DNA of 64,000 nucleotides from Candidatus Woesearchaeota archaeon (GTDB lineage Archaea; Nanobdellota; Nanobdellia; Woesearchaeales; JACQSR01). The position numbers were made by a program, and so were the translations under genes. This document shows positions 1-64,000 of the stretch, piece by piece. The stretch is from contig JACQSR010000008.1 in assembly GCA_016211215.1 (NCBI GenBank), forward strand, positions 6,546 through 70,545. The letters are read 5' to 3'. Under the pieces are notes generated by a model, which was not told the origin of the DNA, made no database searches, and saw nothing but the letters and a program-made list of their open reading frames with translations. Positions within the stretch are counted from its first letter, which is position 1, and the number at the start of each line of letters is the position of its first letter.

Positions 1-116
1 ATCAAGGCTAGGTAGAAGGAAAGGAACACCACCAATGAGTTCAGGAACTTGTCAAATATTATGATGGAGTTTATTATAAGGTTGATTTCCCTCATTACCC
101 TTGCAAAGTTCTTCAT
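1..116 (-). CDS. hypothetical membrane protein, N-terminal part only (gene runs off window start)
   Basis: ATG at 116-114, open to position 1 on the minus strand (MKNFARVMREINLIINSIIIFDKFLNSLVVFLSFYLAL...). Hydrophobic. Starts 9 nt after the stop of 126..641. Absent from the supplied track because there is no stop in the window. Confidence 0.3.
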   Translation of the reverse strand, partial: MKNFARVMREINLIINSIIIFDKFLNSLVVFLSFYLAL

Positions 117-125
117 GTTTTGCCT

Positions 126-641
126 TTATGGGCAGGTGCACAGCGCTTTTTGTGCAGTGCATGCATTATAATCTGCCTCGCAATCGTTAACATCTTCTTT
201 CAGCTCAGTTATCTCCGATTCCTTGTTTGCTATTTCCGCAGTCTTGGCCGCAAGGTCCTGCTCCATCTGAAGCATCCTTGCAATCCTGTCCGCAATCTCA
301 TTCTGGGCATCCCTTAAATCCGCCTGAAGCTTGTTTCTTTCATTCTCAACCTTTTCCTTGTCTGTTCGCAGGCTGTCGTACTTTGACTGCAGGTCAGAAG
401 CGCGCTCTTCACGAACCTCCAATTCCACGCTTGTTTCGTTGAGGATGTTCCTGTTAACCTGAAGCTCATTTGTGACTTTCTCAAGCTGGGCAAGCTTTGT
501 GCGGTAATCCTCGGTAAGGTTGTAGAACCTCATCTGGTAAAATGTGGTGAATCCGACAAAGATTATCAGGGTAACTATGATAAGAACCAGAAAGGTAAAG
601 TTCAAGTCGCGATTCATTACTGCCATTTTCCAGACCTCCAC
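126..641 (-). CDS. single-pass membrane protein with long coiled-coil and Cys-rich C-terminus
   Basis: N-terminal TM segment (FTFLVLIIVTLIIFVGFTTF), then heptad-like charged sequence, ending CEADYNACTAQKALCTCP. Overlaps the stop of the upstream VWA gene, which suggests the same operon. Confidence 0.6.
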   Translation of the reverse strand: MEVWKMAVMNRDLNFTFLVLIIVTLIIFVGFTTFYQMRFYNLTEDYRTKLAQLEKVTNELQVNRNILNETSVELEVREERASDLQSKYDSLRTDKEKVENERNKLQADLRDAQNEIADRIARMLQMEQDLAAKTAEIANKESEITELKEDVNDCEADYNACTAQKALCTCP

Positions 642-3022
642 GCCTTTAATTCCCTAAGCTTCCTGAACGCAATCTCGGTTAAAAGTATAACCATTAATGC
701 AATTAACAGCGGCCATTTGTACTCAACCGTATGCACCGTTGTTCGCCTTGAGTTCTTTTTCACGGTTTCCACTATCCTGTCAATATCCCTGGGGTCAAAT
801 ACACTTCCGCCTACAGTTGATACAATGTCTGCCATATCTGTATTCATGCCAACATAGTCATATTCCAGAGGATAGTTAACTGCAACAACCGCATCCATGA
901 CATCATGAAATCCGGTTGAGTTTGAGGTGAACTGGGCAACATAAACGCCGTTATCCACCTTGGAAAAATCAAGCCCGGAAGGCGTCTTGTCTCCGGTAAC
1001 CGTAACGGTTGTTGGGTCTCCAACGGTGGTGTCCCTTACATCTATGTCTGACTTCATTGTCCTTGATGGGTCTCCGACTGCAAAGTTCACCATCCTTATC
1101 AGCAATTTAAAGTTATCCTTTGACAGCATTGAACCTGACCATTGGGAACCATCGTCTGTAGTGTATGCAACAACATTCCCGAGTCCATACCTCCACGCCG
1201 TGATTAGGGGGTCGCCGGTGTTTGTCGAAACCAGCACTTTTGCAATCTCCTTCGGCACAACGAAATTATAGCCCGATATCATGGCCGACACTCCAATGTT
1301 TTTTGTGATGAATTCATTTGAGTTCGTAATTGTGACACTAATCTTCTTGTCGTCCAAGTCCTCCTCCACATCACCGAACAGTATTTTAAGATTTTGCTTT
1401 TCTGAAGGCCTGTAGTAAATGCCATCGCCGGCAGACGCAAGGGCCTTCATGAATGGCTCATTTGTCCTGTCACCAACGCTTACAGTATATGTTTTTATGC
1501 CGTTCTTTGCAGCTTCTCTTGCTTCCTCCAATGCATTTTCAGGATGCTGCGTCACACCATCGGATATCACTATTATGTTTTTTGAGCCCTGGGCGCTTTG
1601 GAGGGCGTAAACTGCCTTCCTTAATCCGGCATACACAAGTGTACCGCCAGTATCGCGAAGGCTTGCAATTTTTGAGACCATTTCAGGATGCTCTGATTTC
1701 ACTCCCAGCGGGCTTACCTGGAATGCATTGTGGTTGAATGCTATTACCCCGACCTTATGGGTAGCCCCTATGTCCCTGAGTATGTCAATTGCAAGGGATT
1801 TTTCAACATCTATGGAGGCGCTTGAGCCTGCGGAAAGGCCAGTGCTTTCGGAGATGTCAATGACAATCATTATGTTCATCTTGCTTTCCGTCCTCTTTTC
1901 ACCCTCGCCTACTTTGACAGGCATTAGCGATTCTATTACATTGTCCTTGTATGAGCCGCGTGCGAATGACTTATCGCCGCCAATTACCACAAGGCCGTTG
2001 CCCTCCGAAACATAATCAGATAATGTGCTGAAACGGGGCTCTATCTCTGCCGCCTCAAGGTTGTTCAGCACAACTGCAGAAAATCCCTCAATACGCTCCG
2101 GCACCTTGTCCTCTGCCTTGACATCATAAATGCTCTGAAGGTTTTTCAGGAACGGCGAGTCCTTCTTTGTGATATAGAGAAGCCTCGGCCTTGGCACAAC
2201 CTTTACTGTCTTGTAGAAAACATTGTTCTGCGGGAAGAAATCGCTGGCCGTTGCAGTTGCCGTAATCCTGTGGAACCCTTCATCAAGCTTCAGCTTGAAT
2301 TTTTTTGTCTCGGCATTCTTCTCCTTCAGGATTTGCTGGCCATCCACATCAACTGAAACCTCGTAGTCAACTTCACCCGCCTTGTTTATGTCGAGAAGGA
2401 ATTCCGTGTCAGAATCAACAATGACTTCCCTGGGACCAACAATTTTTACGCGAACATCTGAATGCACCGGCTCCATGTCCAGTGAGTTGACAGTTGAGTT
2501 CAGCATCGATGCAAACAGCATCATGTCCCCAAGTTCCCTGCCCTTGTTGCTGTTGCCGTCGCTTACAAGCAGTATGTTGTCATTTCCCTTGAGATTTGAC
2601 AGCAGGGCATCGCCCAACGGAGAGCTTTCCCCGATGCCTATGGTCCTTACCTCGGTAGGAAGCCTTCCTTCCAACCCATTTATGAGATTTTCCGAAATCG
2701 AGGAATCGAACATGGAAAATGAAGTTGAGTTGTCCACGAGTATTGTAAGAGTGGGGTCGCCTTCCACAACCGACTCTTCGGAAGTATAAGGCGAAGCAAA
2801 TGCCACTGCGAGAAGGGCGAATATTAAAATTCTGGTGATTATCATCAGCAGCTTGGGGAATTTTGTTGATTCCTCATACTCAGCCTGGTCTTTTTTTGAC
2901 TTGAATTTTACAAAGTCAGCTCGCAGAAGCAAAATGACCAATATTGCGACAGGTATTACTGCAAGCAGGGCATCCGGATGCCTGAGGCAGTAGTTTGCGT
3001 AGCACACATTTGAAAGTATCAT
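617..3022 (-). CDS. membrane protein with two von Willebrand factor A (VWA) domains, BatB-like
   Basis: Two MIDAS-like DxSxS motifs (LVDNSTSFS and VIDISESTG) with downstream SDG motifs (LLVSDGNSNKG, IIVISDGVTQ). N-terminal and C-terminal TM helices. 4-nt overlap with the upstream gene. Confidence 0.7.
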   Translation of the reverse strand: MILSNVCYANYCLRHPDALLAVIPVAILVILLLRADFVKFKSKKDQAEYEESTKFPKLLMIITRILIFALLAVAFASPYTSEESVVEGDPTLTILVDNSTSFSMFDSSISENLINGLEGRLPTEVRTIGIGESSPLGDALLSNLKGNDNILLVSDGNSNKGRELGDMMLFASMLNSTVNSLDMEPVHSDVRVKIVGPREVIVDSDTEFLLDINKAGEVDYEVSVDVDGQQILKEKNAETKKFKLKLDEGFHRITATATASDFFPQNNVFYKTVKVVPRPRLLYITKKDSPFLKNLQSIYDVKAEDKVPERIEGFSAVVLNNLEAAEIEPRFSTLSDYVSEGNGLVVIGGDKSFARGSYKDNVIESLMPVKVGEGEKRTESKMNIMIVIDISESTGLSAGSSASIDVEKSLAIDILRDIGATHKVGVIAFNHNAFQVSPLGVKSEHPEMVSKIASLRDTGGTLVYAGLRKAVYALQSAQGSKNIIVISDGVTQHPENALEEAREAAKNGIKTYTVSVGDRTNEPFMKALASAGDGIYYRPSEKQNLKILFGDVEEDLDDKKISVTITNSNEFITKNIGVSAMISGYNFVVPKEIAKVLVSTNTGDPLITAWRYGLGNVVAYTTDDGSQWSGSMLSKDNFKLLIRMVNFAVGDPSRTMKSDIDVRDTTVGDPTTVTVTGDKTPSGLDFSKVDNGVYVAQFTSNSTGFHDVMDAVVAVNYPLEYDYVGMNTDMADIVSTVGGSVFDPRDIDRIVETVKKNSRRTTVHTVEYKWPLLIALMVILLTEIAFRKLRELKAWRSGKWQ

Positions 3023-4845
3023 GCGTCACCCCTGAATTTAACTATTAGGAGCTCTGCTATAAGCAACAATGCAATAAGCGCAAGCAACGGCAGGTCAAGG
3101 CTGACCTCGCGCTCTGATGCCTCTTCAGCGGAGCCTGCAATGGATTCCTTGCCGGATTTCAGCATGTTGATTGCACCCACATTTGATTCCTTCTCGCTTA
3201 TCAGGTTGGAGGCTATTTCACGGCCTGAGTATGAATAGAATCCTGTTTCATCAAAGTAAATCCTGTTGGTCTTTAATGTTGCGCCCGGAGTGGATACCTC
3301 CTGCTCGGCTACAGGAATAATCTCGCCGGTATGCACGTTGAAATTCCCTATGTCTTCGGCGCCTGAAAGGAAGCCTATGAGCTCGGCCCAGAATATGGGG
3401 TATTCCGAGGTTGACTTGAAATCAGATTCGCGGTCAAAGATTCCGTAATAAACAGCTTTTCCGCTTCCATGCTCCTTCATCACAATGATTGGCACTTCCG
3501 AATCTGTTTTTGCAATTGCTGTAGTGCCGTTCTGCGCAGTAACATTGAAATATGGTGATTTTGTGAAGCAGCCATCGCCAAGGTTCTTGGTGAATCTGTT
3601 CACAATCTGGACGCATACCTGGGCGCTTTGCTGCTTTGCCCCCAATGGAAATGGCAGGATGTCTGACATGTCTATTGCGCCTAAGTCATTTTGGGGCATT
3701 ACAATCACGCTTGAGCCGCCCTTGGCGTATTTTGATATCAGGTTAAAATCGCCCGGAACAAGAAGATTTTTGTCAACATCATTGATTATCACGATGTCAT
3801 GGTTGAGATTTTCGGGATTTATTGTTGGGGGCCTTCTTACATCGAGCGATACGTCCGGAATTGCCTCCATTACCGCCTGCACATAGTTGTTTTCCTTCAG
3901 GTTTGAGACCAAAAGCACCTTTACCTTTTGATTGAAGGGATTGCTTATGGATACCTTGTTGTCGAGCATAAAATCGTCCTTTCTGTCCAGTATTATCTCT
4001 GACTTTCCCTGCGGCGTTGCAAATGTGAACTCCTCGACTGAATCAGGCTCGATGCTTACCGAGGCGCTGTCAAGCTTCTTTGAATCCCGCAGGATTTCTA
4101 TATCTGACTTAATTGCGTCCTTGTTGAAGTTTTTCACGGTTACTTTGGTTGTTATCTTGCTGACGCTCAGCGCTATTATGCCGACATTATCTGAATCCCC
4201 GCTCAGGTCCCTGAACTCAACAACGTGCTCTGCTGACTCAAGCCTGCTCTTTGCAACCATTATATCAGCACCTTCGGTTGGTATAAAATCACTGAGAACA
4301 ACTACCTTGCCCTTTTCGGTGCCCAAAATGTCGTTGGCCATCAGCAACGCGTCACCAATGTTGCTTGTGGTTGCCTTGGGGGAAATCTTCCCAAGAACGG
4401 AAAGGGCATCGCTCTTGCTTCCCTTGGTGAGCAGTGCGGAAGGAACATTTTCAGCAAGTATTATGCTTATCTTCCCGTCAAGGCTTTCCTTTGCCCTGGA
4501 AAGCGCAGTGTCAAACCTTGTCCCGATGCCGTATGAGGCCTGCATCGATGCGCTTCCGTCTATTATTATTACTGTGTTTTCGGATGAGGTTGTGAAAGGC
4601 ATGATTATGTAAGGGGATGCTATGGCAAGGGCAAGCCCGGCCAATGCAAGAAACTGAAGATAAAATATTATGTTCTGCACGAATCTTCTGAAGAATGTCT
4701 GCCTCTTGGTAAGCTTCTTCTCCTCCATGATGAACATCAATGAAGGAATAACCTTTTCTATGGGCTTTGGTTTGATGAGATAGATTATTATCAGGGGTAT
4801 CAATGAAAGCAGCGCATACAATCCCCACATGTTTGTGAACTGCAT
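3019..4845 (-). CDS. BatA-like membrane protein (aerotolerance-regulator N-terminal TM domain plus VWA domain)
   Basis: N-terminus MQFTNMWGLYALLSLIPLIIIYLIKPKP matches the BatA_N pattern. VWA MIDAS motif IIIDGSASM and VVVLSDFIPTEG. C-terminal TM LPLLALIALLLIAELLIV. Confidence 0.7.
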   Translation of the reverse strand: MQFTNMWGLYALLSLIPLIIIYLIKPKPIEKVIPSLMFIMEEKKLTKRQTFFRRFVQNIIFYLQFLALAGLALAIASPYIIMPFTTSSENTVIIIDGSASMQASYGIGTRFDTALSRAKESLDGKISIILAENVPSALLTKGSKSDALSVLGKISPKATTSNIGDALLMANDILGTEKGKVVVLSDFIPTEGADIMVAKSRLESAEHVVEFRDLSGDSDNVGIIALSVSKITTKVTVKNFNKDAIKSDIEILRDSKKLDSASVSIEPDSVEEFTFATPQGKSEIILDRKDDFMLDNKVSISNPFNQKVKVLLVSNLKENNYVQAVMEAIPDVSLDVRRPPTINPENLNHDIVIINDVDKNLLVPGDFNLISKYAKGGSSVIVMPQNDLGAIDMSDILPFPLGAKQQSAQVCVQIVNRFTKNLGDGCFTKSPYFNVTAQNGTTAIAKTDSEVPIIVMKEHGSGKAVYYGIFDRESDFKSTSEYPIFWAELIGFLSGAEDIGNFNVHTGEIIPVAEQEVSTPGATLKTNRIYFDETGFYSYSGREIASNLISEKESNVGAINMLKSGKESIAGSAEEASEREVSLDLPLLALIALLLIAELLIVKFRGDA

Positions 4846-5048
4846 TATGGCGACCTCGCGCTTTTCTTCAGCAGCCTTGAAAGGTCCTCATGGCTGCATA
4901 AATCCTTGGTGACAATGAGGAATCCATCGACGGAATACCAGTAGACTTCGCTTCCAACCTCAACGCCGAGGCCCGAGCGCCCTTCCATGGGCAGCGTGGT
5001 CTGGCCCTGCGTCGTGAGCCTCGATTTTCCCAAAAAGCTGACTTTCAT
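4845..5048 (-). CDS. AbrB/SpoVT/MazE-type small DNA-binding protein
   Basis: SRLTTQGQTTLPMEGRSGLGVEVGSEVYWY fits the looped-hinge-helix pattern (KGQvtIPkeiR..lgi..Gd.v). Its TAA overlaps the ATG of the BatA-like gene (TAATG). Confidence 0.6.
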   Translation of the reverse strand: MKVSFLGKSRLTTQGQTTLPMEGRSGLGVEVGSEVYWYSVDGFLIVTKDLCSHEDLSRLLKKSARSP

Positions 5049-5132
5049 TGTTTATTAATATTAATCCTTGTAATACTAATCTTATCTATCTTAGAACTAA
5101 TCAATTTAATAAGCACTATTTAAATGTTGCGG

Positions 5133-7208
5133 TCAATGCACCGTCCCTTCCTTTACCTTATCAACAACAACATCCTCAGGGCCGGCCGAGAGCGATTGAT
5201 TGCCGTACAGGACTTTGCCGTCATGGACAATCATCTTCAGCTTTTCAAACTCCTCATAGGTTACCTGCAACTTTGAGTTTTCCGAACTGCCGAACATTGC
5301 ACTTTCGCCGTCTTCTGCGGCTTTTACAGTGAGTATTCCCACATTTCCATTCTGGTCTTCCCCGGCAAGAAGCATTCCGTTGCTTTCTATGCCGCGGAGT
5401 TTTGCAGGCTTGAGGTTTGCAACAACAATTATTTTTTTGCCCTTCAGTTCGTCAGCAGAGTAATGCTTCCTGAGCCCTGCAACAAGCTGCCTTTCCTCCT
5501 TTCCAATCCGGATTTTAAGGATGTAAAGCCTGTCTGCATCGGGATGCTCCCTTACTTCAACAATCCTGGCAACTTTCAGGTCAAGGGGAAATAAATCCTT
5601 CTTCTTTTGCTCAAATCTTTCGACAAGGACTTTTGGCTCATTGATGGAATAAGCCTTGGTTTCCACGCCGATGTCATTCCACGAGAGCTTTTTCAGGTTA
5701 AGCTGGTTTTGAAGTGTGGAAGAAAAGACAGGAAGTACCGGAGAAACCACAATGCACAGTATTTTTGTGATGTCAACGCAGGTTCCCAGCACATCATGGG
5801 CTTTTTTCCTGTCCGTTTTCAGCAGCTTCCACGGCTCATTCTCCTGAAAGTATTTGTTTCCAAGCGAGGATAATGCAAGAATCCCCTTAACTGCTTCGTT
5901 GAGGTTGACGGATGAGTAGCTGTCTTTTATCCTTGCAACAACATCATCAATTTCCTTCAGCAGCTTCCCATCCCTGCCTTTGCCCCTGATTTTGCCATCA
6001 AAGTTTTTCGCAGTAAATGAAAGGACGCGATAGCAGAAATTTCCAATGTTGGCTGCAAGCTCATTGTTTATTGAATCTTCAAATTCCCTGAAGTTGAGGT
6101 CTATGTCGGCCATCTTCTTGCTGATGGTTTTTGCATAATAATACCTTAGATATTCGGGATTATACTGCGATGCAAATTCCCCTGCGGTAAGGAAAGTTCC
6201 GCGTGATTTTGACATCTTCTGCCCGTTTACCGTAAGAAAGCCGTGAACCACAATCTCTTCCGGAAGGTTGAAGCCTGAGCCCATGAGCATTGCGGGCCAG
6301 AAGAGGAAATGGAAGTAGATTATGTCCTTTCCGATGAAGTGGATTATCTTCGAGTTTTTTGACTTCCAGTAATGCTTTTCCGCGTCAAGCTTATTGGCCT
6401 TGCAGTAATGCTGGGTGGATGCTATGTAACCTATCGGCGCATCGAGCCATACATAGTAGTAGAGATTTTCCTCGCCGGGAATTTTGAACCCGAAGTATGG
6501 GCCGTCCCTTGAGATGTCCCAGTCCTGCAAACCGTCCTTAATCCAGTTTCTTATGTAGTTGACTATTTCCGGCTGAAGGGATTTATTGGCGGTAAGCCAT
6601 GAATCAAGCTTACCCGAGAAATGGCTAAGCTTAAAAAAATAATGGGTTGATTTTTTTCTTCCCGGAGAGGAGCCGCAGATGGTGCAGTAAGGGCTTACAA
6701 GGTCAGTTGTGTTGTATGTTGCATTGCAGCTCTCGCAAACATCGCCGTACTGGTCAACAGCATTGCACTTGGGGCATTTCCCCTTGACATACCTGTCCGG
6801 AAGAAACCTTTTGCAGTGCGGGCAGTATGTGAGCTCAACTTCCTTCTGGTATATTAAATCCCCTTTCTTCAGCTCATTGAATATCTGGTTGGAATAATGC
6901 TGGTTTTCGGGGCTGTTAGTTGTGTAGTAGGAATCAAAGGAGATATGGAATTTTTCAAAATCTTCCTGATGCCCGATATGAAATTTGCCTATTATTTCTT
7001 CCGGCTTCACGCCCTCCTTCATTGCTGCAATTTCTATTGGGGCGCCGTGAGCATCATCCGCGCAGCAGTAAATTGCGTCTTCGCCGATAAGCTTTAGAAA
7101 TCTCACGTAAATATCAGTCTGTATGTATTCCACCAAATGCCCTACGTGTATTGGGCCGTTGGCGTATGGCAGTGCCGATGTAATTAGGATTTTCTTTTTT
7201 GGGGGCAT
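5133..7208 (-). CDS. metG: methionyl-tRNA synthetase with C-terminal tRNA-binding (Trbp111/EMAP-like) domain
   Basis: HIGH motif (PIHVGHL), KMSKS motif (KMSKSRG), Zn knuckles (CPHCKR, CPKCN, CESCN). C-terminal VARIVEVREHPDADRLYILKIRIG. Confidence 0.97.
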   Translation of the reverse strand: MPPKKKILITSALPYANGPIHVGHLVEYIQTDIYVRFLKLIGEDAIYCCADDAHGAPIEIAAMKEGVKPEEIIGKFHIGHQEDFEKFHISFDSYYTTNSPENQHYSNQIFNELKKGDLIYQKEVELTYCPHCKRFLPDRYVKGKCPKCNAVDQYGDVCESCNATYNTTDLVSPYCTICGSSPGRKKSTHYFFKLSHFSGKLDSWLTANKSLQPEIVNYIRNWIKDGLQDWDISRDGPYFGFKIPGEENLYYYVWLDAPIGYIASTQHYCKANKLDAEKHYWKSKNSKIIHFIGKDIIYFHFLFWPAMLMGSGFNLPEEIVVHGFLTVNGQKMSKSRGTFLTAGEFASQYNPEYLRYYYAKTISKKMADIDLNFREFEDSINNELAANIGNFCYRVLSFTAKNFDGKIRGKGRDGKLLKEIDDVVARIKDSYSSVNLNEAVKGILALSSLGNKYFQENEPWKLLKTDRKKAHDVLGTCVDITKILCIVVSPVLPVFSSTLQNQLNLKKLSWNDIGVETKAYSINEPKVLVERFEQKKKDLFPLDLKVARIVEVREHPDADRLYILKIRIGKEERQLVAGLRKHYSADELKGKKIIVVANLKPAKLRGIESNGMLLAGEDQNGNVGILTVKAAEDGESAMFGSSENSKLQVTYEEFEKLKMIVHDGKVLYGNQSLSAGPEDVVVDKVKEGTVH

Positions 7209-7303
7209 TTAATGGTAGAAAAAGGGAGCATATAAAAAGGTTGGGGAAGCACAACCGATAACGGAAAGATTTAAATATTAATACACATTTATACACACCT
7301 GTA

Positions 7304-7645
7304 ATGAAATTCACGCTTAGCAGGAAGGATATCATTGCACTCAACCAGTGCTTTGACAACGGCCACGTGCATAATGAGGCAAGCCTCGATTTTGCCCTGG
7401 ATTATGCAAGGAGGACTGAAAACTGGACAAAGGCTCTGGCATGGCTCACGAGGGCCATACTGCTCGACCATGTTTTTGAGGAGGGGAACAAAAGAACGGC
7501 AGCTTTGCTGATAGTCACATATGCGGAATTTGAGGGGCATGACACATATGACGATAAGGTACTTAAATTGATTAAGGAAGTTATAATAAAGAAGACCACC
7601 AGTATAACCAGGATAGAGGAGATGATTAAGGATGCCATCAAATAA
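7304..7645 (+). CDS. doc: Doc/Fic-family toxin (death-on-curing type)
   Basis: HVFEEGNKRTA matches the Doc-type variant of the Fic motif, HxFx(D/E)(A/G)NKR. 113 aa, a typical Doc size. TATA-like TTTAAATA about 25 nt upstream. Confidence 0.8.
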   Translation: MKFTLSRKDIIALNQCFDNGHVHNEASLDFALDYARRTENWTKALAWLTRAILLDHVFEEGNKRTAALLIVTYAEFEGHDTYDDKVLKLIKEVIIKKTTSITRIEEMIKDAIK

Positions 7646-7874
7646 GTTTGTGAAGACTGCGAAGAGGATTGCTGAAAGGGACAAGGCTCTTTTTGATGAG
7701 CTTTTGGAGTTCGAGAAGACCAAGAAAATCAGGACTAAAACAAGGCTTAACTTTACTATTGACAAAGGAGTTGCTTCAAGGTTTAAGAGGCTCTGCAGGG
7801 AAAAGGGCTACAACATGAGCGCAAGGGTAGAGCAGGCTATCAACAAAATGATAAAGAAAGGCGAGGCTGCTTAA
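7632..7874 (+). CDS. ribbon-helix-helix (CopG-like) protein, putative Doc antitoxin
   Basis: C-terminal RLNFTIDKGVASRFKRLCREKGYNMSARVEQAINKMI fits a strand-helix-helix layout. Overlaps the doc stop by 14 nt. Confidence 0.55.
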   Translation: MPSNKFVKTAKRIAERDKALFDELLEFEKTKKIRTKTRLNFTIDKGVASRFKRLCREKGYNMSARVEQAINKMIKKGEAA

Positions 7875-8284
7875 TCCTCGTCAATATCCTTGCCGCCTTT
7901 CCCCTCCTTCATCTTCTTTGTAATGCCTATTTTTTGGCTGCAGAAGGTGCATGAAAATACATAAGCCTGAATTCCGTTGAAACTCTTTCTCCTGTATTCC
8001 GTGGTTGCTTCCCCTGATTTTTTGCAGTGGGGGCAGGCGTATTGTATTTCCATCATGAGGCTGTTCTCATGCTCTGCCTTTTCTTCCCTGTAGCCGCAGC
8101 CGGGGCAGACATATTCAAGCGCCCTTATCTTTTTTTTCCCCTTCTCAACGGGCTTTCCCATGGTTGCCTTTTTGCACTTCGGGCATGGCTTGCGGTAAAC
8201 CCACGCAACAGCCTTCCCGCTTCCAATAGTGCGATTGGTAAAGTAAATGCACTCATCCATGCTGTTTGGGAATTTTAATGCCAT
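7871..8284 (-). CDS. double zinc-ribbon protein, function unknown
   Basis: Four CxxC pairs (CPKCKK, CPGCG, CPHCKK, CTFCSQ). Basic/acidic tail. Confidence 0.55.
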   Translation of the reverse strand: MALKFPNSMDECIYFTNRTIGSGKAVAWVYRKPCPKCKKATMGKPVEKGKKKIRALEYVCPGCGYREEKAEHENSLMMEIQYACPHCKKSGEATTEYRRKSFNGIQAYVFSCTFCSQKIGITKKMKEGKGGKDIDED

Positions 8285-9073
8285 TCAAACCACCTTCAAT
8301 CTTTTCACTTCGATGCTAATTGCGTTGTCCAGCACCCGGATGTATCTCGGACAAAGGGTAAATTCTAAGCCATTGCCTCTGCAGTAATTTATAAGATTTT
8401 GCTTTTCGGATTCATTGCGAAATCTGGCAATAACGTTGATTCCTGAAAGATTTGGGTGGATAATTTCATAGCCTGAAAGGTCTTTTTTTATTCTTTCCGC
8501 CATTTCTTTGTATTTTGAATATTTAATTTCCAGCAAATTAAGCTCTCCTCCTAATTTGTCAAGATATCCCCCATCAAACTCCTCAAATTTCCTTGCAGGT
8601 TCGATTAGCATATCATCGCCAAATGCCAAACATCCCCCATATCCGGCATTTATGGGCTTCCATTTTCCGAAAGAGCATACAACTATATCGCAATATTCGG
8701 GAGGGTACATTTCACTTCCAACGCAGCCCGTAATGTCAAGGATAACTTTGCATTTATTCTTGCAGATTTCATAAATTTCCTTTGACTTCTGCTCCGCAAA
8801 ATAGCCAGCAGGATTCTGGTAGATGAAAACATCAGAATAAGCTGCCTTTTTCCTTAAATCTTCCAAATCAATAACACCAAAATCCGTTTTTACCTCTTCA
8901 ACTTCATACCCTAATTTCAGAGGAATTTTTTTATAGGAAAGCCATCCGCCCTGGTCTGGAATGAGGCATTTCTTTCCCTTGAGAATTGAAAACACTGCCT
9001 TGATGGCGTGGTCGCCTGAGGGAGTGAGGATTAAATGTTTTTTTCCAATAAGCCTTTTCAAATTCTCATCCAT
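8285..9073 (-). CDS. PLP-dependent (fold type I / DegT-like) enzyme-like protein
   Basis: DIVVCSFGKWKPINAGYGGCL resembles the DegT/aminotransferase lysine region (D..vfSF...K......GG). The protein is short for the family and the assignment is weak. Confidence 0.4.
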   Translation of the reverse strand: MDENLKRLIGKKHLILTPSGDHAIKAVFSILKGKKCLIPDQGGWLSYKKIPLKLGYEVEEVKTDFGVIDLEDLRKKAAYSDVFIYQNPAGYFAEQKSKEIYEICKNKCKVILDITGCVGSEMYPPEYCDIVVCSFGKWKPINAGYGGCLAFGDDMLIEPARKFEEFDGGYLDKLGGELNLLEIKYSKYKEMAERIKKDLSGYEIIHPNLSGINVIARFRNESEKQNLINYCRGNGLEFTLCPRYIRVLDNAISIEVKRLKVV

Positions 9074-9120
9074 ACCTAAAAGAAAATGGGTTTGGTTTAT
9101 ATAATATTAGGAATGGGCGG

Positions 9121-10020
9121 TTACTTAACAATTCCCCGAACCATTTGAGGGTATTGAATGTCCTTATAGGTGCAGTCAATATCTGCCCTGTCGAGTAGGG
9201 CGCCATGGTATAATTGCCTTGCAAAAGAGATGCTCTTCAGATATTGATTGTAATAGAAGTTATCGGGTAGGCTGCCAGGGGGTACAATCTTAGTTGGCTC
9301 TCCTTTCATAAAAGTGTCTTCCCGTTTTTTTAATTCCCTGTGCACCCAGAACTTAAACATATCATCATAATCCTCGCTTATTGCCGGAACCATAATAAAC
9401 TCCCTGTACAAGAAACGCACGTTCATTTCAGTAACGCGGTTTTCATTCGAGAAAAGACCATAATCCTTTGCAACATCCCTAAATGCCCACAAGGTTAGCC
9501 CCTCTTCAGCAAGGCGGTTAGTGGGTATATTCAGCTCGAATTCGTTCCCTTCCCTGCTTAGTAAGTATACCCTCCTTTCCTGAGGCTCTTTATGCAGATC
9601 TTCTTCAGCTACTCCCTTATGCACATCATAAAATTCTTCCAATCCAAAGATATGGAGATTCTCGAGTCTTCTAGCCACATCATCGGAGAGTATGTCTTCC
9701 ATTTTGATTTTTTCCGCCTCGGCCTTTTTTGCGGGGTCTAACAATGGTGACTCGCGGACCAGCAAAAGAGGGTTATTCGGGAGATATACAGCACCCTCTA
9801 CAACAAACCCCCCGGTGTCGCACAAGGAATCCTCCTTCGCGGACTTCATTCTTGCATATGCCAAATCCCTCAAAGAAATCATGCTTGACGCTCCAGCCCG
9901 CTCCAACTGCCCAATCGCCTCAAACAAGGGAGCCTTAGCCATCATAATCTTTCCCAAGCCCTCAACTACACCCTCCAATAGAACTTCTGAAGTTTTGTAT
10001 GGGAGCGAATACCTGTCCAT
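9121..10020 (-). CDS. hypothetical protein
   Basis: Long ORF with no competing frame. No motif recognised. Confidence 0.5.
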   Translation of the reverse strand: MDRYSLPYKTSEVLLEGVVEGLGKIMMAKAPLFEAIGQLERAGASSMISLRDLAYARMKSAKEDSLCDTGGFVVEGAVYLPNNPLLLVRESPLLDPAKKAEAEKIKMEDILSDDVARRLENLHIFGLEEFYDVHKGVAEEDLHKEPQERRVYLLSREGNEFELNIPTNRLAEEGLTLWAFRDVAKDYGLFSNENRVTEMNVRFLYREFIMVPAISEDYDDMFKFWVHRELKKREDTFMKGEPTKIVPPGSLPDNFYYNQYLKSISFARQLYHGALLDRADIDCTYKDIQYPQMVRGIVK

Positions 10021-10075
10021 TAGAAGAGGGATTGGCGGAGAATTTAATTAGTTTTGTATACTGCGGCATACAACC

Positions 10076-10119
10076 AATCACTTCAACCCAGATTAAAGTT
10101 ATGGCTATATATTTAAATA
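10076..10119. repeat. left copy of an imperfect direct repeat (relic promoter/5' end related to 12800..12843)
   Basis: AATCACTTCAACCCAGATTAAAGTTATGGCTATATATTTAAATA versus the copy at 12800: 38/44 identical by hand alignment. Weaker similarity continues to about 10185, including GTGAT..TATG at the same spacing from the TATA box. Confidence 0.7.
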
Positions 10120-10206
10120 GGCTTGTCTTCAGGATGTTTGGAGTGTGATGAGTATGAATGAGTACAAGAAATCTACTGCGATTGGGAACATTCTGCAATA
10201 GTCCAC

Positions 10207-10779
10207 CTAGATATCTTTAAATGACATAATATTGCCCGGGCCAATAAAATCCAGCAGCAGTTTGTTTTCCTTCAATTTTCCAAAGCTGTCTGCTTTTAGC
10301 CTTTTCCTGTCAAACTCAATGCTGTAGGCTTTAATTCCATCTGCTATCTTTCTTGACAAAAAATCGCCATCACTTTTAAGCTGACTGACGAGGCTGACAA
10401 CCATTATGTCGTTTGTGATACCTTTGCTGTATTTCTCCAGTTCTTCAAGAATCGACTTTGTTTTAAATATGAATCCCAACACCGCTTTCCTATATTCCAT
10501 TTCGTCTGCGATGTCAATCCTCAGCCGGAACTGGCCAATCTCCTCCGTGTGGAATTTGAACTGCAGATGGGGGTATGAATGCTTTGCAGGTGGCATGTGG
10601 TGCTCGATTGCATAATCTCGATGGACCGTTTTTGGGTTTTCAAACCTTGTGGTAATCCTAAATGAGTATTCCTCTTCCAAAATATTAAGGCTTGGCCTCT
10701 CATCTATAACAACCCTGACTCCCGATTTGTCATAAATCGGCTTGTTGAAATACGTTTTTATAAAATGGAATTCTTTCAT
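10207..10779 (-). CDS. hypothetical protein (downstream partner of the VapB-like fusion gene)
   Basis: ATGA overlap with 10776..11498. AT-rich. No recognised motif and no PIN-like acidic pattern. Confidence 0.55.
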   Translation of the reverse strand: MKEFHFIKTYFNKPIYDKSGVRVVIDERPSLNILEEEYSFRITTRFENPKTVHRDYAIEHHMPPAKHSYPHLQFKFHTEEIGQFRLRIDIADEMEYRKAVLGFIFKTKSILEELEKYSKGITNDIMVVSLVSQLKSDGDFLSRKIADGIKAYSIEFDRKRLKADSFGKLKENKLLLDFIGPGNIMSFKDI

Positions 10780-11498
10780 CTTGTTCTGAATAATTTTCCA
10801 TATTCATTAATCAGCATTTGGGCTTTAGATGCCTGAACTTTGATTGCCCATTCTTTTGGGGGTTTCTCCTCCTCGTTCAATCTAAGCGGGGTTTCTATAT
10901 CATCCCTGAAAGAATCTTCGCTTAGGTTGTAAGAATAGTACAACTTTCTCCAACTTGCAATATTATCGTAGTCTTCAAGTTTTCCTGCATAGAATTTTGC
11001 CCTGAACTCCCTTTCCAAAGCAAGAGCAACTGCTTTTAAGTAGATAGATAAGAAGAAACTGGAATAATGCTTATGGGGGTTATCAACTCCAAAGAATTCA
11101 GAAGGGTTCAGCACGCTTTTCTTCAAGAAGACTTTTTTTATCTTCAAGTCAAGCACAAAATCTGACTGGTTTGACTTAACATCATTGTATTCGTATTCAA
11201 ATCCGATTTCCTCTCCGTATGTATAATCATCAAAAAACTCAGTTTTTCTTTTGTACTTGATTGCATTTGCATTCTCATCTCCAATTGAGGCAGTTTTTTC
11301 GCTTAATGTTGCCAAAATTACATCATCAAATGTTTCATTCGGCCCCTTCTTTCTTTTTAGGGCATCCCAAGTCCTAATGCCTACCTTAATTGTTTTGGTT
11401 CTTGGGGGCGATATAACCCTCGCAGTATTAATTTCATTGCTCCTAATCATTGCTTCACCTTTGTATACTGGGTATACTAAGTGTAGTGGTGTACTCAT
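10776..11498 (-). CDS. protein with N-terminal VapB/DUF217-like antitoxin motif fused to an unknown ~170-aa domain
   Basis: TKTIKVGIRTWDALKRKKGPNETFDDVILATL resembles the archaeal PF02697 pattern (ktItv..e.ye.Lk.lK...eSFsdvI..Ll). The rest is unrecognised. Confidence 0.5.
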   Translation of the reverse strand: MSTPLHLVYPVYKGEAMIRSNEINTARVISPPRTKTIKVGIRTWDALKRKKGPNETFDDVILATLSEKTASIGDENANAIKYKRKTEFFDDYTYGEEIGFEYEYNDVKSNQSDFVLDLKIKKVFLKKSVLNPSEFFGVDNPHKHYSSFFLSIYLKAVALALEREFRAKFYAGKLEDYDNIASWRKLYYSYNLSEDSFRDDIETPLRLNEEEKPPKEWAIKVQASKAQMLINEYGKLFRTR

Positions 11499-11532
11499 AT
11501 TTAAACTTTACTATTGATTTATAGATAAAATG

Positions 11533-11790
11533 TCAACTTACAGTAAAACCTATCTCTTCTTGATCGAAGTTCCCTGCCTTGTCAGTTGCCCTGATGAGGA
11601 GGTTATGCTGCCCAGAAGTGAAGCTTTTGTATTTCTTACTTGAGTAGCCATATTCATTGCAGTCTCTGCATAATGGGCTCAAACTACTCCTTGGGATAAT
11701 TGTGTCATTATACTCAATATCAACCTCTTCAGAAACCGTAATGTTGAAGTAAATCTTGCTGCTTTCATAACCATAGCAGCAAATAGAGAG
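11533..11790 (-). pseudogene. 5'-truncated remnant of an Ig-like surface protein gene (C-terminal ~85 codons, no start codon)
   Basis: Minus-strand frame open from a TAG at ~11791 to a TGA at 11535-11533: PILSICCYGYESSKIYFNITVSEEVDIEYNDTIIPRSSLSPLCRDCNEYGYSSKKYKSFTSGQHNLLIRATDKAGNFDQEEIGFTVS*. No ATG in it. ATDKAGN is the D.AGN motif seen at the ends of the Ig-like repeats in 61814..64000. Confidence 0.4.
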
Positions 11791-11810
11791 AATCGGCTAT
11801 AAGTATTTTA

Positions 11811-11830
11811 CCCCACAGCAAGCTGTGGGG
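11811..11830 (-). terminator. perfect 9-bp palindrome hairpin downstream of 11848..12072
   Basis: CCCCACAGC-AA-GCTGTGGGG, 18 nt past the stop codon of the 74-aa gene. No clear oligo-T follows, so terminator function is uncertain. Confidence 0.3.
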
Positions 11831-11847
11831 AATTCTCTAAGTTAAAT

Positions 11848-12072
11848 TTATTTAATTTTATATTCACCTATCGGAAGTATAAATGCCCTAGTGAATCTTT
11901 CAGAAGCAAAACCCAGATCTTCAAAATTGCCCCCCGATTTATTAAATCTATAAGGAACTTCAACTAGTCTAAATCCAGTTACAATATCAGTTATATCTCT
12001 AGTGCATTCACGGATGGTCTTTCCAAACATGTTCCTGTCTTTAATCCAAAGCTTCCAATCAGGCTTCTTCAT
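11848..12072 (-). CDS. hypothetical small protein downstream of the wHTH-nucleotidyltransferase gene
   Basis: 14-nt overlap with 12059..12649. No motif recognised and no HEPN Rx4-6H motif. Confidence 0.45.
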   Translation of the reverse strand: MKKPDWKLWIKDRNMFGKTIRECTRDITDIVTGFRLVEVPYRFNKSGGNFEDLGFASERFTRAFILPIGEYKIK

Positions 12073-12649
12073 CTTGTAACTGCCTCCACCATTCCATCCC
12101 TACAAGAATTACCTTGTCTTTCTTAAGCTTTTTGAAAAATTCTTTAGTGGGATTATGAAATGATTCTTTGAATTCTTTATAGCCGAGATAAACTGAGTTT
12201 AACTGCGTGCTTGTTTTCATGCTGATTTTTTTTGCAGTATTTTCAATCTCTTTAGAATTTTCAATTTTCTGAAAAACCAATAAGATATCAACATCCGAGT
12301 TTTTTGTATAAGTACCATTAGCATAAGAACCAAAAATAACAGCTATCACGGGCTTATCCTTTAATTCCCTTAAGAAATCGTTTACAGATAATTTTACTTT
12401 TGCTGGAAGCCTTTCAAATCTGGAATGTTCAACGGCGCCAAGTGCTGAACTAAGCATTTCTTTTGAGTAATCTAAGAAATAGTTAATCTGGTTACCAGCC
12501 TTTTTCTGTTTAATTAACTTGTTTATCTTTTTAAGTCCGTAATCTATGGAGGGCATTCCTAATTTGAGTTGCTTGGAAAGCCCCCTCTTATGAATCCCGG
12601 GATTAAGGTAAATTTGTTCCAAGATCCTAATTTCAGTTTTGTCATACAT
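12059..12649 (-). CDS. winged-HTH plus minimal nucleotidyltransferase (Pol-beta superfamily, MNT-like) protein
   Basis: N-terminal HTH-like IHKRGLSKQLKLGMPSIDYGLKKI. NTase signature VIFGSYANGTYTKNSDVDILLVF (GS...G....SDxD). Confidence 0.75.
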   Translation of the reverse strand: MYDKTEIRILEQIYLNPGIHKRGLSKQLKLGMPSIDYGLKKINKLIKQKKAGNQINYFLDYSKEMLSSALGAVEHSRFERLPAKVKLSVNDFLRELKDKPVIAVIFGSYANGTYTKNSDVDILLVFQKIENSKEIENTAKKISMKTSTQLNSVYLGYKEFKESFHNPTKEFFKKLKKDKVILVGMEWWRQLQDEEA

Positions 12650-12650
12650 T

Positions 12651-12692
12651 GTATATCGATTGCCATATAAAGTATATCGATAGTATATAAAG
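12651..12692 (-). promoter_or_regulatory. tandem 21-bp duplicated TATA/operator-like unit directly upstream of the wHTH-NTase start
   Basis: The minus strand reads CTTTATATACTATCGATATA / CTTTATATGGCAATCGATATA followed by CAATG (start). GTATATCGAT occurs at 12651-12660 and 12672-12681, spaced 21 bp. Each unit contains an ATCGAT palindrome. Confidence 0.35.
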
Positions 12693-12799
12693 CTTTGCTT
12701 TTCATTCCCGCCTTAAAGTGATGTAAGCTATTCTACGCCCCAAGCCCTGCGAATAGCAGTTAAGATTTGTGCCTCTAGATTCTTGTTCCTGATACCCCG

Positions 12800-12843
12800 A
12801 ATCACTTCGACCCAAACTGAAGTTATGGACATATATTTAAATA
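12800..12843. repeat. right copy of the imperfect direct repeat; functional promoter region of the beta-propeller gene
   Basis: AATCACTTCGACCCAAACTGAAGTTATGGACATATATTTAAATA. TTTAAATA at 12836-12843 lies 22 nt upstream of the GTG at 12866. Confidence 0.7.
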
Positions 12844-12865
12844 TGGCGGGCTTACGGAGCATCAG

Positions 12866-14974
12866 GTGATAATTATGTATAAACACAACAAGATTATCTT
12901 TGCGGTTATAGCGGTTTCATTACTTCTCATAATAGGGTGCGCCAAGGAGCCTGTAAAACCTGAAGAGCCACAGCAATCATTAGAGGCAACTCAGGAGCTA
13001 AAGAAGTTTAATTCTGCCGAGGATGTCAAAGACTTCCTGCAGAAGAGTTCCCAGCAGCAGCCGATTTACAGGAGAGGGGGAATAATTGCTGACATGATGG
13101 TGGAGACTGCAGCAGTTTCGAAGGAGGCAGCTCCAAGCGCAGCACCAGCAGCCGAGTATTCAACAACAAACGTACAGGTGGAAGGGGTTGATGAGGCAGA
13201 TTTTGTAAAGAATGACGGAAAGTATATATATGTTCTTGCGCAGAATAAATTGGTCATTGTCAATGCTTTCCCCGCTGAAGATGCAAAGAAGATTTCCACA
13301 ACAGAAATAAAAGGGCATCCAAGGGACATGTTTGTGAACGGGGATACATTAGTTGTATTTACGGATGATTACGATGAGATTTACACAATTTCCGATTATG
13401 ACTTCCTGCCGAGGCCAACCCAGACGCAAATGACGCACGCAATAATTTATGATATTTCCGACAGAAGCAGCCCTGAGAAGGAAAAAGATTACACTATTGA
13501 TGGTTATTACTTCCAGTCGAGGATGATAGGCGATTATGTGTACCTGATTTCAAAGAAGGATGCCTACTATGGTCCGGGGCCTATAATGCCAATATTAAGG
13601 GAGGCATCAACAAAGATAGTTCCCGATGTTTACTACTTTGACAACCCGGAGCTTAATTATGTATTCCACACAATAACTTCAATAAACCTGAAGAACGAGG
13701 AGACAAAGGCAAAGTCATTCCTGATGGGATATTCCAACACGGTTTATGTGTCGCAGGACAACATCTACATTGCATACCAAAAAAATCTGCCGTACTCTTA
13801 CTATCAGTCTTACAACTCAGACAGGTTCTTCAAGGTTGTTGTGCCTCTGCTGCCGGATGAAGTCCAGGACAAAATCGGGAAGATAAAGGCGAAAGACCTG
13901 GAACCATACGCAGAATGGTCGGAGATTTCCGACGCCCTTGAGGAAATGTACAACAAAATGGATGAAGCGGAAAAAGAAGAGCTGAGCGAGGAAATTACGG
14001 AGGCTATAGAAGAATACGAGATAAAGCTTGAAGTGGAGAGAAGAAAGACAGTAATCCACAAGATTGGCATTAGCAATGGAGACATAGAATACAAGGAAAA
14101 GGGCGAAGTTCCGGGATACCTATTAAACCAGTTTTCGCTTGACGAGTTTGACAATCACCTTAGAGTTGCAACCACGACAGAGCTTTATGTAAGGAACAAG
14201 GCTGAAATGTACAACAATGTTTATGTGCTCGACGAGGATATGGACAAAGTTGGAGAGATAGGGGCGATTGCAAGGGACGAAAGGATATACTCCACAAGGT
14301 TTTTGGGCGACAGGCTTTACATGGTTACATTCAAAAGAGTTGACCCCTTGTTTGTGATTGACCTGAGCAATCCCGAGAATCCAAAGGTTCTTGGCGAGCT
14401 TAAGATTCCGGGATTTTCAGATTACCTGCACCCATACGATGAAGACCACATAATAGGAATAGGAAAGGAAACAGAGGGAAATGAATGGGGCGGAGTTTCA
14501 ATTAAAGGCGTAAAGGTTGCATTATTTGACGTCTCTGATGTTGAGAATCCAAAGCAGGTTGACAGTATTGAAATAGGGGAGCGCGGGACAGACTCAGAAG
14601 CATTAAGAGACCACAAGGCATTCCTGTTCGACAAGAGAAACGACCTTGTTGTGATTCCGATCAGGGAGGTTAAGGGTGAGGTGTATGACGAAAGAGGATA
14701 CTATCGTCAAAGAATATGGCAGGGCGCCTATGTTCTTGAGGTAAGCCCGGAAAAGGGAGTAAAAGTCAGGGGCAAGATTTCCCACGGCGAGGAGGATGAA
14801 AGATACTACTGGAATTCCCCAAGCGCAGTCAGAAGGTCATTGTACATGGATGATGTCCTCTACACAGTATCGGCAAGGAAGATAATGATGAACGGCATTG
14901 AAGATGGCTCTGACATAAACGAGGTTAAGCTGCCCTTTGAGGAGGAAAAGTACTACCAGTACGGGTGGTATTAG
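12866..14974 (+). CDS. secreted beta-propeller domain protein (PF09826 Beta_propel family), lipoprotein-like signal
   Basis: YSTTNVQVEGVDEADFVKNDGKYIYV is the hallmark N-terminal motif of this family. Signal/lipobox-like LLLIIGCAKEP. The start could be the GTG at 12866 or the ATG at 12875. Confidence 0.85.
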   Translation: MIIMYKHNKIIFAVIAVSLLLIIGCAKEPVKPEEPQQSLEATQELKKFNSAEDVKDFLQKSSQQQPIYRRGGIIADMMVETAAVSKEAAPSAAPAAEYSTTNVQVEGVDEADFVKNDGKYIYVLAQNKLVIVNAFPAEDAKKISTTEIKGHPRDMFVNGDTLVVFTDDYDEIYTISDYDFLPRPTQTQMTHAIIYDISDRSSPEKEKDYTIDGYYFQSRMIGDYVYLISKKDAYYGPGPIMPILREASTKIVPDVYYFDNPELNYVFHTITSINLKNEETKAKSFLMGYSNTVYVSQDNIYIAYQKNLPYSYYQSYNSDRFFKVVVPLLPDEVQDKIGKIKAKDLEPYAEWSEISDALEEMYNKMDEAEKEELSEEITEAIEEYEIKLEVERRKTVIHKIGISNGDIEYKEKGEVPGYLLNQFSLDEFDNHLRVATTTELYVRNKAEMYNNVYVLDEDMDKVGEIGAIARDERIYSTRFLGDRLYMVTFKRVDPLFVIDLSNPENPKVLGELKIPGFSDYLHPYDEDHIIGIGKETEGNEWGGVSIKGVKVALFDVSDVENPKQVDSIEIGERGTDSEALRDHKAFLFDKRNDLVVIPIREVKGEVYDERGYYRQRIWQGAYVLEVSPEKGVKVRGKISHGEEDERYYWNSPSAVRRSLYMDDVLYTVSARKIMMNGIEDGSDINEVKLPFEEEKYYQYGWY

Positions 14975-15055
14975 CTTATTTTTCCAAAGTTTTAAATAGA
15001 AATTGTCACTACTTTGTGTCATAAAGGGGGTTTCTATAGTATTTGAGGCACAAAC

Positions 15056-16753
15056 ATGAAGAAGCTTGCAGCTGTAATCACAATGCTCGTTTTGGCTAGC
15101 TTTATTGCTTATGCATTTACACAAGGCACTGCATCATTGACGTGGGTAAAAAACTCATCAACATCCGTGCAGGAAAATTTCACGGTCACCAACACCGATT
15201 CAAGCGGCATTGCAAGCGTTACATTCACTGTTTCTGCGCTTACAAGCGGCTCAAACACACTTTCAGGAGATATTGCAATTTCACCTAATGGAACATCGCT
15301 TAACGCCGGCCAGTCAAAGGACATAACCGTTTCCCTTTCAGGGGTATCTGCCTCGCAGGCATTGGGAACTTACACGGGCATTATAACTTCAAACCACGAC
15401 GGAAACCAGACAAACTCCACAATTACTGTTGAGGTTGAGAGCACATCCATACAAGTGGGTGTTCCTTCCTCATTAAGCTTCGAGAATGCAAAGAGGGGGC
15501 AAAGCTTTGCAAAGACATTTACAATTAATAACACAGGAAACGTGGCGCTCAACAACATCGTTCTTGGGACAACTGTTCCCGCGCAATACTCGCCTCTGTT
15601 CAATGCAACATCCTTTTCGCTGGCGCCCTCCAAAACAAAGGATGTCAGCCTTAATATCACGATACCGGATGACGAATCTTTCGGCAACAAAACTCTTGGC
15701 TCAATATCAATAAACAGCAACGAGCAGAATTTCGGCAATCTTATCTCGGTAAGCGCGGACGTTGAGAGCAACCTGAACATTGTCGATGTCGATGCAACCA
15801 TAGGCACTGAAAGGGAAGGCGTCGAGGAAGACGAAACGCTTGACACCAAGGCAGTTCCGGGAGACAGGGTTGTGTTTGAGGTGAGGGTGGAAAACCTCTT
15901 TCCCGACAGCGAGGATATGGAAATAAGGGACATAGCTGTAACAGGCACCATAATAGAAATAGATGACGGAGATGACCTTGAGTTCGAGGCTGATGAATTT
16001 GACCTTGAGTCTGACAGAAGCGACAGCGTTTTCCTAACCTTTGAGCTTCCTGAAGATTCAGAGGACGGCACATTTGACGTTGAGATTGAGGCAACGGGAG
16101 AGGACGAAGACGGCGTTACTCATTCAGACACATTCGATTTCTCAATCGAAGTGGAAAGGCGCAGGCACGAGATAAAATTCACAAGCGTGGAGCTTGACAA
16201 TAGCCAGGTTTCCTGCAATGAGGAGGCACAGCTCAGCTACGAAGTCATAAACGTAGGAAGGGAAGACGAAGACAACGTAAAGGTTACGGTGAGTTCTTCA
16301 AAGATAAGCCTTGAGGAAGAGCAGGCGGGCATCGAACTGGAATCAGAGCCGGATGGGGACAACACCTACAGCGGAAGTTTTACTGTAAAGGGGGCAAGCG
16401 AAGGCGCTTATCAAATAACCGCAAGGGCATACTATGACACCATACTCGATGATGCCGAGACAGTCACATTAACTGTTAAAGACTGCGGGAAGGAAAATGT
16501 GTCAGTTACTGTACCGGTGATAGTGCCGAAGAATATTACAACCACTCCAACGCCGCAAGTTCCGAAGCAGAATGCAACTCCTGCTGCCGAGAATGCGACA
16601 GCAACACCAATCGCTGTTACGAGAAGCATTGAGACATCCTTTTTCGAGACAGGGGAATACACATTACTGCTTGTGCTTGGCAGCGTGGTTGCCCTATTGC
16701 TCATAGTTATTTTGCTTGCCTACCTGATTCCGAGAAATGTTAATCCCTATTAA
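15056..16753 (+). CDS. acidic cell-surface protein with CARDB-like domains, Thr/Pro linker and C-terminal TM anchor
   Basis: Signal peptide MKKLAAVITMLVLASFIAYA. Repeated Ig/CARDB-like segments. Acidic core IEIDDGDDLEFEADEFDLESD. C-terminal TTTPTPQVPKQN linker plus LLLVLGSVVALLLIVILLAYLIPR. Confidence 0.7.
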   Translation: MKKLAAVITMLVLASFIAYAFTQGTASLTWVKNSSTSVQENFTVTNTDSSGIASVTFTVSALTSGSNTLSGDIAISPNGTSLNAGQSKDITVSLSGVSASQALGTYTGIITSNHDGNQTNSTITVEVESTSIQVGVPSSLSFENAKRGQSFAKTFTINNTGNVALNNIVLGTTVPAQYSPLFNATSFSLAPSKTKDVSLNITIPDDESFGNKTLGSISINSNEQNFGNLISVSADVESNLNIVDVDATIGTEREGVEEDETLDTKAVPGDRVVFEVRVENLFPDSEDMEIRDIAVTGTIIEIDDGDDLEFEADEFDLESDRSDSVFLTFELPEDSEDGTFDVEIEATGEDEDGVTHSDTFDFSIEVERRRHEIKFTSVELDNSQVSCNEEAQLSYEVINVGREDEDNVKVTVSSSKISLEEEQAGIELESEPDGDNTYSGSFTVKGASEGAYQITARAYYDTILDDAETVTLTVKDCGKENVSVTVPVIVPKNITTTPTPQVPKQNATPAAENATATPIAVTRSIETSFFETGEYTLLLVLGSVVALLLIVILLAYLIPRNVNPY

Positions 16754-16867
16754 GTGGTATAAGTTATTAACCATTATAGTAGAGTGAAAAAAACGAAACA
16801 TTTATAAAGGCTCCGGGATTAGTTACCTCAAAATAACGCTCAAAAACAATAACATGGGGGAATATGC

Positions 16868-18214
16868 ATGAATAAAAGAATCTTGGTTGGACTTTTCTGC
16901 TTTATGGCAGTGATTTTTTCAGGTTTGGCTTACGCTAACCCGGTTATTACGGCAATACCGAATCAGGTTGTCAATGAAGGCAGCCTGCTTACAGTGAGCA
17001 TAACTTCAACTGCTCCGAACAACGGAGGCACAGTCTGGTCTTTGCTTTCATTTCCATCAGGAGCTACACTGGCGAATGTCAGTGATACGCAGGCAACATT
17101 CTCATACACTCCGGGAGATGTCACCACATCAAGCATACAGTTTCCTGTAACCGTGCAGGCTTCGGATGCTGACTCTTCTGATGTAAAGTCATTCATAGTT
17201 ACAGTTAACGATGTTTCCCAGCCATCCGGCAACCTTTCAAAGCTGGAGATTGTTGACCTTGATGTTAAAGTAGGATCAAACACCGACAAGAACGTTGACA
17301 ACAACTCAAAGATAAGCGAGGAAGGGCAGCCGGGCGATTCCGTAACTTTCTCTATTGAAATAAAGAATATCTTTGATGAGGATGTCAATGACACCGAGAT
17401 AAAGGACGTTTCCGTAACAGTAACCATATTCGGCATTGATGATGGAGATGACCTCGATGAGGATTCGGACGAGTTTGACCTTGATGCAGAAGAAAAGGAC
17501 ACTGTTGACATAGACTTTGAAATCCCCATGGAAGTTGAGGAAGGCATCTTTGATGTGGAGATAAGGGTTGAGGGTGAAGATGAGTTTGACAACAAGCACG
17601 AGCTTGTATGGGAGCTTCAGATTGAGGTTGAGAAGGACGACCACAAGATTATGATTAGGGACGCTACCCTAAACCCGTCGTCTGTTCAGTGCGCCCGTGA
17701 TGCAACGCTTGATGTTAACATACTTAACATAGGCTCAAAGGACGAAGATGAAGTGGTGCTGGAGATAAGGAATTCAGACCTTGGGATAAATGTCAGGGAC
17801 ACCGACCTTGAGCTTGATGAAGGTATTGACGACAACGACTACTCAAAGACAGTCAGCATAGATGCAACCGGTGCGAAGGCAGGCAACTACCCTGTAACAG
17901 TCAAGACATACTACGACACAAGCAAGCAGTCTGACTCAAAGACTCTTACTTTGACGGTGCAGGAATGCGCTGAGACAAAGCCTGTTGTTGTAATCACGCC
18001 TCCCGAGGAGGAAGAGGAAGATGAGGAGGAAGTTGAAGTTGTAACCGTGCCTCCTGTAACCACGGGAACCGTTCCAGTAACTGCACAGCCGGTTGCGCCA
18101 ACGACATTTGCGGTTAGGGACACGACAACCTACACGGCAATACTGATTATACTTATTGTTATAATCGTGATACTGCTTGTGTTTGCAATAGTGTCAATCA
18201 TAAGGAGAAGGTAA
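16868..18214 (+). CDS. acidic cell-surface protein, tandem paralogue of 15056..16753, with N-terminal cadherin-like/He_PIG-type Ig domain
   Basis: Shares colinear motifs with the upstream gene (IFGIDDGDDLDEDSDEFDLDAEEKD, FDVEIRVEGEDE, IEVEKDDHKI, KTYYDT). PEEEEEDEEE linker. C-terminal TM plus RRR. Confidence 0.7.
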   Translation: MNKRILVGLFCFMAVIFSGLAYANPVITAIPNQVVNEGSLLTVSITSTAPNNGGTVWSLLSFPSGATLANVSDTQATFSYTPGDVTTSSIQFPVTVQASDADSSDVKSFIVTVNDVSQPSGNLSKLEIVDLDVKVGSNTDKNVDNNSKISEEGQPGDSVTFSIEIKNIFDEDVNDTEIKDVSVTVTIFGIDDGDDLDEDSDEFDLDAEEKDTVDIDFEIPMEVEEGIFDVEIRVEGEDEFDNKHELVWELQIEVEKDDHKIMIRDATLNPSSVQCARDATLDVNILNIGSKDEDEVVLEIRNSDLGINVRDTDLELDEGIDDNDYSKTVSIDATGAKAGNYPVTVKTYYDTSKQSDSKTLTLTVQECAETKPVVVITPPEEEEEDEEEVEVVTVPPVTTGTVPVTAQPVAPTTFAVRDTTTYTAILIILIVIIVILLVFAIVSIIRRR

Positions 18215-18216
18215 GC

Positions 18217-18238
18217 TTCTCTTTTTTATTTTCTTTTT
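18217..18238 (+). terminator. oligo-T tract after the surface protein gene (archaeal-type terminator candidate)
   Basis: TTCTCTTTTTTATTTTCTTTTT starts 3 nt after the TAA at 18212-18214. Confidence 0.35.
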
Positions 18239-18242
18239 AAAT

Positions 18243-18923
18243 ATGTCCGATATGAAGTTGGAATATAGAATTGCGAAGACTCATGTTGGGAAAGGGTTAA
18301 TTGAGACACCTGACGTAGTTGTGCAAGTGGCAAATCCTCATTGGAGTTATGCAAGACATTTACCTGCAGATTGGGATTTATCTAAGATTGATAGAAGGAC
18401 TCATGTTACTTCTGATTTGCTGACAAATCTTGAAAATGCTCCAGAAGGTCCGGAAATGGATTTAAGTCCATTAAGAAATGACCAAAGGGCATCTGGAATT
18501 GTTTACGGTAGCAATCCAATACAAAATATGTACAATTTAATCGGAGAATATGCCCAAAGATTTCCAGAGCATGAATTTTTTGGAAAATGGGGGGGTTATC
18601 AACCATATAAAGAGGGGAAAAGATTTGTTTTTTATGTTGAAGATGAAAATGATGCAAATTTAATGGTGCAAAGGCTTAATGAAGTTTCTAAAACAATGAG
18701 AATTCCAATTTCAGCAAATCATCAGTATGGTTTGACACAATATCAAGATTTTGTTGAGATTAATGAAAGATTAAGAAGTACTGTTAGAAACAAAGAAGGA
18801 TTCAAACAGCTTCTTGGGGAATTAGAAGGATTCCCACATTTCTTCCATGAATTCTTTTTAACAAATGACTTCTCAGATCCTCAAGCCCCTTCTAAAGATA
18901 GCCGCAACTCAGATTTAATATAA
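18243..18923 (+). CDS. hypothetical protein (AT-rich orphan)
   Basis: Clean ORF with no motif recognised. Its stop overlaps the left copy of the 37/38-nt repeat. Confidence 0.5.
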   Translation: MSDMKLEYRIAKTHVGKGLIETPDVVVQVANPHWSYARHLPADWDLSKIDRRTHVTSDLLTNLENAPEGPEMDLSPLRNDQRASGIVYGSNPIQNMYNLIGEYAQRFPEHEFFGKWGGYQPYKEGKRFVFYVEDENDANLMVQRLNEVSKTMRIPISANHQYGLTQYQDFVEINERLRSTVRNKEGFKQLLGELEGFPHFFHEFFLTNDFSDPQAPSKDSRNSDLI

Positions 18924-18954
18924 CCCGCTACTCAATAAACTTCCTCATCCTGTC
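18917..18954. repeat. left copy of direct repeat duplicating the 3' end of gene 19789..20586
   Basis: AATATAACCCGCTACTCAATAAACTTCCTCATCCTGTC versus 19779..19815 AATATAACCCCTACTCAATAAACTTCCTCATCCTGTC, with a single 1-nt indel. The minus strand of this copy still reads ..ALDRMRKFIE*, as at the real gene end. Confidence 0.85.
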
Positions 18955-19102
18955 TAACGCCCTTACGAAGTAAAGTGCAACGGGGTCAAGGAGCGCGACG
19001 AAGAATTTGGAAAAAAAGTCCCCGTCAGTAAATATGTAAATACCACTAAATGGTGGTAAATAATAGTAAAGTTTATATAGTTCGGATTATTGCAAGGAGA
19101 AT

Positions 19103-19693
19103 GTGAACCATTTAGAATACTCTCAACAGGTTAAAGCAGAAATAGAAAACTCTCCTTTGTATAGCCTGTTAAGGAACCATTTTATAGGTCAAAAAAGATT
19201 TTCTGAGTCTTTGGGAGAAGGAGATCACTTCAGACATCTGAAAACTAAAAGATTAGACTCAGGATTGTGGATTGCTATAAAAGAGCCAAAACAAGAGCAA
19301 GAAAATCCAGTCCCCTTAGAAGCACATTGTCGAGCGACATACGCTTTCGCTGAATCTTATCATCCGGCGGGTCACAAAAGTATTCAGGATATATTAAAAA
19401 ATCCGGAAAGGTATTATTTGGTAACTAGTGCTTTTTGTATAGGCGTAAAATATAGACAACAACATTTGGGTCTTTGGAATTATGCTGCTTTGGTAGAGGA
19501 TTTAGCATCTTTGAGCATTCCTATTAAACCAGCAGTAAAATCGGGTGATAAGGGAGAGGTTAAAATAGGTGATAAGACTATTCACATTTATTTTGATATA
19601 GACTATTTACTAGAACAGCTTGTAGAAGATATGGGTGGGGAAGATAAGATTCCGAATTGTATGGTTGATGATAAAATGATGATTTTTGAGTAA
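19103..19693 (+). CDS. hypothetical protein (orphan between the two repeat copies)
   Basis: GTG start in the track. No motif recognised. AT-rich. Confidence 0.5.
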   Translation: MNHLEYSQQVKAEIENSPLYSLLRNHFIGQKRFSESLGEGDHFRHLKTKRLDSGLWIAIKEPKQEQENPVPLEAHCRATYAFAESYHPAGHKSIQDILKNPERYYLVTSAFCIGVKYRQQHLGLWNYAALVEDLASLSIPIKPAVKSGDKGEVKIGDKTIHIYFDIDYLLEQLVEDMGGEDKIPNCMVDDKMMIFE

Positions 19694-19778
19694 GGTGCAG
19701 TTATTATTAAGCCGACCCCTTAATTTTCTTTATCAATTTTATCGAACAAGCCCCATTAAATAAATCTCCAGCCGATTG

Positions 19779-19815
19779 AATATAACCCCTACTCAATAAA
19801 CTTCCTCATCCTGTC
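19779..19815. repeat. right copy of direct repeat (authentic 3' end of the NTase-HEPN-like gene)
   Basis: See 18917..18954. Covers the stop codon and last 9 codons (DRMRKFIE*) of 19789..20586, plus 10 nt downstream. Confidence 0.85.
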
Positions 19816-20586
19816 GATGAACTCCTGGGCTTCCTTGTGGCATTTGTCGTATTCAACGCCGCTAATCTGAGTTATGTTGCGGTGCGTGATGTCCTTGGAG
19901 AGCTTGTAGAATTTCCTCATGGTGGTTGCGTATCTTTCTTCCAGCAAACCCTTCCTGACCATCTTCTGCTCGAGCATGTCTGCAACGTGGTCCGGCGAAG
20001 GCGGTATTTCGCCAAGCTTCATCAAAGATGCATGCGCAGCGTCAATAACTCCCCAGTAAAGGTCTATTGTGCCCTGCAGCACATGCCACTTGGAGTTGTG
20101 CAGCGAGTTTGGAGCGCGTACAAAGTAATTCCATATGCTCTCCTGAGTTGGCCTTATCCTGCCCTTTTTCAGGAGCATCTGCAACGGCTCAAAGAACCCG
20201 GTATCGGACAGTGCAACACCATCGCGCAGGATGTTTATCGCAATTGGGTCGCCGTTCCTTACGTATTCCCAGAAGGATGAAAAGCGCAGTGATATTATGT
20301 GAAGGCGGGGAGAGATTTTCATGATGTAGCGCTGCACGATAAGCCTGTACGCCTCGACAAGCTCAGGGGTAATGTCAACCAGGGTATCATCAATGACTAG
20401 GAGAACATCAACGTCGCTTCCCTTCGTCTGTGTGCCGCGTGCCGAAGAGCCGAATATTACAACTGCGCGCAGAAACGCCTTGAGCTCCTTCTCAATCTCG
20501 GCGGCAAACTGGGTTGCAATGTCCATGTCTGACTTATTGTAGAGCTCGAGGTTGGGATTTGCCTTTCTTGGAATCTGGAACTTCAT
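19789..20586 (-). CDS. nucleotidyltransferase domain protein with C-terminal helical HEPN-like domain
   Basis: VVIFGSSARGTQTKGSDVDVLLVID is the minimal NTase signature. The C-terminal ~130 aa is all-helical by composition. No clean Rx4-6H motif seen, so HEPN is tentative. Confidence 0.75.
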   Translation of the reverse strand: MKFQIPRKANPNLELYNKSDMDIATQFAAEIEKELKAFLRAVVIFGSSARGTQTKGSDVDVLLVIDDTLVDITPELVEAYRLIVQRYIMKISPRLHIISLRFSSFWEYVRNGDPIAINILRDGVALSDTGFFEPLQMLLKKGRIRPTQESIWNYFVRAPNSLHNSKWHVLQGTIDLYWGVIDAAHASLMKLGEIPPSPDHVADMLEQKMVRKGLLEERYATTMRKFYKLSKDITHRNITQISGVEYDKCHKEAQEFIDRMRKFIE

Positions 20587-20686
20587 TTAGCCACCGGGTA
20601 GTTACCCAAATTTTCTTTATTTAAAGCTTTCTGATTTCAGGTCCCGAATAACAACCTTTTAAAACAGGCCTGTTTCATCAACCGGC

Positions 20687-21112
20687 ATGAAGAAATACGA
20701 GTACTTTGACCACACCGCTGATGTCGGCATTTTCGCCTATGGGAAGGATACTGCGGAGTTGTTCAGGAACGCGGCACTCGCAACAACAGGGCAGATGGTT
20801 GAGATTAAGGGTGTAAAACCGAAGGTTGAGAGGAAGATTTCGCTGAAGAGCGATAACCTTGAAGGGCTTCTTTTTGATTTCCTTGGAGAGCTGATTTACC
20901 TTAAGGACGCTGATAACCTGCTGTTCTCAAAATATGGCATATCTGTAAAGAAAGTGGAAAAGGGTTATAAACTAAGCGGAACTTTAAAGGGCGACAGGAT
21001 AAACAAAGATGCGATGGAGCTGTTGAACGACGTCAAAGCTGTAACAATGCATATGTTTAAGGTTGAAAAAACAAAAGGAGGCTACAAGGCAACGATAATA
21101 CTGGATATATGA
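20687..21112 (+). CDS. archease (RtcB activator)
   Basis: N-terminal YEYFDHTADVGIFAYG hallmark. 141 aa. ATGA overlap with rtcB. Confidence 0.9.
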   Translation: MKKYEYFDHTADVGIFAYGKDTAELFRNAALATTGQMVEIKGVKPKVERKISLKSDNLEGLLFDFLGELIYLKDADNLLFSKYGISVKKVEKGYKLSGTLKGDRINKDAMELLNDVKAVTMHMFKVEKTKGGYKATIILDI

Positions 21113-22572
21113 CAGAAACAAAAAAACCGGAAATGAAGAAAATCTCTGATTACATCTGGGAGATTTCGCCTGAGTACAAAAAAGGCATGAACGTGCCTGC
21201 AAGAATCTATGCATCCAAGAAGCTTTTGGACGGAATGGATGCAGGCGTGTTTGAGCAGGTAACAAATGTGGCTTGCCTTCCGGGAATCCAGAAATATGCA
21301 TACTGCATGCCAGACGGCCATTGGGGATATGGTTTTCCCATCGGCGGCGTGGCTGCATTTGATGTGGATGAAGGAGTAATCTCGCCGGGTGGAATTGGCT
21401 TTGACGTAAATTGCGGAATGCGCTTGCTGACTACAAACCTTACGTTCAAGGATGTAAAGCCAAAATTGAAAGAAGCAGTTGACTCCCTTTTCAGGCAGGT
21501 TCCCGCTGGCGTTGGATGCAAGGGATTTTTGAAGGCAACAAAGGCGCAGTTCAGGGAAATATCTGAAGTTGGCTCGAAATGGTGCGTTGAGAACGGCTAT
21601 GGATGGGAGGGTGATTTGAAGAGGATTGAGGAGCACGGCTGCATAAAGCAGGCGGATTTCTCAAAAGTAAGCGATAAGGCAATATCACGCGGGATTGAGC
21701 AGCTGGGAACATTGGGAAGCGGAAACCATTACCTGGAAATCCAGATTGCGTCATCATCCAATATTTTTGACGCTGAAGCGGCAAAGACAATGGGGATTGA
21801 CACTCCCGACCAGGTTGTTGTAATGGTGCATTGTGGAAGCAGGGGATTTGGGCACCAGATTGGAACTGATTACCTGAAAGTTTTTTCCGAGATAATGAAA
21901 AAATACAATATCCACGTTGGAGATGCGGAGCTTGCATGCGCCCCATTCCAGTCGAAAGAGGGCCAGGACTATTACAAGGCTATGGCCTGCGCCGCTAACA
22001 TGGCATTTGCAAACAGGCAGGTGATACTGCACAGGATAAGGGAAGTGTTCTCGAAAGTGTTCGGAAAAAGCGCCGAAGAGCTTGAGATGAACCTTGTGTA
22101 TGATGTTGCGCACAACATTGCAAAGGTTGAGAAGCACAAGATTGACGGAAAGATGAAGGATGTTGTAATGCACAGGAAAGGGGCAACGAGGAGCTTCGGC
22201 CCCGATTACGGGGATTTACCTCCGGAGTATAAAAAAATCGGACAGCCTGTTATACTCGGCGGCTCAATGGAAACCGGCTCTTACCTTCTTGTTGGAACCA
22301 ACAAGGCAATGGAGGAGACTTTCGGAAGCACTGCGCACGGCTCAGGCAGAACAATGTCAAGGACGCAGGCGAAGCGCGAGTTCAGGGGAGACGCACTGCA
22401 GAAAGAAATGGAATGCCGCGGCATTTATGTACGTGCAACTTCAATGGCAGGACTGGCGGAAGAGGCAGGGGCGGCATACAAGAACATTTCCGATGTTGTT
22501 GACACCATTGACAAAGCCGGAATCTCGCATAAAGTTGTTGGGTTTACGCCCATTGGAAATGTGAAGGGGTAG
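21109..22572 (+). CDS. rtcB: RNA-splicing ligase RtcB
   Basis: GGIGFDVNCGMRLL, GSGNHYLEIQ, HCGSRGFGHQ and AHGSGR motifs. 487 aa, contiguous, with no intein-sized insertion. Confidence 0.97.
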   Translation: MTETKKPEMKKISDYIWEISPEYKKGMNVPARIYASKKLLDGMDAGVFEQVTNVACLPGIQKYAYCMPDGHWGYGFPIGGVAAFDVDEGVISPGGIGFDVNCGMRLLTTNLTFKDVKPKLKEAVDSLFRQVPAGVGCKGFLKATKAQFREISEVGSKWCVENGYGWEGDLKRIEEHGCIKQADFSKVSDKAISRGIEQLGTLGSGNHYLEIQIASSSNIFDAEAAKTMGIDTPDQVVVMVHCGSRGFGHQIGTDYLKVFSEIMKKYNIHVGDAELACAPFQSKEGQDYYKAMACAANMAFANRQVILHRIREVFSKVFGKSAEELEMNLVYDVAHNIAKVEKHKIDGKMKDVVMHRKGATRSFGPDYGDLPPEYKKIGQPVILGGSMETGSYLLVGTNKAMEETFGSTAHGSGRTMSRTQAKREFRGDALQKEMECRGIYVRATSMAGLAEEAGAAYKNISDVVDTIDKAGISHKVVGFTPIGNVKG

Positions 22573-22692
22573 AGATTTCGGAAAATTACTGTGTATTTCA
22601 CTGAAATGCTGGATGTAATCAGATTGCTATGGCGTAATTCTTCCGGAAAAACCTGAGTAAGGTTTATTAGACAGTGATTCCTCCCCTAAGGG

Positions 22693-23136
22693 ATGGTTAA
22701 CGAATACAGCCAGCTCATAAAGAGCATAGGCAAAGCTCTTGAAGAAGGGAGGAGACAAGTTGTTCGCACGGTAAATAATATCTTAGTTACCACTTATTGG
22801 GAAATTGGAAAACGCATAGTAGAGTTTGAAAAACAAACGGGGAAAAAATCAGCTTATGGCGAAAAGTTATTCGAAAGGATAGCAAAAGACTTAAGGATGA
22901 TGTATGGCAAAGGGTTCAGCAGAAGCAACATCATTTACATGAGGCTTATTTACCTGGAATACCCAAAAAGTCAGACACTGTCTGACCAATTGACGTGGAG
23001 CCATTATATTGAACTTTTAGGGATAGACTATTCACTTGAACGAAGGTTTTACGAGAAACAATGCATGCTTGAAAACTGGTCTGACACCCGAAGAGACGCC
23101 TCAAGCAAGGGGCGTTCAGAAAACGCAAGCATTTAA
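22693..23136 (+). pseudogene. truncated DUF1016/YhcG-family gene (N-terminal domain only; PD-(D/E)xK nuclease domain missing)
   Basis: TTYWEIGKRIVE, LTWSHYIELL and RRFYEKQCMLENWS match the family N-terminal half. The ORF ends 20 codons later. No continuation seen in other frames. Confidence 0.6.
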
Positions 23137-23165
23137 AAACTTATTTCGGCTACTATACTCTGAAA

Positions 23166-24038
23166 ATGGCCCAGGCAACGCCTAATCCGGACTTGGAAGT
23201 AAGGGTGCGCACGCATAGTTCCATTACTGTTCCGGCTGCTGCTCCTGAATATCCAACAACTGTTCCGGTAATGCAATATGCTAATGAAGCACGGCAATAT
23301 GCTGCTGATGGAGTGCCGTACGAAACCGACCCACAAATAAACCCCGGAAATTATTTGCGTTTTGTCATGAATTTCTTAGGCACGGGTCATTTATATCAGA
23401 AAGCTGGGGTTTCTTATGATAAAAAAGGACAAGGATATGCAGTGCTGCAAAGAAACTCTGCAACTGGAGAGGCACCCAGCTTTGATTATGTTACGATGCC
23501 TCAATCCATTGATGATATTGCTGTTAATGCTCCTTCAAGCAGGATTTATTTAATTCCCTTGAAAAAGGCGGATGAGAAGGTGTATGGCTCAAGGGAAAAA
23601 GATGAAAAGAAGAAGCAGGGCATTGAAAGGGCTGTTGAAGCGTTAAAGAGTGCTTCTGACTCTAAAAAGAAATCCGAATATGTTAATCAGTATGATTCAA
23701 AATATTCCCCATATGATACTATCGAGGTTGAGAAAACAGAGGAGTCCAAAAAGCCGTATTTTGACCCTAGAATAAGTTTTCATGAGCAAGTGATAGCACT
23801 TGCTATGGCTAACAACAGGGATTCTTCTCCTGAAGTATTTGACAACACCCACACAAGAAATAATCCTCTGGTAAAGGCTAATGCGGAGGTTAAGGAAAGA
23901 TATTTCCAGCCTTATTCGAATGAGGTGTCGCCAGATGGTACGGCGGTTGCTTTGGGGATTATGGCAAATGCAGGGGTTTCTGTTGGTTCTGGCAAGGCCA
24001 AAGACAAGAGTCGGAAGGAAAGATACCTTAAAAATTGA
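23166..24038 (+). CDS. hypothetical protein
   Basis: Clean ORF. ATGA-type 4-nt overlap with the next gene. No motif recognised. Confidence 0.5.
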   Translation: MAQATPNPDLEVRVRTHSSITVPAAAPEYPTTVPVMQYANEARQYAADGVPYETDPQINPGNYLRFVMNFLGTGHLYQKAGVSYDKKGQGYAVLQRNSATGEAPSFDYVTMPQSIDDIAVNAPSSRIYLIPLKKADEKVYGSREKDEKKKQGIERAVEALKSASDSKKKSEYVNQYDSKYSPYDTIEVEKTEESKKPYFDPRISFHEQVIALAMANNRDSSPEVFDNTHTRNNPLVKANAEVKERYFQPYSNEVSPDGTAVALGIMANAGVSVGSGKAKDKSRKERYLKN

Positions 24039-24901
24039 GACACGAAACTAATTTAAACTTTCCCCTATCCAATTCTGAAATGTTCCCTCAGCTTAAAGAG
24101 AAATTAAAATCCAACATCAAAGCATTGGAAATCCTGGCTTTGATTAAGGGCAATAAAGCAGGCGCAAGGATTCTTGTGCGGGAAGATGATGCAAAGGCAA
24201 TGTGTGATTTTCTTGATGGAATTGGGATTCAGACAGTAAGTTCTGACTTCAAAGTTCTTAAAACTGATGCAGGGGCATATTCCGATGCAGGGGAAAAAAC
24301 CAAGGCGGATGACGCAAGGAAGGGCTATTATGTTTTTTACCTTTCAAAAGACCGAAGCGAGGCAGAAAAAATAAAAGCCCTTGAGGAAAGAAACGACCAT
24401 TACAATCTTGGAATTGCACTGGGGTATCCTGAATGCTGCTGCAGGTTTTTCCGGGAGAATTTCTCGGAAAAAAACACCGATTTGACGCTTTCAACGCTTG
24501 GCAATTCCAACGGCTTCAGATTTGATTTCCGCAGCAACATTGCGATGAGGCATTTTGATGTTTCCCTTCTTTTTCACTTCCCATGCTCCTTCAAATGCAA
24601 AGAATCCATGAAGATTGCAAAAGAAAACCTCCGGATTTTGGGAGGGGAAGACAGGGAATCGGCAAAAATCTTTGAGGGCATGCTTAAAGGGGCAGTAATT
24701 TACGGCGCTTCAAATGTAATCCTTCTCAGGCGCGCAAGGCTTGACGGCAAAAAGATTTATTACAACGGCCTTATGGCGCTGAACAGGAATGCACTTTACA
24801 GGCAGCTGAAAGAATCCGGGCATATTTTGGTCAATAGCCATGGAAGCTTTAAGGTGGGAAATACGGAATATTCCGGGATTGGAATTGCCTATTTTGAATG
24901 A
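24035..24901 (+). CDS. cysteine-motif protein (DUF483-like: GYPECC ... HFPCSFKC)
   Basis: LGIALGYPECCCRFF and LLFHFPCSFKCKES resemble the archaeal DUF483 signature as I recall it. Function unknown. Confidence 0.45.
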   Translation: MRHETNLNFPLSNSEMFPQLKEKLKSNIKALEILALIKGNKAGARILVREDDAKAMCDFLDGIGIQTVSSDFKVLKTDAGAYSDAGEKTKADDARKGYYVFYLSKDRSEAEKIKALEERNDHYNLGIALGYPECCCRFFRENFSEKNTDLTLSTLGNSNGFRFDFRSNIAMRHFDVSLLFHFPCSFKCKESMKIAKENLRILGGEDRESAKIFEGMLKGAVIYGASNVILLRRARLDGKKIYYNGLMALNRNALYRQLKESGHILVNSHGSFKVGNTEYSGIGIAYFE

Positions 24902-25425
24902 TTCCTGTAAACCCCAATTAAGGTGTCATTCACAAAGAACTCATCAACCTTCTTCAGGCTGTTTGGATGGAAGTGGGGGCCAAACACAACCAATTTTCCG
25001 GTAAGCTCCCCTGCAAGCTTATCCTCCACAGAATCCCTGAACAATGGCTTGTCGGGATTAAGGAAGACAACATCATAGCCGGATATAAAATGGCTATTGA
25101 AGTCGCCGTTGATGAATTCAGCGTTCTTTGCGCCAAGCTTCGCTGCAAGATTGACTGCGATGGAATGAAGCTCTGAATCCCATTCTATGCCAACTGCCTT
25201 TTTTGCGAAATTGGAGGCAAGCAGCACAACTTTCCCGTCGCCGGAGCCAAGGTCGATGAATTTCCCGTGGGGGCCGATTTTTTCCAGCACCTGCCATATG
25301 GTTTTTGTGTCCGCGGCATTCCAGAAGCCCTTGCCGGTGTCCTTCATGGGCAGCTTTCCTTTTTTCAGGAGAGAGCGATAGAAGCTGTCATAAGACCCAT
25401 TTATTGATTCATATTTTACCGCCAT
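24889..25425 (-). CDS. SAM-dependent methyltransferase (class I)
   Basis: Motif I FIDLGSGDGKVVLLAS, post-I acidic GIEWD, motif IV-like VVFLNPD. Confidence 0.7.
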   Translation of the reverse strand: MAVKYESINGSYDSFYRSLLKKGKLPMKDTGKGFWNAADTKTIWQVLEKIGPHGKFIDLGSGDGKVVLLASNFAKKAVGIEWDSELHSIAVNLAAKLGAKNAEFINGDFNSHFISGYDVVFLNPDKPLFRDSVEDKLAGELTGKLVVFGPHFHPNSLKKVDEFFVNDTLIGVYRNHSK

Positions 25426-25466
25426 AATATAAAAATAGAATCTGTTATATATAAAACTAGTGGTGC

Positions 25467-25919
25467 CTATCTGATTCCGTATTTCTTCACCTGGGTAAAT
25501 GCTCCACGGGAGGTGGAAGAAATCTCGATTGCTATGTCGCCCACGCTTCGGTATCTTGTGGTGTCTATGAACAATGTGAGGTTTACGTTAGTTTTCGGGG
25601 CGTAGCCTGCTATCTGCTCATAACCATCAAAGCTTACGGAAGAAAGGTAGCTTACATCAAAATCAACCGAGAAAGGCGCATTTTGGACTGCGCCTTCAAT
25701 GCCCTCTTCCACGCCGAAAAGGTGTGAGATGTCAACTTCAGTAATAGGCGGGACATCGACAATAACTTTGGACTGCTCTATGAGTTCCTGCTGCGACTTT
25801 TTGATAAGCTTGCCAATCTCCTTAATCTCCTTCTTTTCCTTTTCCTCTATGTCCCTGAGCTTTTTCAGCCTTTCATCGGGCTTCAGCTTCAGAAGCTCTT
25901 CTTTCTTGAATTCAACCAT
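25467..25919 (-). CDS. hypothetical protein with N-terminal Lys/Glu coiled-coil
   Basis: KKEELLKLKPDERLKKLRDIEEKEKKEIKEIGKLIKK followed by a beta-rich C-terminal half. Confidence 0.5.
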   Translation of the reverse strand: MVEFKKEELLKLKPDERLKKLRDIEEKEKKEIKEIGKLIKKSQQELIEQSKVIVDVPPITEVDISHLFGVEEGIEGAVQNAPFSVDFDVSYLSSVSFDGYEQIAGYAPKTNVNLTLFIDTTRYRSVGDIAIEISSTSRGAFTQVKKYGIR

Positions 25920-25943
25920 ACTGGGAGAAGAGCAGCCTGAAGG

Positions 25944-26528
25944 TTAAATAATTTTGGATTTCAGCCTTCCGTTGAGAACTTTCTGCAGGTTGGTGAGGTA
26001 TAGGGCGCATGATATGCACGCATTTTCAGCATCCCTTGAGTTTCCTGCAAACGCAACAACTAATGTGTCATTGCGCTGAAGATTGAATTCATTGCCGAGA
26101 AAAGAGAAATCTGCCCTGCTGTAGCACGGAATCTCAAGCCTGCTCCCGTAGCTCAGGATAAGAGCACCCTCTGCACCATTCTTGACCGCAATATCCCTTA
26201 CCTTGTAATCGGGGACATTTCTTGATTTTTTCCTTATTATGCATCCCTTTTCCTTCAGCTTTGGAAAAATACCTAGCCTTACGGATTTTGGCTGCCCCAT
26301 CATGAGGCCTATCTTTTCCATAAGATTTTTGCCCTTTCCGCTTAGAAAATGCCCCTCCTGGGTCGATGCTATAAGCCCGTTTCCCTTAAGCCCGTCCAGG
26401 ATGGTCCTTACGGTTCCCTCGCCAAGCTCCAGCGACCTAGACAGCTCAAGCCTGCTCACCGGCTCTTCAAGGTAAAACATGCTCCTTACCAAGTCAAGCG
26501 CAGAGTAATTTGGGATATTGCCTACCAT
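25944..26528 (-). CDS. winged-helix regulator-like protein (DUF4443-like)
   Basis: VSRLELSRSLELGEGTVRTILDGLKGNGLI is wHTH-like. The C-terminal domain is unassigned. Confidence 0.5.
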   Translation of the reverse strand: MVGNIPNYSALDLVRSMFYLEEPVSRLELSRSLELGEGTVRTILDGLKGNGLIASTQEGHFLSGKGKNLMEKIGLMMGQPKSVRLGIFPKLKEKGCIIRKKSRNVPDYKVRDIAVKNGAEGALILSYGSRLEIPCYSRADFSFLGNEFNLQRNDTLVVAFAGNSRDAENACISCALYLTNLQKVLNGRLKSKII

Positions 26529-26570
26529 GACACTGCAGTATACCGAAAAGCTTTAATACTTTGCGCTTGG

Positions 26571-27260
26571 TTGGATATTATATCCAATAAAGGGGTGGTT
26601 AGCATAGGAAAGGCAGATTCGATTGCCGACATCATAGATGCCGAGATAAGGAAACTGAAGAAAAGGGGCGAAAAGAAAAAAGCCGAAAAAAAACCAGCCG
26701 AAGGAGTAAAACTGCAGCCCAAAAAGCAGGAGTCCATAAACGACATCGTGAAGAAGCTGTCGAAAACTAAGCCGAAATCATTAACCGAAGATGAAAAAAA
26801 GGAGCTTGATATCTTAAAAGATATTTTTACCATGGTTAAATACCTCGACAAGGTTGAGGATAAAGACGCGTTCATAGCCAACCTCTACAGCCTAAGTCCG
26901 CGCGGGCAAAGCACGCCTTATGCAGGGGCAATGCCTCAGTCCCAATATGCGGACTACGGAAAGATATGGGGACATCTGGGGAAAGACACGGTTGTAAGGA
27001 TGTACGACGGGGATTTTTCTGCCGGCAGCTCTTCCGCGGGAACGACAAAGCAGGAGCTTGTTTCCTACCAGACGTTTGAGAAGAGCATGAAGAGCATAAA
27101 ATACTTCACACCTGGAGGCCACAGCTCCATAATGCTTGACGCGTTTTACGGGAACGTGCCGATGCACGGCGTTGATTCAAAGGAGTGGGAGAAGATGAAG
27201 CTTTACATGATGGTTGACAACGGCGTAATGTTCAAGCTGATGATGGGGACGGGGATTTAG
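26571..27260 (+). CDS. hypothetical Lys-rich protein (start uncertain)
   Basis: The track ORF starts at 26349 but its first ~60 codons overlap the opposite-strand gene 25944..26528. In-frame TTG at 26571 and GTG at 26595 are more plausible starts. Confidence 0.4.
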   Translation: MDIISNKGVVSIGKADSIADIIDAEIRKLKKRGEKKKAEKKPAEGVKLQPKKQESINDIVKKLSKTKPKSLTEDEKKELDILKDIFTMVKYLDKVEDKDAFIANLYSLSPRGQSTPYAGAMPQSQYADYGKIWGHLGKDTVVRMYDGDFSAGSSSAGTTKQELVSYQTFEKSMKSIKYFTPGGHSSIMLDAFYGNVPMHGVDSKEWEKMKLYMMVDNGVMFKLMMGTGI

Positions 27261-27361
27261 AATTGATTATTGCGCCATTTGAATCAGAATCCAATGTTAA
27301 ATGAAGTATTGTTTCAGTTGATGCTTGTTAAATGCAATAATTTTTTGGGATTAACGACGAA

Positions 27362-27374
27362 AGGGCGAGAAAAC
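27362..27374. repeat. left arm of 13-nt inverted repeat flanking the 27.4-29.1 kb cassette
   Basis: AGGGCGAGAAAAC. Its exact reverse complement GTTTTCTCGCCCT occurs at 29135-29147, with a 12-nt version GGTTTTCTCGCC at 29167-29178. Confidence 0.6.
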
Positions 27375-27448
27375 CTAATGACGACTCTAAAACCGAAAAA
27401 GTTATATTCTACAGCATATATTTGACTCAAGGGGGCGGGAAAACTAAG

Positions 27449-28531
27449 ATGAAAAAGATCTTCATGGTCACTTCGTTGATTTTCTTGTTAAGTAATAATC
27501 TAGTATTTGCCGATCCAGCCGAATATTTATTTAAGAACGAATCTTTGGGGCAAACAGATATGATTGTAGAAGTTAATGATCAAAACTATACAATTTATAA
27601 TATTGATAGGAGTCAAGAAGGTAACCTTTTACTTATAGATTCTAATGGATTTCTACCATCTGATGGAATAATACAAAAGAGTATCGTTACTTATTATACT
27701 TATTTATACATAAATAACCATGAAGAAGAAATTGAATCACACTTCCACATAACCGCCAATAAATTAGACAAAGAAGCAAAATCAAACTATCAAAAGATAC
27801 TCGATACTTTCAAATCTTTATCAGCAGTATGTGTAGATATTCCTCCTTTCCAGCTATTGCAAGTTTGTGTTAAACCTAGTGATAAATTGAGTATAATGAA
27901 AGTTACAATTGTAGTTGTCAAATTACTTCCAGACTGGAATATCGCACTTAATAATTACAAAAATCTTGGGGGCAATATTTTATATTTTACTGATAAATCA
28001 GATACAATGAGATATGGTTTTACCGAAGATCTATATAGTGATATTATTGCAACTTACAGTTTTCTTACTGTTGTCGAGGAAGTGACTGGTGAAAAATTTA
28101 CTGAGAATGATATTATTAAGCCGGAGAAGATTGCGAATGAAGTCGGCAAAAGTACAGAACTTGAATTTAACAGCATCAAACTTAGGTTATTCACATTAAA
28201 AGACTCTGAGAAAAGTAAGTTTGATCAGGTAAAATCAAAGATTAAAGAAATAAGTATCCTGATGAAGGATATTGCTAGAATAAATGGGGATTTGGACGAT
28301 ATTAAAACTAAGAACACCGGTTTGAAGGGTGAAATCGCACTGATAAGCTTAAATGATCAAAAATTGAGGTCAGATATAGACGATTTAGACAACATTTTAC
28401 TAAAAGCTGAGGAATTGAGAAAACAAGCCGAAAATTCATATACTACCCAACAAGATATTTACCAAAAAGAACGTTGGGACTCTAAGGCTATTGATTATGT
28501 TATGGGTTTAGTTAGGTCAATGGTTTACTAA
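27449..28531 (+). CDS. secreted protein with C-terminal coiled-coil (AT-rich orphan)
   Basis: Signal peptide MKKIFMVTSLIFLLSNNLVFA, preceded by an AAGGGGG SD-like sequence. The track starts at the TTG at 27422. No family recognised. Confidence 0.5.
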   Translation: MKKIFMVTSLIFLLSNNLVFADPAEYLFKNESLGQTDMIVEVNDQNYTIYNIDRSQEGNLLLIDSNGFLPSDGIIQKSIVTYYTYLYINNHEEEIESHFHITANKLDKEAKSNYQKILDTFKSLSAVCVDIPPFQLLQVCVKPSDKLSIMKVTIVVVKLLPDWNIALNNYKNLGGNILYFTDKSDTMRYGFTEDLYSDIIATYSFLTVVEEVTGEKFTENDIIKPEKIANEVGKSTELEFNSIKLRLFTLKDSEKSKFDQVKSKIKEISILMKDIARINGDLDDIKTKNTGLKGEIALISLNDQKLRSDIDDLDNILLKAEELRKQAENSYTTQQDIYQKERWDSKAIDYVMGLVRSMVY

Positions 28532-28532
28532 A

Positions 28533-29135
28533 ATGAAAGATTTCAACAAGAATAAGATTATTGAACAAATCTTACTTTCCCTAGAGAGGTTCCAGAAAGA
28601 ACTAGGGTCTGTATCCGGTTCAGAAAGATTTTTCTCCTCAATAACTCTATTTGACCAGATGGAAAAAGGAGTATTAGCAAATCTTCTATTTGAACTTTGG
28701 GAAAGGAATATTCAATCTGCTCTAAACAAATATTGCAGTATGATAGATAAAATAAAAGAAAGTCGTGGAAACATCTTAAAAGTAAATCCAAAATATAATC
28801 AATTCAAAAGAGAAGGTGAGGTTATAAAAAGGGAACAAGATATTACAATTAAAGATAAATTAGAAAAATATAAATCATTATTTGAAAAGACCACTATTGA
28901 AATAAACTATTTAAAAGATAATAATACAAGCTTAATTAGTGAAGGTAAAAGAAGTTATTTGAAAATATACCTCCTTTGTGCAACTTTAATAACTGCTTTT
29001 TATTCAACTGTTGTAGGATTTTATTTTAGTGGTGATGTATCTGCTATAAATAAGAATTTAGTGTTGGTGATTATAATATGGGCGGCTATATTATTCTTTC
29101 TATGGAATAAACTGTTTGAGTGGATTAACAAGTAG
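28533..29135 (+). CDS. hypothetical protein with two C-terminal TM helices
   Basis: Starts 1 nt after the upstream stop. YLLCATLITAFYSTVVGFYF and LVLVIIIWAAILFFLW are TM-like. Confidence 0.5.
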   Translation: MKDFNKNKIIEQILLSLERFQKELGSVSGSERFFSSITLFDQMEKGVLANLLFELWERNIQSALNKYCSMIDKIKESRGNILKVNPKYNQFKREGEVIKREQDITIKDKLEKYKSLFEKTTIEINYLKDNNTSLISEGKRSYLKIYLLCATLITAFYSTVVGFYFSGDVSAINKNLVLVIIIWAAILFFLWNKLFEWINK

Positions 29136-29178
29136 TTTTCTCGCCCTCCCACCACTACGACTAAACGGTTTTCTCGCC
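29135..29178. repeat. right arm(s) of inverted repeat
   Basis: GTTTTCTCGCCCT (29135-29147, starting in the stop codon of 28533..29135) and GGTTTTCTCGCC (29167-29178). Confidence 0.6.
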
Positions 29179-29300
29179 TTGATTCTTGTTCTTGATGTGT
29201 CGCTTTGTTCCTTTGATGGAACTTAGCCCAAAAATTACTTTTCGGACGAAATTTTCCCACACTTTGTAGGGGAAAAGAGTATAACAAGTATCCCTGGGTT

Positions 29301-29528
29301 TTAAAGCAATTTCAGGAATTCCTCTTTCTTCAAACCCGACTGGCGTATAATCTCCAGGAGCGTGCCCCTGTCTACTTCGTCATGCAACGGAACAACTGTT
29401 ACCTTTGTGCCTTCCGAAGTTTCTTTCCTCAGAATAACGTGACTCCCTTTCTGTCTTGCGGCAACAAACCCGTATTTTGTTAGAATTTTGATGACATCCT
29501 TACCGGAAAGTCTAGGCAGCTTTTGCAT
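29301..29528 (-). CDS. hicA: HicA-family mRNA interferase toxin
   Basis: LSGKDVIKILTKYGFVAARQKGSHVILRK is the YcfA/HicA signature (G.H). 75 aa. Confidence 0.85.
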   Translation of the reverse strand: MQKLPRLSGKDVIKILTKYGFVAARQKGSHVILRKETSEGTKVTVVPLHDEVDRGTLLEIIRQSGLKKEEFLKLL

Positions 29529-29733
29529 TTTCCTTTACAGCAAAGCGGGCAATTATTGCTTCTTTCCCCTTAAACTCCTGAGGCAGACCCATCTCTTCTA
29601 TGTACAGTTCAACGGCTTCCTTTAGGTTGGAAAGAGATTCTTCTACTGTATAACCCTGGCTAACAATGTCCACTTCAGGACACAATGCAACATACTGTTT
29701 CTCTCCTTTTCTGATAATAGCTGTAAAGTCCAT
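29512..29733 (-). CDS. hicB: HicB-family antitoxin (UPF0150 fold)
   Basis: FTAIIRKGEKQYVALCPEVDIVSQGYTVEESLSNLKEAVELYIE is a typical HicB N-domain. Overlaps hicA by 17 nt. Confidence 0.8.
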   Translation of the reverse strand: MDFTAIIRKGEKQYVALCPEVDIVSQGYTVEESLSNLKEAVELYIEEMGLPQEFKGKEAIIARFAVKENAKAA

Positions 29734-29803
29734 ACAATTCGCCTGTTTATGTTAGTAGTGCACTCTACTTTATAAAACTTTCATTAAACAACAAGAATTC
29801 AAA

Positions 29804-32005
29804 TCACTCCATCGGCACTGCAGACCACAATGTCCAGTCGTTTGACGGAGAGTATCCTCCAAACACATATTGTGGAGGCCTGTTCTGGCCGAAATAGGAA
29901 TACTGGATTTCGCCCCATACCTGAGGCTGAGCAGCCCTTGCGCCCCCTATGCCATACACGGGGCTTCCAAACTGCCTCCATGCCTTCATAAGCCCGTGGA
30001 AATCTGAAACATCAGTTGAAGCGTCTGCACCAGGCTCTACCGTAATTGCCTTGTCGTAGCCGTTCTTCTTCAGGAGCTTAATCACGTCCTGTATGGGCGC
30101 ATTTCCCTGTCCGGGCGCAAGATGGTCATCCTGAAACCCAAAGTTGTCAACAATATGCACGTTCTTAATCATCTTTGATTCTGCAAGCTTCTTAACCTGT
30201 TCCACATACCACTTGTTGAATGCCTCCTCGTTCTGCTCCAATGTCAATCCCGGCTGTGGGTCCCAGTATTTCCTCCACAAATTCAGATGCCCGGTGTCAA
30301 GGGTAACGCCTATGTGCGTTTCTGCAATCTTTGCCGCTTCTTCTTTGCTCATTCCGGGCTTATAGAAAGGGTTTGCCCTCTCCTGGGGTTTTCCCTCACT
30401 GAACCACTTGGTTCTTTCTTCGGGCGTAAGGGGCTCTCCAACTCCGTACCTGTCTGTGGGTGTGGTGAGGAATTCGACCATCTTTTCCCTTGATTTTTTA
30501 ATAAGCCACACAAGCTCTTCAGGATGCCCGCCAAACCTGTCAGGAAATAAATTTTCCACGGTAAGATACAACGGCTTGTCGGGGTTTTTCGAACGCTCCC
30601 AGGCGCGTATGCCAAGCTCTGCATAGAATCTTGTCGGGTGCCTCTCAAGCCTTTTAATAGGAGTTACAAGGTGAAGCCTTGTCTCATAGGTATCCTGCGC
30701 CTGCTGCTCCTGCGATGTTGATGCCTGTTTCGCAAACTCAAGGTTTTTTGAATTGTCATGGAGGGCTTCCTTAAGCCATTCTGAAGGAAGCTTGTTCTCG
30801 GGAGGCAAAAATGTGCCTCCAACTCCAAGCCCACGGACAAACTGAGTGTCTGATTTCATTAATTTCCAAAGCTCTTCCTTTGGGGTTGTTTCTTCAAGTT
30901 TTTTGTAGAAGTCGTATGCCTTCTCTAATTTGGTTATGTTTTCGATTCTTTCATCAGCCTCTCGTCCGTACTGCAATGCCCATCCGCGGGAGTGAGCCTC
31001 GTTTGTGAGCAGTGTTGCATGAAGAAATGCCTCTTCAGGGTATCTTTTTTCATAATAATCCGGCTTCCTTCCGTTCTTCAGCTCGAACACCTTGTTTTCC
31101 TCTTCGGCAACTTTCCTGAAATCATCGAAGTGGAGATACCTCGTCTGAAAACGACCTTTTTCCCTATCGTACTTTGGAACCCTGCCTTTAATGGGGTCGT
31201 AAATATCCTTAAGAGGTATAAGCTTGCCCTGATAATCGGTATAATCACCCTTCTTAATGCTGGTAGGATTGTCCCAAATGTCCTTTCCGTCGTAATCCTT
31301 TTCTGAAACATTCCAGTCCGGGAATGCAACAACTCTATCGCCCTGTACGGTTTCCATGACCTGGGAAGTTCGGTCGTCAAGCAATACATAGGCCGCATCT
31401 ACAGGTTCAGAATGGCGTTTCCTGAACATCAATCTTCCTGTCTTTGGGTCAACTGCGAGGTTATGCTTTCCGGTCTCGTCGTCTATCACCATGCCCACAA
31501 TAGGCCTTTCAAACTCGCCGGTGTGCATTACAATCGAGCCGGAGCCTGCAACGTCAGCTGCGAAGTCAACTGCCCGTGCAATCTCATCCTTGCAGAGCTT
31601 TGCGTTTGTGATGGAGAAATTTCCCCGCTCATCACGCCCCATCAGCCCCATTACGTTGTAAGCTGCATGCGTGGTAAAATTAACCTCGTTTATGGCGCCC
31701 ATCTCGCGCAATGCCTGGCGCTGGTCGTGGCCGTAAACTCCGGGCGTATGAGCGCCGCGCTGAGAGGAAAATGCACCCGGAAATCCCAATTCAATTGCGC
31801 CAACACCCATCCTGATTTTAGAGTAAACGCCTGCAACATTTGCAGCGGATATTCCCAACGGGACAGACATTCCAACGTCCTTGATGCCATACCCTAAACC
31901 CGATAAGTCCTTCTTATCCCGAGGCTGTGGAGAAGAGCGGCCATAAGTTTCGGAGTCCATGGAGTTAAAGTAATCAACCATAGGGTGATAGTTGTAGAAC
32001 TGCAT
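29804..32005 (-). CDS. xylose-isomerase-like TIM-barrel (AP endonuclease 2 / sugar-phosphate isomerase superfamily) protein with ~315-aa internal insertion
   Basis: Barrel motifs: GAIELGFPG, FTTHAAY, SIVMHTGE, then after the insertion LYLTVENLFP, VTLDTGHLNLW, VHIVDNFGFQDDHLAPGQGNAPIQDVIKLLKKNGYDKAITVEPG. Confidence 0.7.
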   Translation of the reverse strand: MQFYNYHPMVDYFNSMDSETYGRSSPQPRDKKDLSGLGYGIKDVGMSVPLGISAANVAGVYSKIRMGVGAIELGFPGAFSSQRGAHTPGVYGHDQRQALREMGAINEVNFTTHAAYNVMGLMGRDERGNFSITNAKLCKDEIARAVDFAADVAGSGSIVMHTGEFERPIVGMVIDDETGKHNLAVDPKTGRLMFRKRHSEPVDAAYVLLDDRTSQVMETVQGDRVVAFPDWNVSEKDYDGKDIWDNPTSIKKGDYTDYQGKLIPLKDIYDPIKGRVPKYDREKGRFQTRYLHFDDFRKVAEEENKVFELKNGRKPDYYEKRYPEEAFLHATLLTNEAHSRGWALQYGREADERIENITKLEKAYDFYKKLEETTPKEELWKLMKSDTQFVRGLGVGGTFLPPENKLPSEWLKEALHDNSKNLEFAKQASTSQEQQAQDTYETRLHLVTPIKRLERHPTRFYAELGIRAWERSKNPDKPLYLTVENLFPDRFGGHPEELVWLIKKSREKMVEFLTTPTDRYGVGEPLTPEERTKWFSEGKPQERANPFYKPGMSKEEAAKIAETHIGVTLDTGHLNLWRKYWDPQPGLTLEQNEEAFNKWYVEQVKKLAESKMIKNVHIVDNFGFQDDHLAPGQGNAPIQDVIKLLKKNGYDKAITVEPGADASTDVSDFHGLMKAWRQFGSPVYGIGGARAAQPQVWGEIQYSYFGQNRPPQYVFGGYSPSNDWTLWSAVPME

Positions 32006-32006
32006 G

Positions 32007-33407
32007 CTAGCGCCCCCAATTCAGCATGCCGTGGTGCTTCTTGAAATGGTGGTAAGTTCCCCACGTGGCTTTTCTCACCAAAGGGTCTGCCTCCTTTCTT
32101 GCAAGCTCCTGCTTCCATGCCTTGTTCTTGTCAACTTTTGGCTTAGATGGTTTTGGATTCCTAAATGTGGTGGAAAATCCCTTTAGTATTGAGGAAAGCG
32201 GCCCATAATATTTTGGGGGTGTTTCTTTCGGCTTTAACGTGCCTATGTCTTCTCCGGCCTCCTTCAGGTATTTCATCAATTCATCGCCCATGGCGTCCAT
32301 CGCAGCTTTAATGGAGGAATCAATGACTTCCAAAAGCCTGAATTCCTCCTCGTCGCGCATGCTCCTGTACTTTTTAATTTCATCATCGCTCCAGACATAT
32401 GCGCGGAAGTCAATCATGACCCTGCCAACGTGAACCGGGCCGCGCTGGTATTCCTGGGAATAGCTCATCTCAGGGCGCGTACGGTAGAGGTAATGCATAA
32501 GCACGACCTCATTTATTCCCGTATCTTTTACAGGTTTTCTTGCAAGAATCTCAATCTCTATCATTGAAGTTTCAAATGCAACAACCAAGTCTGCAGTATC
32601 AACCTTGTTCTGGTCAAGGGTAAGCCTCCTGATGTTTTTCAGGTACGGCTTCGCCCATGCCATGTACATCTTGATGATTTCATAATGCTGCCTTAGGTAT
32701 TTCAGGGTAAACTTCCTCCTGTTCTTGAGCTCTTCATAGGTATGCTCCTTCCAGGCAAGGTATGCGCGGAGCTTTCTCTTCAGGACTTCACGGACCTTGC
32801 GGTTGAACTGGCCGCGCTCACGCTCGACAACCTCGTCGACATCCTCCTGCTGGAAGGGATGGGTGGAGAAGAACAAATCAGGCAAAGTTGTAAACTGCAC
32901 CTCGCGGGCCATTCCATAGACGGATGCAGGGTTCTTTGCCCCCTGCTCGACCATATCCACCCATATTCCCTTTAATGTAATTTCCGCGGATTCGCGGCTC
33001 CTGCTGTTTGCGTATGAGTCAGCATAGTAGCCGAGCCTCTCGTCAAGTATCCTAAGCTCGCGCACAAGCTGGAATATTTCCTTGACCATCTTGCCGATGG
33101 TTGCAAGAAACTGGGACACCTTGTCCTGCTGGGCTCCAAGGCGCTGCTGGGCTGCGCCAAAAAAAGCAGAATTTTCAGCTGCCGAGAAAACATCCGTAAT
33201 CTTGTCAATATAGGGATAGCCATGAAAATACCTCAGATAGTCCAGAACCCAGAAGTAGGGCTCTTCAACCGAGATGTTAAATCCCTCTATGTAGAGCTTG
33301 TACCTCACCAAAGGCTTAGGGTAGCCTGTGGGAATGGTAGGGCCATTGCGGGTTTCCTCGTCCTTTTCTATGCCGAAACCGAACTTTGCTATGTCTACTG
33401 GCTCCAA
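32007..33407 (-). CDS. conserved-looking hypothetical protein, mostly helical, basic C-terminal tail
   Basis: Stop codon is 1 nt from the start of the TIM-barrel gene. Core-like codon usage by eye. No motif recognised. Confidence 0.6.
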   Translation of the reverse strand: MEPVDIAKFGFGIEKDEETRNGPTIPTGYPKPLVRYKLYIEGFNISVEEPYFWVLDYLRYFHGYPYIDKITDVFSAAENSAFFGAAQQRLGAQQDKVSQFLATIGKMVKEIFQLVRELRILDERLGYYADSYANSRSRESAEITLKGIWVDMVEQGAKNPASVYGMAREVQFTTLPDLFFSTHPFQQEDVDEVVERERGQFNRKVREVLKRKLRAYLAWKEHTYEELKNRRKFTLKYLRQHYEIIKMYMAWAKPYLKNIRRLTLDQNKVDTADLVVAFETSMIEIEILARKPVKDTGINEVVLMHYLYRTRPEMSYSQEYQRGPVHVGRVMIDFRAYVWSDDEIKKYRSMRDEEEFRLLEVIDSSIKAAMDAMGDELMKYLKEAGEDIGTLKPKETPPKYYGPLSSILKGFSTTFRNPKPSKPKVDKNKAWKQELARKEADPLVRKATWGTYHHFKKHHGMLNWGR

Positions 33408-33438
33408 AATATCAACCCCTTTTTTGCATTGTAGTGAT

Positions 33439-33726
33439 TCATGGCTTATATATAGTTTTTCCTTTTTGCAATACTATTATATTTCCAACGCTTTCCACCA
33501 ATACTGCATCAACCCTTTTGCTGATTTGAAGGGCCAGTTCCCTAGAACTTTTGCCGGAAGCATATGATTTCAGCAGCTTTATTTTTATCAGGACTTTTTT
33601 GTCCAACTGGGACCTGATTTCTTTTATCATTGCATCGCTTAACCCGTTTTTTCCTATCCTAAGCATCGGCTCAAGACCCTTTGCCCTTGCTTTAATCCTA
33701 TTCATGGCGCGGATGCTCATGGCCAA
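33439..33726 (-). CDS. YhbY/CRS1 (CRM-domain) RNA-binding protein
   Basis: LEPMLRIGKNGLSDAMIKEIRSQLDKKVLIKIKLL matches the YhbY pattern (iGk.Glt......i...l..hELiKvk). The start may be the internal ATG at 33705, which would avoid overlap with the antiporter gene. Confidence 0.8.
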   Translation of the reverse strand: MAMSIRAMNRIKARAKGLEPMLRIGKNGLSDAMIKEIRSQLDKKVLIKIKLLKSYASGKSSRELALQISKRVDAVLVESVGNIIVLQKGKTIYKP

Positions 33727-35473
33727 GCCTCTTTCTTTCTTTCAGTTCGTCAATGTGCGCAACCTTAAGCTTCAATATGCTCTTGAGGTCCCTGTGGTAA
33801 TCTTCAATCATCATGGATATGTGCTTGCCGCCCAGGAAGTGGGGCAATATCACGTAATCTGCCCCCTTTTCGTACAATGTCAGCGCCTCATCAATCTGGT
33901 TTGCGGTCAATATTATGGATATCTTCGGGTTTTCCTTCTTTGCCTTCTCTATAATCATCTCGTTGTCATTCAGGGTAGGAACCGTTGAGATAACTATCCT
34001 CGCGTGCTTGAGGTCAACCCGCTCCATGATTTCATTGTTGCCTATGTCGCCAAATATGCAGGGCACTTTTTCCTCCTTCAGCTTTCTTATGACATCCGGG
34101 TTGTAATCTATCACCAGCATCTTCTTCTTCAGGCGCTTCAATGTATTGCCTATGGAAAATCCTATCCTGTTGTAGCCGCAGACAATTACGTCGTACCTGC
34201 CCTTCGGCACATTCCCCAAGTTTGCGGAAGTTGCGGTAACCTTGTCAAGGCCGGAGATGTAGGATGACATCCAAAGGTAGATTGGAGTTTCATATTCCAT
34301 AAGGTAAGAGGTTATGATTATTGAGAAGACAGCCAAAAGGATGGTTATGGTTACTATGCCTTGCGAAACATGGCCGAGCAGAAATCCCTGCGATACCAAA
34401 ATAAGCGAGAATTCCGAAATCTGGCCCAATGAAATTCCTGCAATGAAAGACGGCCTGTGGAGGTAGCCAAAGAATGAAACCAGGATGAACACTATGAGGG
34501 GCTTTAGAGCCACGACGAGGACAAGCAATGCAACAAAAGGAAGGATAACTTCCCTTACCGAGCTGATGGAAACTCCAAGGCCCAGGCTCACAAAGAATAT
34601 TGTGGAAAAAAAGTCCCTAAGCGGCTTTACCTGCCCGATAATCTGGAAGTTGAATGGCAGGCCTGCAAGGCCAACTCCTGCAGCAAATGCGCCTATTGCA
34701 ATTGAAAATCCCGGGCTAAGGACATTGATTATTTCGCCGCTTAAACTGACATCAATGTTTTGCAGTATGGAAACTATTATGCTGCCTATGTGCTGGAACA
34801 GCAAAGAGATTGCAAAAAGGAATGTTATGGCCATGAGGAACAGTATTTCCTGGTTTTTTGCGGCGCGCCTGAAAATATGGGGGATAATGAGGCGGGTGAA
34901 TACAACAACAAGCCCAATAAGGATTACTGCCTTTACGGCAGAAATCAGCATGAAAAATCCGGAGAAGGAATCGACTGACCTTAGTATTGAAAGGGAGATT
35001 ATTGCGACAATGTCCTGAACTATGAGGATTCCGATTATTATCCTGCCGTGCAGTGTGTCTATGGAGCGCTTGTCCGATAATATCTTGACAATCACCATGG
35101 TGGAGCTCAATGCAACTATGAGCCCCAGATAGACAGACTCTATCTTTCCGAATCCAAAAATCAGTGACAGCAGAAATGCAGCGGAAAACAGGGAAATAAT
35201 CTGGGCAAGGCCGCCTATTGACGCAACAGCGCCAACCTCACGAAGCTTTCTGAGGTCAAGCTCCAATCCCGCAATAAAAAGCAGGAAGGCTATTCCTATC
35301 TCGGACAATGTTCCGATTATGCCTGAGTTGGTTATAATCCCCAGAAGAGGGCCTAAGATTACGCCTGCAACAACATACGCAGGAATCATGGGCTGATTTA
35401 TCATCCTTGCAAGGTATGAAAGTATTGTTGCAACTATCAACATAATGCCAATGGCAAGGAATATGTCTTCCAT
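33698..35473 (-). CDS. Kef-type monovalent cation:proton antiporter (CPA2) with C-terminal RCK/TrkA-N domain
   Basis: About 12 TM helices. Rossmann-like VIVCGYNRIGFSIGNTL followed by an RCK-like domain. Confidence 0.9.
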   Translation of the reverse strand: MEDIFLAIGIMLIVATILSYLARMINQPMIPAYVVAGVILGPLLGIITNSGIIGTLSEIGIAFLLFIAGLELDLRKLREVGAVASIGGLAQIISLFSAAFLLSLIFGFGKIESVYLGLIVALSSTMVIVKILSDKRSIDTLHGRIIIGILIVQDIVAIISLSILRSVDSFSGFFMLISAVKAVILIGLVVVFTRLIIPHIFRRAAKNQEILFLMAITFLFAISLLFQHIGSIIVSILQNIDVSLSGEIINVLSPGFSIAIGAFAAGVGLAGLPFNFQIIGQVKPLRDFFSTIFFVSLGLGVSISSVREVILPFVALLVLVVALKPLIVFILVSFFGYLHRPSFIAGISLGQISEFSLILVSQGFLLGHVSQGIVTITILLAVFSIIITSYLMEYETPIYLWMSSYISGLDKVTATSANLGNVPKGRYDVIVCGYNRIGFSIGNTLKRLKKKMLVIDYNPDVIRKLKEEKVPCIFGDIGNNEIMERVDLKHARIVISTVPTLNDNEMIIEKAKKENPKISIILTANQIDEALTLYEKGADYVILPHFLGGKHISMMIEDYHRDLKSILKLKVAHIDELKERKRLGHEHPRHE

Positions 35474-35616
35474 CAGCGCTTCACCTCAAGCAGAAATCCC
35501 TTTGGATGCTTCTTGAATTCGAGCTCCACGCCCTTATCGAGGCCCTCGTATTCCGCAATAGCCTTGGGTATAGTTATTGTCAGCTGTCCCGACGGAAGTT
35601 TTTGGATTTTGACCAT
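35473..35616 (-). CDS. unlisted 47-aa AbrB/SpoVT-like protein translationally coupled to the antiporter gene
   Basis: Hand translation: MVKIQKLPSGQLTITIPKAIAEYEGLDKGVELEFKKHPKGFLLEVKR*. QLTITIPKAIAE..GL.KG fits the AbrB looped-hinge pattern. Its TGA shares one base with the antiporter ATG (TGATG). Below the 60-aa track cutoff. Confidence 0.55.
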   Translation of the reverse strand: MVKIQKLPSGQLTITIPKAIAEYEGLDKGVELEFKKHPKGFLLEVKR

Positions 35617-35759
35617 ATTAGATTTAATAGTTTTTTGACTAGTTATCAGGTTATTAGTGTAAATAGTATATAAAACTTGCTATCATGTGTCTGTTGAGGA
35701 TATATGGATAAATTAACACAATAATCCTTAAAAGACAAGTTTCGTTACCAACCATTTCC

Positions 35760-36110
35760 ATGGTAAACTATTCAAAAGGCAAAGAGAGGGTTATAACTAT
35801 AGGTATTCCCTTAATAACGGCTATTCTCTTAGGGTTGCTAGATGTCTTTGGGAAATCCTACCTGACTCCTATTCTCCTTGTTGGACTGGGGGTATTTTTA
35901 TCCTTAGCTATATTATATTTTGCCATTCGTTTTTTAGAAGACCGAGAATTAAGATGGAAGGGTAATAAGAGTTCACATGATGATTTTAGAGCGCGTTTAG
36001 ACAAACTCGAAAGCTCATTAAAGGATTTCTTAGTTCAACAAAAGACTCATGAAAAGATTAATAAACTTGAGAATCGTATATCCTATCTTGAGGGAAGGAC
36101 AAAAAAATGA
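35760..36110 (+). CDS. small membrane protein with C-terminal coiled-coil
   Basis: Two TM-like segments, then RARLDKLESSLKDFLVQQKTHEKINKLENRISYLEG. Confidence 0.45.
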   Translation: MVNYSKGKERVITIGIPLITAILLGLLDVFGKSYLTPILLVGLGVFLSLAILYFAIRFLEDRELRWKGNKSSHDDFRARLDKLESSLKDFLVQQKTHEKINKLENRISYLEGRTKK

Positions 36111-36376
36111 AAGGAAAAAACGCCCAGGTTGAATTGGCAATAATAAAAGGACTTGCCCTGGCATTGGGAATAGTCGGTGCTTTTTTAGTATATGAGGTTA
36201 TAACCGCCCAGACGCCGGATGGTGACTCTATAAAGTGCGAATGGGATTGTTCAAAAGCGCAATGGAGTGTTTGTGCAGGCGGATATTCCTACAGAGACGT
36301 GAATTTTTGTGTGTCTAACGATAATCGTTGTTTAAATAGCGAACCGAAACCTCCAACTAAGACTAAATGCGACTAA
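36107..36376 (+). CDS. small membrane-anchored Cys-containing protein (weakly pilin-like N-terminus)
   Basis: MKGKNAQVELAIIKGLALALGIVGAFLVY, then 6 Cys in the extracytoplasmic part. ATGA overlap with the upstream gene. The class III signal assignment is weak because position -2 is N. Confidence 0.45.
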   Translation: MKGKNAQVELAIIKGLALALGIVGAFLVYEVITAQTPDGDSIKCEWDCSKAQWSVCAGGYSYRDVNFCVSNDNRCLNSEPKPPTKTKCD

Positions 36377-36466
36377 ATCCCCCTACGGTGGCTTGGAAAT
36401 TTGGTCTGTTGGAATTTTTTGTTGGAAGGAAAACAACTATAACTGACCAGTACAACAAGTAAGGTT

Positions 36467-37297
36467 TTACACCGAGACTCTTCCAATCTCCTCAACCATA
36501 TCGCTTGCAAGATATGTAAATCCTTTTTTCTTTTTCAGCAAAATGTCCCCAATCATGCCGTTTATGTAAGCTGCATTGCACGAGCTCTGCCACAGGTCAT
36601 GCGATTGCGAAAGAAATCCTGCGCATAATCCTGCAAGAACATCGCCTGTCCCTGCCTTGGTCATGCCTGCATTTCCTGTTTTGCTGTAGATTATCTTTTC
36701 TTTTGAGATTATTGTATCGGCGGGGCCTTTTAGCAGGAGGATGTTATTGCTGAGATGCTTTTGGATGTCTTTTCTTTCAATTCCAGAGTTTTTCAGAAGA
36801 ATATTAAGCTCGCCAAGATGCGGGGTAATGATGGCGTTGCAGATATCCTGAATCCTTAACGCCTTAATGGCATCTGCATCAATTACCATGGGGCATTTAA
36901 CCGATTTGACAACCTTCCTGACAAATTCTTTTGTTTCTTCCCTTAACCCAAGGCCGTTTCCAATTAAGACAACGTCGAAGGAGTTGCTTAGCTTGATAAT
37001 TTCACCTGCATGCCTTAATTCAAAATATTTTCCGGAAAACTTTTTTGTGACTAAATCGGGGCTTAGGCAGCTAACAGCCCATGCGGTCTTTTCCGGAGCT
37101 GCAACAGTCACCCAATCACAGCCGGAGCGCAGGGCAGCCAATCCTGAAAGCGCAATTGCCCCAACGTAATCTTCCGAGCCTCCAACCGCAAGGACACGGC
37201 CATTATCCCCTTTATGCGAACCCCTCTCCCGCCCGGGAAGCTTTAGGTCACTTTTACTTAAGAATATCTTTTCTTTCATCTTTAAGCCACAACTCAA
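36467..37297 (-). CDS. nnrD: ADP-dependent NAD(P)H-hydrate dehydratase (YjeF C-terminal domain)
   Basis: SHKGDNGRVLAVGGSEDYVGAIALSGLAALRSG and TKAGTGDVLAGL motifs. Confidence 0.85.
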   Translation of the reverse strand: MSCGLKMKEKIFLSKSDLKLPGRERGSHKGDNGRVLAVGGSEDYVGAIALSGLAALRSGCDWVTVAAPEKTAWAVSCLSPDLVTKKFSGKYFELRHAGEIIKLSNSFDVVLIGNGLGLREETKEFVRKVVKSVKCPMVIDADAIKALRIQDICNAIITPHLGELNILLKNSGIERKDIQKHLSNNILLLKGPADTIISKEKIIYSKTGNAGMTKAGTGDVLAGLCAGFLSQSHDLWQSSCNAAYINGMIGDILLKKKKGFTYLASDMVEEIGRVSV

Positions 37298-37877
37298 CCC
37301 TTTTGGTTATGCCCCTGTACGCATTAAGGCCCTTCTTAAGGTCGTGCAGGGCTATTAGAAGGTTGGGAACTGCAAAAACATTTGCGCGCTTCCCTGTATC
37401 GGGGTCGATGCCGCTTGGCACGTCTATGGAAACCTTATAGCCCATGGCTCTGTTGAAGCGCAGAATCGCCGAAGCAATGGGCTCCCTGATGCTCCCCTCA
37501 AGGCCGGTGCCAAATATTGCATCTATGAGAAAGTTATAGTCATTAAAATTGACAAGTGCAGGATCGGTGATGATGCGCAGGTTTGAAATGCTCCTGAGCT
37601 TTATGAGATTTCCTAAAGCCTCGAAGCTAAGCTTGGATTCCTGGCCAAGAAAAAGAACATCAACCGGGCATTTTTCTGCAATGTACCTGGCAGCAACAAA
37701 CCCATCGCCGCCGTTATTGCCATGATAGCAAACCACGAGAACCCTTGCCTGCGGCTCAAGAAGCGTTTCCAGCAGCTTAAAGACACCTTTTCCGGCCCTT
37801 TCCATGAGAAGCTGCGCGGAAACACCATAGCCCATGCTCCTGGCCTCAAGCTTCCTCATTTCAGCAGTTGAAATCAT
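37254..37877 (-). CDS. nnrE: NAD(P)H-hydrate epimerase (YjeF N-terminal domain)
   Basis: VLVVCYHGNNGGDGFVAARY and DAIFGTGL motifs. Its 3' end overlaps the nnrD ORF by 44 nt in another frame. Confidence 0.85.
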   Translation of the reverse strand: MISTAEMRKLEARSMGYGVSAQLLMERAGKGVFKLLETLLEPQARVLVVCYHGNNGGDGFVAARYIAEKCPVDVLFLGQESKLSFEALGNLIKLRSISNLRIITDPALVNFNDYNFLIDAIFGTGLEGSIREPIASAILRFNRAMGYKVSIDVPSGIDPDTGKRANVFAVPNLLIALHDLKKGLNAYRGITKRVELWLKDERKDILK

Positions 37878-38766
37878 CTCCCAGCACTTCCCTCAATTTG
37901 GACTTCGCATGCGCATTGCGCTCAAAATCATTGATAATGCTGTCCATCTCCTGCCTGCTATAAATACCTTTCTCAACAAGAAACTGCGTAAGGTCGATGC
38001 TTTCAGATTCGCTTGCCTTTGCCATTATGGAATCATAATCACAATTCATCAGGGGTTTTACGGCCCTGGATTTCATTAAGCTTATGATGGTGGAATTGAC
38101 CCAGCTGGTAACATAATCATTTTCAACCGCGTTTAGAAATGTCGGGCCAAAGCTCTCGTGCAGGAAACTTATCATCCCCTTAAAGTCCGGGGGCATTTTG
38201 GGCGTTATGCGCTCTATTGCAGGGCATCCTCCAAAAAGGGATGACTCAAATCCCTCTGTCCTTAGAAATGGGCTTTTCTGGAATGGGAACAATCTGCAAA
38301 TGAATGCCCTTTTTCCATAAATCGAGCACTTTCCTCCGCGCAGGAAAACACAGGAGTCAGCATCAATGGAGTAAGTGACAATTATGGTTTTTCCCAAAAT
38401 TTGGTCGTATACTGCCCGCGAGGGTATAATTTTGTGGTCAATGCCCAACTCAGATGCCCCATGCATGAGCCTTTTTGCCTCCCAATCCCACAAGGGAAAT
38501 GATGTCCTCTCAATCGGGATAAGCTGGAACAGGGGAAGCTTTCCGTATGCAAACTCCTCAAAGAATGCTTTTTCCTCCTCGCCCACAAAACCCCTTATGT
38601 GAGAGCAGCATTTTCCGGTTTCACGGCAAACGAACTTCGAGCTACTCAATCCTGCAACCTCCTGCCGGAAGGAAACGAAGAATCTCGTCCGTGTCTGCAT
38701 TAAACCTTTTATGGAGCTTTTTTGCAATCTCTGATGGAAGCTCGGTGCCCTGAACAATTGCCGCAA
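37861..38766 (-). CDS. YkgJ/UPF0153-family cysteine-cluster (CxxCxxCC-type) protein; start uncertain
   Basis: FVCRETGKCCSH and GGKCSIYGKRAFICRLFP match the family. The track start overlaps the upstream gene by 125 nt. An in-frame TTG at 38649 is a plausible true start. Confidence 0.6.
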   Translation of the reverse strand: MRQLFRAPSFHQRLQKSSIKGLMQTRTRFFVSFRQEVAGLSSSKFVCRETGKCCSHIRGFVGEEEKAFFEEFAYGKLPLFQLIPIERTSFPLWDWEAKRLMHGASELGIDHKIIPSRAVYDQILGKTIIVTYSIDADSCVFLRGGKCSIYGKRAFICRLFPFQKSPFLRTEGFESSLFGGCPAIERITPKMPPDFKGMISFLHESFGPTFLNAVENDYVTSWVNSTIISLMKSRAVKPLMNCDYDSIMAKASESESIDLTQFLVEKGIYSRQEMDSIINDFERNAHAKSKLREVLGDDFNC

Positions 38767-39415
38767 AGTCCTTTGCGCGCTTTTTAACGGCGTTTACAGG
38801 CCCGCCGATTACTTTTCCATTATTGTCTACCCCCACTGCAACCCCAAGCGTTGGATGGAGATAGGATGTCTTCCCGTAAACCATGAAGGAGCCTTTCTGC
38901 AGGTATTCCCCGGGCCTTGCCTTTTTGGTAACCTGCTCGGGGCTTACATAAAAAACATCCAATGTGCTCAACCCAAGCCTCCAGGCACGGCTGTAAGATG
39001 CTGTTGCAATGGCAGTTTCTTCTATAGCTTCTTTTGAAATCTGCCTGCCTTCGGATTTTATTACGGCAAAAGGGCTTCCTGCCATGTCTGTATGGAGGAC
39101 AAGGTCGTCTGCATTGGTGTGCTTCTTGATTATTATTTCGTTTGTTGTGGCATCCCGGCCCAGTATGACAAGAAAATCATCCGAAGTAAAAAACCAGCGG
39201 AATTTTTCATACCATTCCCTTTTCACAGGTGCTTTCCTTGCGGACTCCTTTTTCTCATCTGTAAATTCCTTCTGAAGCCTGTCAAGCTGCTTTCTGGTCT
39301 TTTCAAGGGCATCCTTTGCGCCCTGAATCTTCCGCTTCATCTGCTTGGCTTTCTCAAAATACACTGCTGCATTCTCCTCAACAGACTTGTGAACGTAAAG
39401 CGTGACGGAAGCCAT
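38642..39415 (-). CDS. stand-alone NFACT-R (DUF814) domain protein with N-terminal coiled-coil
   Basis: WFFTSDDFLVILGRDATTNEIIIKKHTNADDLVLHTDMAGSPFAVIK is the NFACT-R/DUF814 core. No NFACT-N domain is present. Confidence 0.7.
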   Translation of the reverse strand: MASVTLYVHKSVEENAAVYFEKAKQMKRKIQGAKDALEKTRKQLDRLQKEFTDEKKESARKAPVKREWYEKFRWFFTSDDFLVILGRDATTNEIIIKKHTNADDLVLHTDMAGSPFAVIKSEGRQISKEAIEETAIATASYSRAWRLGLSTLDVFYVSPEQVTKKARPGEYLQKGSFMVYGKTSYLHPTLGVAVGVDNNGKVIGGPVNAVKKRAKDFAAIVQGTELPSEIAKKLHKRFNADTDEILRFLPAGGCRIE

Positions 39416-39493
39416 GCAGGATTAGAGCCGATGATGGTATATAAAACTTCTTAATTCACAATATTTATATAATGAGTTATTGTTGGATGGCAT

Positions 39494-40114
39494 ATGGAAA
39501 AAAAATTGACTCCTGAGCAGATTGCCGAGCTGAAGGAGAAGATAAAGAACATGTCTCCGGAGGAGCTGAAGGAGTTCCAGAAAAAGCAGTGCATATTCTG
39601 CCAGATTGTCGAGGGGAGGGTTTCCGCAAAGAAAGTGTATGAAGACGAGGTTTCGATTGCAATACTTGACATAAACCCCGCAAATCCGGGGCACATACTG
39701 CTGATGCCCAGGGAGCATTACACCATTCTGCCCCAGGTTCCCGAAAGCGAGATTAACCATCTTGCGGCTGTTGCAAAAAAGCTTTCCAATGCTGTGCTGC
39801 GAGCTCTTGATGCAAAGGGGACCAACATAATTGTTGCAAACGGAGTTGCCGCAGGACAAAAAGCCCAGCACATGATGATTCACATAATCCCGAGAAAGGA
39901 AAAAGACTCCGTGGCGTTCAGCATACCGCAAAAGGAGCATTCCATGGAGGAGCTTGACAGCGTGCAGAAGAGGCTTGCCCAAAAATTCGGGACTGTTGCC
40001 GAGGAAAGGCAGGTGCCAAAACCAAAAGAAGTGGAAGCGGAAATAAAAGAGGAAAAACCGGGAAAAGTTGACCTGGATGAGATATCATCGTTGTTTTCCG
40101 GGAGAAAAAAATGA
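39494..40114 (+). CDS. HIT-family protein with non-canonical triad (H-x-M-x-H) and charged C-terminal tail
   Basis: ILDINPANPGHILLMPREH and GQKAQHMMIHIIPR. Canonical is HxHxHxx; here the middle His is Met (nt 39869-39889). Confidence 0.8.
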   Translation: MEKKLTPEQIAELKEKIKNMSPEELKEFQKKQCIFCQIVEGRVSAKKVYEDEVSIAILDINPANPGHILLMPREHYTILPQVPESEINHLAAVAKKLSNAVLRALDAKGTNIIVANGVAAGQKAQHMMIHIIPRKEKDSVAFSIPQKEHSMEELDSVQKRLAQKFGTVAEERQVPKPKEVEAEIKEEKPGKVDLDEISSLFSGRKK

Positions 40115-40641
40115 GCGAATGCGTGCTTTGCGGGATTGTGGAGTCTACGGTGCCGTCAAAGAAAATATACGAGGACGATTCCATAATTGCGGTCCTGGAC
40201 TTCATGGGCGCGCTTCCGGGACACTGCTTCGTTTTCCCGAAGAGGCACTACACCATAATGGAGCAGGTCTCAGACGAGGAAATTGGAAAAGTGTTCGAGG
40301 TTGCAAACAAAATATCATCTGCCCTGTTTGAAACGATGGAGGTGCAGGGCACGAATATCTTCATTGCAAACGGAGTTGCCGCCGGACAGCAGGCACCCCA
40401 TTTCATCTGCAACGTGATACCCCGCCTTGAAGCAGATGGGATAAACCTGCAGTGGAATACCAAGCAGCTCAGCGAGGAGGAAATGTCAACTGTCGAGCTC
40501 AAGATAAAGGAGCAGATCAGGGATGTTGTAAGCTTCAGGGCGAAGGGAAAACCCGAGGTTGCGGAAAAAAAGGCCGTAAGGATATCCGAAGAGGCAGGCG
40601 AAGAGAATTATTTAATCAGGCAGACCAGAAGAAGGCCCTGA
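40111..40641 (+). CDS. HIT-like paralogue with degenerate triad (H-x-I-x-N)
   Basis: VLDFMGALPGHCFVFPKRH and GQQAPHFICNVIPR (nt 40399-40419). ATGA overlap with the upstream HIT gene. Confidence 0.7.
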   Translation: MSECVLCGIVESTVPSKKIYEDDSIIAVLDFMGALPGHCFVFPKRHYTIMEQVSDEEIGKVFEVANKISSALFETMEVQGTNIFIANGVAAGQQAPHFICNVIPRLEADGINLQWNTKQLSEEEMSTVELKIKEQIRDVVSFRAKGKPEVAEKKAVRISEEAGEENYLIRQTRRRP

Positions 40642-43600
40642 TTATTCTGTTGTTGTAACATCATAGGTTGTCACGCCGGCATTCTGACGGACGTACCATT
40701 CGCCTTCAATGCAGGTGTCTTCCACAAGGATGTCATCAAGGTTATCACCGCTTTCAAACTGCACCCAGGAATCGTTGATGCCGTTGTTTCCGCAGCACTT
40801 TGCATAGCCTGAGTTTCCGGCATAGGATGTTGAGTAGCAGAATGTTTCATTGTGGATGTCGCACACGCCCGCATTTAATCCGGCTTCAAGAACACCCATA
40901 ATATTGCACAGGCATGAATTGTTATCGGGGTTCAATCCCTGCGCGAGGCATCCGTCTTCCACGCAGGTCTTCAGAGGGTAATAGCAGGCGGAATTTTCAA
41001 CGCAGCTGTCCTGCTCTAAGTCACAGTCAATGCAGGCGCAGGATTCTCCGGGGTCGCATGGGCCATTGAAATCACCCACTATCGGGACAGTGTAGATGCT
41101 GCCGCCAAACCTGAATCTCATGTCTTCAGGACCTTCGTCATTGGAATTCTTTAAACGGAATTCTGAAACAGACGCGTTGTATAACCCTATTGTGTCAATG
41201 CCATCGCCGTTCCAATCGCCTGCAACGGGAAATTCGTCCATAGGCACGCCGCTGCCGAAAACAATCTCCAAGCTGGACGATTCAGAGACTCTTAGTATGA
41301 ACTTTCTTTCGCCGTAAACATAAACCCCCGGCTTATCCTTTCCATCACCGTTCCAATCCCCTATGACAGGCAAACCCGCTGAGCTGAGCGGTATTGAAAT
41401 TTCCAAGTCAGCGCCACCTTCTGAATTGGAATTCCTGAGGTAGAAAACTCCGTCCAAAATATTCATTATTCCAATAGTGTAGTATCCGTCTCCGTCCCAG
41501 TCTCCTGCAATCGGCCACAAGTATGCCCTGTCGGCAGCCGGGTCCGGATTGTAGGTAAATGACAAATATGCCTGTCCCGAATCATCGCTAAAGGAGAATG
41601 TTCTGGAAGATTCGTTGTATAATCCCACTGTGCTTATTCCATCGCCGTCCCAGTCTCCGCTTATAGGCGTCAAATCATTAGGGTTAACATCGCCAAAACT
41701 GAACGTCTGGTCTGAAGAACCAGCAGTGTTTGAGTCTCTCAGATAAAATTTGCCCTCAAGGAGATTATACAGCCCAATGGTATCGACACTATTATCATCA
41801 TCGTTGCATCCCAAATTCCCGCCGCAATTGCCGCAGTCAGAACAGCACTTCCCGTCCTCGCATAACGTTGTTCCGGCTATGCATGGCTTGGTGCACAGTT
41901 CAAGCTCAGGATTGCAGGAAGCACCGTATATGCATGTGTCATTCTGCAGACTGCAATCACTGCAATCGCACCCCTCTCCAGTTTCGCAAATGCCATTTTG
42001 AATGTCGTTTATGCAGCCGGGGTATTCAGAGCCGCAGTCTGAACTGCAGCTGTATAACTGGGTGGTTGAGTTGTAGCATAAAGTTGTTCCTGCAGTGCAT
42101 GGAGGCCCGTCAACGCACGTTTTTACGCCGTAATCGCAAACTAACCCTGATGCACAGCTGTCCTGCTGTCCATTGCAGTCATCACAGTCGCATGACTCCC
42201 CTTCATCGCAGCCTGAAGTTCCGCCGTTTACAGCGCTAATACATCCCAGGTTATTGTTTCCGCAGTCGGACTGGCAGGTTCCGTCCGAGCACAATGTTGT
42301 TCCAACGGGACATTGGGGGCCGTCAACGCAGATTCCTGCAAGGTAGTCGCATGACAAGCCATCCAAACAGGAGTCCTGCTCGCTGTCGCAATCGGAGCAT
42401 GTGCAGCTTTCACCCACTTCGCAGGCTGAATCATAATCACAGGGCGCAAATCCGGTATCGCATGTGTAGCAATTGTAGCAGCAATCTCCCGTAGTGCACA
42501 ATGTTTTACCGGCATCGCAAAGCTCAGGGGCGCAGTTGGGGTCTACGGGATTTGCTCCTCGCGGACAGTCTTCATCGCAGATTAAATCATCTGAAGCATT
42601 GCAGCAGTCTCCTGCAATAGGTGTGCAATTCCCGCAGTCAGGGTCATAATCCTGCTGGCAGTTGACATCGCATACAGTGTCGTTTTCCGGCAGGCAGCAG
42701 TTATCAGGGGTGTTTTCGCATCCAATACAATCAGGGTCTATTAAAGGAACACAATCGGTATCGCAGATGTAATCCAAAGTTTCATTGCAGCAGTCATTCG
42801 GCATTGGCGTGCAATTTGGCGGGCAATCGGGGTCAACACCTGAATCGCAGTTGGGGTCGCATTGGTTGGGAGTATCATCAGTATCATCGCAGCAGTCATC
42901 TGCTGTCGGAAGGCAAGTAGTTGAACAATCAGGGTCTTTTCCTGCAGGGCAGTCTGTATCGCAGCCATTATTGCCGAGGTCATTGCAGCAGTTTCCCGGT
43001 GTTGGAAGGCAGTTGGTGCAATCGGGGTCTGCTACTTCGGTGCAGTCGGGGTCGCAGATGCCGGATGAATTTGAGGAGCAGCATCCGTCTGCCAAGCCTG
43101 TGCAGTATCTGCAGGTTGAGATGTTTAAGCCGCAATCATTGCATCCAAGAGCCCCATAGTCAAAGCCCAAATCCGTGCATGAATTGCTGCCATCCCCAAA
43201 TAGCAGGATGTTGTTCACAGTTTCGCATTCTTCATTAGCGTCAATTATTCCATCACCGCAGGTTGCAGCCCGAGTGCAGCCCGAGGTGTCCACAATGCAG
43301 TCTGTACCGCATGATAATGCGCCGCCACTAAAACTATCAAAGTCAGTGCATGCAAGGCCGCCAAGCTGAGTGCCATCGCATTGTTCTCCAAGGTTGATGG
43401 CTCCATTGCCGCATGCTCCCGGAGTTATGCCTGTGCATAAGCTTACGTTTATCAGGCATTCATTTTCATAATCAGCCGGAATGCACGATAAAGTTCCTCC
43501 AAGATAAGTATCAAAGTCGGTGCATTGGTCAGAGCCTGCGCCATAGATTGGCTGACCGGTTAATATGTTGAAATCGCATTGCTCAGCCGGGTCAATAATG

Positions 43601-46485
43601 CCATCACCGCAGGTTGCTGCCCTGGCGCAGTATGTTGTATTGAAGCCGCATGCGTCGCATTTTAATGTCCCGCCTGTGAACGTGTCAAAATCATTGCAGG
43701 TTAAGCCCCTGAGATTTGAGCCGTCACATTCCTCGCCTGTCTCAAGTATTCCGTTGCCGCAGAAAGAATTGCAGCCTGTTGTGTTCAATATGCATGTATT
43801 GTGATAACACGAGAGGGTTCCATCATAAAATCCTGCTTCAGCGCAACTGCCAACAGCACCAAAAACGCCTGCCCCTAAAGCATCGAAATCGCATTGCTCT
43901 GGAGAGTCCACATACCCGTCACCGCAGAAAATATCATGACAACCGCTTGTATCAAATGCGCATGTCTGGGTGTTGCATTTCAAAGTCCCAACATCGAAAT
44001 CCAGTTCCTGGCAGGTGTCTGTGTCGCCGAAAATGTAATCTCGGCCTGAAAAGGAAAAGGGCGCGATATCTGCAAATCCAGGGGTGTTTGAGTTTCTAAG
44101 GCGGAATGTGCTGTCTGAAGGCCTGTAAACCCCGATTGTGTCTATGCCATCTCCATTCCAGTCACCTGCAAGGGGTACATCATCTGCATTGCCAAAATCT
44201 ACATTTATATCCGGATTTCCGGCAGTATTGGAATTTCTGAGCCTGAAGCTTATTCCGTGACGAACTCCTACCGTATCAACACCATCTTTATTCCAATCTC
44301 CAATCACCGGCAGATCTCCGGATGTGCCATAAATAAATCCAACAATTAGTTCTTCTGTGTCTGCATTTACATTCTTTAGATAAAATTCGCTTGTTGACGG
44401 CCTGTAAACCCCGATTGTGTCATCACCATCTCCGTCCCAGTCGCCTACAACTGGAATGTCCCCCGCTACACCATAAGCAACCTGTATGTCCGGATAGCCA
44501 GCATTGTTTGTGTTTCTTAGCATGAAAGTGTTTGTCAACGGGGCGTAAATCCCAATTGTATTAGTTCCATCGCCGTTCCAGTCTCCGACAACAGGAACAT
44601 AGGTTTGAACTCCATAGTTAATCGTTAATTCCGGGCTTCCGGGTGTGTTTGAGTTTCTCAGGAGGAAGTTCATGGAGTTTTGAGGGTCGTTCGGAATTGG
44701 CTTGTAGAGTCCAATTGTGTCTATGCCATCATTATTCCAGTCGCCTGCAACGGGGAATAGGTTATAATAATCGCAATCTTCATTTGGGTCTAAGTATTGG
44801 TCTCCGCATACGCTTTCCTCGCATTTTGGAGTGGTTGAATTCCACCAGCACCCTAAATTGCAGTTATCGCCTGTGCAAGATAACTCATTTGTATAGTTGC
44901 CGCATTCGGCTCCAGTGCAGTCTGTGCATCTGTTTGGCCATATTAGACTGTAAACAAAGAGGCAATTCTGTCCAGCACAATCAACCGTGCATTCCTGGTA
45001 ATCGCAGAAATTCCAGACTCCATTGCCGCAGTCATCGCATGAGGTGCAGATGCACGCAGTGTCTGGCTTGCAGTCTGGGTTGTCGCAGTTGGGGCAGCCG
45101 TTTGAGGAATTTATTTCAGGACATTGAGGAATAGTATTAGGGCACTGGTCGCAGTAGTTGCTTATGCCGTCCATATCAGAGTCAAAGCTAATCCCCCCCG
45201 GAAAAGATGCATCAACAGTTATTGTAAATGTATCCTGGGCAGTCAGACCTCCGGTATCCCTTACCTGAACTGTAACATCAGAAGTTCCCTCCTGGCATGA
45301 CTCTCCTGGAGCACGGGCAGGCACAGAGCAGCTAAGATAATTCTGGTCAGCTGAAACCTGGCAATTCACAAGCGCGGGGTTTGTTTGGCTGACAAGGGTG
45401 AATGAAAGCTCGGAGGGCAAATCCTCGTTATCATTAGCTGAATTGCGCAAGTTGACAAAACCGGGATACGTCTGCCCTGAACCCGCAGGAGCGTTTACGT
45501 CCGTGATGGTTATAGTGGGCGGAGTATTTTGAACAACATTCACTGCTGTTGGCCCGCAAGTCTGCCCGAACCACCTAACATTTTCCTGAAGCATTTTCCA
45601 CCTGCTTGAATATGTTCCGGGTGTTAAAGGCGCAGTAATGCCAAACTCGAATGTATGCTGCTGGCCTGGTGCAACATTCGCAGAAACCCTGTCCCTTGCG
45701 ATACCCCACCGAAAATTGTCCTGAGGGTCCTGGGAGCCAAGCCTGTAGTTTGCTGCATCCGTCCATGTTGTACTCCCTGTGTTTTTCATCGTGACTGAAA
45801 CTGACTTCGTGGAGCCTGTTGAAATTGAAGCCGGTATGGTGTTGCTTACGCACTGGGAATCATCCGTAATTGGTGTATAGTCTACAAGGAGATATACCGG
45901 ATAGCCGCCGGAATCACCGCCTGTTGTTGTTGCACTCATAAAATAATAACTTGTAAGCTCGGGATATCTCCAAATCCTAAATGAGGATACCCAATTTGGG
46001 TTGATTACTGCATTATTTTTATCCAGCACAATGTCTTTGTAACCTTCGGAACTGCACACCAGGGTTCCAACTTTTGGCTTAAGGACCGTCCATTGACATG
46101 CGCCAGTTGCAGGGATGTACGGATTAATCGAGTCTATGTTAAGGGAGGTTGCAGTTGTTGTAGGCCACTCGTTTGGATTTGGACCTACAAACTTCTGGCA
46201 GTAAATCCTCAGCGTAAGGGAGTTCAGGGTGAATGCATCGGGCAGGGATGAAGTATCAAACTGTACAAAACCTTCGGTAAGCTCATTCTCACTTGGAGTA
46301 TATCTTGCCTGTATGCGCTGGCATCCATTTATGCTGAGAGTGCTCCCGGCAGTGCCTGTGCACCATCCACCGCCACTGCACGAAGCAGCATTCTGTATCT
46401 GGACAAAATCTGCATAAACCCCAGAAGTCAAGATAACTAACGCAAGAACAAGTATTGCAAACCTCGCCTTTTTCATCCACACCAT
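40642..46485 (-). CDS. giant (1947 aa) secreted cysteine-rich modular surface protein with FG-GAP/VCBS-like repeat blocks
   Basis: Sec signal MKKARFAILVLALVILTSGVYA/DF. NBR1-FW-like Ig domain (TMKNTGSTTW..RWKM..RWFG). Ig-like domain (PPTITITD..TFTITVDA). TSP3-like DSDMDGISNYCDQCPN. Several Cys-repeat families. Two blocks of GDW(N/D)GDG.DT.G.Y repeats. Own TATA (RC of GCTTTTAAATAACT at ~46519-46532). Confidence 0.9.
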   Translation of the reverse strand: MVWMKKARFAILVLALVILTSGVYADFVQIQNAASCSGGGWCTGTAGSTLSINGCQRIQARYTPSENELTEGFVQFDTSSLPDAFTLNSLTLRIYCQKFVGPNPNEWPTTTATSLNIDSINPYIPATGACQWTVLKPKVGTLVCSSEGYKDIVLDKNNAVINPNWVSSFRIWRYPELTSYYFMSATTTGGDSGGYPVYLLVDYTPITDDSQCVSNTIPASISTGSTKSVSVTMKNTGSTTWTDAANYRLGSQDPQDNFRWGIARDRVSANVAPGQQHTFEFGITAPLTPGTYSSRWKMLQENVRWFGQTCGPTAVNVVQNTPPTITITDVNAPAGSGQTYPGFVNLRNSANDNEDLPSELSFTLVSQTNPALVNCQVSADQNYLSCSVPARAPGESCQEGTSDVTVQVRDTGGLTAQDTFTITVDASFPGGISFDSDMDGISNYCDQCPNTIPQCPEINSSNGCPNCDNPDCKPDTACICTSCDDCGNGVWNFCDYQECTVDCAGQNCLFVYSLIWPNRCTDCTGAECGNYTNELSCTGDNCNLGCWWNSTTPKCEESVCGDQYLDPNEDCDYYNLFPVAGDWNNDGIDTIGLYKPIPNDPQNSMNFLLRNSNTPGSPELTINYGVQTYVPVVGDWNGDGTNTIGIYAPLTNTFMLRNTNNAGYPDIQVAYGVAGDIPVVGDWDGDGDDTIGVYRPSTSEFYLKNVNADTEELIVGFIYGTSGDLPVIGDWNKDGVDTVGVRHGISFRLRNSNTAGNPDINVDFGNADDVPLAGDWNGDGIDTIGVYRPSDSTFRLRNSNTPGFADIAPFSFSGRDYIFGDTDTCQELDFDVGTLKCNTQTCAFDTSGCHDIFCGDGYVDSPEQCDFDALGAGVFGAVGSCAEAGFYDGTLSCYHNTCILNTTGCNSFCGNGILETGEECDGSNLRGLTCNDFDTFTGGTLKCDACGFNTTYCARAATCGDGIIDPAEQCDFNILTGQPIYGAGSDQCTDFDTYLGGTLSCIPADYENECLINVSLCTGITPGACGNGAINLGEQCDGTQLGGLACTDFDSFSGGALSCGTDCIVDTSGCTRAATCGDGIIDANEECETVNNILLFGDGSNSCTDLGFDYGALGCNDCGLNISTCRYCTGLADGCCSSNSSGICDPDCTEVADPDCTNCLPTPGNCCNDLGNNGCDTDCPAGKDPDCSTTCLPTADDCCDDTDDTPNQCDPNCDSGVDPDCPPNCTPMPNDCCNETLDYICDTDCVPLIDPDCIGCENTPDNCCLPENDTVCDVNCQQDYDPDCGNCTPIAGDCCNASDDLICDEDCPRGANPVDPNCAPELCDAGKTLCTTGDCCYNCYTCDTGFAPCDYDSACEVGESCTCSDCDSEQDSCLDGLSCDYLAGICVDGPQCPVGTTLCSDGTCQSDCGNNNLGCISAVNGGTSGCDEGESCDCDDCNGQQDSCASGLVCDYGVKTCVDGPPCTAGTTLCYNSTTQLYSCSSDCGSEYPGCINDIQNGICETGEGCDCSDCSLQNDTCIYGASCNPELELCTKPCIAGTTLCEDGKCCSDCGNCGGNLGCNDDDNSVDTIGLYNLLEGKFYLRDSNTAGSSDQTFSFGDVNPNDLTPISGDWDGDGISTVGLYNESSRTFSFSDDSGQAYLSFTYNPDPAADRAYLWPIAGDWDGDGYYTIGIMNILDGVFYLRNSNSEGGADLEISIPLSSAGLPVIGDWNGDGKDKPGVYVYGERKFILRVSESSSLEIVFGSGVPMDEFPVAGDWNGDGIDTIGLYNASVSEFRLKNSNDEGPEDMRFRFGGSIYTVPIVGDFNGPCDPGESCACIDCDLEQDSCVENSACYYPLKTCVEDGCLAQGLNPDNNSCLCNIMGVLEAGLNAGVCDIHNETFCYSTSYAGNSGYAKCCGNNGINDSWVQFESGDNLDDILVEDTCIEGEWYVRQNAGVTTYDVTTTE
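41068..41805 (-). repeat. FG-GAP/VCBS-like repeat block 2 (about 5 units, cysteine-free), aa 1561-1806
   Basis: ISGDWDGDGISTVGLY, IAGDWDGDGYYTIGIM, VIGDWNGDGKDKPGVY, VAGDWNGDGIDTIGLY and IVGDFNG. Confidence 0.75.
41806..42531 (-). repeat. three and a half ~70-aa repeats C.(A/V)GTTLC ... GE.C.C.DC...QDSC..GL.CDY....CVDGP, aa 1319-1560
   Basis: QCPVGTTLCSDGTC..GCDEGESCDCDDCNGQQDSCASGLVCDYGVKTCVDGP and its neighbours. The fourth unit stops after PCIAGTTLCEDGKCCSDCGNCGGNLGC. Confidence 0.7.
42532..43101 (-). repeat. six ~27-34-aa six-cysteine repeats C.P...(D/N)CC(x7-9)CD.(D/N)C(x4-8)DP(D/N)C, aa 1129-1318
   Basis: For example TNCLPTPGNCCNDLGNNGCDTDCPAGKDPDC, PPNCTPMPNDCCNETLDYICDTDCVPLIDPDC and IGCENTPDNCCLPENDTVCDVNCQQDYDPDC. 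Confidence 0.75.
43102..43938 (-). repeat. five intact ~50-60-aa CG(D/N)G...E(E/Q)CD cysteine repeats (myxococcal cysteine-rich-repeat-like), aa 850-1128
   Basis: FCGDGYVDSPEQCD, FCGNGILETGEECD, TCGDGIIDPAEQCD, ACGNGAINLGEQCD and TCGDGIIDANEECE. Each is followed by C.DFD...G(T/A)L.C...C......C. Confidence 0.7.
44032..44757 (-). repeat. FG-GAP/VCBS-like repeat block 1 (5 units, cysteine-free), protein aa 577-818
   Basis: Units begin VAGDWNNDGIDTIGLY, VVGDWNGDGTNTIGIY, VVGDWDGDGDDTIGVY, VIGDWNKDGVDTVGV and LAGDWNGDGIDTIGVY. Each is followed by F.LRNSN..G. Confidence 0.75.
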
Positions 46486-46540
46486 CTTTTTTAAGGTTCT
46501 TTAGAATTTCCCGGCTTTTGCTTTTAAATAACTTTCCCTT

Positions 46541-47464
46541 TCAGCCCAATGAAGGCACGGTGAAATCTATTTTGCCTGCACCTGAGCACTTGCTTTCGTC
46601 GTTCGCCCAGGAAATGTCCTTTTCACCGGAAACAAGGCGGATAGTTTTGGCGGCCCTGCAATCATCGACAGAAATTTTCCTTGAGCCGGAGATAGTGCCA
46701 TGCGACTGGCCGTCTATGAACAGGTTGCCGGCAAGCTTCTGGCCCGTGTCTTCGGCGTAGAAGTCAAGAACCACCTCAGTTATTCCCACTTCCTTCCTCT
46801 TGATAACATAGGTTATTTTTTTTGAGGAGCAATCGCCGGGATATGCATCAGCAATGTAAACTTCATCACCCTGCTTGAGCGCAAGCTGGCTGGCGTTGCT
46901 GCAGAAGTCAAGCGGCAGGCCGGAAAAATAATCACCGGAGAACTCCCCTATTTCGGCACCGTTGTAGAGAACCTTGCCGTACATAAGGTCGTTTGTCTCT
47001 GAATCCACAAAAGCAATTTTTGGCGGAATGGTTCTGTTGTAGAAAAATATGGCCACGATGGAAAGTATCAGCACTATTGCAATAACAAGCAGCCAAAACT
47101 GGGGCTTTTTCCAGTAAGACTTTTTTTCAATGCCAACCGGGTTCTTTGCAGGAACTTCCTCGGCGATTTTTTTGGGCTCTGCATCATCAGACTCCGCTTC
47201 TTCATCAGCACTCTGCTGTGTTTCCTGCTTTTCCTCTTCTTCGGACTCCTGGGTTTCTTCATCTTCCTGCGTTTTTTCGTCTTCCTCGAGGGTTTCAAAG
47301 ACAAAGGAACGGGTTGGGGTTTCCGGAATTGGCTCCGGGGGCTCTATGGGCTCTTTGGATGCCTGCAAAAAAAATTCGTCAATCAGCTTTTTCTTTGAAC
47401 CCCACTCCTTATCAGATGAGTCCTGCGCCGGCTTTTCCTCTTCAAGAATGTCATCTTCCACCAT
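46541..47464 (-). CDS. single-pass membrane protein with acidic cytoplasmic N-terminus and extracytoplasmic domain
   Basis: Glu/Asp-rich first ~115 aa. TM FWLLVIAIVLILSIVAIFFY. Lies between the peptidase gene and the giant gene on the same strand. Confidence 0.55.
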   Translation of the reverse strand: MVEDDILEEEKPAQDSSDKEWGSKKKLIDEFFLQASKEPIEPPEPIPETPTRSFVFETLEEDEKTQEDEETQESEEEEKQETQQSADEEAESDDAEPKKIAEEVPAKNPVGIEKKSYWKKPQFWLLVIAIVLILSIVAIFFYNRTIPPKIAFVDSETNDLMYGKVLYNGAEIGEFSGDYFSGLPLDFCSNASQLALKQGDEVYIADAYPGDCSSKKITYVIKRKEVGITEVVLDFYAEDTGQKLAGNLFIDGQSHGTISGSRKISVDDCRAAKTIRLVSGEKDISWANDESKCSGAGKIDFTVPSLG

Positions 47465-47485
47465 GTCCCTTTTCGGGAAAAGCTA

Positions 47486-48373
47486 CTATATAAATGTTTT
47501 TAATAGCAGGAGTATATAATTCCTAAATACCAGGGCGCAAATGAATGCCAAAAAAAAGCTTGGCACAAAGGGTATGCCCTCCTTTACCATTATGCGCCTA
47601 ATCTTGCCGTTCATTTTGAGCCTTAGCAGGGCTTTAATCTGCCTTTTCTCAATCCCCAAATCCTTTGGCCCGCATATCCTTTTTCCGTTGATTATGACCT
47701 CTTTGGCAATCCAATCTCCTTCGGTAAGCTGCTCGGGCTTTACCCATTTTTTCATGCACCCGTTTTCCATCGAGCGTATAAAGACCCAGAGGGGAAAAAC
47801 CAAAACAAGGGCAGACGGAAGTATCAGAAGGGCCAAACGCATATCCTGAGTTGAGAGAAATGCCAAAATAAAAAGAAAAATGGCGAGCAGGGAGGCTGAA
47901 GCCGAGATATAGATAAAATTTTTTCCTGCAACAATCTTTTTCGCTTCGCGCTTGACTGCCCTGAAGTTTTTAATGCCAACCGCAATGCTCCATACAACGC
48001 CGTATATTGCGCCAACAAGCAGCAGGCTTACCAGAAAAGACAGCATGAAAGTATCCATTGAAGCCCTTATGCCAAACAATGCCCCAAGGCCCATGAGAAG
48101 CTTTGAATCTCCGCCGCCCCACTGGCCTGAGTAGTACATCCCATAGGATACAAGCACAAACACCAGCAGCCCGACAATGCTGTAGCCTATGAAGCTAAAG
48201 TCATGGTAAATCAAGGAAAGCAGTAAGTTTATACCTAACCCGGTGCCGATTAGCGCAAAATTCAGGGAGTCCGGAACTTCCCTTGTCCTGATATCCGATA
48301 TAGAAGCCACCAAAAGCACAACAAAAGCTATTGCAATAAGGATTATTTCTCCAACCGCCATGACCTTCCCCAC
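47486..48373 (-). CDS. A24-family prepilin/preflagellin peptidase (PibD/FlaK-like)
   Basis: First catalytic Asp region VASISDIRTREVPD. Second in WGGGDSKLLMGLG (GxGD). Multi-TM, with an extra C-terminal soluble domain. Confidence 0.8.
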   Translation of the reverse strand: MGKVMAVGEIILIAIAFVVLLVASISDIRTREVPDSLNFALIGTGLGINLLLSLIYHDFSFIGYSIVGLLVFVLVSYGMYYSGQWGGGDSKLLMGLGALFGIRASMDTFMLSFLVSLLLVGAIYGVVWSIAVGIKNFRAVKREAKKIVAGKNFIYISASASLLAIFLFILAFLSTQDMRLALLILPSALVLVFPLWVFIRSMENGCMKKWVKPEQLTEGDWIAKEVIINGKRICGPKDLGIEKRQIKALLRLKMNGKIRRIMVKEGIPFVPSFFLAFICALVFRNYILLLLKTFI

Positions 48374-48405
48374 GTGGGCAAAGTATATAAAGGTTCTTTA
48401 ATTGA

Positions 48406-49134
48406 TTGCATGCTGACATGCTCGAAAAAGTAAAGGATATCCTGGGGATGGAAAACGGAGAAGTGAATATTCCGGGGCACATTGGAATCTCAACTTCCGG
48501 AATTGAGCTTTGGGCAAAGGAGAACGGCAAGGGACTTGATGAGGCCAACAAAAAAAGCTTCGCCAACATGCTTATGGTTCTACGGGAGCAGATAAGGCTG
48601 AAGATACCTTATGTCACAATTTACCTGATGAGGGAGGACATGGACAAGGAGGGCAGCCATTTCAAGGTGCTTGTTGATTCAATTGTGGAATTTTTCCCCA
48701 TGCTCAAGGATTTGGAAGAGATACACTCCAACAAGGTAAAGGTGTCAATAATCGGAAAATGGTACAATCTGCCAAGCAGGGTTGTTGACCCGATAAAAGA
48801 GGTTGTGGAATCTACACGCGACTACAACCAGTTTTACCTGAATTTTTGCATAAACTATGACGGGCAGGAAGAGATGACAGATGCGTGCAGGCTTATTGCA
48901 AGGCAGGTTGCCGCTGGAAAGCTGCAGCCTGAGTCAATTTCAAAGTCCACCATTAAGGAAAGCCTTTATTCGTCTTACTTTCCGCCCCCTGACTTAATCA
49001 TAAAAAACGGGAAGAAGCGCTCCACCAGGGGGTTTTTGCTCTGGGACTCTGCCGAGGCAAGAATTCACTTTTCTGAAAAGCTATGGCCTGATTTCACGAA
49101 AAGCGATTTTGAGAAGGCGCTGCATGAGCAATAG
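48406..49134 (+). CDS. cis-prenyltransferase (UppS)-fold protein with degenerate catalytic motifs
   Basis: Colinear with UPPS: HIGISTSGIELWAKENGK (vs HVAIIMDGNGRWAKK), LNFCINYDGQEEM (vs IAANYGGRWDI), PDLIIKNGKKRSTRGFLLWD (vs VDLVIRTGGEHRISNFLLWQ), LWPDFTKSDFEKAL. The DGN(G/R)R Asp and several other catalytic positions are substituted. Confidence 0.7.
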   Translation: MHADMLEKVKDILGMENGEVNIPGHIGISTSGIELWAKENGKGLDEANKKSFANMLMVLREQIRLKIPYVTIYLMREDMDKEGSHFKVLVDSIVEFFPMLKDLEEIHSNKVKVSIIGKWYNLPSRVVDPIKEVVESTRDYNQFYLNFCINYDGQEEMTDACRLIARQVAAGKLQPESISKSTIKESLYSSYFPPPDLIIKNGKKRSTRGFLLWDSAEARIHFSEKLWPDFTKSDFEKALHEQ

Positions 49135-49177
49135 TCGAAATCTTTAAAAAGCGGCCCGTTTTTCTCCCGCTAACCTG

Positions 49178-49205
49178 TGAATGATGATGGCGCAATGCCA
49201 GAAGG
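49178..49205 (+). promoter_or_regulatory. possible K-turn-like element in the L7Ae leader (weak)
   Basis: TGAATGATGA-TGGC-GCAAT-GCCA-GAAGG: a box-C-like UGAUGA, a 4-bp GC stem flanked on both sides by GA (potential tandem sheared G.A). TATA-like CTTTAAAAAG at 49142-49151. The outer C-stem pairs poorly in my hand fold. Confidence 0.2.
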
Positions 49206-49238
49206 AGGGGTTATTTCTAACCTCAGAAGGTGAGCAAA

Positions 49239-49556
49239 ATGGCTGAAGAATCAAAAGCGTATGAAGCAATCGAGATAGCAAAGGCTACCGGTAAACTGAA
49301 GAAGGGCACAAATGAGGTTACCAAGGCGCTGGAGAGGGGCATCGCAAAGCTAGTTGTTATTGCAAAGGATGTCACCCCAAAGGAAGTTGTCATGCATCTT
49401 CCGATTATTGCAAAAGAGAAAGGAGTTCCGTGCGTTGAAGTACCCTCAAAAGAGGAGCTTGGCGCGGCTGCAGGACTTGACGTTGGAACCAGCGCAATTG
49501 CAATTGTTCAAGAGGGCGATGCAAAAGACCTTATCAAGCAGCTCGGTGGAAAATGA
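49239..49556 (+). CDS. rpl7ae: 50S ribosomal protein L7Ae
   Basis: [25 protein letters not shown] and the rest are typical. ATG at 49239 is preceded by SD-like GAAGGTGA. The track uses the GTG at 49230. Confidence 0.95.
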
Positions 49557-49855
49557 AGGAAGAGAAGAAAGAAGATAGAAGGCCCCAAAGACAGCAGAGA
49601 ACAGAGGAAGCGCCAAAGGGCCAGGCGACATTCTCGTATGCTGTTCCAGCTAGTGTAGAGGAGATAATAGGCAGGACCGGCTCAAGGGGAGAGGCAATTC
49701 AGGTGCGCTGCAAAGTTATAGACGGAAGGGACAAGAACAAGGTTATGAGGAGAAACGTCAAAGGCCCAATTCAGGTTGGGGATATTCTAATGCTCAGGGA
49801 GACTGAAATCGAGGCAAGGCAGCTGAACAAGGCCGGAAGAGGCAAGCTGGGATAA
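49553..49855 (+). CDS. rps28e: 30S ribosomal protein S28e with ~30-aa basic/acidic N-terminal extension
   Basis: [61 protein letters not shown] overlap with rpl7ae. No alternative start is evident nearer the conserved core. Confidence 0.9.
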
Positions 49856-50025
49856 TGGCAAAGTGCACTTTCTGCGGAAGGGTAATCGAGCAGGGAACAG
49901 GCAAGATTTATGTGCTGAAGGAAGGCAAAATCCTGAACTTCTGCTCTTCAAAATGCGAAAAGAACCAGCTGAAGCTCAACAGGAAGCCCATTACAACAAA
50001 ATGGTCCCAGAGGTACATAAAGTAA
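49855..50025 (+). CDS. rpl24e: 50S ribosomal protein L24e (unlisted, 56 aa)
   Basis: Hand translation: [58 protein letters not shown]...C..C zinc-ribbon pattern typical of L24e. TAATG overlap with rps28e. The track ORF 49863..50057 is the wrong frame. Confidence 0.9.
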   Translation: MAKCTFCGRVIEQGTGKIYVLKEGKILNFCSSKCEKNQLKLNRKPITTKWSQRYIK

Positions 50026-50026
50026 A

Positions 50027-50533
50027 ATGGCAGTGGAGCAGTGCCTCGTCATTATAAAGCCCGACGGGATGGCAAAAGGGCTTACAGGGGACATAATACG
50101 CGAGCTTTCAAGGACAGACCTTGTGATGGCTGGCGCAAAGGTTGTGCAGGTTACGAGAGAGTTGTCCGAAGAGCACTACCAGCACCTGAAGGACAAGGAA
50201 TTCTTCAACGACCTGATAAAATACATAATGGGCGATTTCCATCACACCAAGTCTGTATTGGCATTGGTGTATGAAGGCGAAAAGGCAACCGAGAAAATAA
50301 GGAAGATATGCGGGGCAACCCATCCTGAAAAGGCTGAGCCAACCTCAATCAGGGGAAAATACGGCAGGGTTCATTCCGAAACAGGAGTTTTCGAGAATGT
50401 GATACACGCATCCGAGAATGCGAAAGAGGCTGAGCGCGAGATTAAGCTGTGGTTCAGGCCGAATGAACTGATACACACGATATTCCCGGTGGAAAGAAAA
50501 AACCAGAAGATGGATTCATTCTTCTGGAAGTGA
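50027..50533 (+). CDS. ndk: nucleoside diphosphate kinase
   Basis: CLVIIKPDG, active-site NVIHASEN. Conserved archaeal position after rpl24e. Confidence 0.95.
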   Translation: MAVEQCLVIIKPDGMAKGLTGDIIRELSRTDLVMAGAKVVQVTRELSEEHYQHLKDKEFFNDLIKYIMGDFHHTKSVLALVYEGEKATEKIRKICGATHPEKAEPTSIRGKYGRVHSETGVFENVIHASENAKEAEREIKLWFRPNELIHTIFPVERKNQKMDSFFWK

Positions 50534-51790
50534 CTGCTTCAGGCGCTTTATCACTTCATCTATCTTCAGCATCTCCTCTTTGCCCGTTTTCATGTCCCTG
50601 AGAGTCATCTTTTCTTTTTCCAGCTCCTTTTTGCCGATTAATATTACGTAGGGTATGCTTAGCGAATTTGCATAATCGAGGTTCTTGCTTGGACCTCTGC
50701 CGGAAAAGTCCATATCTGAATGTATACCGGAGCTGCGGAGCAAGTTCAGGATTTTCAGGCACACCTCGGCAGTGTTTATGGGTATTATGTAAACCCCTGA
50801 AACAACCTTTTTCCCTATTTTTCTTTTTTCACACACTGCATCGTGAATCCTGTCAAGCCCGAAGCTTATGCCCACTGCAGGATAATCCCCACGGCCAAGA
50901 AGCGAGGAAATCATCCTGTCATACCTTCCGCCTGCGCATATCGTGGACTTCACGGAGCTTTCCCTTGCAGCAACCTCAAACACTGTTCCGGTGTAATATG
51001 ACAATCCGCGTGCAAGGCTCTGGTCGAATCTTGCATTTACACCAAGGATTGAAAGGAATTTTTCCAGCTCCTCTATTTCCTTAATGCCCTCGCTTTTTTT
51101 CAGCAGCTTTCCAATCTTATCAATGCCCTTCATGGAAAGAACGTCCATTATCCTGGCAATTGCATCGTGGCTAATGCCCTTCCCATGCAGTTCCTTCTCA
51201 ACCTCTGTTGCACCAAACTTCTCAAGCTTATCCACTGAAAGAATAACTGTGTCGTGGCTTTCTTTTTTTACACCGCACCAGTCGAGAAGCTCGTTCAGAA
51301 GCTTGCGGTTGTTGAACCTTATCTCGACATCAATTCCGATGCGCTGAAACGCCTCCGAGGCCAATGAAAGCAGCTCAGCCTCCGCAAGCATGGTTTTTAC
51401 CCCGATAATGTCGACATCGCACTGCATGAACTGCCTGTAGCGCGAGGCGCTTATCGGGCCGTCCCTGAACACATTGCCCATCTGGTACAATTTGACTGGC
51501 ATTTTCATCTGGGAATTCATGCCGATGAATCTTGCAAGCGGCACGGTAAGGTCATACCTCAGTCCCAAATCACGGTTTCCCTGGTCCCTGAACTGGAAAG
51601 ATTCCTTCAGAATTTCTTCTCCTCCGGCGTATTTTGACGAAAGAATTTCGTAGCGCTCTATAACAGGAGTTTCAAACGGGGAAAACCCGTACAGCTCGAA
51701 AACATTTGCAAGCGCATTTTGAATATCATTCCTTACAATCTTTTCCTTTGGAAGAAAATCACGGGTGCCTTTGGCGTTTTGGAGCTCCAT
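50516..51790 (-). CDS. hisS: histidyl-tRNA synthetase
   Basis: GTRDFLP, RYRQFMQCDVDIIG and AGGRYD class II motifs. Starts 14 nt after the hisA stop. Confidence 0.95.
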   Translation of the reverse strand: MELQNAKGTRDFLPKEKIVRNDIQNALANVFELYGFSPFETPVIERYEILSSKYAGGEEILKESFQFRDQGNRDLGLRYDLTVPLARFIGMNSQMKMPVKLYQMGNVFRDGPISASRYRQFMQCDVDIIGVKTMLAEAELLSLASEAFQRIGIDVEIRFNNRKLLNELLDWCGVKKESHDTVILSVDKLEKFGATEVEKELHGKGISHDAIARIMDVLSMKGIDKIGKLLKKSEGIKEIEELEKFLSILGVNARFDQSLARGLSYYTGTVFEVAARESSVKSTICAGGRYDRMISSLLGRGDYPAVGISFGLDRIHDAVCEKRKIGKKVVSGVYIIPINTAEVCLKILNLLRSSGIHSDMDFSGRGPSKNLDYANSLSIPYVILIGKKELEKEKMTLRDMKTGKEEMLKIDEVIKRLKQSLPEE

Positions 51791-51804
51791 AGGTTAAATT
51801 TATT

Positions 51805-52503
51805 TCATTTTCTTTTAAACCTTTCCAAATCCTTCAGCTTAAGCTTGCCTGTGTAGAGCGCCATGCCCAAAACTGAATTAATCCCAAGCTCTTCAAGCTT
51901 TTCGATTTCGTGCATGGAATATATGCCACCTGCGGCCGTGATTTTGTTGTTTGTTGAATTCCCAAGCTTCTGCAATGCTGCCATGTCCGTGCCCTGCATC
52001 ATGCCTTCCCTGTCAACATAGGTGTAGAGAAATTCCGAGCAGTAAGGCTCAAGCTCCCTGATTGCTTCAAGCGCATTAATGCCTGTGCTGCTGCGCCACC
52101 CCTTTATGACTATTTCACCCTTTTTTGAGTCTACCGCAATAATAATCCTGTTTTTCCCTATCTCTGATTTAAGCCTGCCGAGAAAATTTCTGTTTATGCT
52201 GCCATGCCTGAATGCCATGCTGCCTATGATTATTTTTTTTGCCCCGGCATCAATAAGTTCCCTTGCCGTTTTTATGTCACGAATCCCGCCTCCAACCCTG
52301 CACGGAATTTTTTTGCATATCTTCTTTACCATGGCCTTGTTGCTGCCTTCCCCCTTTGCTGCATCCAGGTCTATGACCTGCACTTCAAATCCCCTGAAAT
52401 TTTCCAGGAGATTATCATAGCTGTCCAATTCTATCTTTTTTTTCTCGCCCTGCACAAGCTGGACTACTTTCCCTTTCATCAGGTCTATTGAGGGTATTAT
52501 CAT
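51805..52503 (-). CDS. hisA: ProFAR isomerase HisA
   Basis: [20 protein letters not shown]. Start set at the ATG that forms an ATGA overlap with the hisF stop. The track start is at 52515. Confidence 0.9.
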
Positions 52504-53255
52504 TCTCTCACGCAAATCCCATTTTTCCTGAGGAAAGACTTAACCTGCGCAACGGTGTATTCATTGTAATGGAATATTGAGGCTGCCAGGGCAGCGTCTG
52601 CCTTTCCCCTGCTGAAGACTTCGGCAAAATGGCGCGGGTTTCCTATTCCGCCCGATGCTATTACGGGTATGCTTACTGATTCGCTAACCTTCCTTGTCAG
52701 TTCAATATCGCACCCTTTTTTTGTGCCGTCCCTGTCCATTGAAGTAAGCAATATCTCCCCTGCACCCATTTTTTCAGCTTCCCCTGCCCATTTTACCGCA
52801 TCCAGCTTTGTTTCTTTTCTTCCGCCGTGGGTGTAAACAAGCCATCTTTTTCCCCTTTTCTTTGCGTCAATCGCAACAACAATGCACTGGCTTCCGAATT
52901 TTTTTGAAGCGGCGGTGATTAGGGGGGGATTTTCCACTGCCGCGGTGTTTATTGAAACCTTGTCTGCCCCAGCCCTTAGAAGGGAGGCGATATCATTTAG
53001 GGTTCTAACTCCCCCTCCAACGGTAAATGGTATGAACACCCTGGCAGCAACATTCCTGACAACATCAATCATTATCTTTCTTTTTTCATGCGACGCAGTT
53101 ATATCGAGGAATACCAGTTCGTCTGCAGATTGCGCATCATATTCCCCTGCAAGCCCAACAGGATTTCCCGCGTCCCTTATGCCAACAAACTTTATGCCTT
53201 TCACAACGCGCCCTGCATCAACATCCATGCACACAATGATTCTTTTCGCTAGCAT
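52500..53255 (-). CDS. hisF: imidazole glycerol phosphate synthase cyclase subunit HisF
   Basis: [31 protein letters not shown] and IASGGIG. Start at the internal ATG at 53255, 7-nt overlap with the upstream HAD gene. Confidence 0.95.
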
Positions 53256-53845
53256 AGCTCCAGCAACTCCGACAGGTTTTCTATCCTCTTGTCCGCGTCT
53301 ATCCTGAAGCCGATTGCAAGGCACCCTGCGCTTCTAGCAGATTCTATGTCGTATACAGTGTCTCCCACCATGATTGAGTCCTTGGCAGAAACTTTAAGCC
53401 TCCTGCACGCCTCAAAAGCCACGTCGGGAGCGGGCTTTCCCCTCTTCACCTCGTCCCCCCCAACAATGGCGTCGAAAAACTGGTGCAGCCCCGCTGATTT
53501 AAGGAGAAGCTCCACTATTTTGCGGTGGCTGTTTGAGACAATTGCCGTTTTAATTCTCTTCTTTTTCAGCTCCTGCAGTACAGACTTTGCCTCCGGATTC
53601 ACTTTTATTTTTTTTACAAAATCCGAGAACCTGGAAAAGTAGAACTTAGAAATTTCCGCAACTTCCTCATTTGGGAGGAATCTTGCTGCAACCGTATCAA
53701 AAGACTGGGCCCATGCGTCCCTGTCGAACCTTTCGACTGTAATTTCCTTCCTGCCGAATTTTTTCAGGGATGAATTAAGAACGTCAAACCATGCATCATG
53801 CGAGTCCAGCAGAACCCCGTCCATGTCAAACAGGATTGCCTTCAT
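53249..53845 (-). CDS. HAD-superfamily hydrolase (beta-PGM-like subfamily) embedded in the his operon
   Basis: Motif [46 protein letters not shown] overlap with hisH. Confidence 0.8.
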
Positions 53846-54438
53846 CGGCAGAACCTCTTCAGTATTTCCATGCCCAATTTTCCTGACTTTTCCGGATGGA
53901 ACTGGAATGCGACTATGTTTTTTGACTCAATCCCGGAAACGAATTCACTGCCATAGTTAGTGGTGGTTAAGACTGCCTTCCTGTCCAGTGGATTTGCATA
54001 ATAGGAATGCACAAAGTAAAAATATTTCCCAGATGGCGTGTTGGCGAGTATTCTGGAATCCTTTTTTTTGGATATGGAATTCCAGCCAATATGGGGTATT
54101 TTCATCTTTCCACGGAAGCGGAGCACATTCCCCTTCAGCACGCCAAGACCTTTTACTCCGGGAGCTTCCTCGCTTTTTTCGAACAGAAGCTGAAGCCCAA
54201 GGCATATTCCCAGATAGGGCTTTCCGCCGGAAATTGCATTTTTTATAGGGATTGCCAATTTTCTTTCCCGCAGGACTTTCATTGCCGCGCCAAAATGACC
54301 AACACCGGGAAGTATGATTTTGTCTGCATTCGCTATATCCTTTGGGTTTTTGCTGACCACATATTCAACTGACAAGGATTCAAGGGCATTTGCGACATTC
54401 CTTATGTTGCCTGCGCCATAATCAACCACCACAATCAT
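53842..54438 (-). CDS. hisH: imidazole glycerol phosphate synthase glutaminase subunit HisH
   Basis: [24 protein letters not shown] (nucleophile Cys) and FQFHPEKS. Start at the ATG forming an ATGA overlap with the hisB stop. Confidence 0.93.
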
Positions 54439-55016
54439 ATTCTTCCCTTCGTGCTCGGCAGTCTTTTTACGCGGCCAACAGAACAAGCCATCATCATGGA
54501 CTTTGCAAACGCCTTAAAGACAGCCTCAGCCTTGTGGTGGGGATTCCTTCCGTACGGCATGATTATGTGGATATTGCATTTTAAGCCCTGGGAAAATGCT
54601 ATAAAGAAATCCTCGAGAAGTGCTGTGTCCAAATCGCCTATCTTCTTTGCATCTATGTCCACATCAAACCTTGCATACGGACGCCCGCCTATGTCTATGG
54701 ATACAACTGCAAGGCTTTCGTCCATCGGATATACAAAATAGCCTGCACGCTGGATTCCCTTCTTATTGCCAAGAGCCTTTTCAAACGCCTGCCCAAGCAC
54801 TATTCCCGTGTCCTCAACCAGATGGTGCTGGTCCACGTCCAAATCTCCGCTGGCATTTAGTTTTATGTCAAAGAGCCCGTGCTTTGCGAAAAGCTCAAGC
54901 ATGTGGTCGAGAAAACGGATTTTTGTGCTTATTCTTGAATTCCCCCTGCCTTCAATGCGCAGGGAAATCCCTATGTCGGTCTCCTTCGTTTTCCTCCTTA
55001 TTGTTGCGGACCTCAT
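54435..55016 (-). CDS. hisB: imidazoleglycerol-phosphate dehydratase (monofunctional HisB)
   Basis: [19 protein letters not shown] and [12 protein letters not shown]. 193 aa, with no fused phosphatase domain. Confidence 0.93.
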
Positions 55017-55702
55017 TTTTTCTCGAGAATGGCCGGAAGCTCATTTACGCTTTCTATTACTTCGATGGCGCCGTGCTCCATGAGAAGCGACTTCAGCCCA
55101 TCGTCTTTTGCAACACCTATTGCGGGAATTCCTGCAGTCACTGCCATAGCCATGTCATCAACATTGTCGCCAACATAAACCGCATCCTTGGTGCTGAAGT
55201 GCCTCAGTGCAAGCCTTAATCCGCATGGATTTGGCTTTTTCCTGTCTCCAACATCCTCGGCGCACACGACTATGTCAAAGAAATTTCTTGCGGTGAACTG
55301 CTTGAGCGCAAAATCAGCGTCCTTTTTCGGGCGGCCGGTCACTATGCCAAGCTTGTACCTTGCATAAATCTTCTTTAATGCGCCATAATCAAAGAGCCAG
55401 CGCTCGTTCCTTACAAAACCATCATTCTTGTTTCCCCAGTAGAAGAGCTCAAATTTCCTCTCGACTTCCACAGGCTCCGGATTTTTGCCGCCAAGCTGTA
55501 TTATTTTAAGCGTAAGGTCATAATCATCATTATTTCCTGATTTGTTTTTCAGGCGCTGGATGATGCTTGGGTCTACCGGCCTGCCGAGGAAAAACTCTGC
55601 CGTTTTCTGGATTGCAGCCCTGTAAGAAGCAGATACATCAACCAATACACCGTCCATGTCAAAGACTATTGCTTTCATCTTACCATTTTGTTCCACTTCC
55701 AC
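55013..55702 (-). CDS. HAD-superfamily hydrolase, second copy in the his operon
   Basis: Motif [47 protein letters not shown] overlap with hisB. Confidence 0.75.
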
Positions 55703-55765
55703 TGGCCCTTAAGCACCCAATAGAGCGCGCCAAGGCCTATAATAGATAGTATTGCTATAAGCGCG

Positions 55766-56794
55766 TCATTCAAGGCAATCACCAATGCATTTCATAAGGC
55801 GCTTCATCTGGTCTTTTCTTCCAATAGTTATCCTGACGTAGCCTTTAATGGGGATTCTCCTTATCAGGATGCCTTTCTTCTTCAGGCAGGAGTATAGCTT
55901 TCCAGGGTTATTAAATTTTGCCAATATGAAGTTGGCATGGCCCCCATAGACATAAATTCCTCTTTTTCTCAGGAATTCCACGAGCATGATTTTGTTTTTC
56001 CTGACTTCCAGCACATATTTTCTTGCATGGCCAACATCACTCAATGCTATGCTTCCTATCAGGACAGCAAGGGAATTTACCGAATACGGCGAGCGCACGT
56101 TTTTCATGCAGGAGATGTTGTGCTTATCGGAGAGCAATGTGCCCAATCTTACTCCTGCAATCCCGAATACCTTTGAGAATGACTTCACAACAATGAGGGT
56201 GCGATATTTTTTGATTAAATTGATGCACGAGACACCAGAAAAGTCTGCATAGGCCTCGTCTATAAGCACGGCGGAGTTTTTTGCCTTTTTCAGGATTTTA
56301 ATCACGCCGGACTTTTCCAGCAATGTTCCGGTGGGGTTGTTGGGATTGGCTATTACCACAAGCTTTGTGCTTTTTTTGATTTCCTTCAGTGCTTTTTTTA
56401 GGGGAAAAGAAAAATCGCTTCCGTAGGGAATACTTTTTATTTTTGCGCCTGCAATCTGGGCATAAACCCTGAACATCGGGAACGTAGGTTCCACCATTAT
56501 GACTTCATCGTCCCTGTCAACGAATGTGTCAAACACAGTCTTTATGCCTTCGTCTGCGCCGTTTGAGGGAAGAATGTTTTCAATGCCTGTTTTGAAGTAG
56601 GATGAGAGTTTTTTGAGAAGAGAGGAGTATTCCGGATAAACTGATATGTATTTTGGGCTGAGCTTAATGCTGTTTAATTTCTGCGTTGCGCCATAGAGGT
56701 TTTCATTGAAGTCAAGCCTAAGATAAGCATCCCTTCCCTCTATCGGGGGCCTGTAGGGCTGCATCCCAATTACTGATTTTTTTGGCTTCAGCAT
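55766..56794 (-). CDS. hisC: histidinol-phosphate aminotransferase
   Basis: YPEYS, ANPNNPTG, and the PLP-lysine region SFSKVFGIAGVRLG. Confidence 0.9.
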   Translation of the reverse strand: MLKPKKSVIGMQPYRPPIEGRDAYLRLDFNENLYGATQKLNSIKLSPKYISVYPEYSSLLKKLSSYFKTGIENILPSNGADEGIKTVFDTFVDRDDEVIMVEPTFPMFRVYAQIAGAKIKSIPYGSDFSFPLKKALKEIKKSTKLVVIANPNNPTGTLLEKSGVIKILKKAKNSAVLIDEAYADFSGVSCINLIKKYRTLIVVKSFSKVFGIAGVRLGTLLSDKHNISCMKNVRSPYSVNSLAVLIGSIALSDVGHARKYVLEVRKNKIMLVEFLRKRGIYVYGGHANFILAKFNNPGKLYSCLKKKGILIRRIPIKGYVRITIGRKDQMKRLMKCIGDCLE

Positions 56795-58041
56795 TTTCTA
56801 ACCTCGACTGAGCGCTTATGGGCTGAAAGGCTCTCTGCATCTGCCAGTGCAGTTATGACTGGCCTTAATTTCCTAAGCCCCGATGCCGACAGCTTCTGAA
56901 CTGATGGCATTTTCACGAAGTCAAGCACGCTGATTCCAGACCTGAATTTTGACGCCTGCATTGTCGGAAGGACATGGGAGGGGCCCATCGCATAATCTCC
57001 AGCGGCCTCGCATGTAAACTCTCCGAGGAATATTGCTCCTGCGTTGCTTATTTTTCCGAGGATACTTTCCTCAAAAAGCTCCAGGTGCTCGGGCGCAAAA
57101 TCGTTGATGAATGCAACTGCATCACTCCTGTTTTTTGCAAGGATTATTGCGCCATAATTTTCAATTGATTGCGCTGCAATGCTGTTTTTGGCTAGTTTCT
57201 TCAACTGGATTTCCACTTCACGTGAAACCTTATTCGCCAATTTCACGCTTGTTGTAACAAAAATGGCAGACGCGTATTTGTCGTGCTCCGCCTGTGCAAG
57301 CATGTCTGCCGCTATGTAAGTTTCATTTCCCCTTTCGGCGTAAATCACCACCTCTGAAGGGCCTGCGAGGAAGTCAATGCCAACATCCCCGTACAATAAT
57401 TTCTTTGCGGCAGTTACATATATGTTTCCGGGACCCACAATCTTGTCCACCTTGGGAATGGATTCCGTGCCGTATGCCATTGCGGCTATCGCCTGCGCGC
57501 CGCCGACCCTGAAAATCCTATTGGCACCGGCCAATTTCGCCGCGGCAATTACCGCATCACCGGCCTTTGGGGGGGTGCATACAATTATTTCCTTCACGCC
57601 AGCGCATTTTGCGGGAACAACCGTCATCAGAACAGAGCTTGGCAGCGGATAATTTCCGGCAGGAATATAGCACCCAACCCTTTCTATGGGCCTTACAATC
57701 TGCCTTATCTCAATGCCATTTTCCCTTAATTTCATTTCTTTTGGCATCTGCATCCCTGAGAATTTTTTTATCCTGCCGATTGAAACCTTCATTGCATTTA
57801 GCAGTTTTTTGTCAACATTCTTGCATGCCTTTCTGATTTCAGAATCTGAGAATTCCATGTTCTTTTCGCTTAATTCAAAATTGTCAAATTTTGCTGAGAA
57901 CTCAAAAACAGCGCCATTGCCGCGCTTCTTTACCCCACTGATGATTATTTTTGCGCCTTCAATTGCCTTTTCAAGCTCGCCCGAAGAGCGCTGCTTAATC
58001 CTGTCCAGGGCTTCCCTATCGTTAATGGCGATAATTCTCAT
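56788..58041 (-). CDS. hisD: histidinol dehydrogenase
   Basis: GPGNIYV, AQAEHD and [13 protein letters not shown] motifs. Confidence 0.95.
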
Positions 58042-58907
58042 AGTATTATCTTGTTCAGGGCGTACTCGACAATGCCTTCCGCGCCTGCCTCCTTCAGCTT
58101 TGGTATTAACTCGCGGACGAATTTTTCGTCAATGATGGTGTTGAGGGCAACCCAGTTTATGTCGCTTAAGTCAGATATGGTGGGCTTGTTCAATGCCGGC
58201 AGAATCTTCAGGACTTTCGGAAGCTCCTTTTTGCTGACATTCATCATCAGCCCAACCTTTTCTTCCGCGAGAAGCGCTCCAAGGAGAAGCATCCTTATGT
58301 TCTCTATCTTTTTCCTCTTCCACGGATTTTTCCATGCCTCAGGGTTTGCGATGAACTTGGTGTTTGATTCCAGGATTATGTCAACAATGCGTAGGTTGTT
58401 TGCGCGCAATGACGAGCCCGTTTCGGTTATTTCAACAATTGCGTCCGCAAGCTCAGGAGGCTTTACCTCGGTTGCGCCCCAGGAGAATTCAACTTCGGCA
58501 TTCACATTGTGCTTTTTCAGGTACTGCTTTGTGAGGTTTACTGCTTCCGTTGCTATCTTCTTGCCCTCCAAATCCCTTACGCTCCTGATTTTGCTTTCAA
58601 AAGGAACAGCGAGAACCCATTTTACCCTTCCAAGGCCCTGCTTTGAATATATTAAATCGGCAATAGCTACCACATTTGAGCTGTTTTCCAAAATCCAGTC
58701 ATGGCCTGTCAACCCGCAGTCCATGTGGCCGTTTTCAACATAGCGCGACATTTCCTGCGCCCTAACCATTATGCATTCTATTTCCTCATCGTTGATTTTT
58801 GGGTAATAGGAGCGCTCGTCAACCTGTATTGAATATCCTGCCTTCCTGAAAATCCTTACGGTGGATTCCTGAAGGCTGCCCTTTGGTATGCCGAGCTTGA
58901 GTTTCAT
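58038..58907 (-). CDS. hisG: ATP phosphoribosyltransferase, long form
   Basis: [16 protein letters not shown]. 289 aa from the ATG that forms an ATGA overlap with the hisI stop. The track start at 58991 lies inside hisI. Confidence 0.9.
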
Positions 58908-59275
58908 GCCCTTTTGTACACCTTTTTCGGATTGAAAACTCTTTTTCCCATTGTTTTTAATTTTCCGTTTTTCAGTTTCCTGTAGAAGCACGATTTATAG
59001 CCTTTGTGGCAGGCTGCATTGACCTGCTCCACTTTCAGCAGGATTGAATCATTATCGCAGTCAACATATATTTCCCTTACCTTCTGGATGTTTCCTGATT
59101 CCTCGCCCTTTCTCCACAGTTTATTTCTGGACCTTGAGAAATAGCATGCCTTCCCTTCCCTTAATGTTGTTTCGAACGCCTCCCTGTTCATGAAGGCAAG
59201 CATTAAAACTTCGTTGGTCTTGAAGTCCTGCGCTATTGCAGGAATTATTCCGTTAAGCTTGCTGAAATTCATCAT
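58904..59275 (-). CDS. hisI: phosphoribosyl-AMP cyclohydrolase (HisI only, no HisE domain)
   Basis: [40 protein letters not shown] and [14 protein letters not shown] at 59275 is preceded by AGGGGGA, and the TATA (RC of TATTTAAA, 59309-59316) is about 35 nt upstream. The track TTG at 59305 is too close to the TATA. Confidence 0.9.
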
Positions 59276-59341
59276 ATTTATCCCCCTTAGTTTGGAGAAT
59301 GGCAAAGATATTTAAATGTTTCGGTTTACTTGTACTTTATT

Positions 59342-59552
59342 AAGTATAAATTAAGTATAAATAAAGTATAAATCCTAATTGTTACAAAATAAAATTGTTT
59401 AGTATAGAAAGGTTTAAATAAAGGAGTACTATGTTTAGTATAAATAAAGTATATATCAAATAAGGATATCATTATCCAAAAATAGGAAAAAACAATAAGA
59501 TTTATATATTGGAGTACTTGATTATGGATAAACTTAGTATATATCAAGTATA
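59342..59552. promoter_or_regulatory. array of at least 8 AGTATA(A/T/G)A motifs, mostly in 11-bp phased pairs or triplets, in the divergent hisI / RHH intergenic region
   Basis: TTAAGTATAAA-TTAAGTATAAA-TAAAGTATAAA (AGTATA at 59344, 59355, 59366). AGTATAGA at 59401. AGTATA at 59437 and 59448, and at 59536 and 59547. Also GGAGTACT twice. Confidence 0.6.
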
Positions 59553-59563
59553 AACACTATAAA

Positions 59564-59734
59564 ATGCCAGAATCCATCCAGATTAGGATAACCGTTTCTA
59601 AGGAGATAAATGACCTGCTGGAGAAGGTAGGCAAAAAACTTGGAAAGAAAAAATCAATGCTTGCGCGCGAATTGATGGAGCAGAAGCTCTATGATTTGCA
59701 GCTGATACAAAAGGAGCTTGGAAATGAGAAATAA
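59564..59734 (+). CDS. unlisted 56-aa ribbon-helix-helix (CopG/Arc-like) protein
   Basis: Hand translation: MPESIQIRITVSKEINDLLEKVGKKLGKKKSMLARELMEQKLYDLQLIQKELGNEK*. Strand (IQIRITV), helix (SKEINDLLEKVGKKLG), helix (KSMLARELMEQKL). Overlaps the next gene start by 11 nt. Confidence 0.6.
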   Translation: MPESIQIRITVSKEINDLLEKVGKKLGKKKSMLARELMEQKLYDLQLIQKELGNEK

Positions 59735-61817
59735 GGGGCAGGTGACACTTTACATAATAATGGGACTGGTGCTTCTGATAGCAGTTGCGCTTGTTTACTA
59801 TGTACGCACGCTTCCTGAGAAAGAGATTGCCGGAGAGGTGAAGCGCGCAGATGAATTGCCAACGCAGTTTTTGCCAGTGTCAGATTTCGTTGATGCGTGC
59901 CTTGCGAGGATTTCAACTGAAGCAATTACGAAGCTCGGGAATCGCGGGGGTTATATCCAGCCTGAAACTTACGGGATAACCTCGGTAACTGCCGACCCAA
60001 CTTCAGGTTCAGCGGTGCAGTTTTCCCCGCGCTCTTCAATGAATGTCCCGTACTGGTATTTCATGAAATCGGGAAACGGATGCAGGGGAAGCTGCGAGTT
60101 TATTGTTCAAAGGCCTTCGCTTCATGCATCAGGCAAGACTGACAGCTCCATCGAAACCCAAATATCGAATTATGTCTCGCAGAACATCGAGAGGTGCACT
60201 TCGAATTTTGAGCAGTTCAGGGCGCAGGCTATGGATGTTGAAAAGACAGGCGATATTTCAGCAAAGACGACTGTTACCGAGAATGACATTGCAATCGTGC
60301 TTAATTATCCGCTTAAGATAACGCAGGACAATTCCATCGGAGAGGTGAATGAGTTTTCTACAAGGATGGCATTAAACCTGAAGAGAATTTATGAGCTGGG
60401 CTCGCTGCTTACTGAGCTTGAGGGGCAATACAGGTTCCTTGAGAGGGATGTCCTGAACTTAATTGTGCTTTTTTCGGAGATTGACAGCAAAAAACTTCCC
60501 CCAATGGCCGAAACAGAATTCAAGTTTGGCTCCGGAACATCATGGACGAAATCCGATGTCAAGGACAGGATAGAAGGGATGCTGATGAGCTACATTCCGA
60601 TGCTGAAGGTTACCGGCACTTCAAACTACGAGCCGTTTACTGCCATAGGGGACGAGCTTCAGGAGGCATTGTACAATGTCCACAGCACGGTTCCATTGAA
60701 CAAAACCTTTTCTGACCTTGAGGTTAGGATGACTTACCTTGATTTCTGGCCGATATACTTTGACTTAAACTGCGACGGCGAGCATTGTACTTCTGAATCT
60801 GTGTCATCAAACCTTCTTGCGCTGATGGGCATTCAGAGGTATAATTTTGTGTATGATGTGAGCTTTCCGGTAATGGTGGAGATTTACGACAAAAATGCAT
60901 TGCGCGGGCAGGGGTATTACTTCAGGTATTTCCTTGAAGGCAACATAAGGAACAATGAAGTGTTAAAATCAGATTTTGTGCCACTGGAGATGGTTGACCC
61001 CAATCCTTCGTCGCTTTTGTGCAGGGAGAGCAGCAGGAATTCAGGGGATGTGGTTGTTACGGTCAGGGAAAATGACAAGCCGCTTGATGGTGTTGAGGCG
61101 ATGTATTCATGCGCAGGCGAGACATGCTATGTCGGAAAAACTTCAAAGGGCGCATTGGTTGCAAAATTCCCGATATGCTTTGGAGGCATTTTGACGCTTA
61201 ACAAGGAAGGCTATCTTGGGAGGAGCGAAATACTGAGCACCGAGATTGGGAAAAGCGCAACAGTTGAGGCAGGCATGGTGAAGCTTTCACCTGTTAATGT
61301 TGAGATAGGGAAGAAAAAGATGTCTTACACAAACGGAAAATGGGTTTTCAATTCCGCGTCATCTTCATTAAAGGATGAAGAGTACGGCATGATAACCTTC
61401 AGGAGGAAAGGCACTGTTCTCGACGACGAGGTTACTGCAACTGCAGAGTTCGGCAGGGGGGGAAATGTTTCCGTGCAGCTTGCTCCCGGCGATTACGAGC
61501 TTGAGATTAGGCTGTTTACGGACGAGGATGTTGTGATACCTGAAGACAAGAGATGCGAGGGGGCTCTTTTTACCGAGAAATGCTACAAGATTCCCAAGAC
61601 GGAGATAAACGAGACATTCCCGTTGGGAAGCGTGAAGATAAACATAACGATTACTGCAGAGGATTTGGAAAAGGCAAAGATGACTGCCTATGTGCTTGAG
61701 CTTGGGATACTTGATGTTCCGCCTGATGCAAGGAAGATTGAGATGCTGGAGCAGATAAACAAGATGGAGCAGTACTCTGCCGAAAATGAATATGAGCTGA
61801 AGCCGAGGTTTGGATGA
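59724..61817 (+). CDS. large extracellular protein with class III (type IV pilin-like) signal peptide
   Basis: MRNKG/QVTLYIIMGLVLLIAVALVYY fits the archaeal prepilin pattern (K/R)(G/A)-Q-(I/V)-(S/T)-L followed by a hydrophobic helix. A carboxypeptidase-regulatory-like beta segment lies near GDVVVTVRENDKPLDGVEAMY. The track start is the TTG at 59718. Confidence 0.65.
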   Translation: MRNKGQVTLYIIMGLVLLIAVALVYYVRTLPEKEIAGEVKRADELPTQFLPVSDFVDACLARISTEAITKLGNRGGYIQPETYGITSVTADPTSGSAVQFSPRSSMNVPYWYFMKSGNGCRGSCEFIVQRPSLHASGKTDSSIETQISNYVSQNIERCTSNFEQFRAQAMDVEKTGDISAKTTVTENDIAIVLNYPLKITQDNSIGEVNEFSTRMALNLKRIYELGSLLTELEGQYRFLERDVLNLIVLFSEIDSKKLPPMAETEFKFGSGTSWTKSDVKDRIEGMLMSYIPMLKVTGTSNYEPFTAIGDELQEALYNVHSTVPLNKTFSDLEVRMTYLDFWPIYFDLNCDGEHCTSESVSSNLLALMGIQRYNFVYDVSFPVMVEIYDKNALRGQGYYFRYFLEGNIRNNEVLKSDFVPLEMVDPNPSSLLCRESSRNSGDVVVTVRENDKPLDGVEAMYSCAGETCYVGKTSKGALVAKFPICFGGILTLNKEGYLGRSEILSTEIGKSATVEAGMVKLSPVNVEIGKKKMSYTNGKWVFNSASSSLKDEEYGMITFRRKGTVLDDEVTATAEFGRGGNVSVQLAPGDYELEIRLFTDEDVVIPEDKRCEGALFTEKCYKIPKTEINETFPLGSVKINITITAEDLEKAKMTAYVLELGILDVPPDARKIEMLEQINKMEQYSAENEYELKPRFG

Positions 61818-64000
61818 TATACTTTAAGTCATTGGCAATATTGATGTCAATCTTAATAGTTTCACTTCCCATAACCTACGGCGCGATAAGCTCGGTCAAA
61901 GTGGCTGGGGCAGACAACGTCAACGGCATAATACGGGCAGAAGACACCATAACATATACTGTAACTGTTGAAGGGAACATAAGCCCCGAGCTTCTGAAGC
62001 TTAACAGCAATATTCCGTTTGATTCCTGCGCCGAGCAGGGGGGAAAATCAGTTTGTATGCTTTCGCAGTCAACTGACGCTTCATTCCAGCTTCCCGTTGT
62101 GCCGTGGTCAGTTGCCCTTTTTGAAAGGGTAGATAATGTTACAAGGCAGGTTGACTCAAAATCAGGAATAATCGCGGTTGACAGGACAGGGCCGGAGGTC
62201 GTTGCGCTTGCAAAGGATATTTCGAAAAACAGGGTGACGCTTGATTTCAAGGCGCAGGATTACGGGTTTGCACGCGGAGACACACAGCACTGCTCCGGGC
62301 TGTCGAGGGTTGAAATAACGGATTCCGGCGGCAGCTTGTCAAAAACCATAGATGTGACTTCAAGGGAATGCAGCTTTTCGGGCAGTGTTTCGGAGGCAAA
62401 GTCGAGCTTCTCTGAGGGGCACCACATAATAACCGCAACTGCCTATGACATATTTGAGCAGGCTGGAAATGCGCGCACTGTTGAATTTGACATTGATTTA
62501 ACTCCACCCGAGATAGGCGAAAGCTCAGGGGCTTTGGACGCTTTTGGGAATTCACTTACTTTTATTGGACCTTCTCCTGTACGCATGCGTGTTGAGGTTA
62601 TGATTAAGGCGGATGACCTTGACGCGGGAAGTGTGGCTGGAGATTTTACTTCGCTTGGGTTTGAGAATGGAAATGCGAAGGGAAGCTGCTCAAGAAGCGG
62701 AAATGGGAGTAGGTGCGTGTTTTTCATCAATGCGCACGCAACTGCAGGGGGAAGCTTCAAGTATACGGTAACTGCGGCTGATGTTGACGGGAATACTGCA
62801 GCAACTGAGGGTTCGCTTGACTTGACGTTTGACGGAACAGGGCCTTCCATATCGGCAATTAATGTCGGAGTTGCTGCGCCTGACGGCTTTACTTACCTGC
62901 TTCCGGGAAGGAATGAAATAACTGCAACGGTTTCTGATGAAGGAATTGGATTTGACAAGAGCACCGTGTTTTTGGACTTGTCGGGAATAAATCTGGGAAA
63001 CAAAGTTGCTCCGGCTGAATGCTCCGGTGGAATATGCACATGGAAGAATATTCCGAACACCCTGCCTTCAGGATACCTTGGAACGGTAAAGGCCGGAATG
63101 CAGAGCCAGGACTTGCTGGGGAATTTACTGCAGCTGCCTTCGCTTACAATAGATGTGAAGTCTGACAAGAATGCTCCTGAGCTTATTTCCGCAAAGGCAA
63201 CTGCCGTTGGAACTGCCTTTGGACCTGCATACCAGAATTTAATAAAAACAGGAGACATACTGCTTGTTGAAGTAAAGGTACGGGAAAGGCACTCTTCAGT
63301 TGTTTCCGCCCAGCTGGATTTTTCTAACTTTTATGATGCGACGAACGGTTCCGCAACAGTCACAGGAGCCTGTTCAGCGTCAGAGGCAGTTTACACCTGC
63401 ACATTCCAGACGCCTGCAATAAACAAATTGGGGCATATTGTAAGCAGTGCGCGGATAAACATTACTGATGTAGCCGGAAATTCACTTATTTACGACATTC
63501 CGATTGAGGTTTTGGAGCTTGTTACTGAAAAGATAGATTACTGGAAGCATGAAGTAGTTTGCTCGCCACAGCCAATAGACAGGCAGGTGACATCGCTGCT
63601 TTCCCAGAGGATTTTCTGCGCAGTAACACTGACCCCAAAGGTTGATACCCCACGGACATTGATGCTTGCTTTAGGTGAGGTTACTGCAACTCCTGATGAG
63701 CAGGGGATGAATCAAACGGGAGATTTACTTGAAAGCTTTGAGCTGATAAATACGGAAGATAACACCACAGACCCCTACATTGTCTTGACTCTTGCAAAAA
63801 CTGATTTCAAGATGGACAAGCTGAAGGTTGATGCAGTATTGCAGATTATTTCACAGGCCGGGGATAAAGTTACGGGGGTTCCTGAAAACGAGAATATTTC
63901 AATGGAGCTTTCATTCTACAACATGCCTTTAGGAGAATTAAGCAAAAGCACGAAAGACAAGATAAACGAAGCAGTAGACCAGGCAAAGATATTGGGAGAC
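61814..64000 (+). CDS. large secreted protein with repeated Ig-like domains, 3'-incomplete (at least 729 aa; runs off window end)
   Basis: ATGA overlap with the upstream gene. Frame open for all 729 codons by hand translation. Signal peptide MIYFKSLAILMSILIVSLPITYGA. Repeated domain ends D(x)(A/L)GN...D.(t)(g/p)P (AYDIFEQAGNARTVEFDIDLTPPEI, AADVDGNTAATEGSLDLTFDGTGPSI, ITDVAGNSLIYDIPIEV). Absent from the track because there is no stop in the window. Confidence 0.7.
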   Translation, partial: MIYFKSLAILMSILIVSLPITYGAISSVKVAGADNVNGIIRAEDTITYTVTVEGNISPELLKLNSNIPFDSCAEQGGKSVCMLSQSTDASFQLPVVPWSVALFERVDNVTRQVDSKSGIIAVDRTGPEVVALAKDISKNRVTLDFKAQDYGFARGDTQHCSGLSRVEITDSGGSLSKTIDVTSRECSFSGSVSEAKSSFSEGHHIITATAYDIFEQAGNARTVEFDIDLTPPEIGESSGALDAFGNSLTFIGPSPVRMRVEVMIKADDLDAGSVAGDFTSLGFENGNAKGSCSRSGNGSRCVFFINAHATAGGSFKYTVTAADVDGNTAATEGSLDLTFDGTGPSISAINVGVAAPDGFTYLLPGRNEITATVSDEGIGFDKSTVFLDLSGINLGNKVAPAECSGGICTWKNIPNTLPSGYLGTVKAGMQSQDLLGNLLQLPSLTIDVKSDKNAPELISAKATAVGTAFGPAYQNLIKTGDILLVEVKVRERHSSVVSAQLDFSNFYDATNGSATVTGACSASEAVYTCTFQTPAINKLGHIVSSARINITDVAGNSLIYDIPIEVLELVTEKIDYWKHEVVCSPQPIDRQVTSLLSQRIFCAVTLTPKVDTPRTLMLALGEVTATPDEQGMNQTGDLLESFELINTEDNTTDPYIVLTLAKTDFKMDKLKVDAVLQIISQAGDKVTGVPENENISMELSFYNMPLGELSKSTKDKINEAVDQAKILGD

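Follow-up and report, generated by a model that had tools for sequence, protein, structure and literature searches.

Organization of the locus

The window, that is, the whole stretch of 64,000 nucleotides analysed from a Candidatus Woesearchaeota metagenome-assembled genome, carries two neighbouring genes on the reverse strand, designated here hel and TIM (Table 1). A sequence-only reading of this DNA had described two open reading frames of 466 and 733 aa lying 1 nt apart, and both were recovered in those positions. G-rich Shine-Dalgarno-like runs were observed 5' of both starts, that of TIM lying within the 3' end of hel. The 1-nt spacer between the hel stop and the TIM start is restricted to the sublineage of the window; among relatives, the gap ranges from 2 nt to approximately 2.4 kb, with four loci exceeding 3 kb (up to approximately 7 kb).

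In the close clade, the pair belongs to an array that comprises genes for a Kef-type exchanger, YhbY, hel, TIM, an acidic protein, a methyltransferase, a DUF483-like protein and a nucleotidyltransferase. Among 157 hel loci, many of them on short contigs, Kef accompanied 58 and YhbY 31. The orthologues of the 150-aa acidic protein are usually encoded directly after TIM and, at a few loci (e.g., L083), between hel and TIM; this protein is a possible third component of the pair. The evolutionary distances of the 178-aa methyltransferase correlate with those of hel (r = 0.76) and TIM (r = 0.72). At 36 loci, an orthologue of the nucleotidyltransferase is encoded downstream of TIM; in the window its gene lies 9.2 kb downstream, and in 11 loci, all from the divergent clade, it starts less than 100 nt after TIM (listed gaps, 13-71 nt). 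Genes related to RNA or nucleotides (YhbY and the Pol-beta nucleotidyltransferase) thus recur near the pair and are only partly conserved; their proximity could reflect inherited synteny.

Table 1. Features of the hel-TIM locus and its surroundings (window coordinates).
Feature	Coordinates	Strand	Description
hel	32007..33407	(-)	466 aa, start TTG, stop TAG; from ORF list
TIM	29804..32005	(-)	733 aa, start ATG; from ORF list; split AP_endonuc_2 / xylose-isomerase-like (beta/alpha)8 barrel
TIM N-terminal tail	31886..32005	(-)	Residues 1-40; aromatic-rich, MQFYNYHPMVDYFNSMD..; disordered in model; conserved among close relatives
TIM barrel strands 1-4	31511..31885	(-)	Residues 41-165; H113 ends strand 3, H161 ends strand 4 (DSSP of model)
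TIM insertion, ~310 aa	30584..31510	(-)	Residues 166-474 (limits about 162-478, nt about 30572-31520); family-specific
TIM barrel strands 5-8	29969..30583	(-)	Residues 475-679; E484, D570, H573, H617, D620, D626, H628, E657
TIM C-terminal tail	29807..29968	(-)	Residues 680-733; Gly/Tyr/Trp/Phe-rich, end ..W..WS.VP[LMFI]E-COOH
YhbY/CRS1 RNA-binding protein	33439..33726	(-)	PF01985, 1.6e-17; immediately upstream of hel, 31-nt spacer; context only
Kef-type Na+/H+ exchanger with TrkA_N domain	33698..35473	(-)	Overlaps yhbY start by 29 nt; context only
150-aa acidic coiled-coil protein	25467..25919	(-)	No Pfam match; HMM synteny in 58 loci
178-aa SAM methyltransferase	24889..25425	(-)	Weak matches, DOT1 / archaeal protein-lysine methyltransferase-like; conserved downstream neighbour
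265-aa Pol-beta-type nucleotidyltransferase	19789..20586	(-)	PF01909, 4.4e-9; local HMM, 4e-147

TIM is a split barrel with a family-specific insertion

TIM is 100% identical to MBI4439562.1, and its family is labelled 'sugar phosphate isomerase/epimerase' in GenBank. Its best named matches are sugar epimerases, all far below cut-offs, a point against a phosphoesterase; a weak match to the phosphodiesterase CbiR was also obtained. When the intact protein was compared with the Pfam profile PF01261, the match was limited to residues 546-659 (E = 1.5e-15); after removal of residues 169-471 and 516-552, it covered profile positions 7-230 of 249 (2.5e-16). Because the match spans nearly the whole profile once the insertions are removed, the barrel is truly split, as had been proposed from the sequence, and TIM does belong to the AP_endonuc_2 / xylose-isomerase-like barrels, a superfamily already known. 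All the motifs previously pointed out are present (FTTHAAY, IVMHTGE, LTVEN, LDTGH, VHIVDN..QDDHLAPGQGN and TVEPG). The nucleotide limits given for an insertion of approximately 315 aa also held, although it lies between the second and third of the listed motifs and not between the third and fourth.

In the AF2 model of TIM (pLDDT 73.8, pTM 0.75), the insertion is placed between strands 4 and 5 and consists of a beta-rich subdomain (about residues 205-291) followed by a long helical hairpin, with helices at residues 295-311, 323-373, 376-392, 407-444 and 449-471; the model confidence in this region is mostly 85-95. The insertion is constant within the TIM family and is shorter but present in relatives with 30% identity. 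Neither the insertion alone nor its profile matched any Pfam, NCBIfam or PDB entry, so the question of whether it represents a known domain was answered negatively for these collections. It is absent from any characterised enzyme, and the solved relatives of TIM are all single-domain proteins of about 270-300 aa. A second insertion, smaller and variable, occurs at about residues 515-553. The C-terminal tail noticed earlier is present, with a length of about 54 aa rather than about 70; the monomer model shows no structure for this tail, yet it is conserved down to 30% overall identity. The charge profile revealed that TIM is mildly acidic and that neither the protein nor its insertion has a net positive charge, which counts against the phosphoesterase proposed below.

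The predicted metal site is conserved

Alignment of TIM with 38 close and three distant relatives (about 30% identity) showed that the suspected metal site is conserved: H113, H161, E484, D570, H573, H617, H628 and E657 are invariant, and position D626 is occupied by Asp or His. In the AF2 model, these residues are located at the C-terminal ends of strands 3-8. Motif by motif, the TIM residues match the contexts of H69, H109, E145, D179, H182, H216, D229, H231 and E261 of E. coli endonuclease IV (the Nfo sequence used was checked and is identical to 1QTW). These nine positions are established as the metal ligands of this enzyme (Hosfield et al. 1999). The conserved residues of TIM, as predicted ligands, correspond to the full set of nine that forms its tri-metal site.

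hel belongs to an unclassified and highly conserved family

hel is 100% identical to MBI4439563.1 ('hypothetical protein HY638_01165', Ca. Woesearchaeota). We found 2045 homologues, the best 120 of these at 65-84% identity; clustering at 50% identity gave 521 clusters. Its conservation is the highest in the neighbourhood, with a median identity of 66% versus 42-59% for the other genes. The impression that this protein fits no family was confirmed: the window protein had no match in Pfam or NCBIfam, 48 diverse members had none in Pfam, sequence and profile searches detected nothing in the PDB, Foldseek with the AF2 model returned no match against PDB or BFVD, and PADLOC/PHROGs gave none. hel is, thus, a member of an unclassified family.

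The AF2 model of hel (pLDDT 63) is composed mostly of helices, in agreement with the previous description as largely helical, but it also includes about five beta strands (residues 34-72 and 283-340) that flank an extended stretch of helices (86-281). Next come a linker rich in Lys/Arg (389-426) and a conserved helix at the C terminus, which ends in ..YHHFKKHHGMLNW. The protein is basic (pI 9.1), with a charge of +11 across residues 201-282 and +13 across 389-466. The invariant segments, within residues 140-200, were modelled with low confidence. No transmembrane segments were found in either member of the pair.

hel and TIM are co-conserved

Of 107 testable loci, 96 (60/62 plus 36/45) carry TIM downstream of hel and in the same orientation; reciprocally, hel was directly upstream in the three loci out of three that were seeded with TIM. 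In the 11 remaining loci, no TIM was present within 3-10 kb of hel. The pair is also retained where hel identity has dropped to about 35% and the flanking genes are unrelated (L082, L084), and all the members found belong to Woesearchaeota/Nanoarchaeia. In a mirror-tree comparison of 25 related loci, which is soft evidence, the correlation was 0.82 for hel-TIM versus 0.39 for hel-Kef. Regarding whether the two genes are always adjacent across archaea, order and strand are kept in most loci, but the gap varies and TIM is not always nearby. The view of the sequence-only reading that neither the pairing nor the architecture has a characterised precedent stands, given that hel matched no family, the insertion is not a feature of any characterised enzyme, and the genes are co-conserved.

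Proposed function of the pair

We propose, with a probability of roughly 0.4, that hel and TIM form an obligate two-subunit metalloenzyme, probably a polymer phosphoesterase, in which hel would be the basic, non-catalytic partner. Such an enzyme would occur solely in Woesearchaeota and related Nanoarchaeia, where it is probably abundant or essential. TIM is presumed to be the catalytic subunit, with nine His/Asp/Glu ligands of the endonuclease IV / MJ1311 type on the C-terminal face of the barrel; we infer both the number and the kind of the metal ions, two or three of which this set would bind. The 310-aa insertion emerges from the loop between strand 4 and helix 4, next to the predicted metal site, and may provide the surface for substrate recognition and docking through its beta subdomain and a helical hairpin of roughly 50 residues. 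Physical binding of hel to TIM would occur via long helices and conserved aromatic tails, and hel could recruit or hold a large anionic substrate. As for the chemistry, metal-activated hydrolysis of phosphoester bonds in a polymeric substrate would be likeliest, with nucleic acid as the leading candidate. The conserved ligand set, the likeness to MJ1311, the co-conservation of the pair, the strong conservation and basic charge of hel and the recurring RNA- or nucleotide-related neighbours favour this proposal; the insignificant overall similarity to endonuclease IV, the DNA-binding groove reported to be missing from MJ1311 and the 11 hel loci with no TIM nearby count against it.

Alternatively, TIM could be what its annotation indicates, an isomerase/epimerase of sugars or sugar phosphates that has a small carbohydrate as its substrate, with hel as an unrelated or merely regulatory neighbour. 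PF01261 is the sole Pfam match of TIM, the top NCBIfam models are fructoselysine 3-epimerase, hydroxypyruvate isomerase, IolO and psicose epimerase, Foldseek retrieved D-allulose/tagatose epimerases, UlaE and a sugar isomerase with probabilities of 0.96-1.0, and the E-D-H-E core of those enzymes is kept. However, the NCBIfam scores were 11-29 bits versus cut-offs of 300 or more, and the extra residues of the TIM family (H113, H161, D626-x-H628) are missing in tagatose epimerases. Moreover, an insertion of this size beside the active site and a partner with 66% identity would be unexpected for a small-sugar isomerase, and a co-conservation of about 90% speaks against an unrelated neighbour. We consider this explanation unlikely.

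The pair could also be mainly structural, with coiled coils and aromatic tails building a large assembly in the cytoplasm (filament, lattice or condensate) and with a secondary or vestigial barrel site. The top local conservation of hel, its low-confidence invariant region, as if it folded only on binding, the conserved unstructured tails at both ends of TIM together with its long helical hairpin, and the absence of transmembrane segments are consistent with this idea. It is nonetheless quite improbable: the nine metal-ligand positions are kept at 30% identity (D626 as Asp/His), which indicates a working active site, and the hel model revealed no repeat or known filament fold in Foldseek searches of PDB and BFVD.

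A further alternative would be an activity similar to that of MbnB/DUF692-type enzymes (MNIOs), in which an iron cluster in TIM would use oxygen to modify a peptide or protein, with hel as the substrate-binding partner or even the substrate. The architecture is analogous, with a barrel of the same superfamily, an endonuclease IV-like ligand set and an adjacent gene for a non-catalytic partner; however, the TIM barrel freed of insertions did not match DUF692 even at E values up to 10, the array includes no conserved gene for a small precursor peptide, known partner proteins are far smaller and far less conserved than hel, and oxygen chemistry seems less likely in organisms of which many come from anoxic groundwater and sediment. 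This makes such an activity very unlikely. Equally hard to sustain is that the adjacency is mere inherited gene order within one archaeal order, the functions being unrelated: the long array of the close clade mixes unrelated housekeeping genes, and the hel-TIM spacing varies, sometimes with other genes inserted, but order and strand persist where the flanks were replaced, the hel-TIM link is far stronger than any other in the array (Kef and YhbY included), and the distances of both proteins co-vary.

Comparison with known systems

The two-subunit metalloenzyme proposed here resembles in concept the MNIO enzymes (MbnB/TglH/ChrH), multi-metal barrels with an endonuclease IV-like ligand set that require an adjacent non-catalytic partner (MbnC, TglI). 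The differences are the missing DUF692 similarity and precursor-peptide gene, and a hel protein whose size differs from that of known partners and whose model matched no fold in PDB or BFVD. TIM has its fold and E-D-H-E metal core in common with D-tagatose / D-psicose 3-epimerases and UlaE-type sugar(-phosphate) epimerases, from which its GenBank annotation and its best NCBIfam and Foldseek names derive. These enzymes consist of one domain of about 290 aa in which the additional His ligands and the D-x-H loop are missing; at this loop, the profile alignment of D-tagatose 3-epimerases shows a 5-residue gap.

The closest solved relative of TIM is MJ1311 of Methanocaldococcus jannaschii (PDB 3WQO, 'D-tagatose 3-epimerase-like protein'). 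It was the best Foldseek match of the TIM model (3wqo, probability 1.0), a search that had been suggested from the sequence and that gave nothing for hel, and it was also detected by phmmer (1.2e-4), the family profile (1.8e-6) and the profile of the barrel without insertions (1.4e-9). In the latter, three collinear stretches put the His/Asp/Glu positions in register, and the MJ1311 motifs THA / VVVH / DxGH / VHxxDN / DDEH / IE are collinear with H113, H161, D570, H573, H617, D626-H628 and E657 of TIM. Nevertheless, identity is only about 18% across the aligned barrel, and MJ1311 is a single domain of 293 aa without the 310-aa insertion, the aromatic tails or a known hel-like partner. It is reported by Uechi et al. 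(2014) to lack the DNA-binding groove of endonuclease IV. PMC2770678 lists MJ1311 as the predicted M. jannaschii homologue of endonuclease IV. MJ1311 is functionally uncharacterised, so the likeness transfers no activity to TIM.

Endonuclease IV (Nfo, E. coli, PDB 1QTW), a tri-zinc AP endonuclease, belongs to the same barrel superfamily and to PF01261. Overall, no significant sequence similarity to TIM was detected (hhalign probability <1%), and no NCBIfam Nfo model matched TIM. The likeness lies in the motifs, LPHDSY / NFHPGS / VIEN / IDTCH / MHLND / VDRHHSLGEGN / LILET in Nfo versus FTTHAAY / VMHTGE / TVEN / LDTGH / VHIVDN / QDDHLAPGQGN / TVEPG in TIM. Nfo has 285 aa, acts alone and uses five DNA-binding loops, whereas TIM has a large insertion in the loop that joins strand 4 to helix 4 and comes with a partner gene.

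Organization of the hel-TIM pair

Both minus-strand ORFs that the sequence-only reading had proposed as a coupled pair were found in the ORF listing, namely hel, encoding a largely helical protein, and TIM, encoding a split AP_endonuc_2/xylose-isomerase-like barrel. GenBank carries their products in one Candidatus Woesearchaeota MAG as "hypothetical protein HY638_01165" and "sugar phosphate isomerase/epimerase", respectively. A single base separates the hel stop codon (TAG) from the TIM ATG, and G-rich Shine-Dalgarno-like runs lie 8-12 nt 5' of both starts, that of TIM inside the final codons of hel. The GC content of the region (0.47-0.48) is ordinary for the window, in which Rfam and tRNA scans found nothing. 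Upstream, the last part of a Kef-type exchanger gene and the start of yhbY share 29 nt (33698-33726), and 31 nt separate the end of yhbY from hel; given this overlap and this short spacer, Kef, yhbY, hel and TIM may form a single transcription unit here.

Table. Features of the hel-TIM region and its 3' neighborhood in the window
Feature	Coordinates	Strand	Remarks
hel	32007..33407	-	466 aa, TTG start; 100% identical to MBI4439563.1
TIM	29804..32005	-	733 aa, ATG start; 100% identical to MBI4439562.1
HicB-like gene	29512-29733	-	weak match (0.007); end overlapped by the HicA gene
HicA toxin gene	29301-29528	-	PF07927, 5e-19; directly downstream of TIM
ORF in low-GC block	28533-29135	+	no convincing family
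ORF in low-GC block	27422-28531	+	no convincing family
ORF in low-GC block	26349-27260	+	no convincing family
Acidic coiled-coil protein	25467-25919	-	150 aa in the window, 150-180 aa in relatives; no Pfam/family match
SAM methyltransferase	24889-25425	-	177-178 aa; best weak matches DOT1 and archaeal protein-lysine methyltransferase
DUF483-like protein	24035-24901	+	strand opposite to the array
Pol-beta-type nucleotidyltransferase	19789-20586	-	265-270 aa; PF01909, 4.4e-9

TIM is a complete but interrupted barrel

Intact TIM matched PF01261 (AP_endonuc_2) with 58 bits against a cut-off of 31.1 (residues 546-659, 1.5e-15). When residues 169-471 and 516-552 were removed in silico, the match reached 60.6 bits (2.5e-16) and extended over profile positions 7-230 of 249, indicating that the barrel is complete but interrupted. 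The same family was present in all 120 TIM homologues listed, bar one truncated protein, and no other Pfam family matched TIM, intact or insertion-less, even at E up to 10. The AlphaFold2 model, obtained from 38 homologues (pLDDT 73.8, pTM 0.75), contains eight strand-helix units with strands at 44-49, 70-74, 109-113, 156-161, 479-484, 565-570, 613-618 and 654-656, and its Foldseek search returned 3wqo, 3cqi, 3qc0 and 7dz3 at probabilities of 0.96-1.0. The Glu-Asp-His-Glu core of the superfamily corresponds to E484, D570, H617 and E657, which are invariant in the alignments of close and of more diverse TIM relatives; by bit score, (beta/alpha)8 fold and this core, TIM is a member of the PF01261 superfamily.

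In the model, the main insertion (approximately residues 162-478) exits the barrel after strand 4 and is composed of a beta-rich subdomain (~205-291) and a long helical hairpin (helices 295-311, 323-373, 376-392, 407-444 and 449-471), mostly at pLDDT 85-95. The nucleotide coordinates that the sequence-only reading had assigned to this insertion were accurate; its placement was not, since the insertion falls between the second and third of the metal-binding motifs listed there instead of the third and fourth. A second, variable insertion occupies residues ~515-553, and the monomer model leaves the first 31 and last 54 residues without structure. The main insertion, searched alone and through a profile built from ten diverse members, had no match in Pfam, NCBIfam or the PDB.

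The predicted metal site of TIM resembles that of endonuclease IV

Across 38 TIM homologues at 54-77% identity, and after the addition of three relatives at ~30%, residues H113, H161, E164, E484, N485, D570, H573, H617, D620, H628 and E657 were invariant, and D626 was Asp except in one distant member, which has His. The model places the invariant residues at the C-terminal ends of strands 3 to 8. As a reference we used the sequence of E. coli endonuclease IV (Nfo) that is identical to PDB 1QTW, and checked its positions 69, 109, 145, 179, 182, 216, 229, 231 and 261 (H, H, E, D, H, H, D, H and E), positions that are established as the ligands of its three zinc ions (Hosfield et al. 1999). The TIM counterparts are H113, H161, E484, D570, H573, H617, D626, H628 and E657, a correspondence drawn from motifs and from strand position and topology, not from a significant alignment. 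The paired motifs (Nfo/TIM) are LPHDSY/FTTHAAY, NFHPGS/VMHTGE, VIEN/TVEN, IDTCH/LDTGH, MHLND/VHIVDN, VDRHHSLGEGN/QDDHLAPGQGN and LILET/TVEPG. The conservation of this nine-residue site down to 30% identity says that TIM is, as predicted from sequence, an active metalloenzyme.

Direct profile comparison with Nfo was not significant: hhalign of the TIM family gave a probability of 0.3-0.4% in a shifted register with both the full and the insertion-less alignments, no Nfo model of NCBIfam matched TIM at E up to 10, and no Nfo chain appeared in PDB profile searches with the family. The link to endonuclease IV thus rests on the motifs, the topology and MJ1311 (PDB 3WQO), the best solved relative of TIM by sequence and by fold (Foldseek probability 1.0). 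The insertion-less barrel profile matched MJ1311 with an E value of 1.4e-9 over three collinear stretches, of which only that of strands 7-8 scored strongly, the other two being weak alone. Both proteins are identical at two N-terminal His residues, the DxGH motif and the VH..DN..DDEH..E block. The structure of MJ1311, solved by Uechi and colleagues in 2014, reportedly keeps the nine endonuclease IV ligands and lacks the DNA groove. Literature searches on MJ1311, and on this enzyme class in Woesearchaeota or DPANN, returned only a table in which MJ1311 figures as the predicted M. jannaschii homologue of endonuclease IV (PMC2770678, Table 1).

If the GenBank label were correct, TIM would be an isomerase or epimerase of small sugars, a reading that we consider unlikely. 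The best NCBIfam match of TIM was fructoselysine 3-epimerase, whose cut-off of 305 bits compares with a score of 26.9-28.6; overall, the epimerase and isomerase models of NCBIfam scored 11-29 bits against cut-offs of ~300, none of which was reached (14.4 against 300 for PsicseEpim). In the profile search that found MJ1311, the D-tagatose 3-epimerases showed a five-residue gap opposite the D-x-H loop of TIM (..DNlGyqdeH..). These epimerases are single-domain proteins of ~290 aa with a short loop after strand 7, whereas TIM has 733 aa and a 310-aa insertion. The bridge provided by MJ1311, the ligand motifs and the gap in the epimerases indicate that the TIM family is, on sequence grounds, of the MJ1311/endonuclease IV multi-metal type and not of the tagatose-epimerase type, despite its annotation.

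hel belongs to a strongly constrained, unclassified family

The hel protein of the window matched nothing in Pfam or NCBIfam. Among 48 members at 29-49% identity to it, no Pfam family was common to more than two; one member matched zinc-ribbon domains (E 1.4e-5 and 3.6e-4), apparently in an N-terminal extension, and the other matches were scattered at E 0.004 or weaker. Searches of the PDB by sequence and profile gave nothing, as did PHROGs and tblastn against phage records, and PADLOC gave a single weak match, to ZorA (E 0.0098). A mobile-element or defense origin was discarded, that ZorA match being the only yield of the defense and phage libraries and of tblastn against phage and plasmid records. 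In hhalign comparisons of the alignments of close relatives, hel showed no homology to TIM or to its insertion.

The AlphaFold2 model of hel is of modest confidence (pLDDT 63, pTM 0.54). Strands at 34-43, 66-72, 283-292, 298-310 and 327-340 lie on either side of a long helical part (helices 86-131 and 224-266, among others); residues 389-426 form a disordered Lys/Arg-rich linker, followed by a confident C-terminal helix (427-458). Foldseek returned only noise, consisting of START/Bet v1-like proteins, BabA, TolC and viral polymerases (best E 0.08 in the PDB and 0.004 in BFVD, TM below 0.2), and the possibilities of a lipid-transfer START domain and of a phage portal or capsid protein were dropped. 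The protein is soluble, lacking any hydrophobic segment of the kind that spans membranes, and basic (pI 9.1, with a charge of +11 over residues 201-282 and +13 over 389-466), whereas the pI of TIM is 6.0.

The 120 best of 2045 hel homologues are 65-84% identical. Invariance extends over long blocks such as ..ITLKGIWVD.VEQGAKNPASVYGM.REVQFTTLPDLFF.., which was modeled at pLDDT below 50, as expected for a segment that would fold on a partner. At the same loci, the median identity to the window protein was 66% for hel, 59% for a carbohydrate kinase, 53% for TIM, 49% for the methyltransferase, 47% for the Kef exchanger, 43% for YhbY and 34% for the fast-evolving acidic protein. An exhaustive search of 1.84 billion representatives yielded 521 hel clusters at E up to 1e-3, and all the homologues with an organism name were labeled Woesearchaeota, Nanoarchaeota, Nanoarchaeia or Nanobdellota. 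As far as seen, hel is thus an unclassified family confined to Nanoarchaeia. The title "uncultured Methanosarcinales archaeon" is borne by dozens of GTDB records in which the pair occurs (binchicken MAGs; L010, L013, L017, L020 and many other loci). Given the 57-69% identity between their hel proteins and those of Woesearchaeota, this organism name is probably either a placeholder or a mistake.

hel and TIM are conserved together

Scanning GTDB at one genome per species, we detected hel relatives in 204 stretches and kept 80 loci. Where more than 2.6 kb of sequence was available after hel (62 loci), TIM lay 3' of it in the same orientation in 60, separated by 2-1375 nt in 56 of them and by 3.4-7.1 kb in the remaining four. 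When distant hel sequences were used to seed a scan of metagenomes, TIM followed hel in 36 of 45 loci, and loci seeded with TIM had hel directly upstream in three of three. Three distant hel proteins (33-41% identical to each other) are each followed by a PF01261 protein of 648-713 aa, and in two of these loci the flanks are wholly different and the pair is kept. Eleven loci had no TIM near hel; in these the whole local synteny is gone, and in at least one of them (L131, a 79,795-nt contig) hel and TIM are on the same contig, six genes apart as judged from accession numbers. No fused hel-TIM protein was seen among the homologues listed, and we found no description of the pairing in the searchable literature.

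Some loci have particular arrangements. In a subclade without TIM after hel, hel is followed by a 99-aa ORF and by a 1520-aa secreted, extremely Cys-rich protein (L098, 7722-12284). In one groundwater Woesearchaeota genome, hel and TIM are separated by a gene for an 84-aa membrane protein of the MtN3/PQ-loop (half-SWEET-like) kind (L001/L007, 11426-11680). A lipoprotein signal peptidase (Peptidase_A8) gene is directly upstream of hel on the opposite strand in L082 (7438-7827, minus) and on the same strand in L084 (7573-8001, plus).

The neighboring genes are leads

Locus HMMs defined a recurrent array in the order Kef exchanger, YhbY, hel, TIM, acidic protein, methyltransferase, DUF483-like protein and nucleotidyltransferase. 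It is contiguous in most relatives; in the window it is broken just after TIM by a block of ~4 kb (about 25920-29800) with a low GC content (0.36-0.41), which looks like a recent insertion. The HicA/HicB-like pair in this block is missed at an ORF cut of 60 aa, where it appears as a 500-nt gap.

Among 157 hel loci, the HMMs found the acidic protein in 58, the methyltransferase in 42 and the nucleotidyltransferase in 40. Since each of them is present in only a fraction of the loci, we regard these neighbors as leads rather than as parts of the hel-TIM system. The acidic protein is usually 3' of TIM and in a few loci lies between hel and TIM (e.g., L083, 9476-10015). The distances of the methyltransferase track those of hel (r 0.76) and TIM (r 0.72) far better than those of Kef do. 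Both proteins were rejected as subunits: they are frequent neighbors and the methyltransferase co-varies, but neither occurs in the most divergent loci. The nucleotidyltransferase was downstream of TIM in 36 loci, and in about half of the loci with at least 3 kb of room. It starts within 100 nt after TIM in 11 loci, all of the divergent clade (gaps listed of 13-71 nt; e.g., L082, 11293-12105, and L084, 11698-12504), and lies 1.5-4.6 kb downstream in the clade of the window and 9.2 kb downstream in the window itself. This protein may be a third functional partner; as an obligatory member it was discarded, given that roughly half of the loci with room lack the link and that the linkage is tight only in the divergent clade.

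Proposed function of the pair

The insertion beside the metal site, the conserved, unstructured aromatic tails of TIM and the persistent upstream gene for the extremely constrained, basic and helical hel all suggest that the substrate is large, that there is an obligate protein interface, or both. From the predicted active metal site, the insertion, the tails and the constrained upstream hel, we favor, with a probability of roughly 40%, an obligate hel-TIM complex. In it, TIM would be the subunit carrying out metal-activated chemistry, by analogy with endonuclease IV and CbiR most probably phosphoester hydrolysis, and hel would bind an anionic polymer, nucleic acid for example. CbiR, a phosphodiesterase that belongs to this superfamily, was itself a weak match of TIM.

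It is improbable that the pair is mainly a structural assembly, a role to which the long helical hairpin and the tails would lend themselves; the ligand positions of TIM, as described, are kept even in relatives at ~30% identity. We give a similarly low likelihood to a more ambitious form of the complex, a new cellular machine present throughout Nanoarchaeia, in which hel, with a new fold, would organize the endonuclease IV-like tri-metal TIM into a large assembly for a core function. Such an assembly would form via coiled coils and aromatic tails, perhaps including the acidic coiled-coil protein, and would serve these host-dependent archaea in a function done by different proteins in other archaea, candidates being nucleic-acid end processing or repair, or cleaving the phosphodiester head groups of lipids scavenged from the host.

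The possibility that TIM is an oxidative enzyme of the MNIO kind acting with a partner has the form of the pair in its favor and seems very unlikely: TIM did not match PF05114/DUF692 (MbnB/TglH/ChrH) in Pfam at E up to 10. The locus HMMs revealed no conserved small ORF in the array that could encode a precursor peptide. Pfam detected no RRE or DUF2063 similarity in hel of the window or the 48 members, the hel model being of low confidence. Just as doubtful is an adjacency merely inherited with the local gene order, as pairwise distances over 25 loci, which we treat as soft evidence, correlate at r = 0.82 between hel and TIM (0.80 as a partial correlation controlling for Kef) and at 0.39 between hel and Kef.

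Relation to known systems

Woesearchaeota and their relatives are abundant, uncultured and genome-reduced archaea, and much of their biology resides in proteins of no assigned function. Among such uncharacterized proteins the hel-TIM pair stands out, as at least about 200 species-level genomes carry it and it exceeds the surrounding housekeeping genes in conservation. Hel can be related to nothing known; TIM has a recognizable, and thus testable, catalytic center, which makes the pair a tractable entry point. A result on TIM would also illuminate the MJ1311-type barrels, for which structures have been solved and, to our knowledge, a function has never been assigned. If the favored complex is a lineage-specific replacement of a universal function, it would change how the metabolic and repair capacities of DPANN are inferred and correct a widespread "sugar phosphate isomerase/epimerase" annotation. 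The pair, whose function is a prediction, is a well-defined, widely conserved and experimentally approachable case in a poorly understood archaeal lineage. Compared with known systems, the superfamily of TIM is familiar; the combination of a predicted MJ1311/endonuclease IV-type site with a 310-aa insertion and conserved tails makes it a distinct variant.

Follow-up and report, generated by a model that had tools for sequence, protein, structure and literature searches.

A secreted, cysteine-rich giant protein with nested, predicted five-bladed propellers at a conserved locus of related DPANN archaea: a candidate adhesin

Gene, promoter and genomic neighbourhood

The window, a 64,000-nucleotide stretch of DNA from a Candidatus Woesearchaeota archaeon (DPANN), carries on its minus strand an open reading frame of 1947 codons (40642..46485). 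Its product (~204 kDa) is strongly acidic (pI ~4), has only 5 His and contains 164 Cys among 1947 residues (8.42%), against an average of 1.13% for the 59 other ORFs in the window. An earlier note on this DNA had described the ORF and counted about 164 Cys (~8%) by hand, which is exact. NCBI holds the identical protein as hypothetical protein HY638_01225, with a model of 1944 aa. Since the orthologues begin with MKK and NCBI likewise annotates 1944 aa, the start appears more likely to be M4 (ATG at 46476) than the first ATG. A BRE/TATA-like promoter element, AAAGTTATTTAAAA (46522..46535, minus strand), precedes the first ATG by 36 nt and the MKK start by 45 nt. In four genomes the corresponding spacer ahead of the orthologous genes carries the core of this element, AAAG.TATTTAAA, without variation, in agreement with the proposal that the gene has a TATA box of its own. 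Scanning the window for tRNA genes and Rfam families gave no match.

We found three uncharacterised positional orthologues: P0002 (Candidatus Nanoarchaeia archaeon SMAG_U8158), P0157 (Candidatus Woesearchaeota archaeon nzgw43) and P0158 (Nanoarchaeota archaeon SAG AM-311-D13). They come from three other assemblies, one of them a single-cell genome; two of the genes are complete, with 1503 and 1924 aa, and a contig edge truncates the third (1670 aa) at its 3' end. Those with NCBI names bear automatic domain-based names only. No full-length homologue of known function was found, these three being the only relatives.

The four genomes share a slot made up of a UPP synthase gene, a Peptidase_A24 gene, an acidic membrane protein gene, the giant gene and two HIT genes, and these related genomes keep one gene order over the whole region, from L7Ae through UPP synthase, peptidase and giant to the HIT genes. 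The neighbours had been named correctly. The prepilin (type IV leader) peptidase gene (47486..48373, minus strand; PF01478, E=3.6e-16) keeps the same position in all four. The upstream neighbour of the giant gene (46541..47464, minus strand) encodes a protein of 307 aa that combines an acidic N-terminal region with a single transmembrane helix and a ~165-aa outside domain with 4 invariant Cys; it has no Pfam match. This gene directly precedes the giant in three of the four genomes, and in the other (L003) an extra 514-aa gene lies between them. One may speculate that the 307-aa protein is a partner or anchor of the giant. Conservation of the neighbourhood may reflect only the general collinearity of close genomes, and because the distant relatives P0160 and P0162, which carry the CVDGP repeats described below, lie outside this slot, any link to the peptidase is not a general one.

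The source is a metagenome-assembled genome and the encoded protein is highly repetitive, both of which would be compatible with an artefact, whether an ORF produced by chimerism or repeat collapse or a pseudogene. However, the DNA copies of the repeats are just 60–87% identical and form no real tandem array. Such divergence makes a repeat-collapse misassembly unlikely and, together with the intact orthologous ORFs in three other assemblies, including the single-cell genome, led us to reject it. Every one of the 164 Cys is also conserved in P0002, and an assembly or annotation artefact of any kind is hardly credible: the gene is real and comes from a DPANN archaeon (Candidatus Woesearchaeota).

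Export signal and C-terminus

The protein begins with a signal peptide, MVWMKKARFAILVLALVILTSGVYA followed by DF (residues 1–25; 46411..46485, minus strand), which is its sole hydrophobic stretch. In P0002 the leader ends SSAVFA/DFVQIQNAAS, giving the same mature N-terminus, and leaders with the n-h-c layout of the Sec type are present in all four orthologues, so the Sec signal peptide proposed earlier holds. We considered a class III (pilin-type) signal for the neighbouring prepilin peptidase, with a [KR][GAS] cleavage site immediately ahead of a hydrophobic segment that is retained, and rejected it: by reading, the leader (MKKA/RFAILV...) has R at +1 and ends in a standard A-x-A-like c-region (VYA/DF). 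The sequence supports a Sec-type exported product assembled from extracellular binding-type modules.

A hydrophobicity scan of the whole protein revealed no transmembrane segment and no hydrophobic C-terminal stretch, and no sorting signal such as PGF-CTERM could be recognised by reading the C-terminus. With no recognised anchor, the protein could simply be released. It closes with a conserved domain (residues 1849–1947; 40645..40941, minus strand) ending ...TTYDVTTTE, which has no Pfam or PDB match and is kept in P0002, P0157, P0158 and P0160; we regard it as a candidate cell-proximal attachment domain. At the level of the whole protein, phmmer against PDB sequences returned nothing, and the only NCBIfam match was a meaningless AlkB one. 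The modules that lie between the two ends are those of the earlier note, but their order is not strictly linear, as two of the repeats are each split by a propeller.

N-terminal head and cysteine knot

The unassigned N-terminal domain (residues 26–207; 45865..46410, minus strand), presumably the tip of the protein, has 6 Cys and is predicted to be all-beta, with a faint CBM96/DNRLRE-like motif, GFVQFDTSSLPDAFTLNSLTLRIY. Its match to Pfam CBM96 (PF24517) is far below threshold (E=0.13, 12.5 bits, cutoff 26), and hhalign against three genuine CBM96 domains aligned just 28 columns at 68% probability. AlphaFold2 modelling, which had been suggested as a check on the modules, gave an unusable model here (pLDDT 32 from a two-sequence alignment). 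A word-indexed homology search with the domain alone found nothing, not even its parent; as the tool lists only proteins of comparable length, this is a weak negative.

An NBR1-type (FW) Ig-like domain follows (residues 208–320; 45526..45864, minus strand). N_BRCA1_IG (PF16158) matches residues 231–309 above the gathering score (E=1.6e-7, 32.2 bits versus a cutoff of 28), bearing out the assignment made from the sequence, and BLAST gives 35–56% identity to proteins with PF16158. The domain has dozens of multi-copy homologues, in secreted mosaic proteins. The second Ig-like domain (residues 321–428; 45202..45525, minus strand) matches C4_MG1 (E=0.009) and He_PIG (E=0.049) weakly.

Next comes a cysteine knot with 21 Cys (residues 429–559; 44809..45201, minus strand), to which a region of P0157 is homologous. 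Inside it lies the thrombospondin type-3-like motif DSDMDGISNYCDQCPN (residues 435–450; nt 45136–45183, minus strand). By eye it fits the pattern DxDxDGxx(D/N)xxDxCP and is the sole motif in the protein to do so, but no Pfam family, TSP3 (PF02412 / PF18884) included, matches residues 427–574 up to E=10, so that this assignment stands by pattern and not by HMM.

Cysteine-rich repeats

Repeat parsing gives six CG(D/N)(G/Q) repeats of 6 Cys each, one of them split by a propeller. The N-terminal half of repeat 1, CGDQYLDPNEDCD... (residues 560–575, 2 Cys; 44761..44808, minus strand), is separated from its C-terminal half (residues 823–853, 4 Cys), and the two add up to a standard 6-Cys repeat. The C-terminal half and repeats 2–6 occupy residues 823–1127 (43105..44019, minus strand). 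The likeness to the myxococcal cysteine-rich repeat that had been noticed is confirmed by PF13948 (DUF4215; E=3.1e-7, 31 bits versus a cutoff of 27, 4 stretches) when residues 824–1128 are scanned alone; the repeat is above threshold in that scan only and is absent from the Pfam list for the whole protein.

Then follow six repeats with the consensus C.P...(D/N)CC......CD.(D/N)C....DP(D/N)C (DPDC repeats; residues 1128–1318; 42532..43104, minus strand), again with 6 Cys each and as described earlier. The four CVDGP repeats had also been counted correctly, but the literal CVDGP occurs in two of them; the shared pattern is C.xG(T/K)TLC...GE.C.C.DC...(Q/N)D(S/T)C. Repeats 1–3 and the N-terminal half of repeat 4 span residues 1319–1563 (41797..42531, minus strand), and the C-terminal half of repeat 4, CDPGESCACIDCDLEQDSC...CVEDG, residues 1809–1848 (40942..41061, minus strand). 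This last piece resembles the second half of repeats 1–3 (E=1e-5 to 0.024), and the two halves of repeat 4 are contiguous in P0002.

DPDC and CVDGP modules have no Pfam match and no match among PDB sequences, and a profile of the Cys-rich cassette likewise found nothing among PDB sequences. The modules occur in 52 clusters out of 1.84 billion protein clusters. Seven of these clusters name an organism, in every case an archaeon; six belong to Nanoarchaeota, Nanoarchaeia or Woesearchaeota. We consider DPDC and CVDGP essentially undescribed repeat types.

Cys positions are conserved at 164 of 164 sites in P0002, which is 70% identical overall, with zero exchanges between Cys and other residues, and nearly all are invariant across the four orthologues. 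The 6-Cys periodicity, the CC doublets, the repeat length of ~30–50 residues, the even totals and the positional conservation look like the signature of disulfide-knotted extracellular repeats.

Nested five-bladed propellers

Two Cys-free blocks interrupt the repeats. Propeller 1 (residues 576–822; 44020..44760, minus strand) carries DxNxDG loops and is nested in a loop of DUF4215 repeat 1; propeller 2 (residues 1564–1808; 41062..41796, minus strand) is a five-repeat block of the same family nested in CVDGP repeat 4. Each consists of five GD(W/F)(N/D) units. The two blocks had been called FG-GAP/VCBS-like and made up of about five units; the units and the lack of Cys stand, but FG-GAP/VCBS (PF13517, PF01839) stays below the gathering threshold in both, the FG-GAP_3 matches reaching 17.0 and 17.3 bits (cutoff 26.9).

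AlphaFold2 models propeller 1 as a five-bladed beta-propeller of 20 strands (pLDDT 92.0, pTM 0.88) with a DxNxDG loop, a putative calcium site, in every blade. With five blades modelled in place of seven and FG-GAP scores below threshold in both blocks, the label integrin-like seems an overstatement. The top Foldseek match is the UmbA4 lectin propeller (9oee_A; E=4.3e-9, TM-score 0.55), and next come the GlcNAc-binding fungal propeller lectins PVL/PAL/AAL2, the biofilm adhesin Bap1, TcB from Tc toxins and integrin alpha. The likeness to lectin propellers is moderate, with TM-scores of 0.45–0.55 and differing blade numbers, and FG-GAP-type matches go down to 0.28. A profile of the propeller family hit no PDB chain at E<=1, and a fold search against viral structures gave no significant match.

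The propeller family has 4090 member clusters. It is appended at the C-terminus to secreted wall hydrolases of the CHAP, M23 and Amidase_2 types and also to CAP, M10 and subtilase proteins, a pattern typical of a targeting domain. With thousands of members, mostly on secreted wall hydrolases and CAP proteins, the five-bladed GDWNGDG propeller deserves a domain family of its own. Propellers 1 and 2 are ~43% identical, no closer to each other than to unrelated proteins, which rules out propeller 2 as a recent internal duplicate of propeller 1.

Constant stalk and variable heads among orthologues

The C-terminal part of the protein is kept among orthologues and the N-terminal part is not. Across the aligned cassette of DUF4215, DPDC, CVDGP and C-terminal domain, the three orthologues are 79, 57 and 50% identical to the window protein (75, 63 and 51% for DPDC plus CVDGP), and the cassette ends in TTYDV.TT throughout, but their N-terminal heads are unrelated, some in part and some altogether. 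P0002 is the closest: identity is 79% in the N-terminal domain, 87% in the DUF4215 and DPDC parts, 55% in the knot and 42% in Ig2, the most divergent module between the two proteins. It has no propeller 2, owing to a clean ~241-residue deletion between ...CGGNL(G/P)C and NG(P/V)C..GESC. P0157 has another N-terminal domain, and a canonical FG-GAP propeller sits in the same DUF4215 loop. P0158 combines an unrelated head with genuine tandem TSP3 repeats and has no propeller. Variable heads among positional orthologues are what would be expected of a recognition protein.

Discussion

We suggest, with modest confidence, that the protein most probably binds cell-surface sugars as a calcium-dependent adhesin, in which an exported stalk, stabilised by disulfides, would present exchangeable glycan-binding modules. 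The C-terminal two thirds, with 6 DUF4215, 6 DPDC and 4 CVDGP repeats of 6 to 14 Cys each, would form a rigid stalk held by perhaps ~80 disulfides, which the conserved C-terminal domain may keep on the cell envelope. The N-terminal head (the beta-rich domain, the NBR1-type Ig and the second Ig) would be an exchangeable binding module displayed by this stalk, and the two five-bladed propellers, with their putative calcium loops, would bud from loops of the stalk repeats. The solved structure closest to propeller 1 is that of a lectin propeller directed at a wall polymer of the target cell, and the propellers are most likely lectins for glycans or glycopolymers on the surface of other cells or on particles, although FG-GAP-type propellers bind proteins too, which speaks against a lectin. 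The protein would thereby act in adhesion or recognition, perhaps in cell–cell attachment. The earlier view of it as an adhesion giant is in part supported, by the reality of the DPANN gene, Sec-type export, binding-type modules, the lectin-like propeller and the variable heads.

The closest structural precedent is UmbA of the Streptomyces umbrella toxins (PDB 9oee; PMC13274773). UmbA propellers give species-specific binding to target-cell glycopolymers, and 12 five-bladed families are listed among them (PMC13274773). As here, the UmbA propeller is secreted, five-bladed versions exist, and a constant scaffold carries binding modules that have diversified and can be exchanged. However, the UmbA4 propeller bound to teichuronic acid has six blades and propeller 1 five; the match is structure-based, with no detectable sequence similarity to the propellers of the window; and UmbA has a trypsin-like domain and the partners UmbB and UmbC, whereas the window protein has neither and a Pfam scan found no umb-like neighbours. 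FG-GAP/integrin-alpha propellers, the fungal GlcNAc lectins PVL/PAL/AAL2 and Vibrio cholerae Bap1 also have DxNxDG-type loops and extracellular adhesion or lectin roles, but seven or eight blades against the five modelled here (E 3e-4 to 5e-3, TM-scores 0.28–0.49). As for the stalk, its six CG(D/N)G..E.CD repeats match Myxococcus DUF4215 (PF13948 / TIGR02232) above threshold. Genome matches of DUF4215 are found in Myxococcota and also in CPR bacteria and DPANN genomes; in the window protein one repeat hosts a nested propeller and the array leads into DPDC and CVDGP, whose named relatives are all archaeal. A diatom adhesive-trail protein also contains DUF4215 repeats, a point in favour of an adhesin.

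Large surface proteins have been proposed for host attachment in DPANN/CPR episymbionts, for example SPEARE of Nanohaloarchaeum antarcticus. Like them, the window protein is a very large exported mosaic of adhesion-type modules in a small-genome DPANN archaeon, but a Cys content of 8.4% and the repeat types DPDC and CVDGP set it apart. A full-text literature search found no description of cysteine-rich or giant surface proteins of DPANN or Woesearchaeota.

The modules could instead serve the cell itself. A structural envelope or matrix scaffold, cross-linking the organism's own S-layer, glycocalyx or biofilm matrix in the manner of Vibrio Bap1/RbmC and made resistant to force and proteases by its Cys repeats, would agree with Bap1 being among the structural matches, with the lack of a detected anchor, with the strongly conserved stalk (87% in the DUF4215 and DPDC parts), with the single-copy gene in a stable housekeeping neighbourhood, and with DUF4215 repeats being present in a diatom adhesive-trail or matrix protein. 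We think it unlikely, as even close relatives have exchanged or lost heads and propeller inserts, which fits changing external ligands better, and the most divergent modules (Ig2, 42% identity; knot, 55%) are distal. It is quite improbable that the cysteines are mainly metal ligands and the product an extracellular metal-binding or sequestering protein (MopE-like or metallothionein-like; Cu, Zn, Fe, sulfide minerals) for a reducing habitat. Woesearchaeota are commonly anaerobic, the protein is very acidic and rich in Cys, and relatives in the family carry the putative metal-binding motif PF11617, one being named MopE-related by NCBI. Yet PF11617 has no match in the window protein, 5 His are few for such a role, the pattern of the Cys is that of a disulfide knot, and a role in metal binding would leave the Ig domains and the propellers, which lack Cys, unexplained.

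Another alternative is a weapon. The top structural matches are the UmbA4 and Tc-toxin TcB propellers, and wall hydrolases are frequent fusion partners of the propeller family, so that the protein could be an offensive or predatory effector scaffold, like umbrella-toxin spokes or Tc/RHS proteins, whose lectin propellers target prey or host for toxic or lytic delivery. But domain scans detected neither an enzymatic nor a toxin domain in any part of the protein, the neighbouring genes include none for an immunity-like protein or a partner toxin, and the C-terminus, the variable part of polymorphic toxins, is conserved in the orthologues; we give this little credence. A polymorphic toxin of the RHS/Tc type was rejected outright on the conserved C-terminus, the absence of RHS or toxin Pfam matches and the HIT hydrolases encoded downstream.

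The adhesin reading can be extended, at the price of becoming doubtful, to a dedicated, syntenically fixed recognition cassette of a Woesearchaeales lineage, in which the disulfide-knotted stalk would be anchored at the membrane, by way of its conserved C-terminal domain, by the co-conserved acidic single-pass membrane protein and host or partner range re-set by swapping lectin propellers into defined stalk loops and replacing the N-terminal head. Such a cassette would be an archaeal analogue of lectin bet-hedging in umbrella toxins or of phage receptor-binding proteins.

How DPANN archaea recognise and hold partner cells is largely obscure, and the candidates are mostly tagged as large hypothetical proteins. 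The locus offers a concrete, testable candidate with well-delimited, separately expressible modules, including two lectin-like propellers of a huge unannotated family and two undescribed repeat types, for which every relative with a named organism is archaeal. Its four orthologues, with the same stalk and different heads and inserts, make a natural comparison series. Many Woesearchaeota live in anoxic habitats, for which ~80 extracellular disulfides would be surprising, and no oxidative-folding gene was seen in the window; how an archaeon of a mostly anoxic group folds a secreted protein with 164 strictly conserved Cys is a biochemical puzzle. If the recognition cassette were real, it would imply an unrecognised capacity for extracellular oxidative folding in DPANN archaea.

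Domain composition and promoter-like element of the giant protein

The open reading frame at 40642..46485 (reverse strand) runs uninterrupted for 1947 codons and encodes a real, exported, Cys-rich mosaic protein (hereafter the giant), whose organism-named relatives are all archaeal. The NCBI entry 'hypothetical protein HY638_01225 [Candidatus Woesearchaeota archaeon]' has the identical sequence, with its start placed at the second Met and a length of 1944 aa. The orthologues lack a counterpart of the first ATG (46485) and begin at an MKK that corresponds to M4 of the giant (ATG 46476), and a product of 1944 aa is therefore probably the right one rather than 1947 aa. The spacer upstream of the gene carries a BRE/TATA-like element, AAAGTTATTTAAAA (46522-46535, reverse strand), and its core AAAG.TATTTAAA is invariant at the equivalent spacer in three other genomes, which supports the proposal in the earlier note that the gene has its own TATA box. 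A direct count gives 164 Cys (8.42%), in agreement with the hand count of about 164 (~8 percent), and 5 His; Cys averages 1.13% in the 59 other ORFs of the window. The mature protein is ~204 kDa with a pI of ~4.05, and the signal peptide is its sole hydrophobic segment.

Two of the modules read from the sequence were recovered by Pfam above threshold: the NBR1-FW-like Ig domain (N_BRCA1_IG, residues 231-309) and the myxococcal-type Cys-rich repeats (DUF4215, residues 824-1128, segments scanned one by one). Repeat parsing places exactly 6 Cys in each DUF4215 and each DPDC repeat. Pfam gave no match for the Cys knot (429-559), the DPDC repeats (1128-1318), the CVDGP repeats (1319-1563) or the C-terminal part, and neither repeat type matched the PDB. 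For the proposed thrombospondin type-3-like motif (residues 435-450), agreement with the consensus was judged by eye, and no HMM supports it. The N-terminal 182-aa domain has a faint Pfam match to CBM96 (E=0.13), and in a profile comparison it aligned with genuine CBM96 domains over 28 columns (68% probability); its structure model is unusable (pLDDT 32).

Propellers nested within Cys-rich repeats

The two Cys-free GDWNGDG blocks had been described as FG-GAP/VCBS-like; FG-GAP_3 stayed below the Pfam threshold on both. An AlphaFold2 model of propeller 1 (residues 572-826, 66-sequence alignment; pLDDT 92.0, pTM 0.88) has 20 strands and is predicted to be a five-bladed beta-propeller. Its first Foldseek match in the PDB was 9oee_A (E=4.3e-9, TM-score 0.55), the UmbA4 propeller from Streptomyces umbrella toxins, with bound teichuronic acid; UmbA propellers are lectins (Cell 2025, PMC13274773). 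The next matches were ITFG2, the GlcNAc-binding fungal lectins PAL, PVL and AAL2, V. cholerae Bap1, TcB of Tc toxins and integrin alpha. No PDB relative was found at the sequence level, and no viral structure matched the fold significantly.

The propeller family comprises at least 4090 clusters at E<=1e-5, with a domain of ~245 aa that is nearly always C-terminal. Among the best 120 of these 4090 matches, to which the Pfam tally of partners applies, we found CAP (16), CHAP (5), M10 (4), M23 (3) and a few Amidase_2 and subtilase domains, the pattern of a targeting or binding module. The five-repeat unit GDWNGDGxDTxGVYRP...F.LRNSN..G..D..F.FG, seen in family proteins P0037-P0156 and in both propellers of the window, appears as a discrete five-bladed domain; it is mostly unannotated in Pfam and nearly always forms the C-terminal part of secreted CAP, CHAP, M10, M23, Amidase_2 or subtilase proteins.

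Repeat parsing shows that the modules of the giant are nested rather than linear. Propeller 1 (residues 576-822; nt 44020-44760, reverse strand) lies within a loop of DUF4215 repeat 1: the flanks CGDQYLDPNEDCD (2 Cys) before it and TCQELDFDVGTLKCNTQTCAFDTSGC (4 Cys) after it sum to a normal 6-Cys repeat. Propeller 2 (residues 1564-1808; nt 41062-41796, reverse strand) lies within CVDGP repeat 4, and residues 1809-1848 match the second half of CVDGP repeats 1-3. Propeller 2 is ~43% identical to propeller 1, no nearer to it than to unrelated family members, which rules out a recent internal duplication as its origin.

Orthologues and distribution

A word-indexed search of 5.8 billion clustered proteins found a single near-full-length homologue, P0002, which is 70% identical and comes from a genome bin labelled 'Candidatus Nanoarchaeia'; this search listed only matches similar in length to the query, a 184-aa sub-domain query missed its own parent, and its sub-domain negatives are weak. 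P0002 aligns along the whole giant except for a clean deletion of ~241 residues, in which propeller 2 is gone and the two halves of CVDGP repeat 4 are rejoined. All 164 of 164 Cys positions are kept between the two proteins, with zero exchanges between Cys and other residues in either direction. Identity is 87% in the DUF4215 and DPDC repeats, 79-82% in the N-terminal and NBR1 domains, 55% in the knot and 42% in the second Ig-like domain. The boundary of propeller 1 is circularly shifted between the giant (residues 573-585, 815-822) and P0002: a strand of ~12 residues, YNLFPVAGDWNN, stands on the N-side in the former, whereas IPVVGDWDGIG stands on the C-side in the latter, so the closing blade would be completed from opposite ends.

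With the DPDC and CVDGP region as query, an exhaustive HMMER search of 1.84 billion representative proteins matched 52 clusters. Each of the 52 is rich in Cys, at 3-15% and mostly 7-13%, and a signal-peptide-like leader opens most of the sequences whose N-terminus is complete. Seven are named by organism, six as Nanoarchaeota, Nanoarchaeia or Woesearchaeota and one just as 'archaeon'. Two further positional orthologues are among the 52, P0157 (1924 aa, Candidatus Woesearchaeota archaeon nzgw43) and P0158 (1503 aa, Nanoarchaeota archaeon SAG AM-311-D13). The DUF4215-DPDC-CVDGP-C-terminal cassette is kept in the orthologues, down to its last residues, ...TTYDV.TT(E), and almost all of its Cys are invariant. 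The heads differ: in P0157 the N-terminal domain is a different one, and the DUF4215 loop that houses propeller 1 in the giant is occupied by a canonical FG-GAP propeller (PF13517, E=2e-14); P0158 lacks a propeller, and its head is unrelated and contains true TSP3 repeats.

In a scan of 185,579 species genomes the full cassette was restricted to the three orthologue genomes; the DUF4215 part alone also occurred in Myxococcota, Candidate Phyla Radiation (CPR) bacteria and other DPANN archaea. Loci with DUF4215-type repeats like those of the giant (L009-L053) belong mainly to Myxococcota and include CPR Peregrinibacteria, Peribacteria and Dojkabacteria, as well as Pacearchaeota and Iainarchaeum. 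This spread suggests that symbiont lineages with small genomes share the repeat with bacteria that are predatory or social.

Genomic neighbourhood

Gene order is shared by four genomes: a divergent UPP synthase gene, Peptidase_A24, an acidic single-pass membrane protein (307-360 aa), the giant and two convergent HIT genes. The genes of more remote family members have different surroundings. Beyond collinearity, a link between the giant and the prepilin peptidase is not supported; read by eye, the leaders of all four orthologues are of the Sec type, and a pilin-type leader was rejected. In three of the four genomes the membrane protein gene is the immediate upstream neighbour of the giant gene. 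Its product in the window (307 aa; 46541-47464, reverse strand) has one transmembrane helix, an N-terminal motif that is conserved, a poly-acidic linker that varies, and ~165 aa of outside domain in which 4 Cys are invariant; it belongs to no Pfam family and could be the membrane partner of the giant. In the SAG genome an extra gene of 514 aa (L003 8460-10004) is inserted between the two and overlaps the start of the giant gene by 4 nt; its product is Cys-poor, with a signal peptide and a C-terminal transmembrane anchor.

Elsewhere in the window, a cluster of three exported proteins (12866-18214, forward strand) comprises a 702-aa protein with Beta_propel (PF09826, E=4e-167), a 565-aa protein with weak CARDB, MG2 and Ig-like matches, and a 448-aa protein with a signal peptide and a weak ABC-2 membrane match. 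Two large BatA/VWA-type membrane proteins (617-4845, reverse strand), one of 801 aa with VWA and GATase1_like and one of 608 aa with BatA, VWA_2 and DUF7406-7408, form an aerotolerance-operon-like pair in an archaeon. A histidine biosynthesis run with HisS (about 50500-59000, reverse strand) adjoins a ribosomal protein cluster and is collinear in a relative (L001 1-5859); it represents more biosynthetic capacity than is present in the most reduced DPANN genomes.

Possible function of the giant

Every functional statement on the giant is inferential. Given their strict periodicity, even numbers and complete conservation, and the near absence of His, the ~164 Cys would form disulfides; metal binding by the giant is improbable. 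The DxNxDG loops, fold neighbours and domain associations make the propellers candidate calcium-dependent lectins. The conserved C-terminal domain would lie nearest the cell and may dock on the co-conserved membrane protein, and the variable distal modules may recognise the surfaces of partner cells or particles.

The giant combines a conserved stalk cassette with exchangeable heads and nested propellers, and we lean slightly towards an adhesin or recognition protein. A scaffold of the cell's own matrix or envelope is rather unlikely, and an offensive effector scaffold, with propellers of umbrella and Tc toxins among the fold matches, is very improbable. That the reading frame is an artefact is hardly credible; its repeats are only 60-87% identical at the DNA level and form no genuine tandem array, so misassembly by repeat collapse is unlikely.

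Our literature searches found no description of proteins of this type. The giant is of a familiar general kind, an exported adhesin-like protein from a DPANN archaeon, modular and very large. Whole propellers nested in loops of small Cys-rich repeats, their presence and type varying among orthologues, make its architecture unusual and informative.

Follow-up and report, generated by a model that had tools for sequence, protein, structure and literature searches.

Beta-propeller domains nested in loops of cysteine-rich repeat units in a giant protein of a Woesearchaeota archaeon

Attachment to other cells is the way of life of DPANN archaea, and little is known about how they recognize their hosts. 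The placing of a globular domain within a loop of another domain is known from the PSI-hybrid-betaI arrangement of integrin beta, in which the cysteine-rich PSI host is re-closed by a long-range disulfide. The calcium loop of integrins has the motif DxDxDGxxD.

Two further systems are relevant. Among the lectin families of the Streptomyces umbrella-toxin protein UmbA are five-bladed propellers and Laminin_G_3 domains, and these diversified lectins determine cell-surface target specificity (PMC13274773). CPR and DPANN symbionts, e.g. Peribacteria, encode extracellular proteins of more than 1500 residues that are rich in cysteine and carry signal peptides; an FG-GAP annotation and weak similarity to the Myxococcus repeat occur in some of them, they vary between strains, and a role in attachment has been proposed (PMC4736985).

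In the present study, a giant cysteine-rich protein was analysed. It is encoded in a window of 64,000 nucleotides (the whole stretch of DNA that was analysed) from Candidatus Woesearchaeota, and has a hydrophobic signal or anchor sequence at the N-terminus (residues 1-25) and an NBR1-Ig-like domain (residues 231-309). It contains 164 cysteines in total, with none between C571 and C825, and likewise none between C1560 and C1810. The features are as follows (basis of each assignment in brackets):

40642..46485, minus strand: gene of the giant cysteine-rich protein, secreted or anchored, 1947 residues (NCBI HY638_01225, hypothetical protein, Candidatus Woesearchaeota)
44773..44808, minus strand: N-half of the split A-type unit A0 (DUF4215-like, 6 Cys), residues 560-571, with C1 and C2, CGDQYLDPNEDC (external HMM)
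44014..44772, minus strand: guest 1, Cys-free five-bladed FG-GAP-like beta-propeller, residues 572-824 (AF2 and homologues)
43939..44013, minus strand: C-half of split unit A0, residues 825-849, with C3 to C6 (external HMM and shuffle control)
43111..43926, minus strand: five intact A-type units, A1-A5, residues 854-1125 (Pfam PF13948 and HMM)
42532..43104, minus strand: six B-type 'CC' repeats of 32 residues and 6 Cys each, residues 1128-1318 (read from the sequence)
41893..42519, minus strand: three intact C-type units, C1-C3, with 12-14 Cys each, residues 1323-1531 (HMM)
41806..41883, minus strand: N-half of the split C-type unit C4, residues 1535-1560, 7 Cys (HMM; intact in orthologues)
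41059..41805, minus strand: guest 2, Cys-free five-bladed propeller, residues 1561-1809 (AF2 and canonical module span)
40963..41058, minus strand: C-half of split unit C4, residues 1810-1841, 7 Cys (HMM and shuffle control)
40645..40950, minus strand: conserved 8-Cys C-terminal domain, residues 1846-1947 (collinear with P0002, P0155 and P0156)

The likeness to integrin beta is that a globular domain has been spliced into a host loop, leaving the host discontinuous in sequence. In contrast, tandem prokaryotic mini-repeats serve as hosts here, namely DUF4215-like units and a 12-Cys unit not described before; their guests, entire propellers or LamG domains, are swapped, and are present in some orthologues and absent from others. 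The two guest classes in the family, five-bladed propeller and Laminin_G_3, are the same as in UmbA, but the UmbA lectins are C-terminal and arranged in series, not nested, and UmbA4 is six-bladed. For the Peribacteria-type giants, composition and annotation were described and a nested organization was not reported (PMC4736985).

Complementary halves of split cysteine-rich units

The first-pass annotation of this DNA had described two Cys-free blocks of about 245 residues each that interrupt cysteine-rich units. This was borne out, since the flanks of the blocks match HMMs as complementary halves. The flanks that had been quoted for block 1 (upstream VCGDQYLDPNEDCDYYN, downstream GDTDTCQELDFDVGTLKCNTQTCAFDTSGC) were found as described, and the block coordinates were off by no more than a few residues.

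For the A-type unit, the HMM was trained solely on 25 bacterial 6-Cys units from other proteins. Residues 560-576 align with profile positions 1-17, and residues 822-849 with positions 19-45, placing the insertion site between C2 and C3, a loop that is an indel hotspot in A-type units. The C-half of A0 alone scores 23-32 bits and the rejoined unit 45-46 bits, compared to 19-37.5 bits for the five intact units A1-A5, and none of 500 Cys-preserving shuffles reached the observed score (maximum 13 bits). The C-type HMM was trained on units C1-C3 of HY638_01225 and its orthologue. In this case residues 1535-1562 align with profile positions 1-29 and residues 1807-1843 with positions 30-66, and the insertion follows the last Cys of the N-half and precedes the first one of the C-half. 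The C-half of C4 scores 31.5 bits alone, and the rejoined unit 47-51 bits (73-96 bits for intact C1-C3); again none of 500 Cys-preserving shuffles reached the observed score (maximum 18 bits). The homology of the flanking halves to intact units, for which a repeat alignment had been suggested as a check, is supported by these HMM and shuffle results. When half-units of the family were added to the multiple alignment, MAFFT placed propeller rows over Cys columns, or N-halves on C-halves; this deepened alignment (alignment A2) was dropped and a simpler one (alignment A3) was taken.

Pfam and NCBIfam scans of the whole protein missed both DUF4215 and FG-GAP, so segment-wise scans are needed; a segment-wise Pfam scan recovered DUF4215 and a weak FG-GAP match. 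The A1-A5 segment matches PF13948 (DUF4215) with 31.7 bits (cut-off 27), whereas segment scans of the B-type 'CC' repeats, which form the connection between the A-type and C-type host arrays, and of C-type units C1-C3 gave no Pfam match. The A units share the CG[DN]G...E[EQ]CD motif with DUF4215 and the Myxococcus cysteine-rich repeat (PF13948, TIGR02232), but represent a 6-Cys variant of 45-59 residues with an extra G-T-L-x-C hairpin. A survey for A-type relatives identified 301 units in 84 other proteins, which are short and mostly from Myxococcota, several of them named 'cysteine-rich repeat protein' in their source. None of these units is split, which implies that the A-type repeat is not generally a site of nesting; all matches were shorter than 500 residues, and long nested proteins may thus be missed by this survey. 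Solved structures of the A-type unit were sought by sequence and profile, and none was found.

The five-bladed guest propellers

Two regions were modelled with AF2 (residues 545-910 and 1460-1850). Guests 1 and 2 have pLDDT values above 90 and 20 strands, i.e. five blades of four strands, modelled as a closed propeller, and all five blade motifs are kept in both. In agreement with the earlier description, two different disulfide-rich modules thus each host a complete Cys-free propeller of about 250 residues in an internal loop.

For the guest module 4710 homologues were found, most of them located terminally in secreted enzymes. In bacterial proteins it is usually C-terminal, with Amidase_2, CHAP, M23, GH25 and matrixin as partner domains, and in its canonical form it begins with 'DTIG..' and finishes with 'GDWDG' at the C-terminus. 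The homologue search with 300 residues listed only matches shorter than about 525 residues, and HY638_01225 and P0002 are not among the matches listed, so that nested proteins of great length may have escaped this search as well. Guest 2 spans exactly the canonical module. In the model its first strand is strand 2 of blade 1 and its last is strand 1 of that blade, which corresponds to a velcro closure. In one orthologue pair, the closing strand of the propeller lies on opposite sides of the insert.

The FG-GAP/VCBS identity that had been assigned to the blocks holds for the fold, a propeller of four-stranded blades, but not for Pfam membership, as the PF13517 scores of 16.9 and 16.1 bits lie below the cut-off of 26.9. 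With FG-GAP/VCBS propellers (PF01839, PF13517; PVL/AAL2, ITFG2, Bap1, TcB) the guests share the four-stranded blades and a D-x-[DN]-x-D-G motif in the loop that joins strands 1 and 2. They differ in having five blades and not seven or eight, and in a loop that is one residue shorter: in the guest loop D-W-N-G-D-G-x-D-T (D-x-N-x-D-G-x-D) the last Asp comes one position before that of the integrin motif. With this blade number, and without a canonical DxDxDGxxD loop, the guests fall outside the canonical integrin type.

PDB relatives of the guest propeller were sought by sequence and profile, and none was found. A Foldseek search with the model of the guest 2 region (residues 1460-1850) gave as best match the teichuronic-acid-binding UmbA4 (9oee_A; E 8.8e-10, probability 1.0, 277 aligned columns, 18% identity), to which there is no sequence-level match and from which organism and protein context differ. 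Other Foldseek matches are the GlcNAc-binding PVL/AAL2 lectins, ITFG2, integrin alpha, Bap1 and TcB; TM-scores for the guests are only 0.3-0.4, the targets being 6-8-bladed.

Intact sites and other guests in relatives

Comparison with homologues that lack the inserts, also suggested earlier, revealed for each insert a host unit that is uninterrupted at the same place. The syntenic orthologue P0002 (about 70% identical, collinear, with a shared gene neighbourhood) contains guest 1, whereas unit C4 is uninterrupted there ('...CGGNLPC-SGGAPNGV-CEQGESC...'), as it also is in P0155 and P0156. P0156 lacks the inserts altogether. In P0155 unit A0 is intact, while A1 is interrupted in its C2-C3 loop, at the corresponding place, by an insert of 335 residues, which is a classical FG-GAP propeller (Pfam FG-GAP_3 73 bits, FG-GAP 46 bits). 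Three more distantly related proteins (P0174, P0177 and P0172) carry a Laminin_G_3 domain (73-89 bits) in a C-type unit at profile position 29/30, and the insert of P0174 is missing from five collinear homologues. Judged from sequence, the same host loops are used repeatedly across the family for different guests. The earlier statement that the arrangement does not reflect random shuffling gains support, since the same loops in relatives hold an FG-GAP propeller or Laminin_G_3; the rigid stalk and the Ca-dependent binding that had been read into it are putative features.

By their divergence, the insertions of guest 1 and guest 2 are independent events: blocks 1 and 2 share about 40% identity, and an unrelated protein comes closer to block 2, at 44%. 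On the same values, internal duplication of block 1 was rejected as the origin of block 2. Recent horizontal transfer of the blocks was rejected as well, as their GC and GC3 resemble those of the rest of the gene.

Alternative explanations and proposed role

The apparent nesting could result from the choice of repeat phase, the 'halves' being independent mini-modules in a simple in-line order of domains. The phase of PF13948 indeed differs from that of the unit described earlier, its best match beginning at C4 of a unit and extending to C2 of the following one. The A-type halves carry even numbers of Cys (2 and 4), so parity does not require a disulfide between them and the N-half could be a separate hairpin; moreover, no cysteine-rich unit folds confidently in AF2, with pLDDT below 50-70 throughout the Cys-rich parts, also in A1 and C3, which served as intact controls. 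Against an in-line order, however, single A-type units occurring alone in P0031 extend from CG[DN]G to C6, and the A array begins with C1 and finishes with C6, making six whole units that are collinear in orthologues. The insertion point in intact host units is a length-variable loop of 5-17 residues and not a linker. For the C-type unit there is a cysteine pattern: among 100 distinct units, 81 have 5+7 Cys about the insertion point and seven have 7+7, with a loop of 5-15 residues, and P0195 contains one isolated 12-Cys unit preceded by 60 residues without Cys. On this pattern we regard the C-type unit as an autonomous 12-Cys domain with 5+7 Cys about the insertion point, and if all cysteines are paired, this point must be spanned by one disulfide or more. 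We consider the in-line reading improbable.

That the blocks are chimeric joins from assembly or binning of a metagenome-assembled genome is extremely unlikely. Block 2 is seen in one contig only (P0001, two member sequences), but both inserts are in-frame and on canonical module boundaries, with both host halves intact; block 1 recurs in the orthologue, whose sequence comes from a different assembly, and in another member of the cluster with other sources; the blocks do not stand out within the gene in GC or GC3; and five other proteins have analogous inserts. A less remote alternative, which we nevertheless think unlikely, accepts the nesting as real but neutral, i.e. chance insertions into permissive loops of fast-evolving repeat-rich genes, with no display function. 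The differing presence of guests among close relatives and the lack of nested A-type units elsewhere (0 of 301) are in line with this. On the other hand, the guests are intact and well conserved, with high pLDDT and five blade motifs, and two lineages have kept guest 1 at about 60% identity. Furthermore, every guest falls in a fold class used as lectins, and the rate of insertion is high, as two loop positions account for four or five events among about 60 family representatives.

The nested-domain architecture is real and recurrent in the HY638_01225 family, and is a variant of a known principle; a literature search found no paper describing nesting of this kind. As a whole, we consider it probable that the propellers are nested in loops of cysteine-rich units, project from a stalk and are lectin-like, making the protein a putative adhesin. 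A complete five-bladed propeller has entered in-frame into a naturally length-variable loop, in two unrelated unit types. In the models the chain ends of a guest adjoin each other, and for guest 2 and the orthologue's guest 1 they are predicted to be adjacent strands of one blade, at the usual site of the D-x-N-x-D-G loop; such ends would allow a short host loop to be replaced without separating the host halves. The cysteine-rich array may then form a continuous stalk with the guests projecting sideways. The guests would be lectin-like modules for binding of carbohydrates or cell surfaces, and the HY638_01225 product would serve as an adhesin for the host cell of the symbiont or for a substrate.

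The family adds two abundant kinds of domain for which an above-threshold Pfam model is lacking: a five-bladed propeller with thousands of members, and the 12-Cys C-type repeat, of which the source-named members are DPANN or unclassified archaea. It also offers clean natural pairs with and without insert for the study of how whole domains enter the loops of tiny disulfide-rich modules.

The loop guests differ even between syntenic orthologues. More tentatively, and with considerable doubt, we propose that the variable loops of cysteine-rich units in giant surface proteins of DPANN archaea might be cassette sites, at which lectin-type domains such as five-bladed propellers, classical FG-GAP propellers and LamG are gained, lost or exchanged between close lineages. 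This would resemble the swapping of receptor-binding parts in phage tail fibres and the lectin diversity of umbrella toxins, but differs in that the domains are nested inside an unbroken disulfide stalk. If true, cassette exchange would re-tune the choice of host cell surfaces open to attachment by the episymbiont. With its disulfide-rich stalk and interchangeable lectin-like loop domains, the HY638_01225 family is a concrete, testable candidate for host recognition in DPANN archaea.

The giant gene, its protein and its neighbours

Both inserts are held by a single ORF (window 40642-46485, minus strand, 1947 aa; here called Q), which over its full length is 100% identical to database protein P0001, 'hypothetical protein HY638_01225' of Candidatus Woesearchaeota archaeon. 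The annotated start of P0001 lies three codons downstream of the ORF start, giving 1944 aa. The following parts can be recognised in Q:

N-terminus: hydrophobic signal or anchor
After the signal or anchor: N-domain
NBR1-Ig-like domain (PF16158)
aa 445-555: cysteine-rich region
Six 'A-type' 6-Cys units (A0-A5)
aa 1128-1318 (window 42532-43104): six 32-aa 'B-type' CC repeats
Four 'C-type' 12-14-Cys units (C1-C4)
C-terminal: 8-Cys domain

The tandem B-type repeats have the pattern C-x6-CC-x7-C-x3-C-x7-C ('NCLPTPGNCCNDLGNNGCDTDCPAGKDPDC') and are kept in orthologues; a Pfam scan of this region gave no match. The C-type units (C.GT.LC.DG.C...C....GC - loop - C..GE.C.C.DC...QD.C..G..C......C; window 41893-42519, aa 1323-1531; relatives P0157-P0213) matched nothing in Pfam and NCBIfam scans.

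Housekeeping genes surround the giant gene in the window, along with a type IV prepilin-like peptidase (Peptidase_A24) and a conserved uncharacterised gene directly upstream of it. This pair is found both here (window 46541-48373) and at L001, the locus of orthologue P0002 in another assembly (5988-7943), the uncharacterised gene encoding 307 aa in the window and 355 aa in L001. Together with the giant gene they may form a conserved surface-structure neighbourhood. On the opposite strand, two adjoining HIT-domain genes (window 39494-40641; 206 and 176 aa) are present, the second of which stops one base short of the 3' end of the giant gene.

Cysteine-rich units split by propeller modules

The first-pass annotation had placed two propeller-like, cysteine-free blocks inside cysteine-repeat units; these blocks correspond to aa 572-824 in A0 (block 1) and aa 1561-1809 in C4 (block 2). 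In both cases the nearest cysteines on either side (C571 and C825; C1560 and C1810) enclose no further Cys, so the blocks are indeed cysteine-free. An A-type HMM trained only on 25 units from two bacterial proteins (P0031 and P0014) matched the flanks of block 1 as complementary halves (aa 560-576 to profile positions 1-17, aa 822-849 to positions 19-45), and A0 without its insert scored 45 bits, above all five intact A units (19-37.5 bits). The flanks of block 2 were likewise complementary in a C-type HMM built from units C1-C3 of Q and its orthologue (aa 1535-1562 to positions 1-29, aa 1807-1843 to positions 30-66), the rejoined C4 scoring 51 bits. In 500 shuffles with every Cys kept in place the maxima were 13 bits for A0 and 18 bits for C4, and none equalled the observed score of the whole unit or of any half. 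The splitting of a CG.G...E.CD-type unit by block 1 and of a C-type unit by block 2 is thus confirmed, far beyond chance.

Large indels in A units occur solely between C2 and C3, and across 100 distinct C units the insertion-point loop measures 5-15 aa; the insertion points are the natural length-variable loops of both unit types. Lone A units in other proteins begin at CG[DN]G and finish at C6, supporting the unit phase of the first-pass annotation over that of the differently phased Pfam model. Five Cys before and seven after the insertion point are found in 81 of the 100 C units, with 7+7 in seven more, and P0195 has one isolated 12-Cys C unit, preceded by 60 residues free of Cys. Full pairing of the Cys would therefore require at least one disulfide across the insertion point, and we infer that the C-type host is one domain. 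For A-type units the counts are even (2+4), making parity uninformative on a disulfide between the halves, and a search for a related solved structure found none. AF2 gave pLDDT below 50-70 for all Cys-rich segments, split units and intact controls (A1, C3) alike.

Both blocks are complete copies of one very common module, with homologues in 4710 proteins (E <= 0.001). In bacterial proteins it is usually C-terminal, typically with five repeats from '..DTIGvYRP' to 'GDWDG', and its partner domains include matrixin, Amidase_2, CHAP, M23, GH25, PPC and CAP. The signature 'DTIGvYRP...LRNSNT.G..D...FG...P..GDWDGDG' (window 41059-41805 and 44014-44772; proteins P0035-P0154) is accompanied by partners that include peptidoglycan hydrolases. 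Both blocks fell below the FG-GAP_3 cut-off, no Pfam model reached threshold for the module, and no PDB relative was found at sequence level. AF2 models of both (pLDDT >90) contain 20 strands forming five four-stranded blades. In the model of guest 2 (block 2) the chain enters at strand 2 of blade 1 and closes with strand 1 of that blade, so that its ends would lie close together; the host would replace the tip of the strand 1-strand 2 loop of this blade. Fold matches are FG-GAP-type and lectin propellers (ITFG2, PVL/AAL2 GlcNAc lectins, integrin alpha, Bap1, TcB), the best for the guest 2 region being UmbA4 bound to teichuronic acid (9oee_A, E 8.8e-10); TM-scores reach only 0.3-0.4, as the targets are 6-8-bladed and the query models include disordered flanks. 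Laminin_G_3 and propellers with five, six or seven blades are among the UmbA lectin domains that set cell-surface specificity (PMC13274773).

Block 2 is closer to an unrelated protein (44% identity) than to block 1 (~40%), so the two are separate acquisitions; no recent-transfer signal was seen in the base composition of the blocks. Guest 1 of Q (window 44014-44772, aa 572-824) has an N-terminal strand 1 ('LFPVAGDWNNDG') and no C-terminal closing strand, while that of P0002 (aa 565-810; ~60% identity over the block) begins at strand 2 ('IDTVGVYRP') and has an extra 'DIPVVGDWDGIG' at its end. The orthologous guest is joined to its host in two different ways, apparently through a natural circular shift of the closing strand.

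Empty sites and other guests in relatives

State of three host units in Q and its relatives (protein; source; length; A0; A1; C4)
Q (window); Ca. Woesearchaeota; 1947 aa; split by five-bladed propeller; intact; split by five-bladed propeller
P0002; Ca. Nanoarchaeia; 1670 aa (partial); split by five-bladed propeller; intact; intact
P0155; NCBI; 1924 aa; intact; split by classical FG-GAP propeller; intact
P0156; Nanoarchaeota; 1503 aa; absent; absent; intact

P0002 is ~70% identical to Q, collinear along its whole length and encoded in the same gene order (HisRS, prenyltransferase, Peptidase_A24, uncharacterised gene, giant gene), which makes it a positional orthologue. The fourth C-type unit of P0002 is uninterrupted ('...CGGNLPC-SGGAPNGV-CEQGESC...'). 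In P0155 the orthologue of the A0 unit split in the window is uninterrupted (VCGNEIVDPNELCDF...CQKAGYDAGTLGC...), and A1 carries a 335-aa insert at the same C2-C3 loop (FG-GAP_3, 73 bits; FG-GAP, 46 bits). P0156 has four A and four C units, all intact, no propeller anywhere and no counterpart of A0 or A1. Homologues without the inserts thus provide a natural 'empty site' control for each (A0 in P0155; C4 in P0002, P0155 and P0156). By parsimony, block 2 was gained in the lineage of Q, since C4 is uninterrupted in three orthologues, as is every paralogous unit.

An exhaustive search among 1.84 billion, using the segment of P0002 that lacks the insert, recovered only 60 C-type family representatives; members with a source name are from DPANN or unclassified archaea. 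Complementary partial HMM matches, sought by an automated scan, revealed C-type units interrupted at profile position 29/30 in P0174, P0177 and P0172, with inserts of 220-237 aa matching Laminin_G_3 (73-89 bits). Five P0174 homologues (P0162, P0160, P0165, P0166 and P0186) are collinear on both sides without the 237 residues. No split A-type unit was found among 301 units in 84 other proteins, mostly from Myxococcota and several with a PF13948 assignment; these proteins are all <500 aa, so that long nested ones may have escaped the search. Given the splits in Q, P0155 and P0174/P0177/P0172 and none among the 301, nesting is recurrent in the archaeal C-type family (at least four events at two loop positions, involving three types of guest) and does not extend to the repeats in general.

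Several family members, including P0162 (aa ~790-1040) and P0166 (aa ~720-975), have an extra ~250-aa region between complete C-type units, in series rather than nested, carrying the motif 'DNDCDGLIDEPEF'.

Nesting and its possible role at the cell surface

Two kinds of cysteine-rich unit have received complete globular modules in-frame within their variable loops, recurrently and variably among orthologues. Domain nesting as a principle is already well known, as in integrin beta, where the hybrid domain is nested in the Cys-rich PSI domain. Novel are the hosts, which are tandem prokaryotic mini-repeats (one without any Pfam model), the swapping of lectin-class guests between close relatives at fixed loops, and the nesting in DPANN surface proteins; a literature search found no description of guests nested in Cys-rich mini-repeats. 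The blade loop of the guests is D-x-N-x-D-G-x-D, one residue shorter than the integrin Ca motif, and the calcium dependence proposed in the first-pass annotation could be guessed at from this motif.

We propose, with about even confidence, that the protein is an adhesin in which the Cys-rich units would form one continuous disulfide-stabilised stalk, from which the guests would project sideways as putative glycan- or cell-surface-binding heads. Such a model would fit the large Cys-rich extracellular proteins noted earlier in ultra-small symbionts (PMC4736985), and would agree with the attached lifestyle of DPANN archaea.
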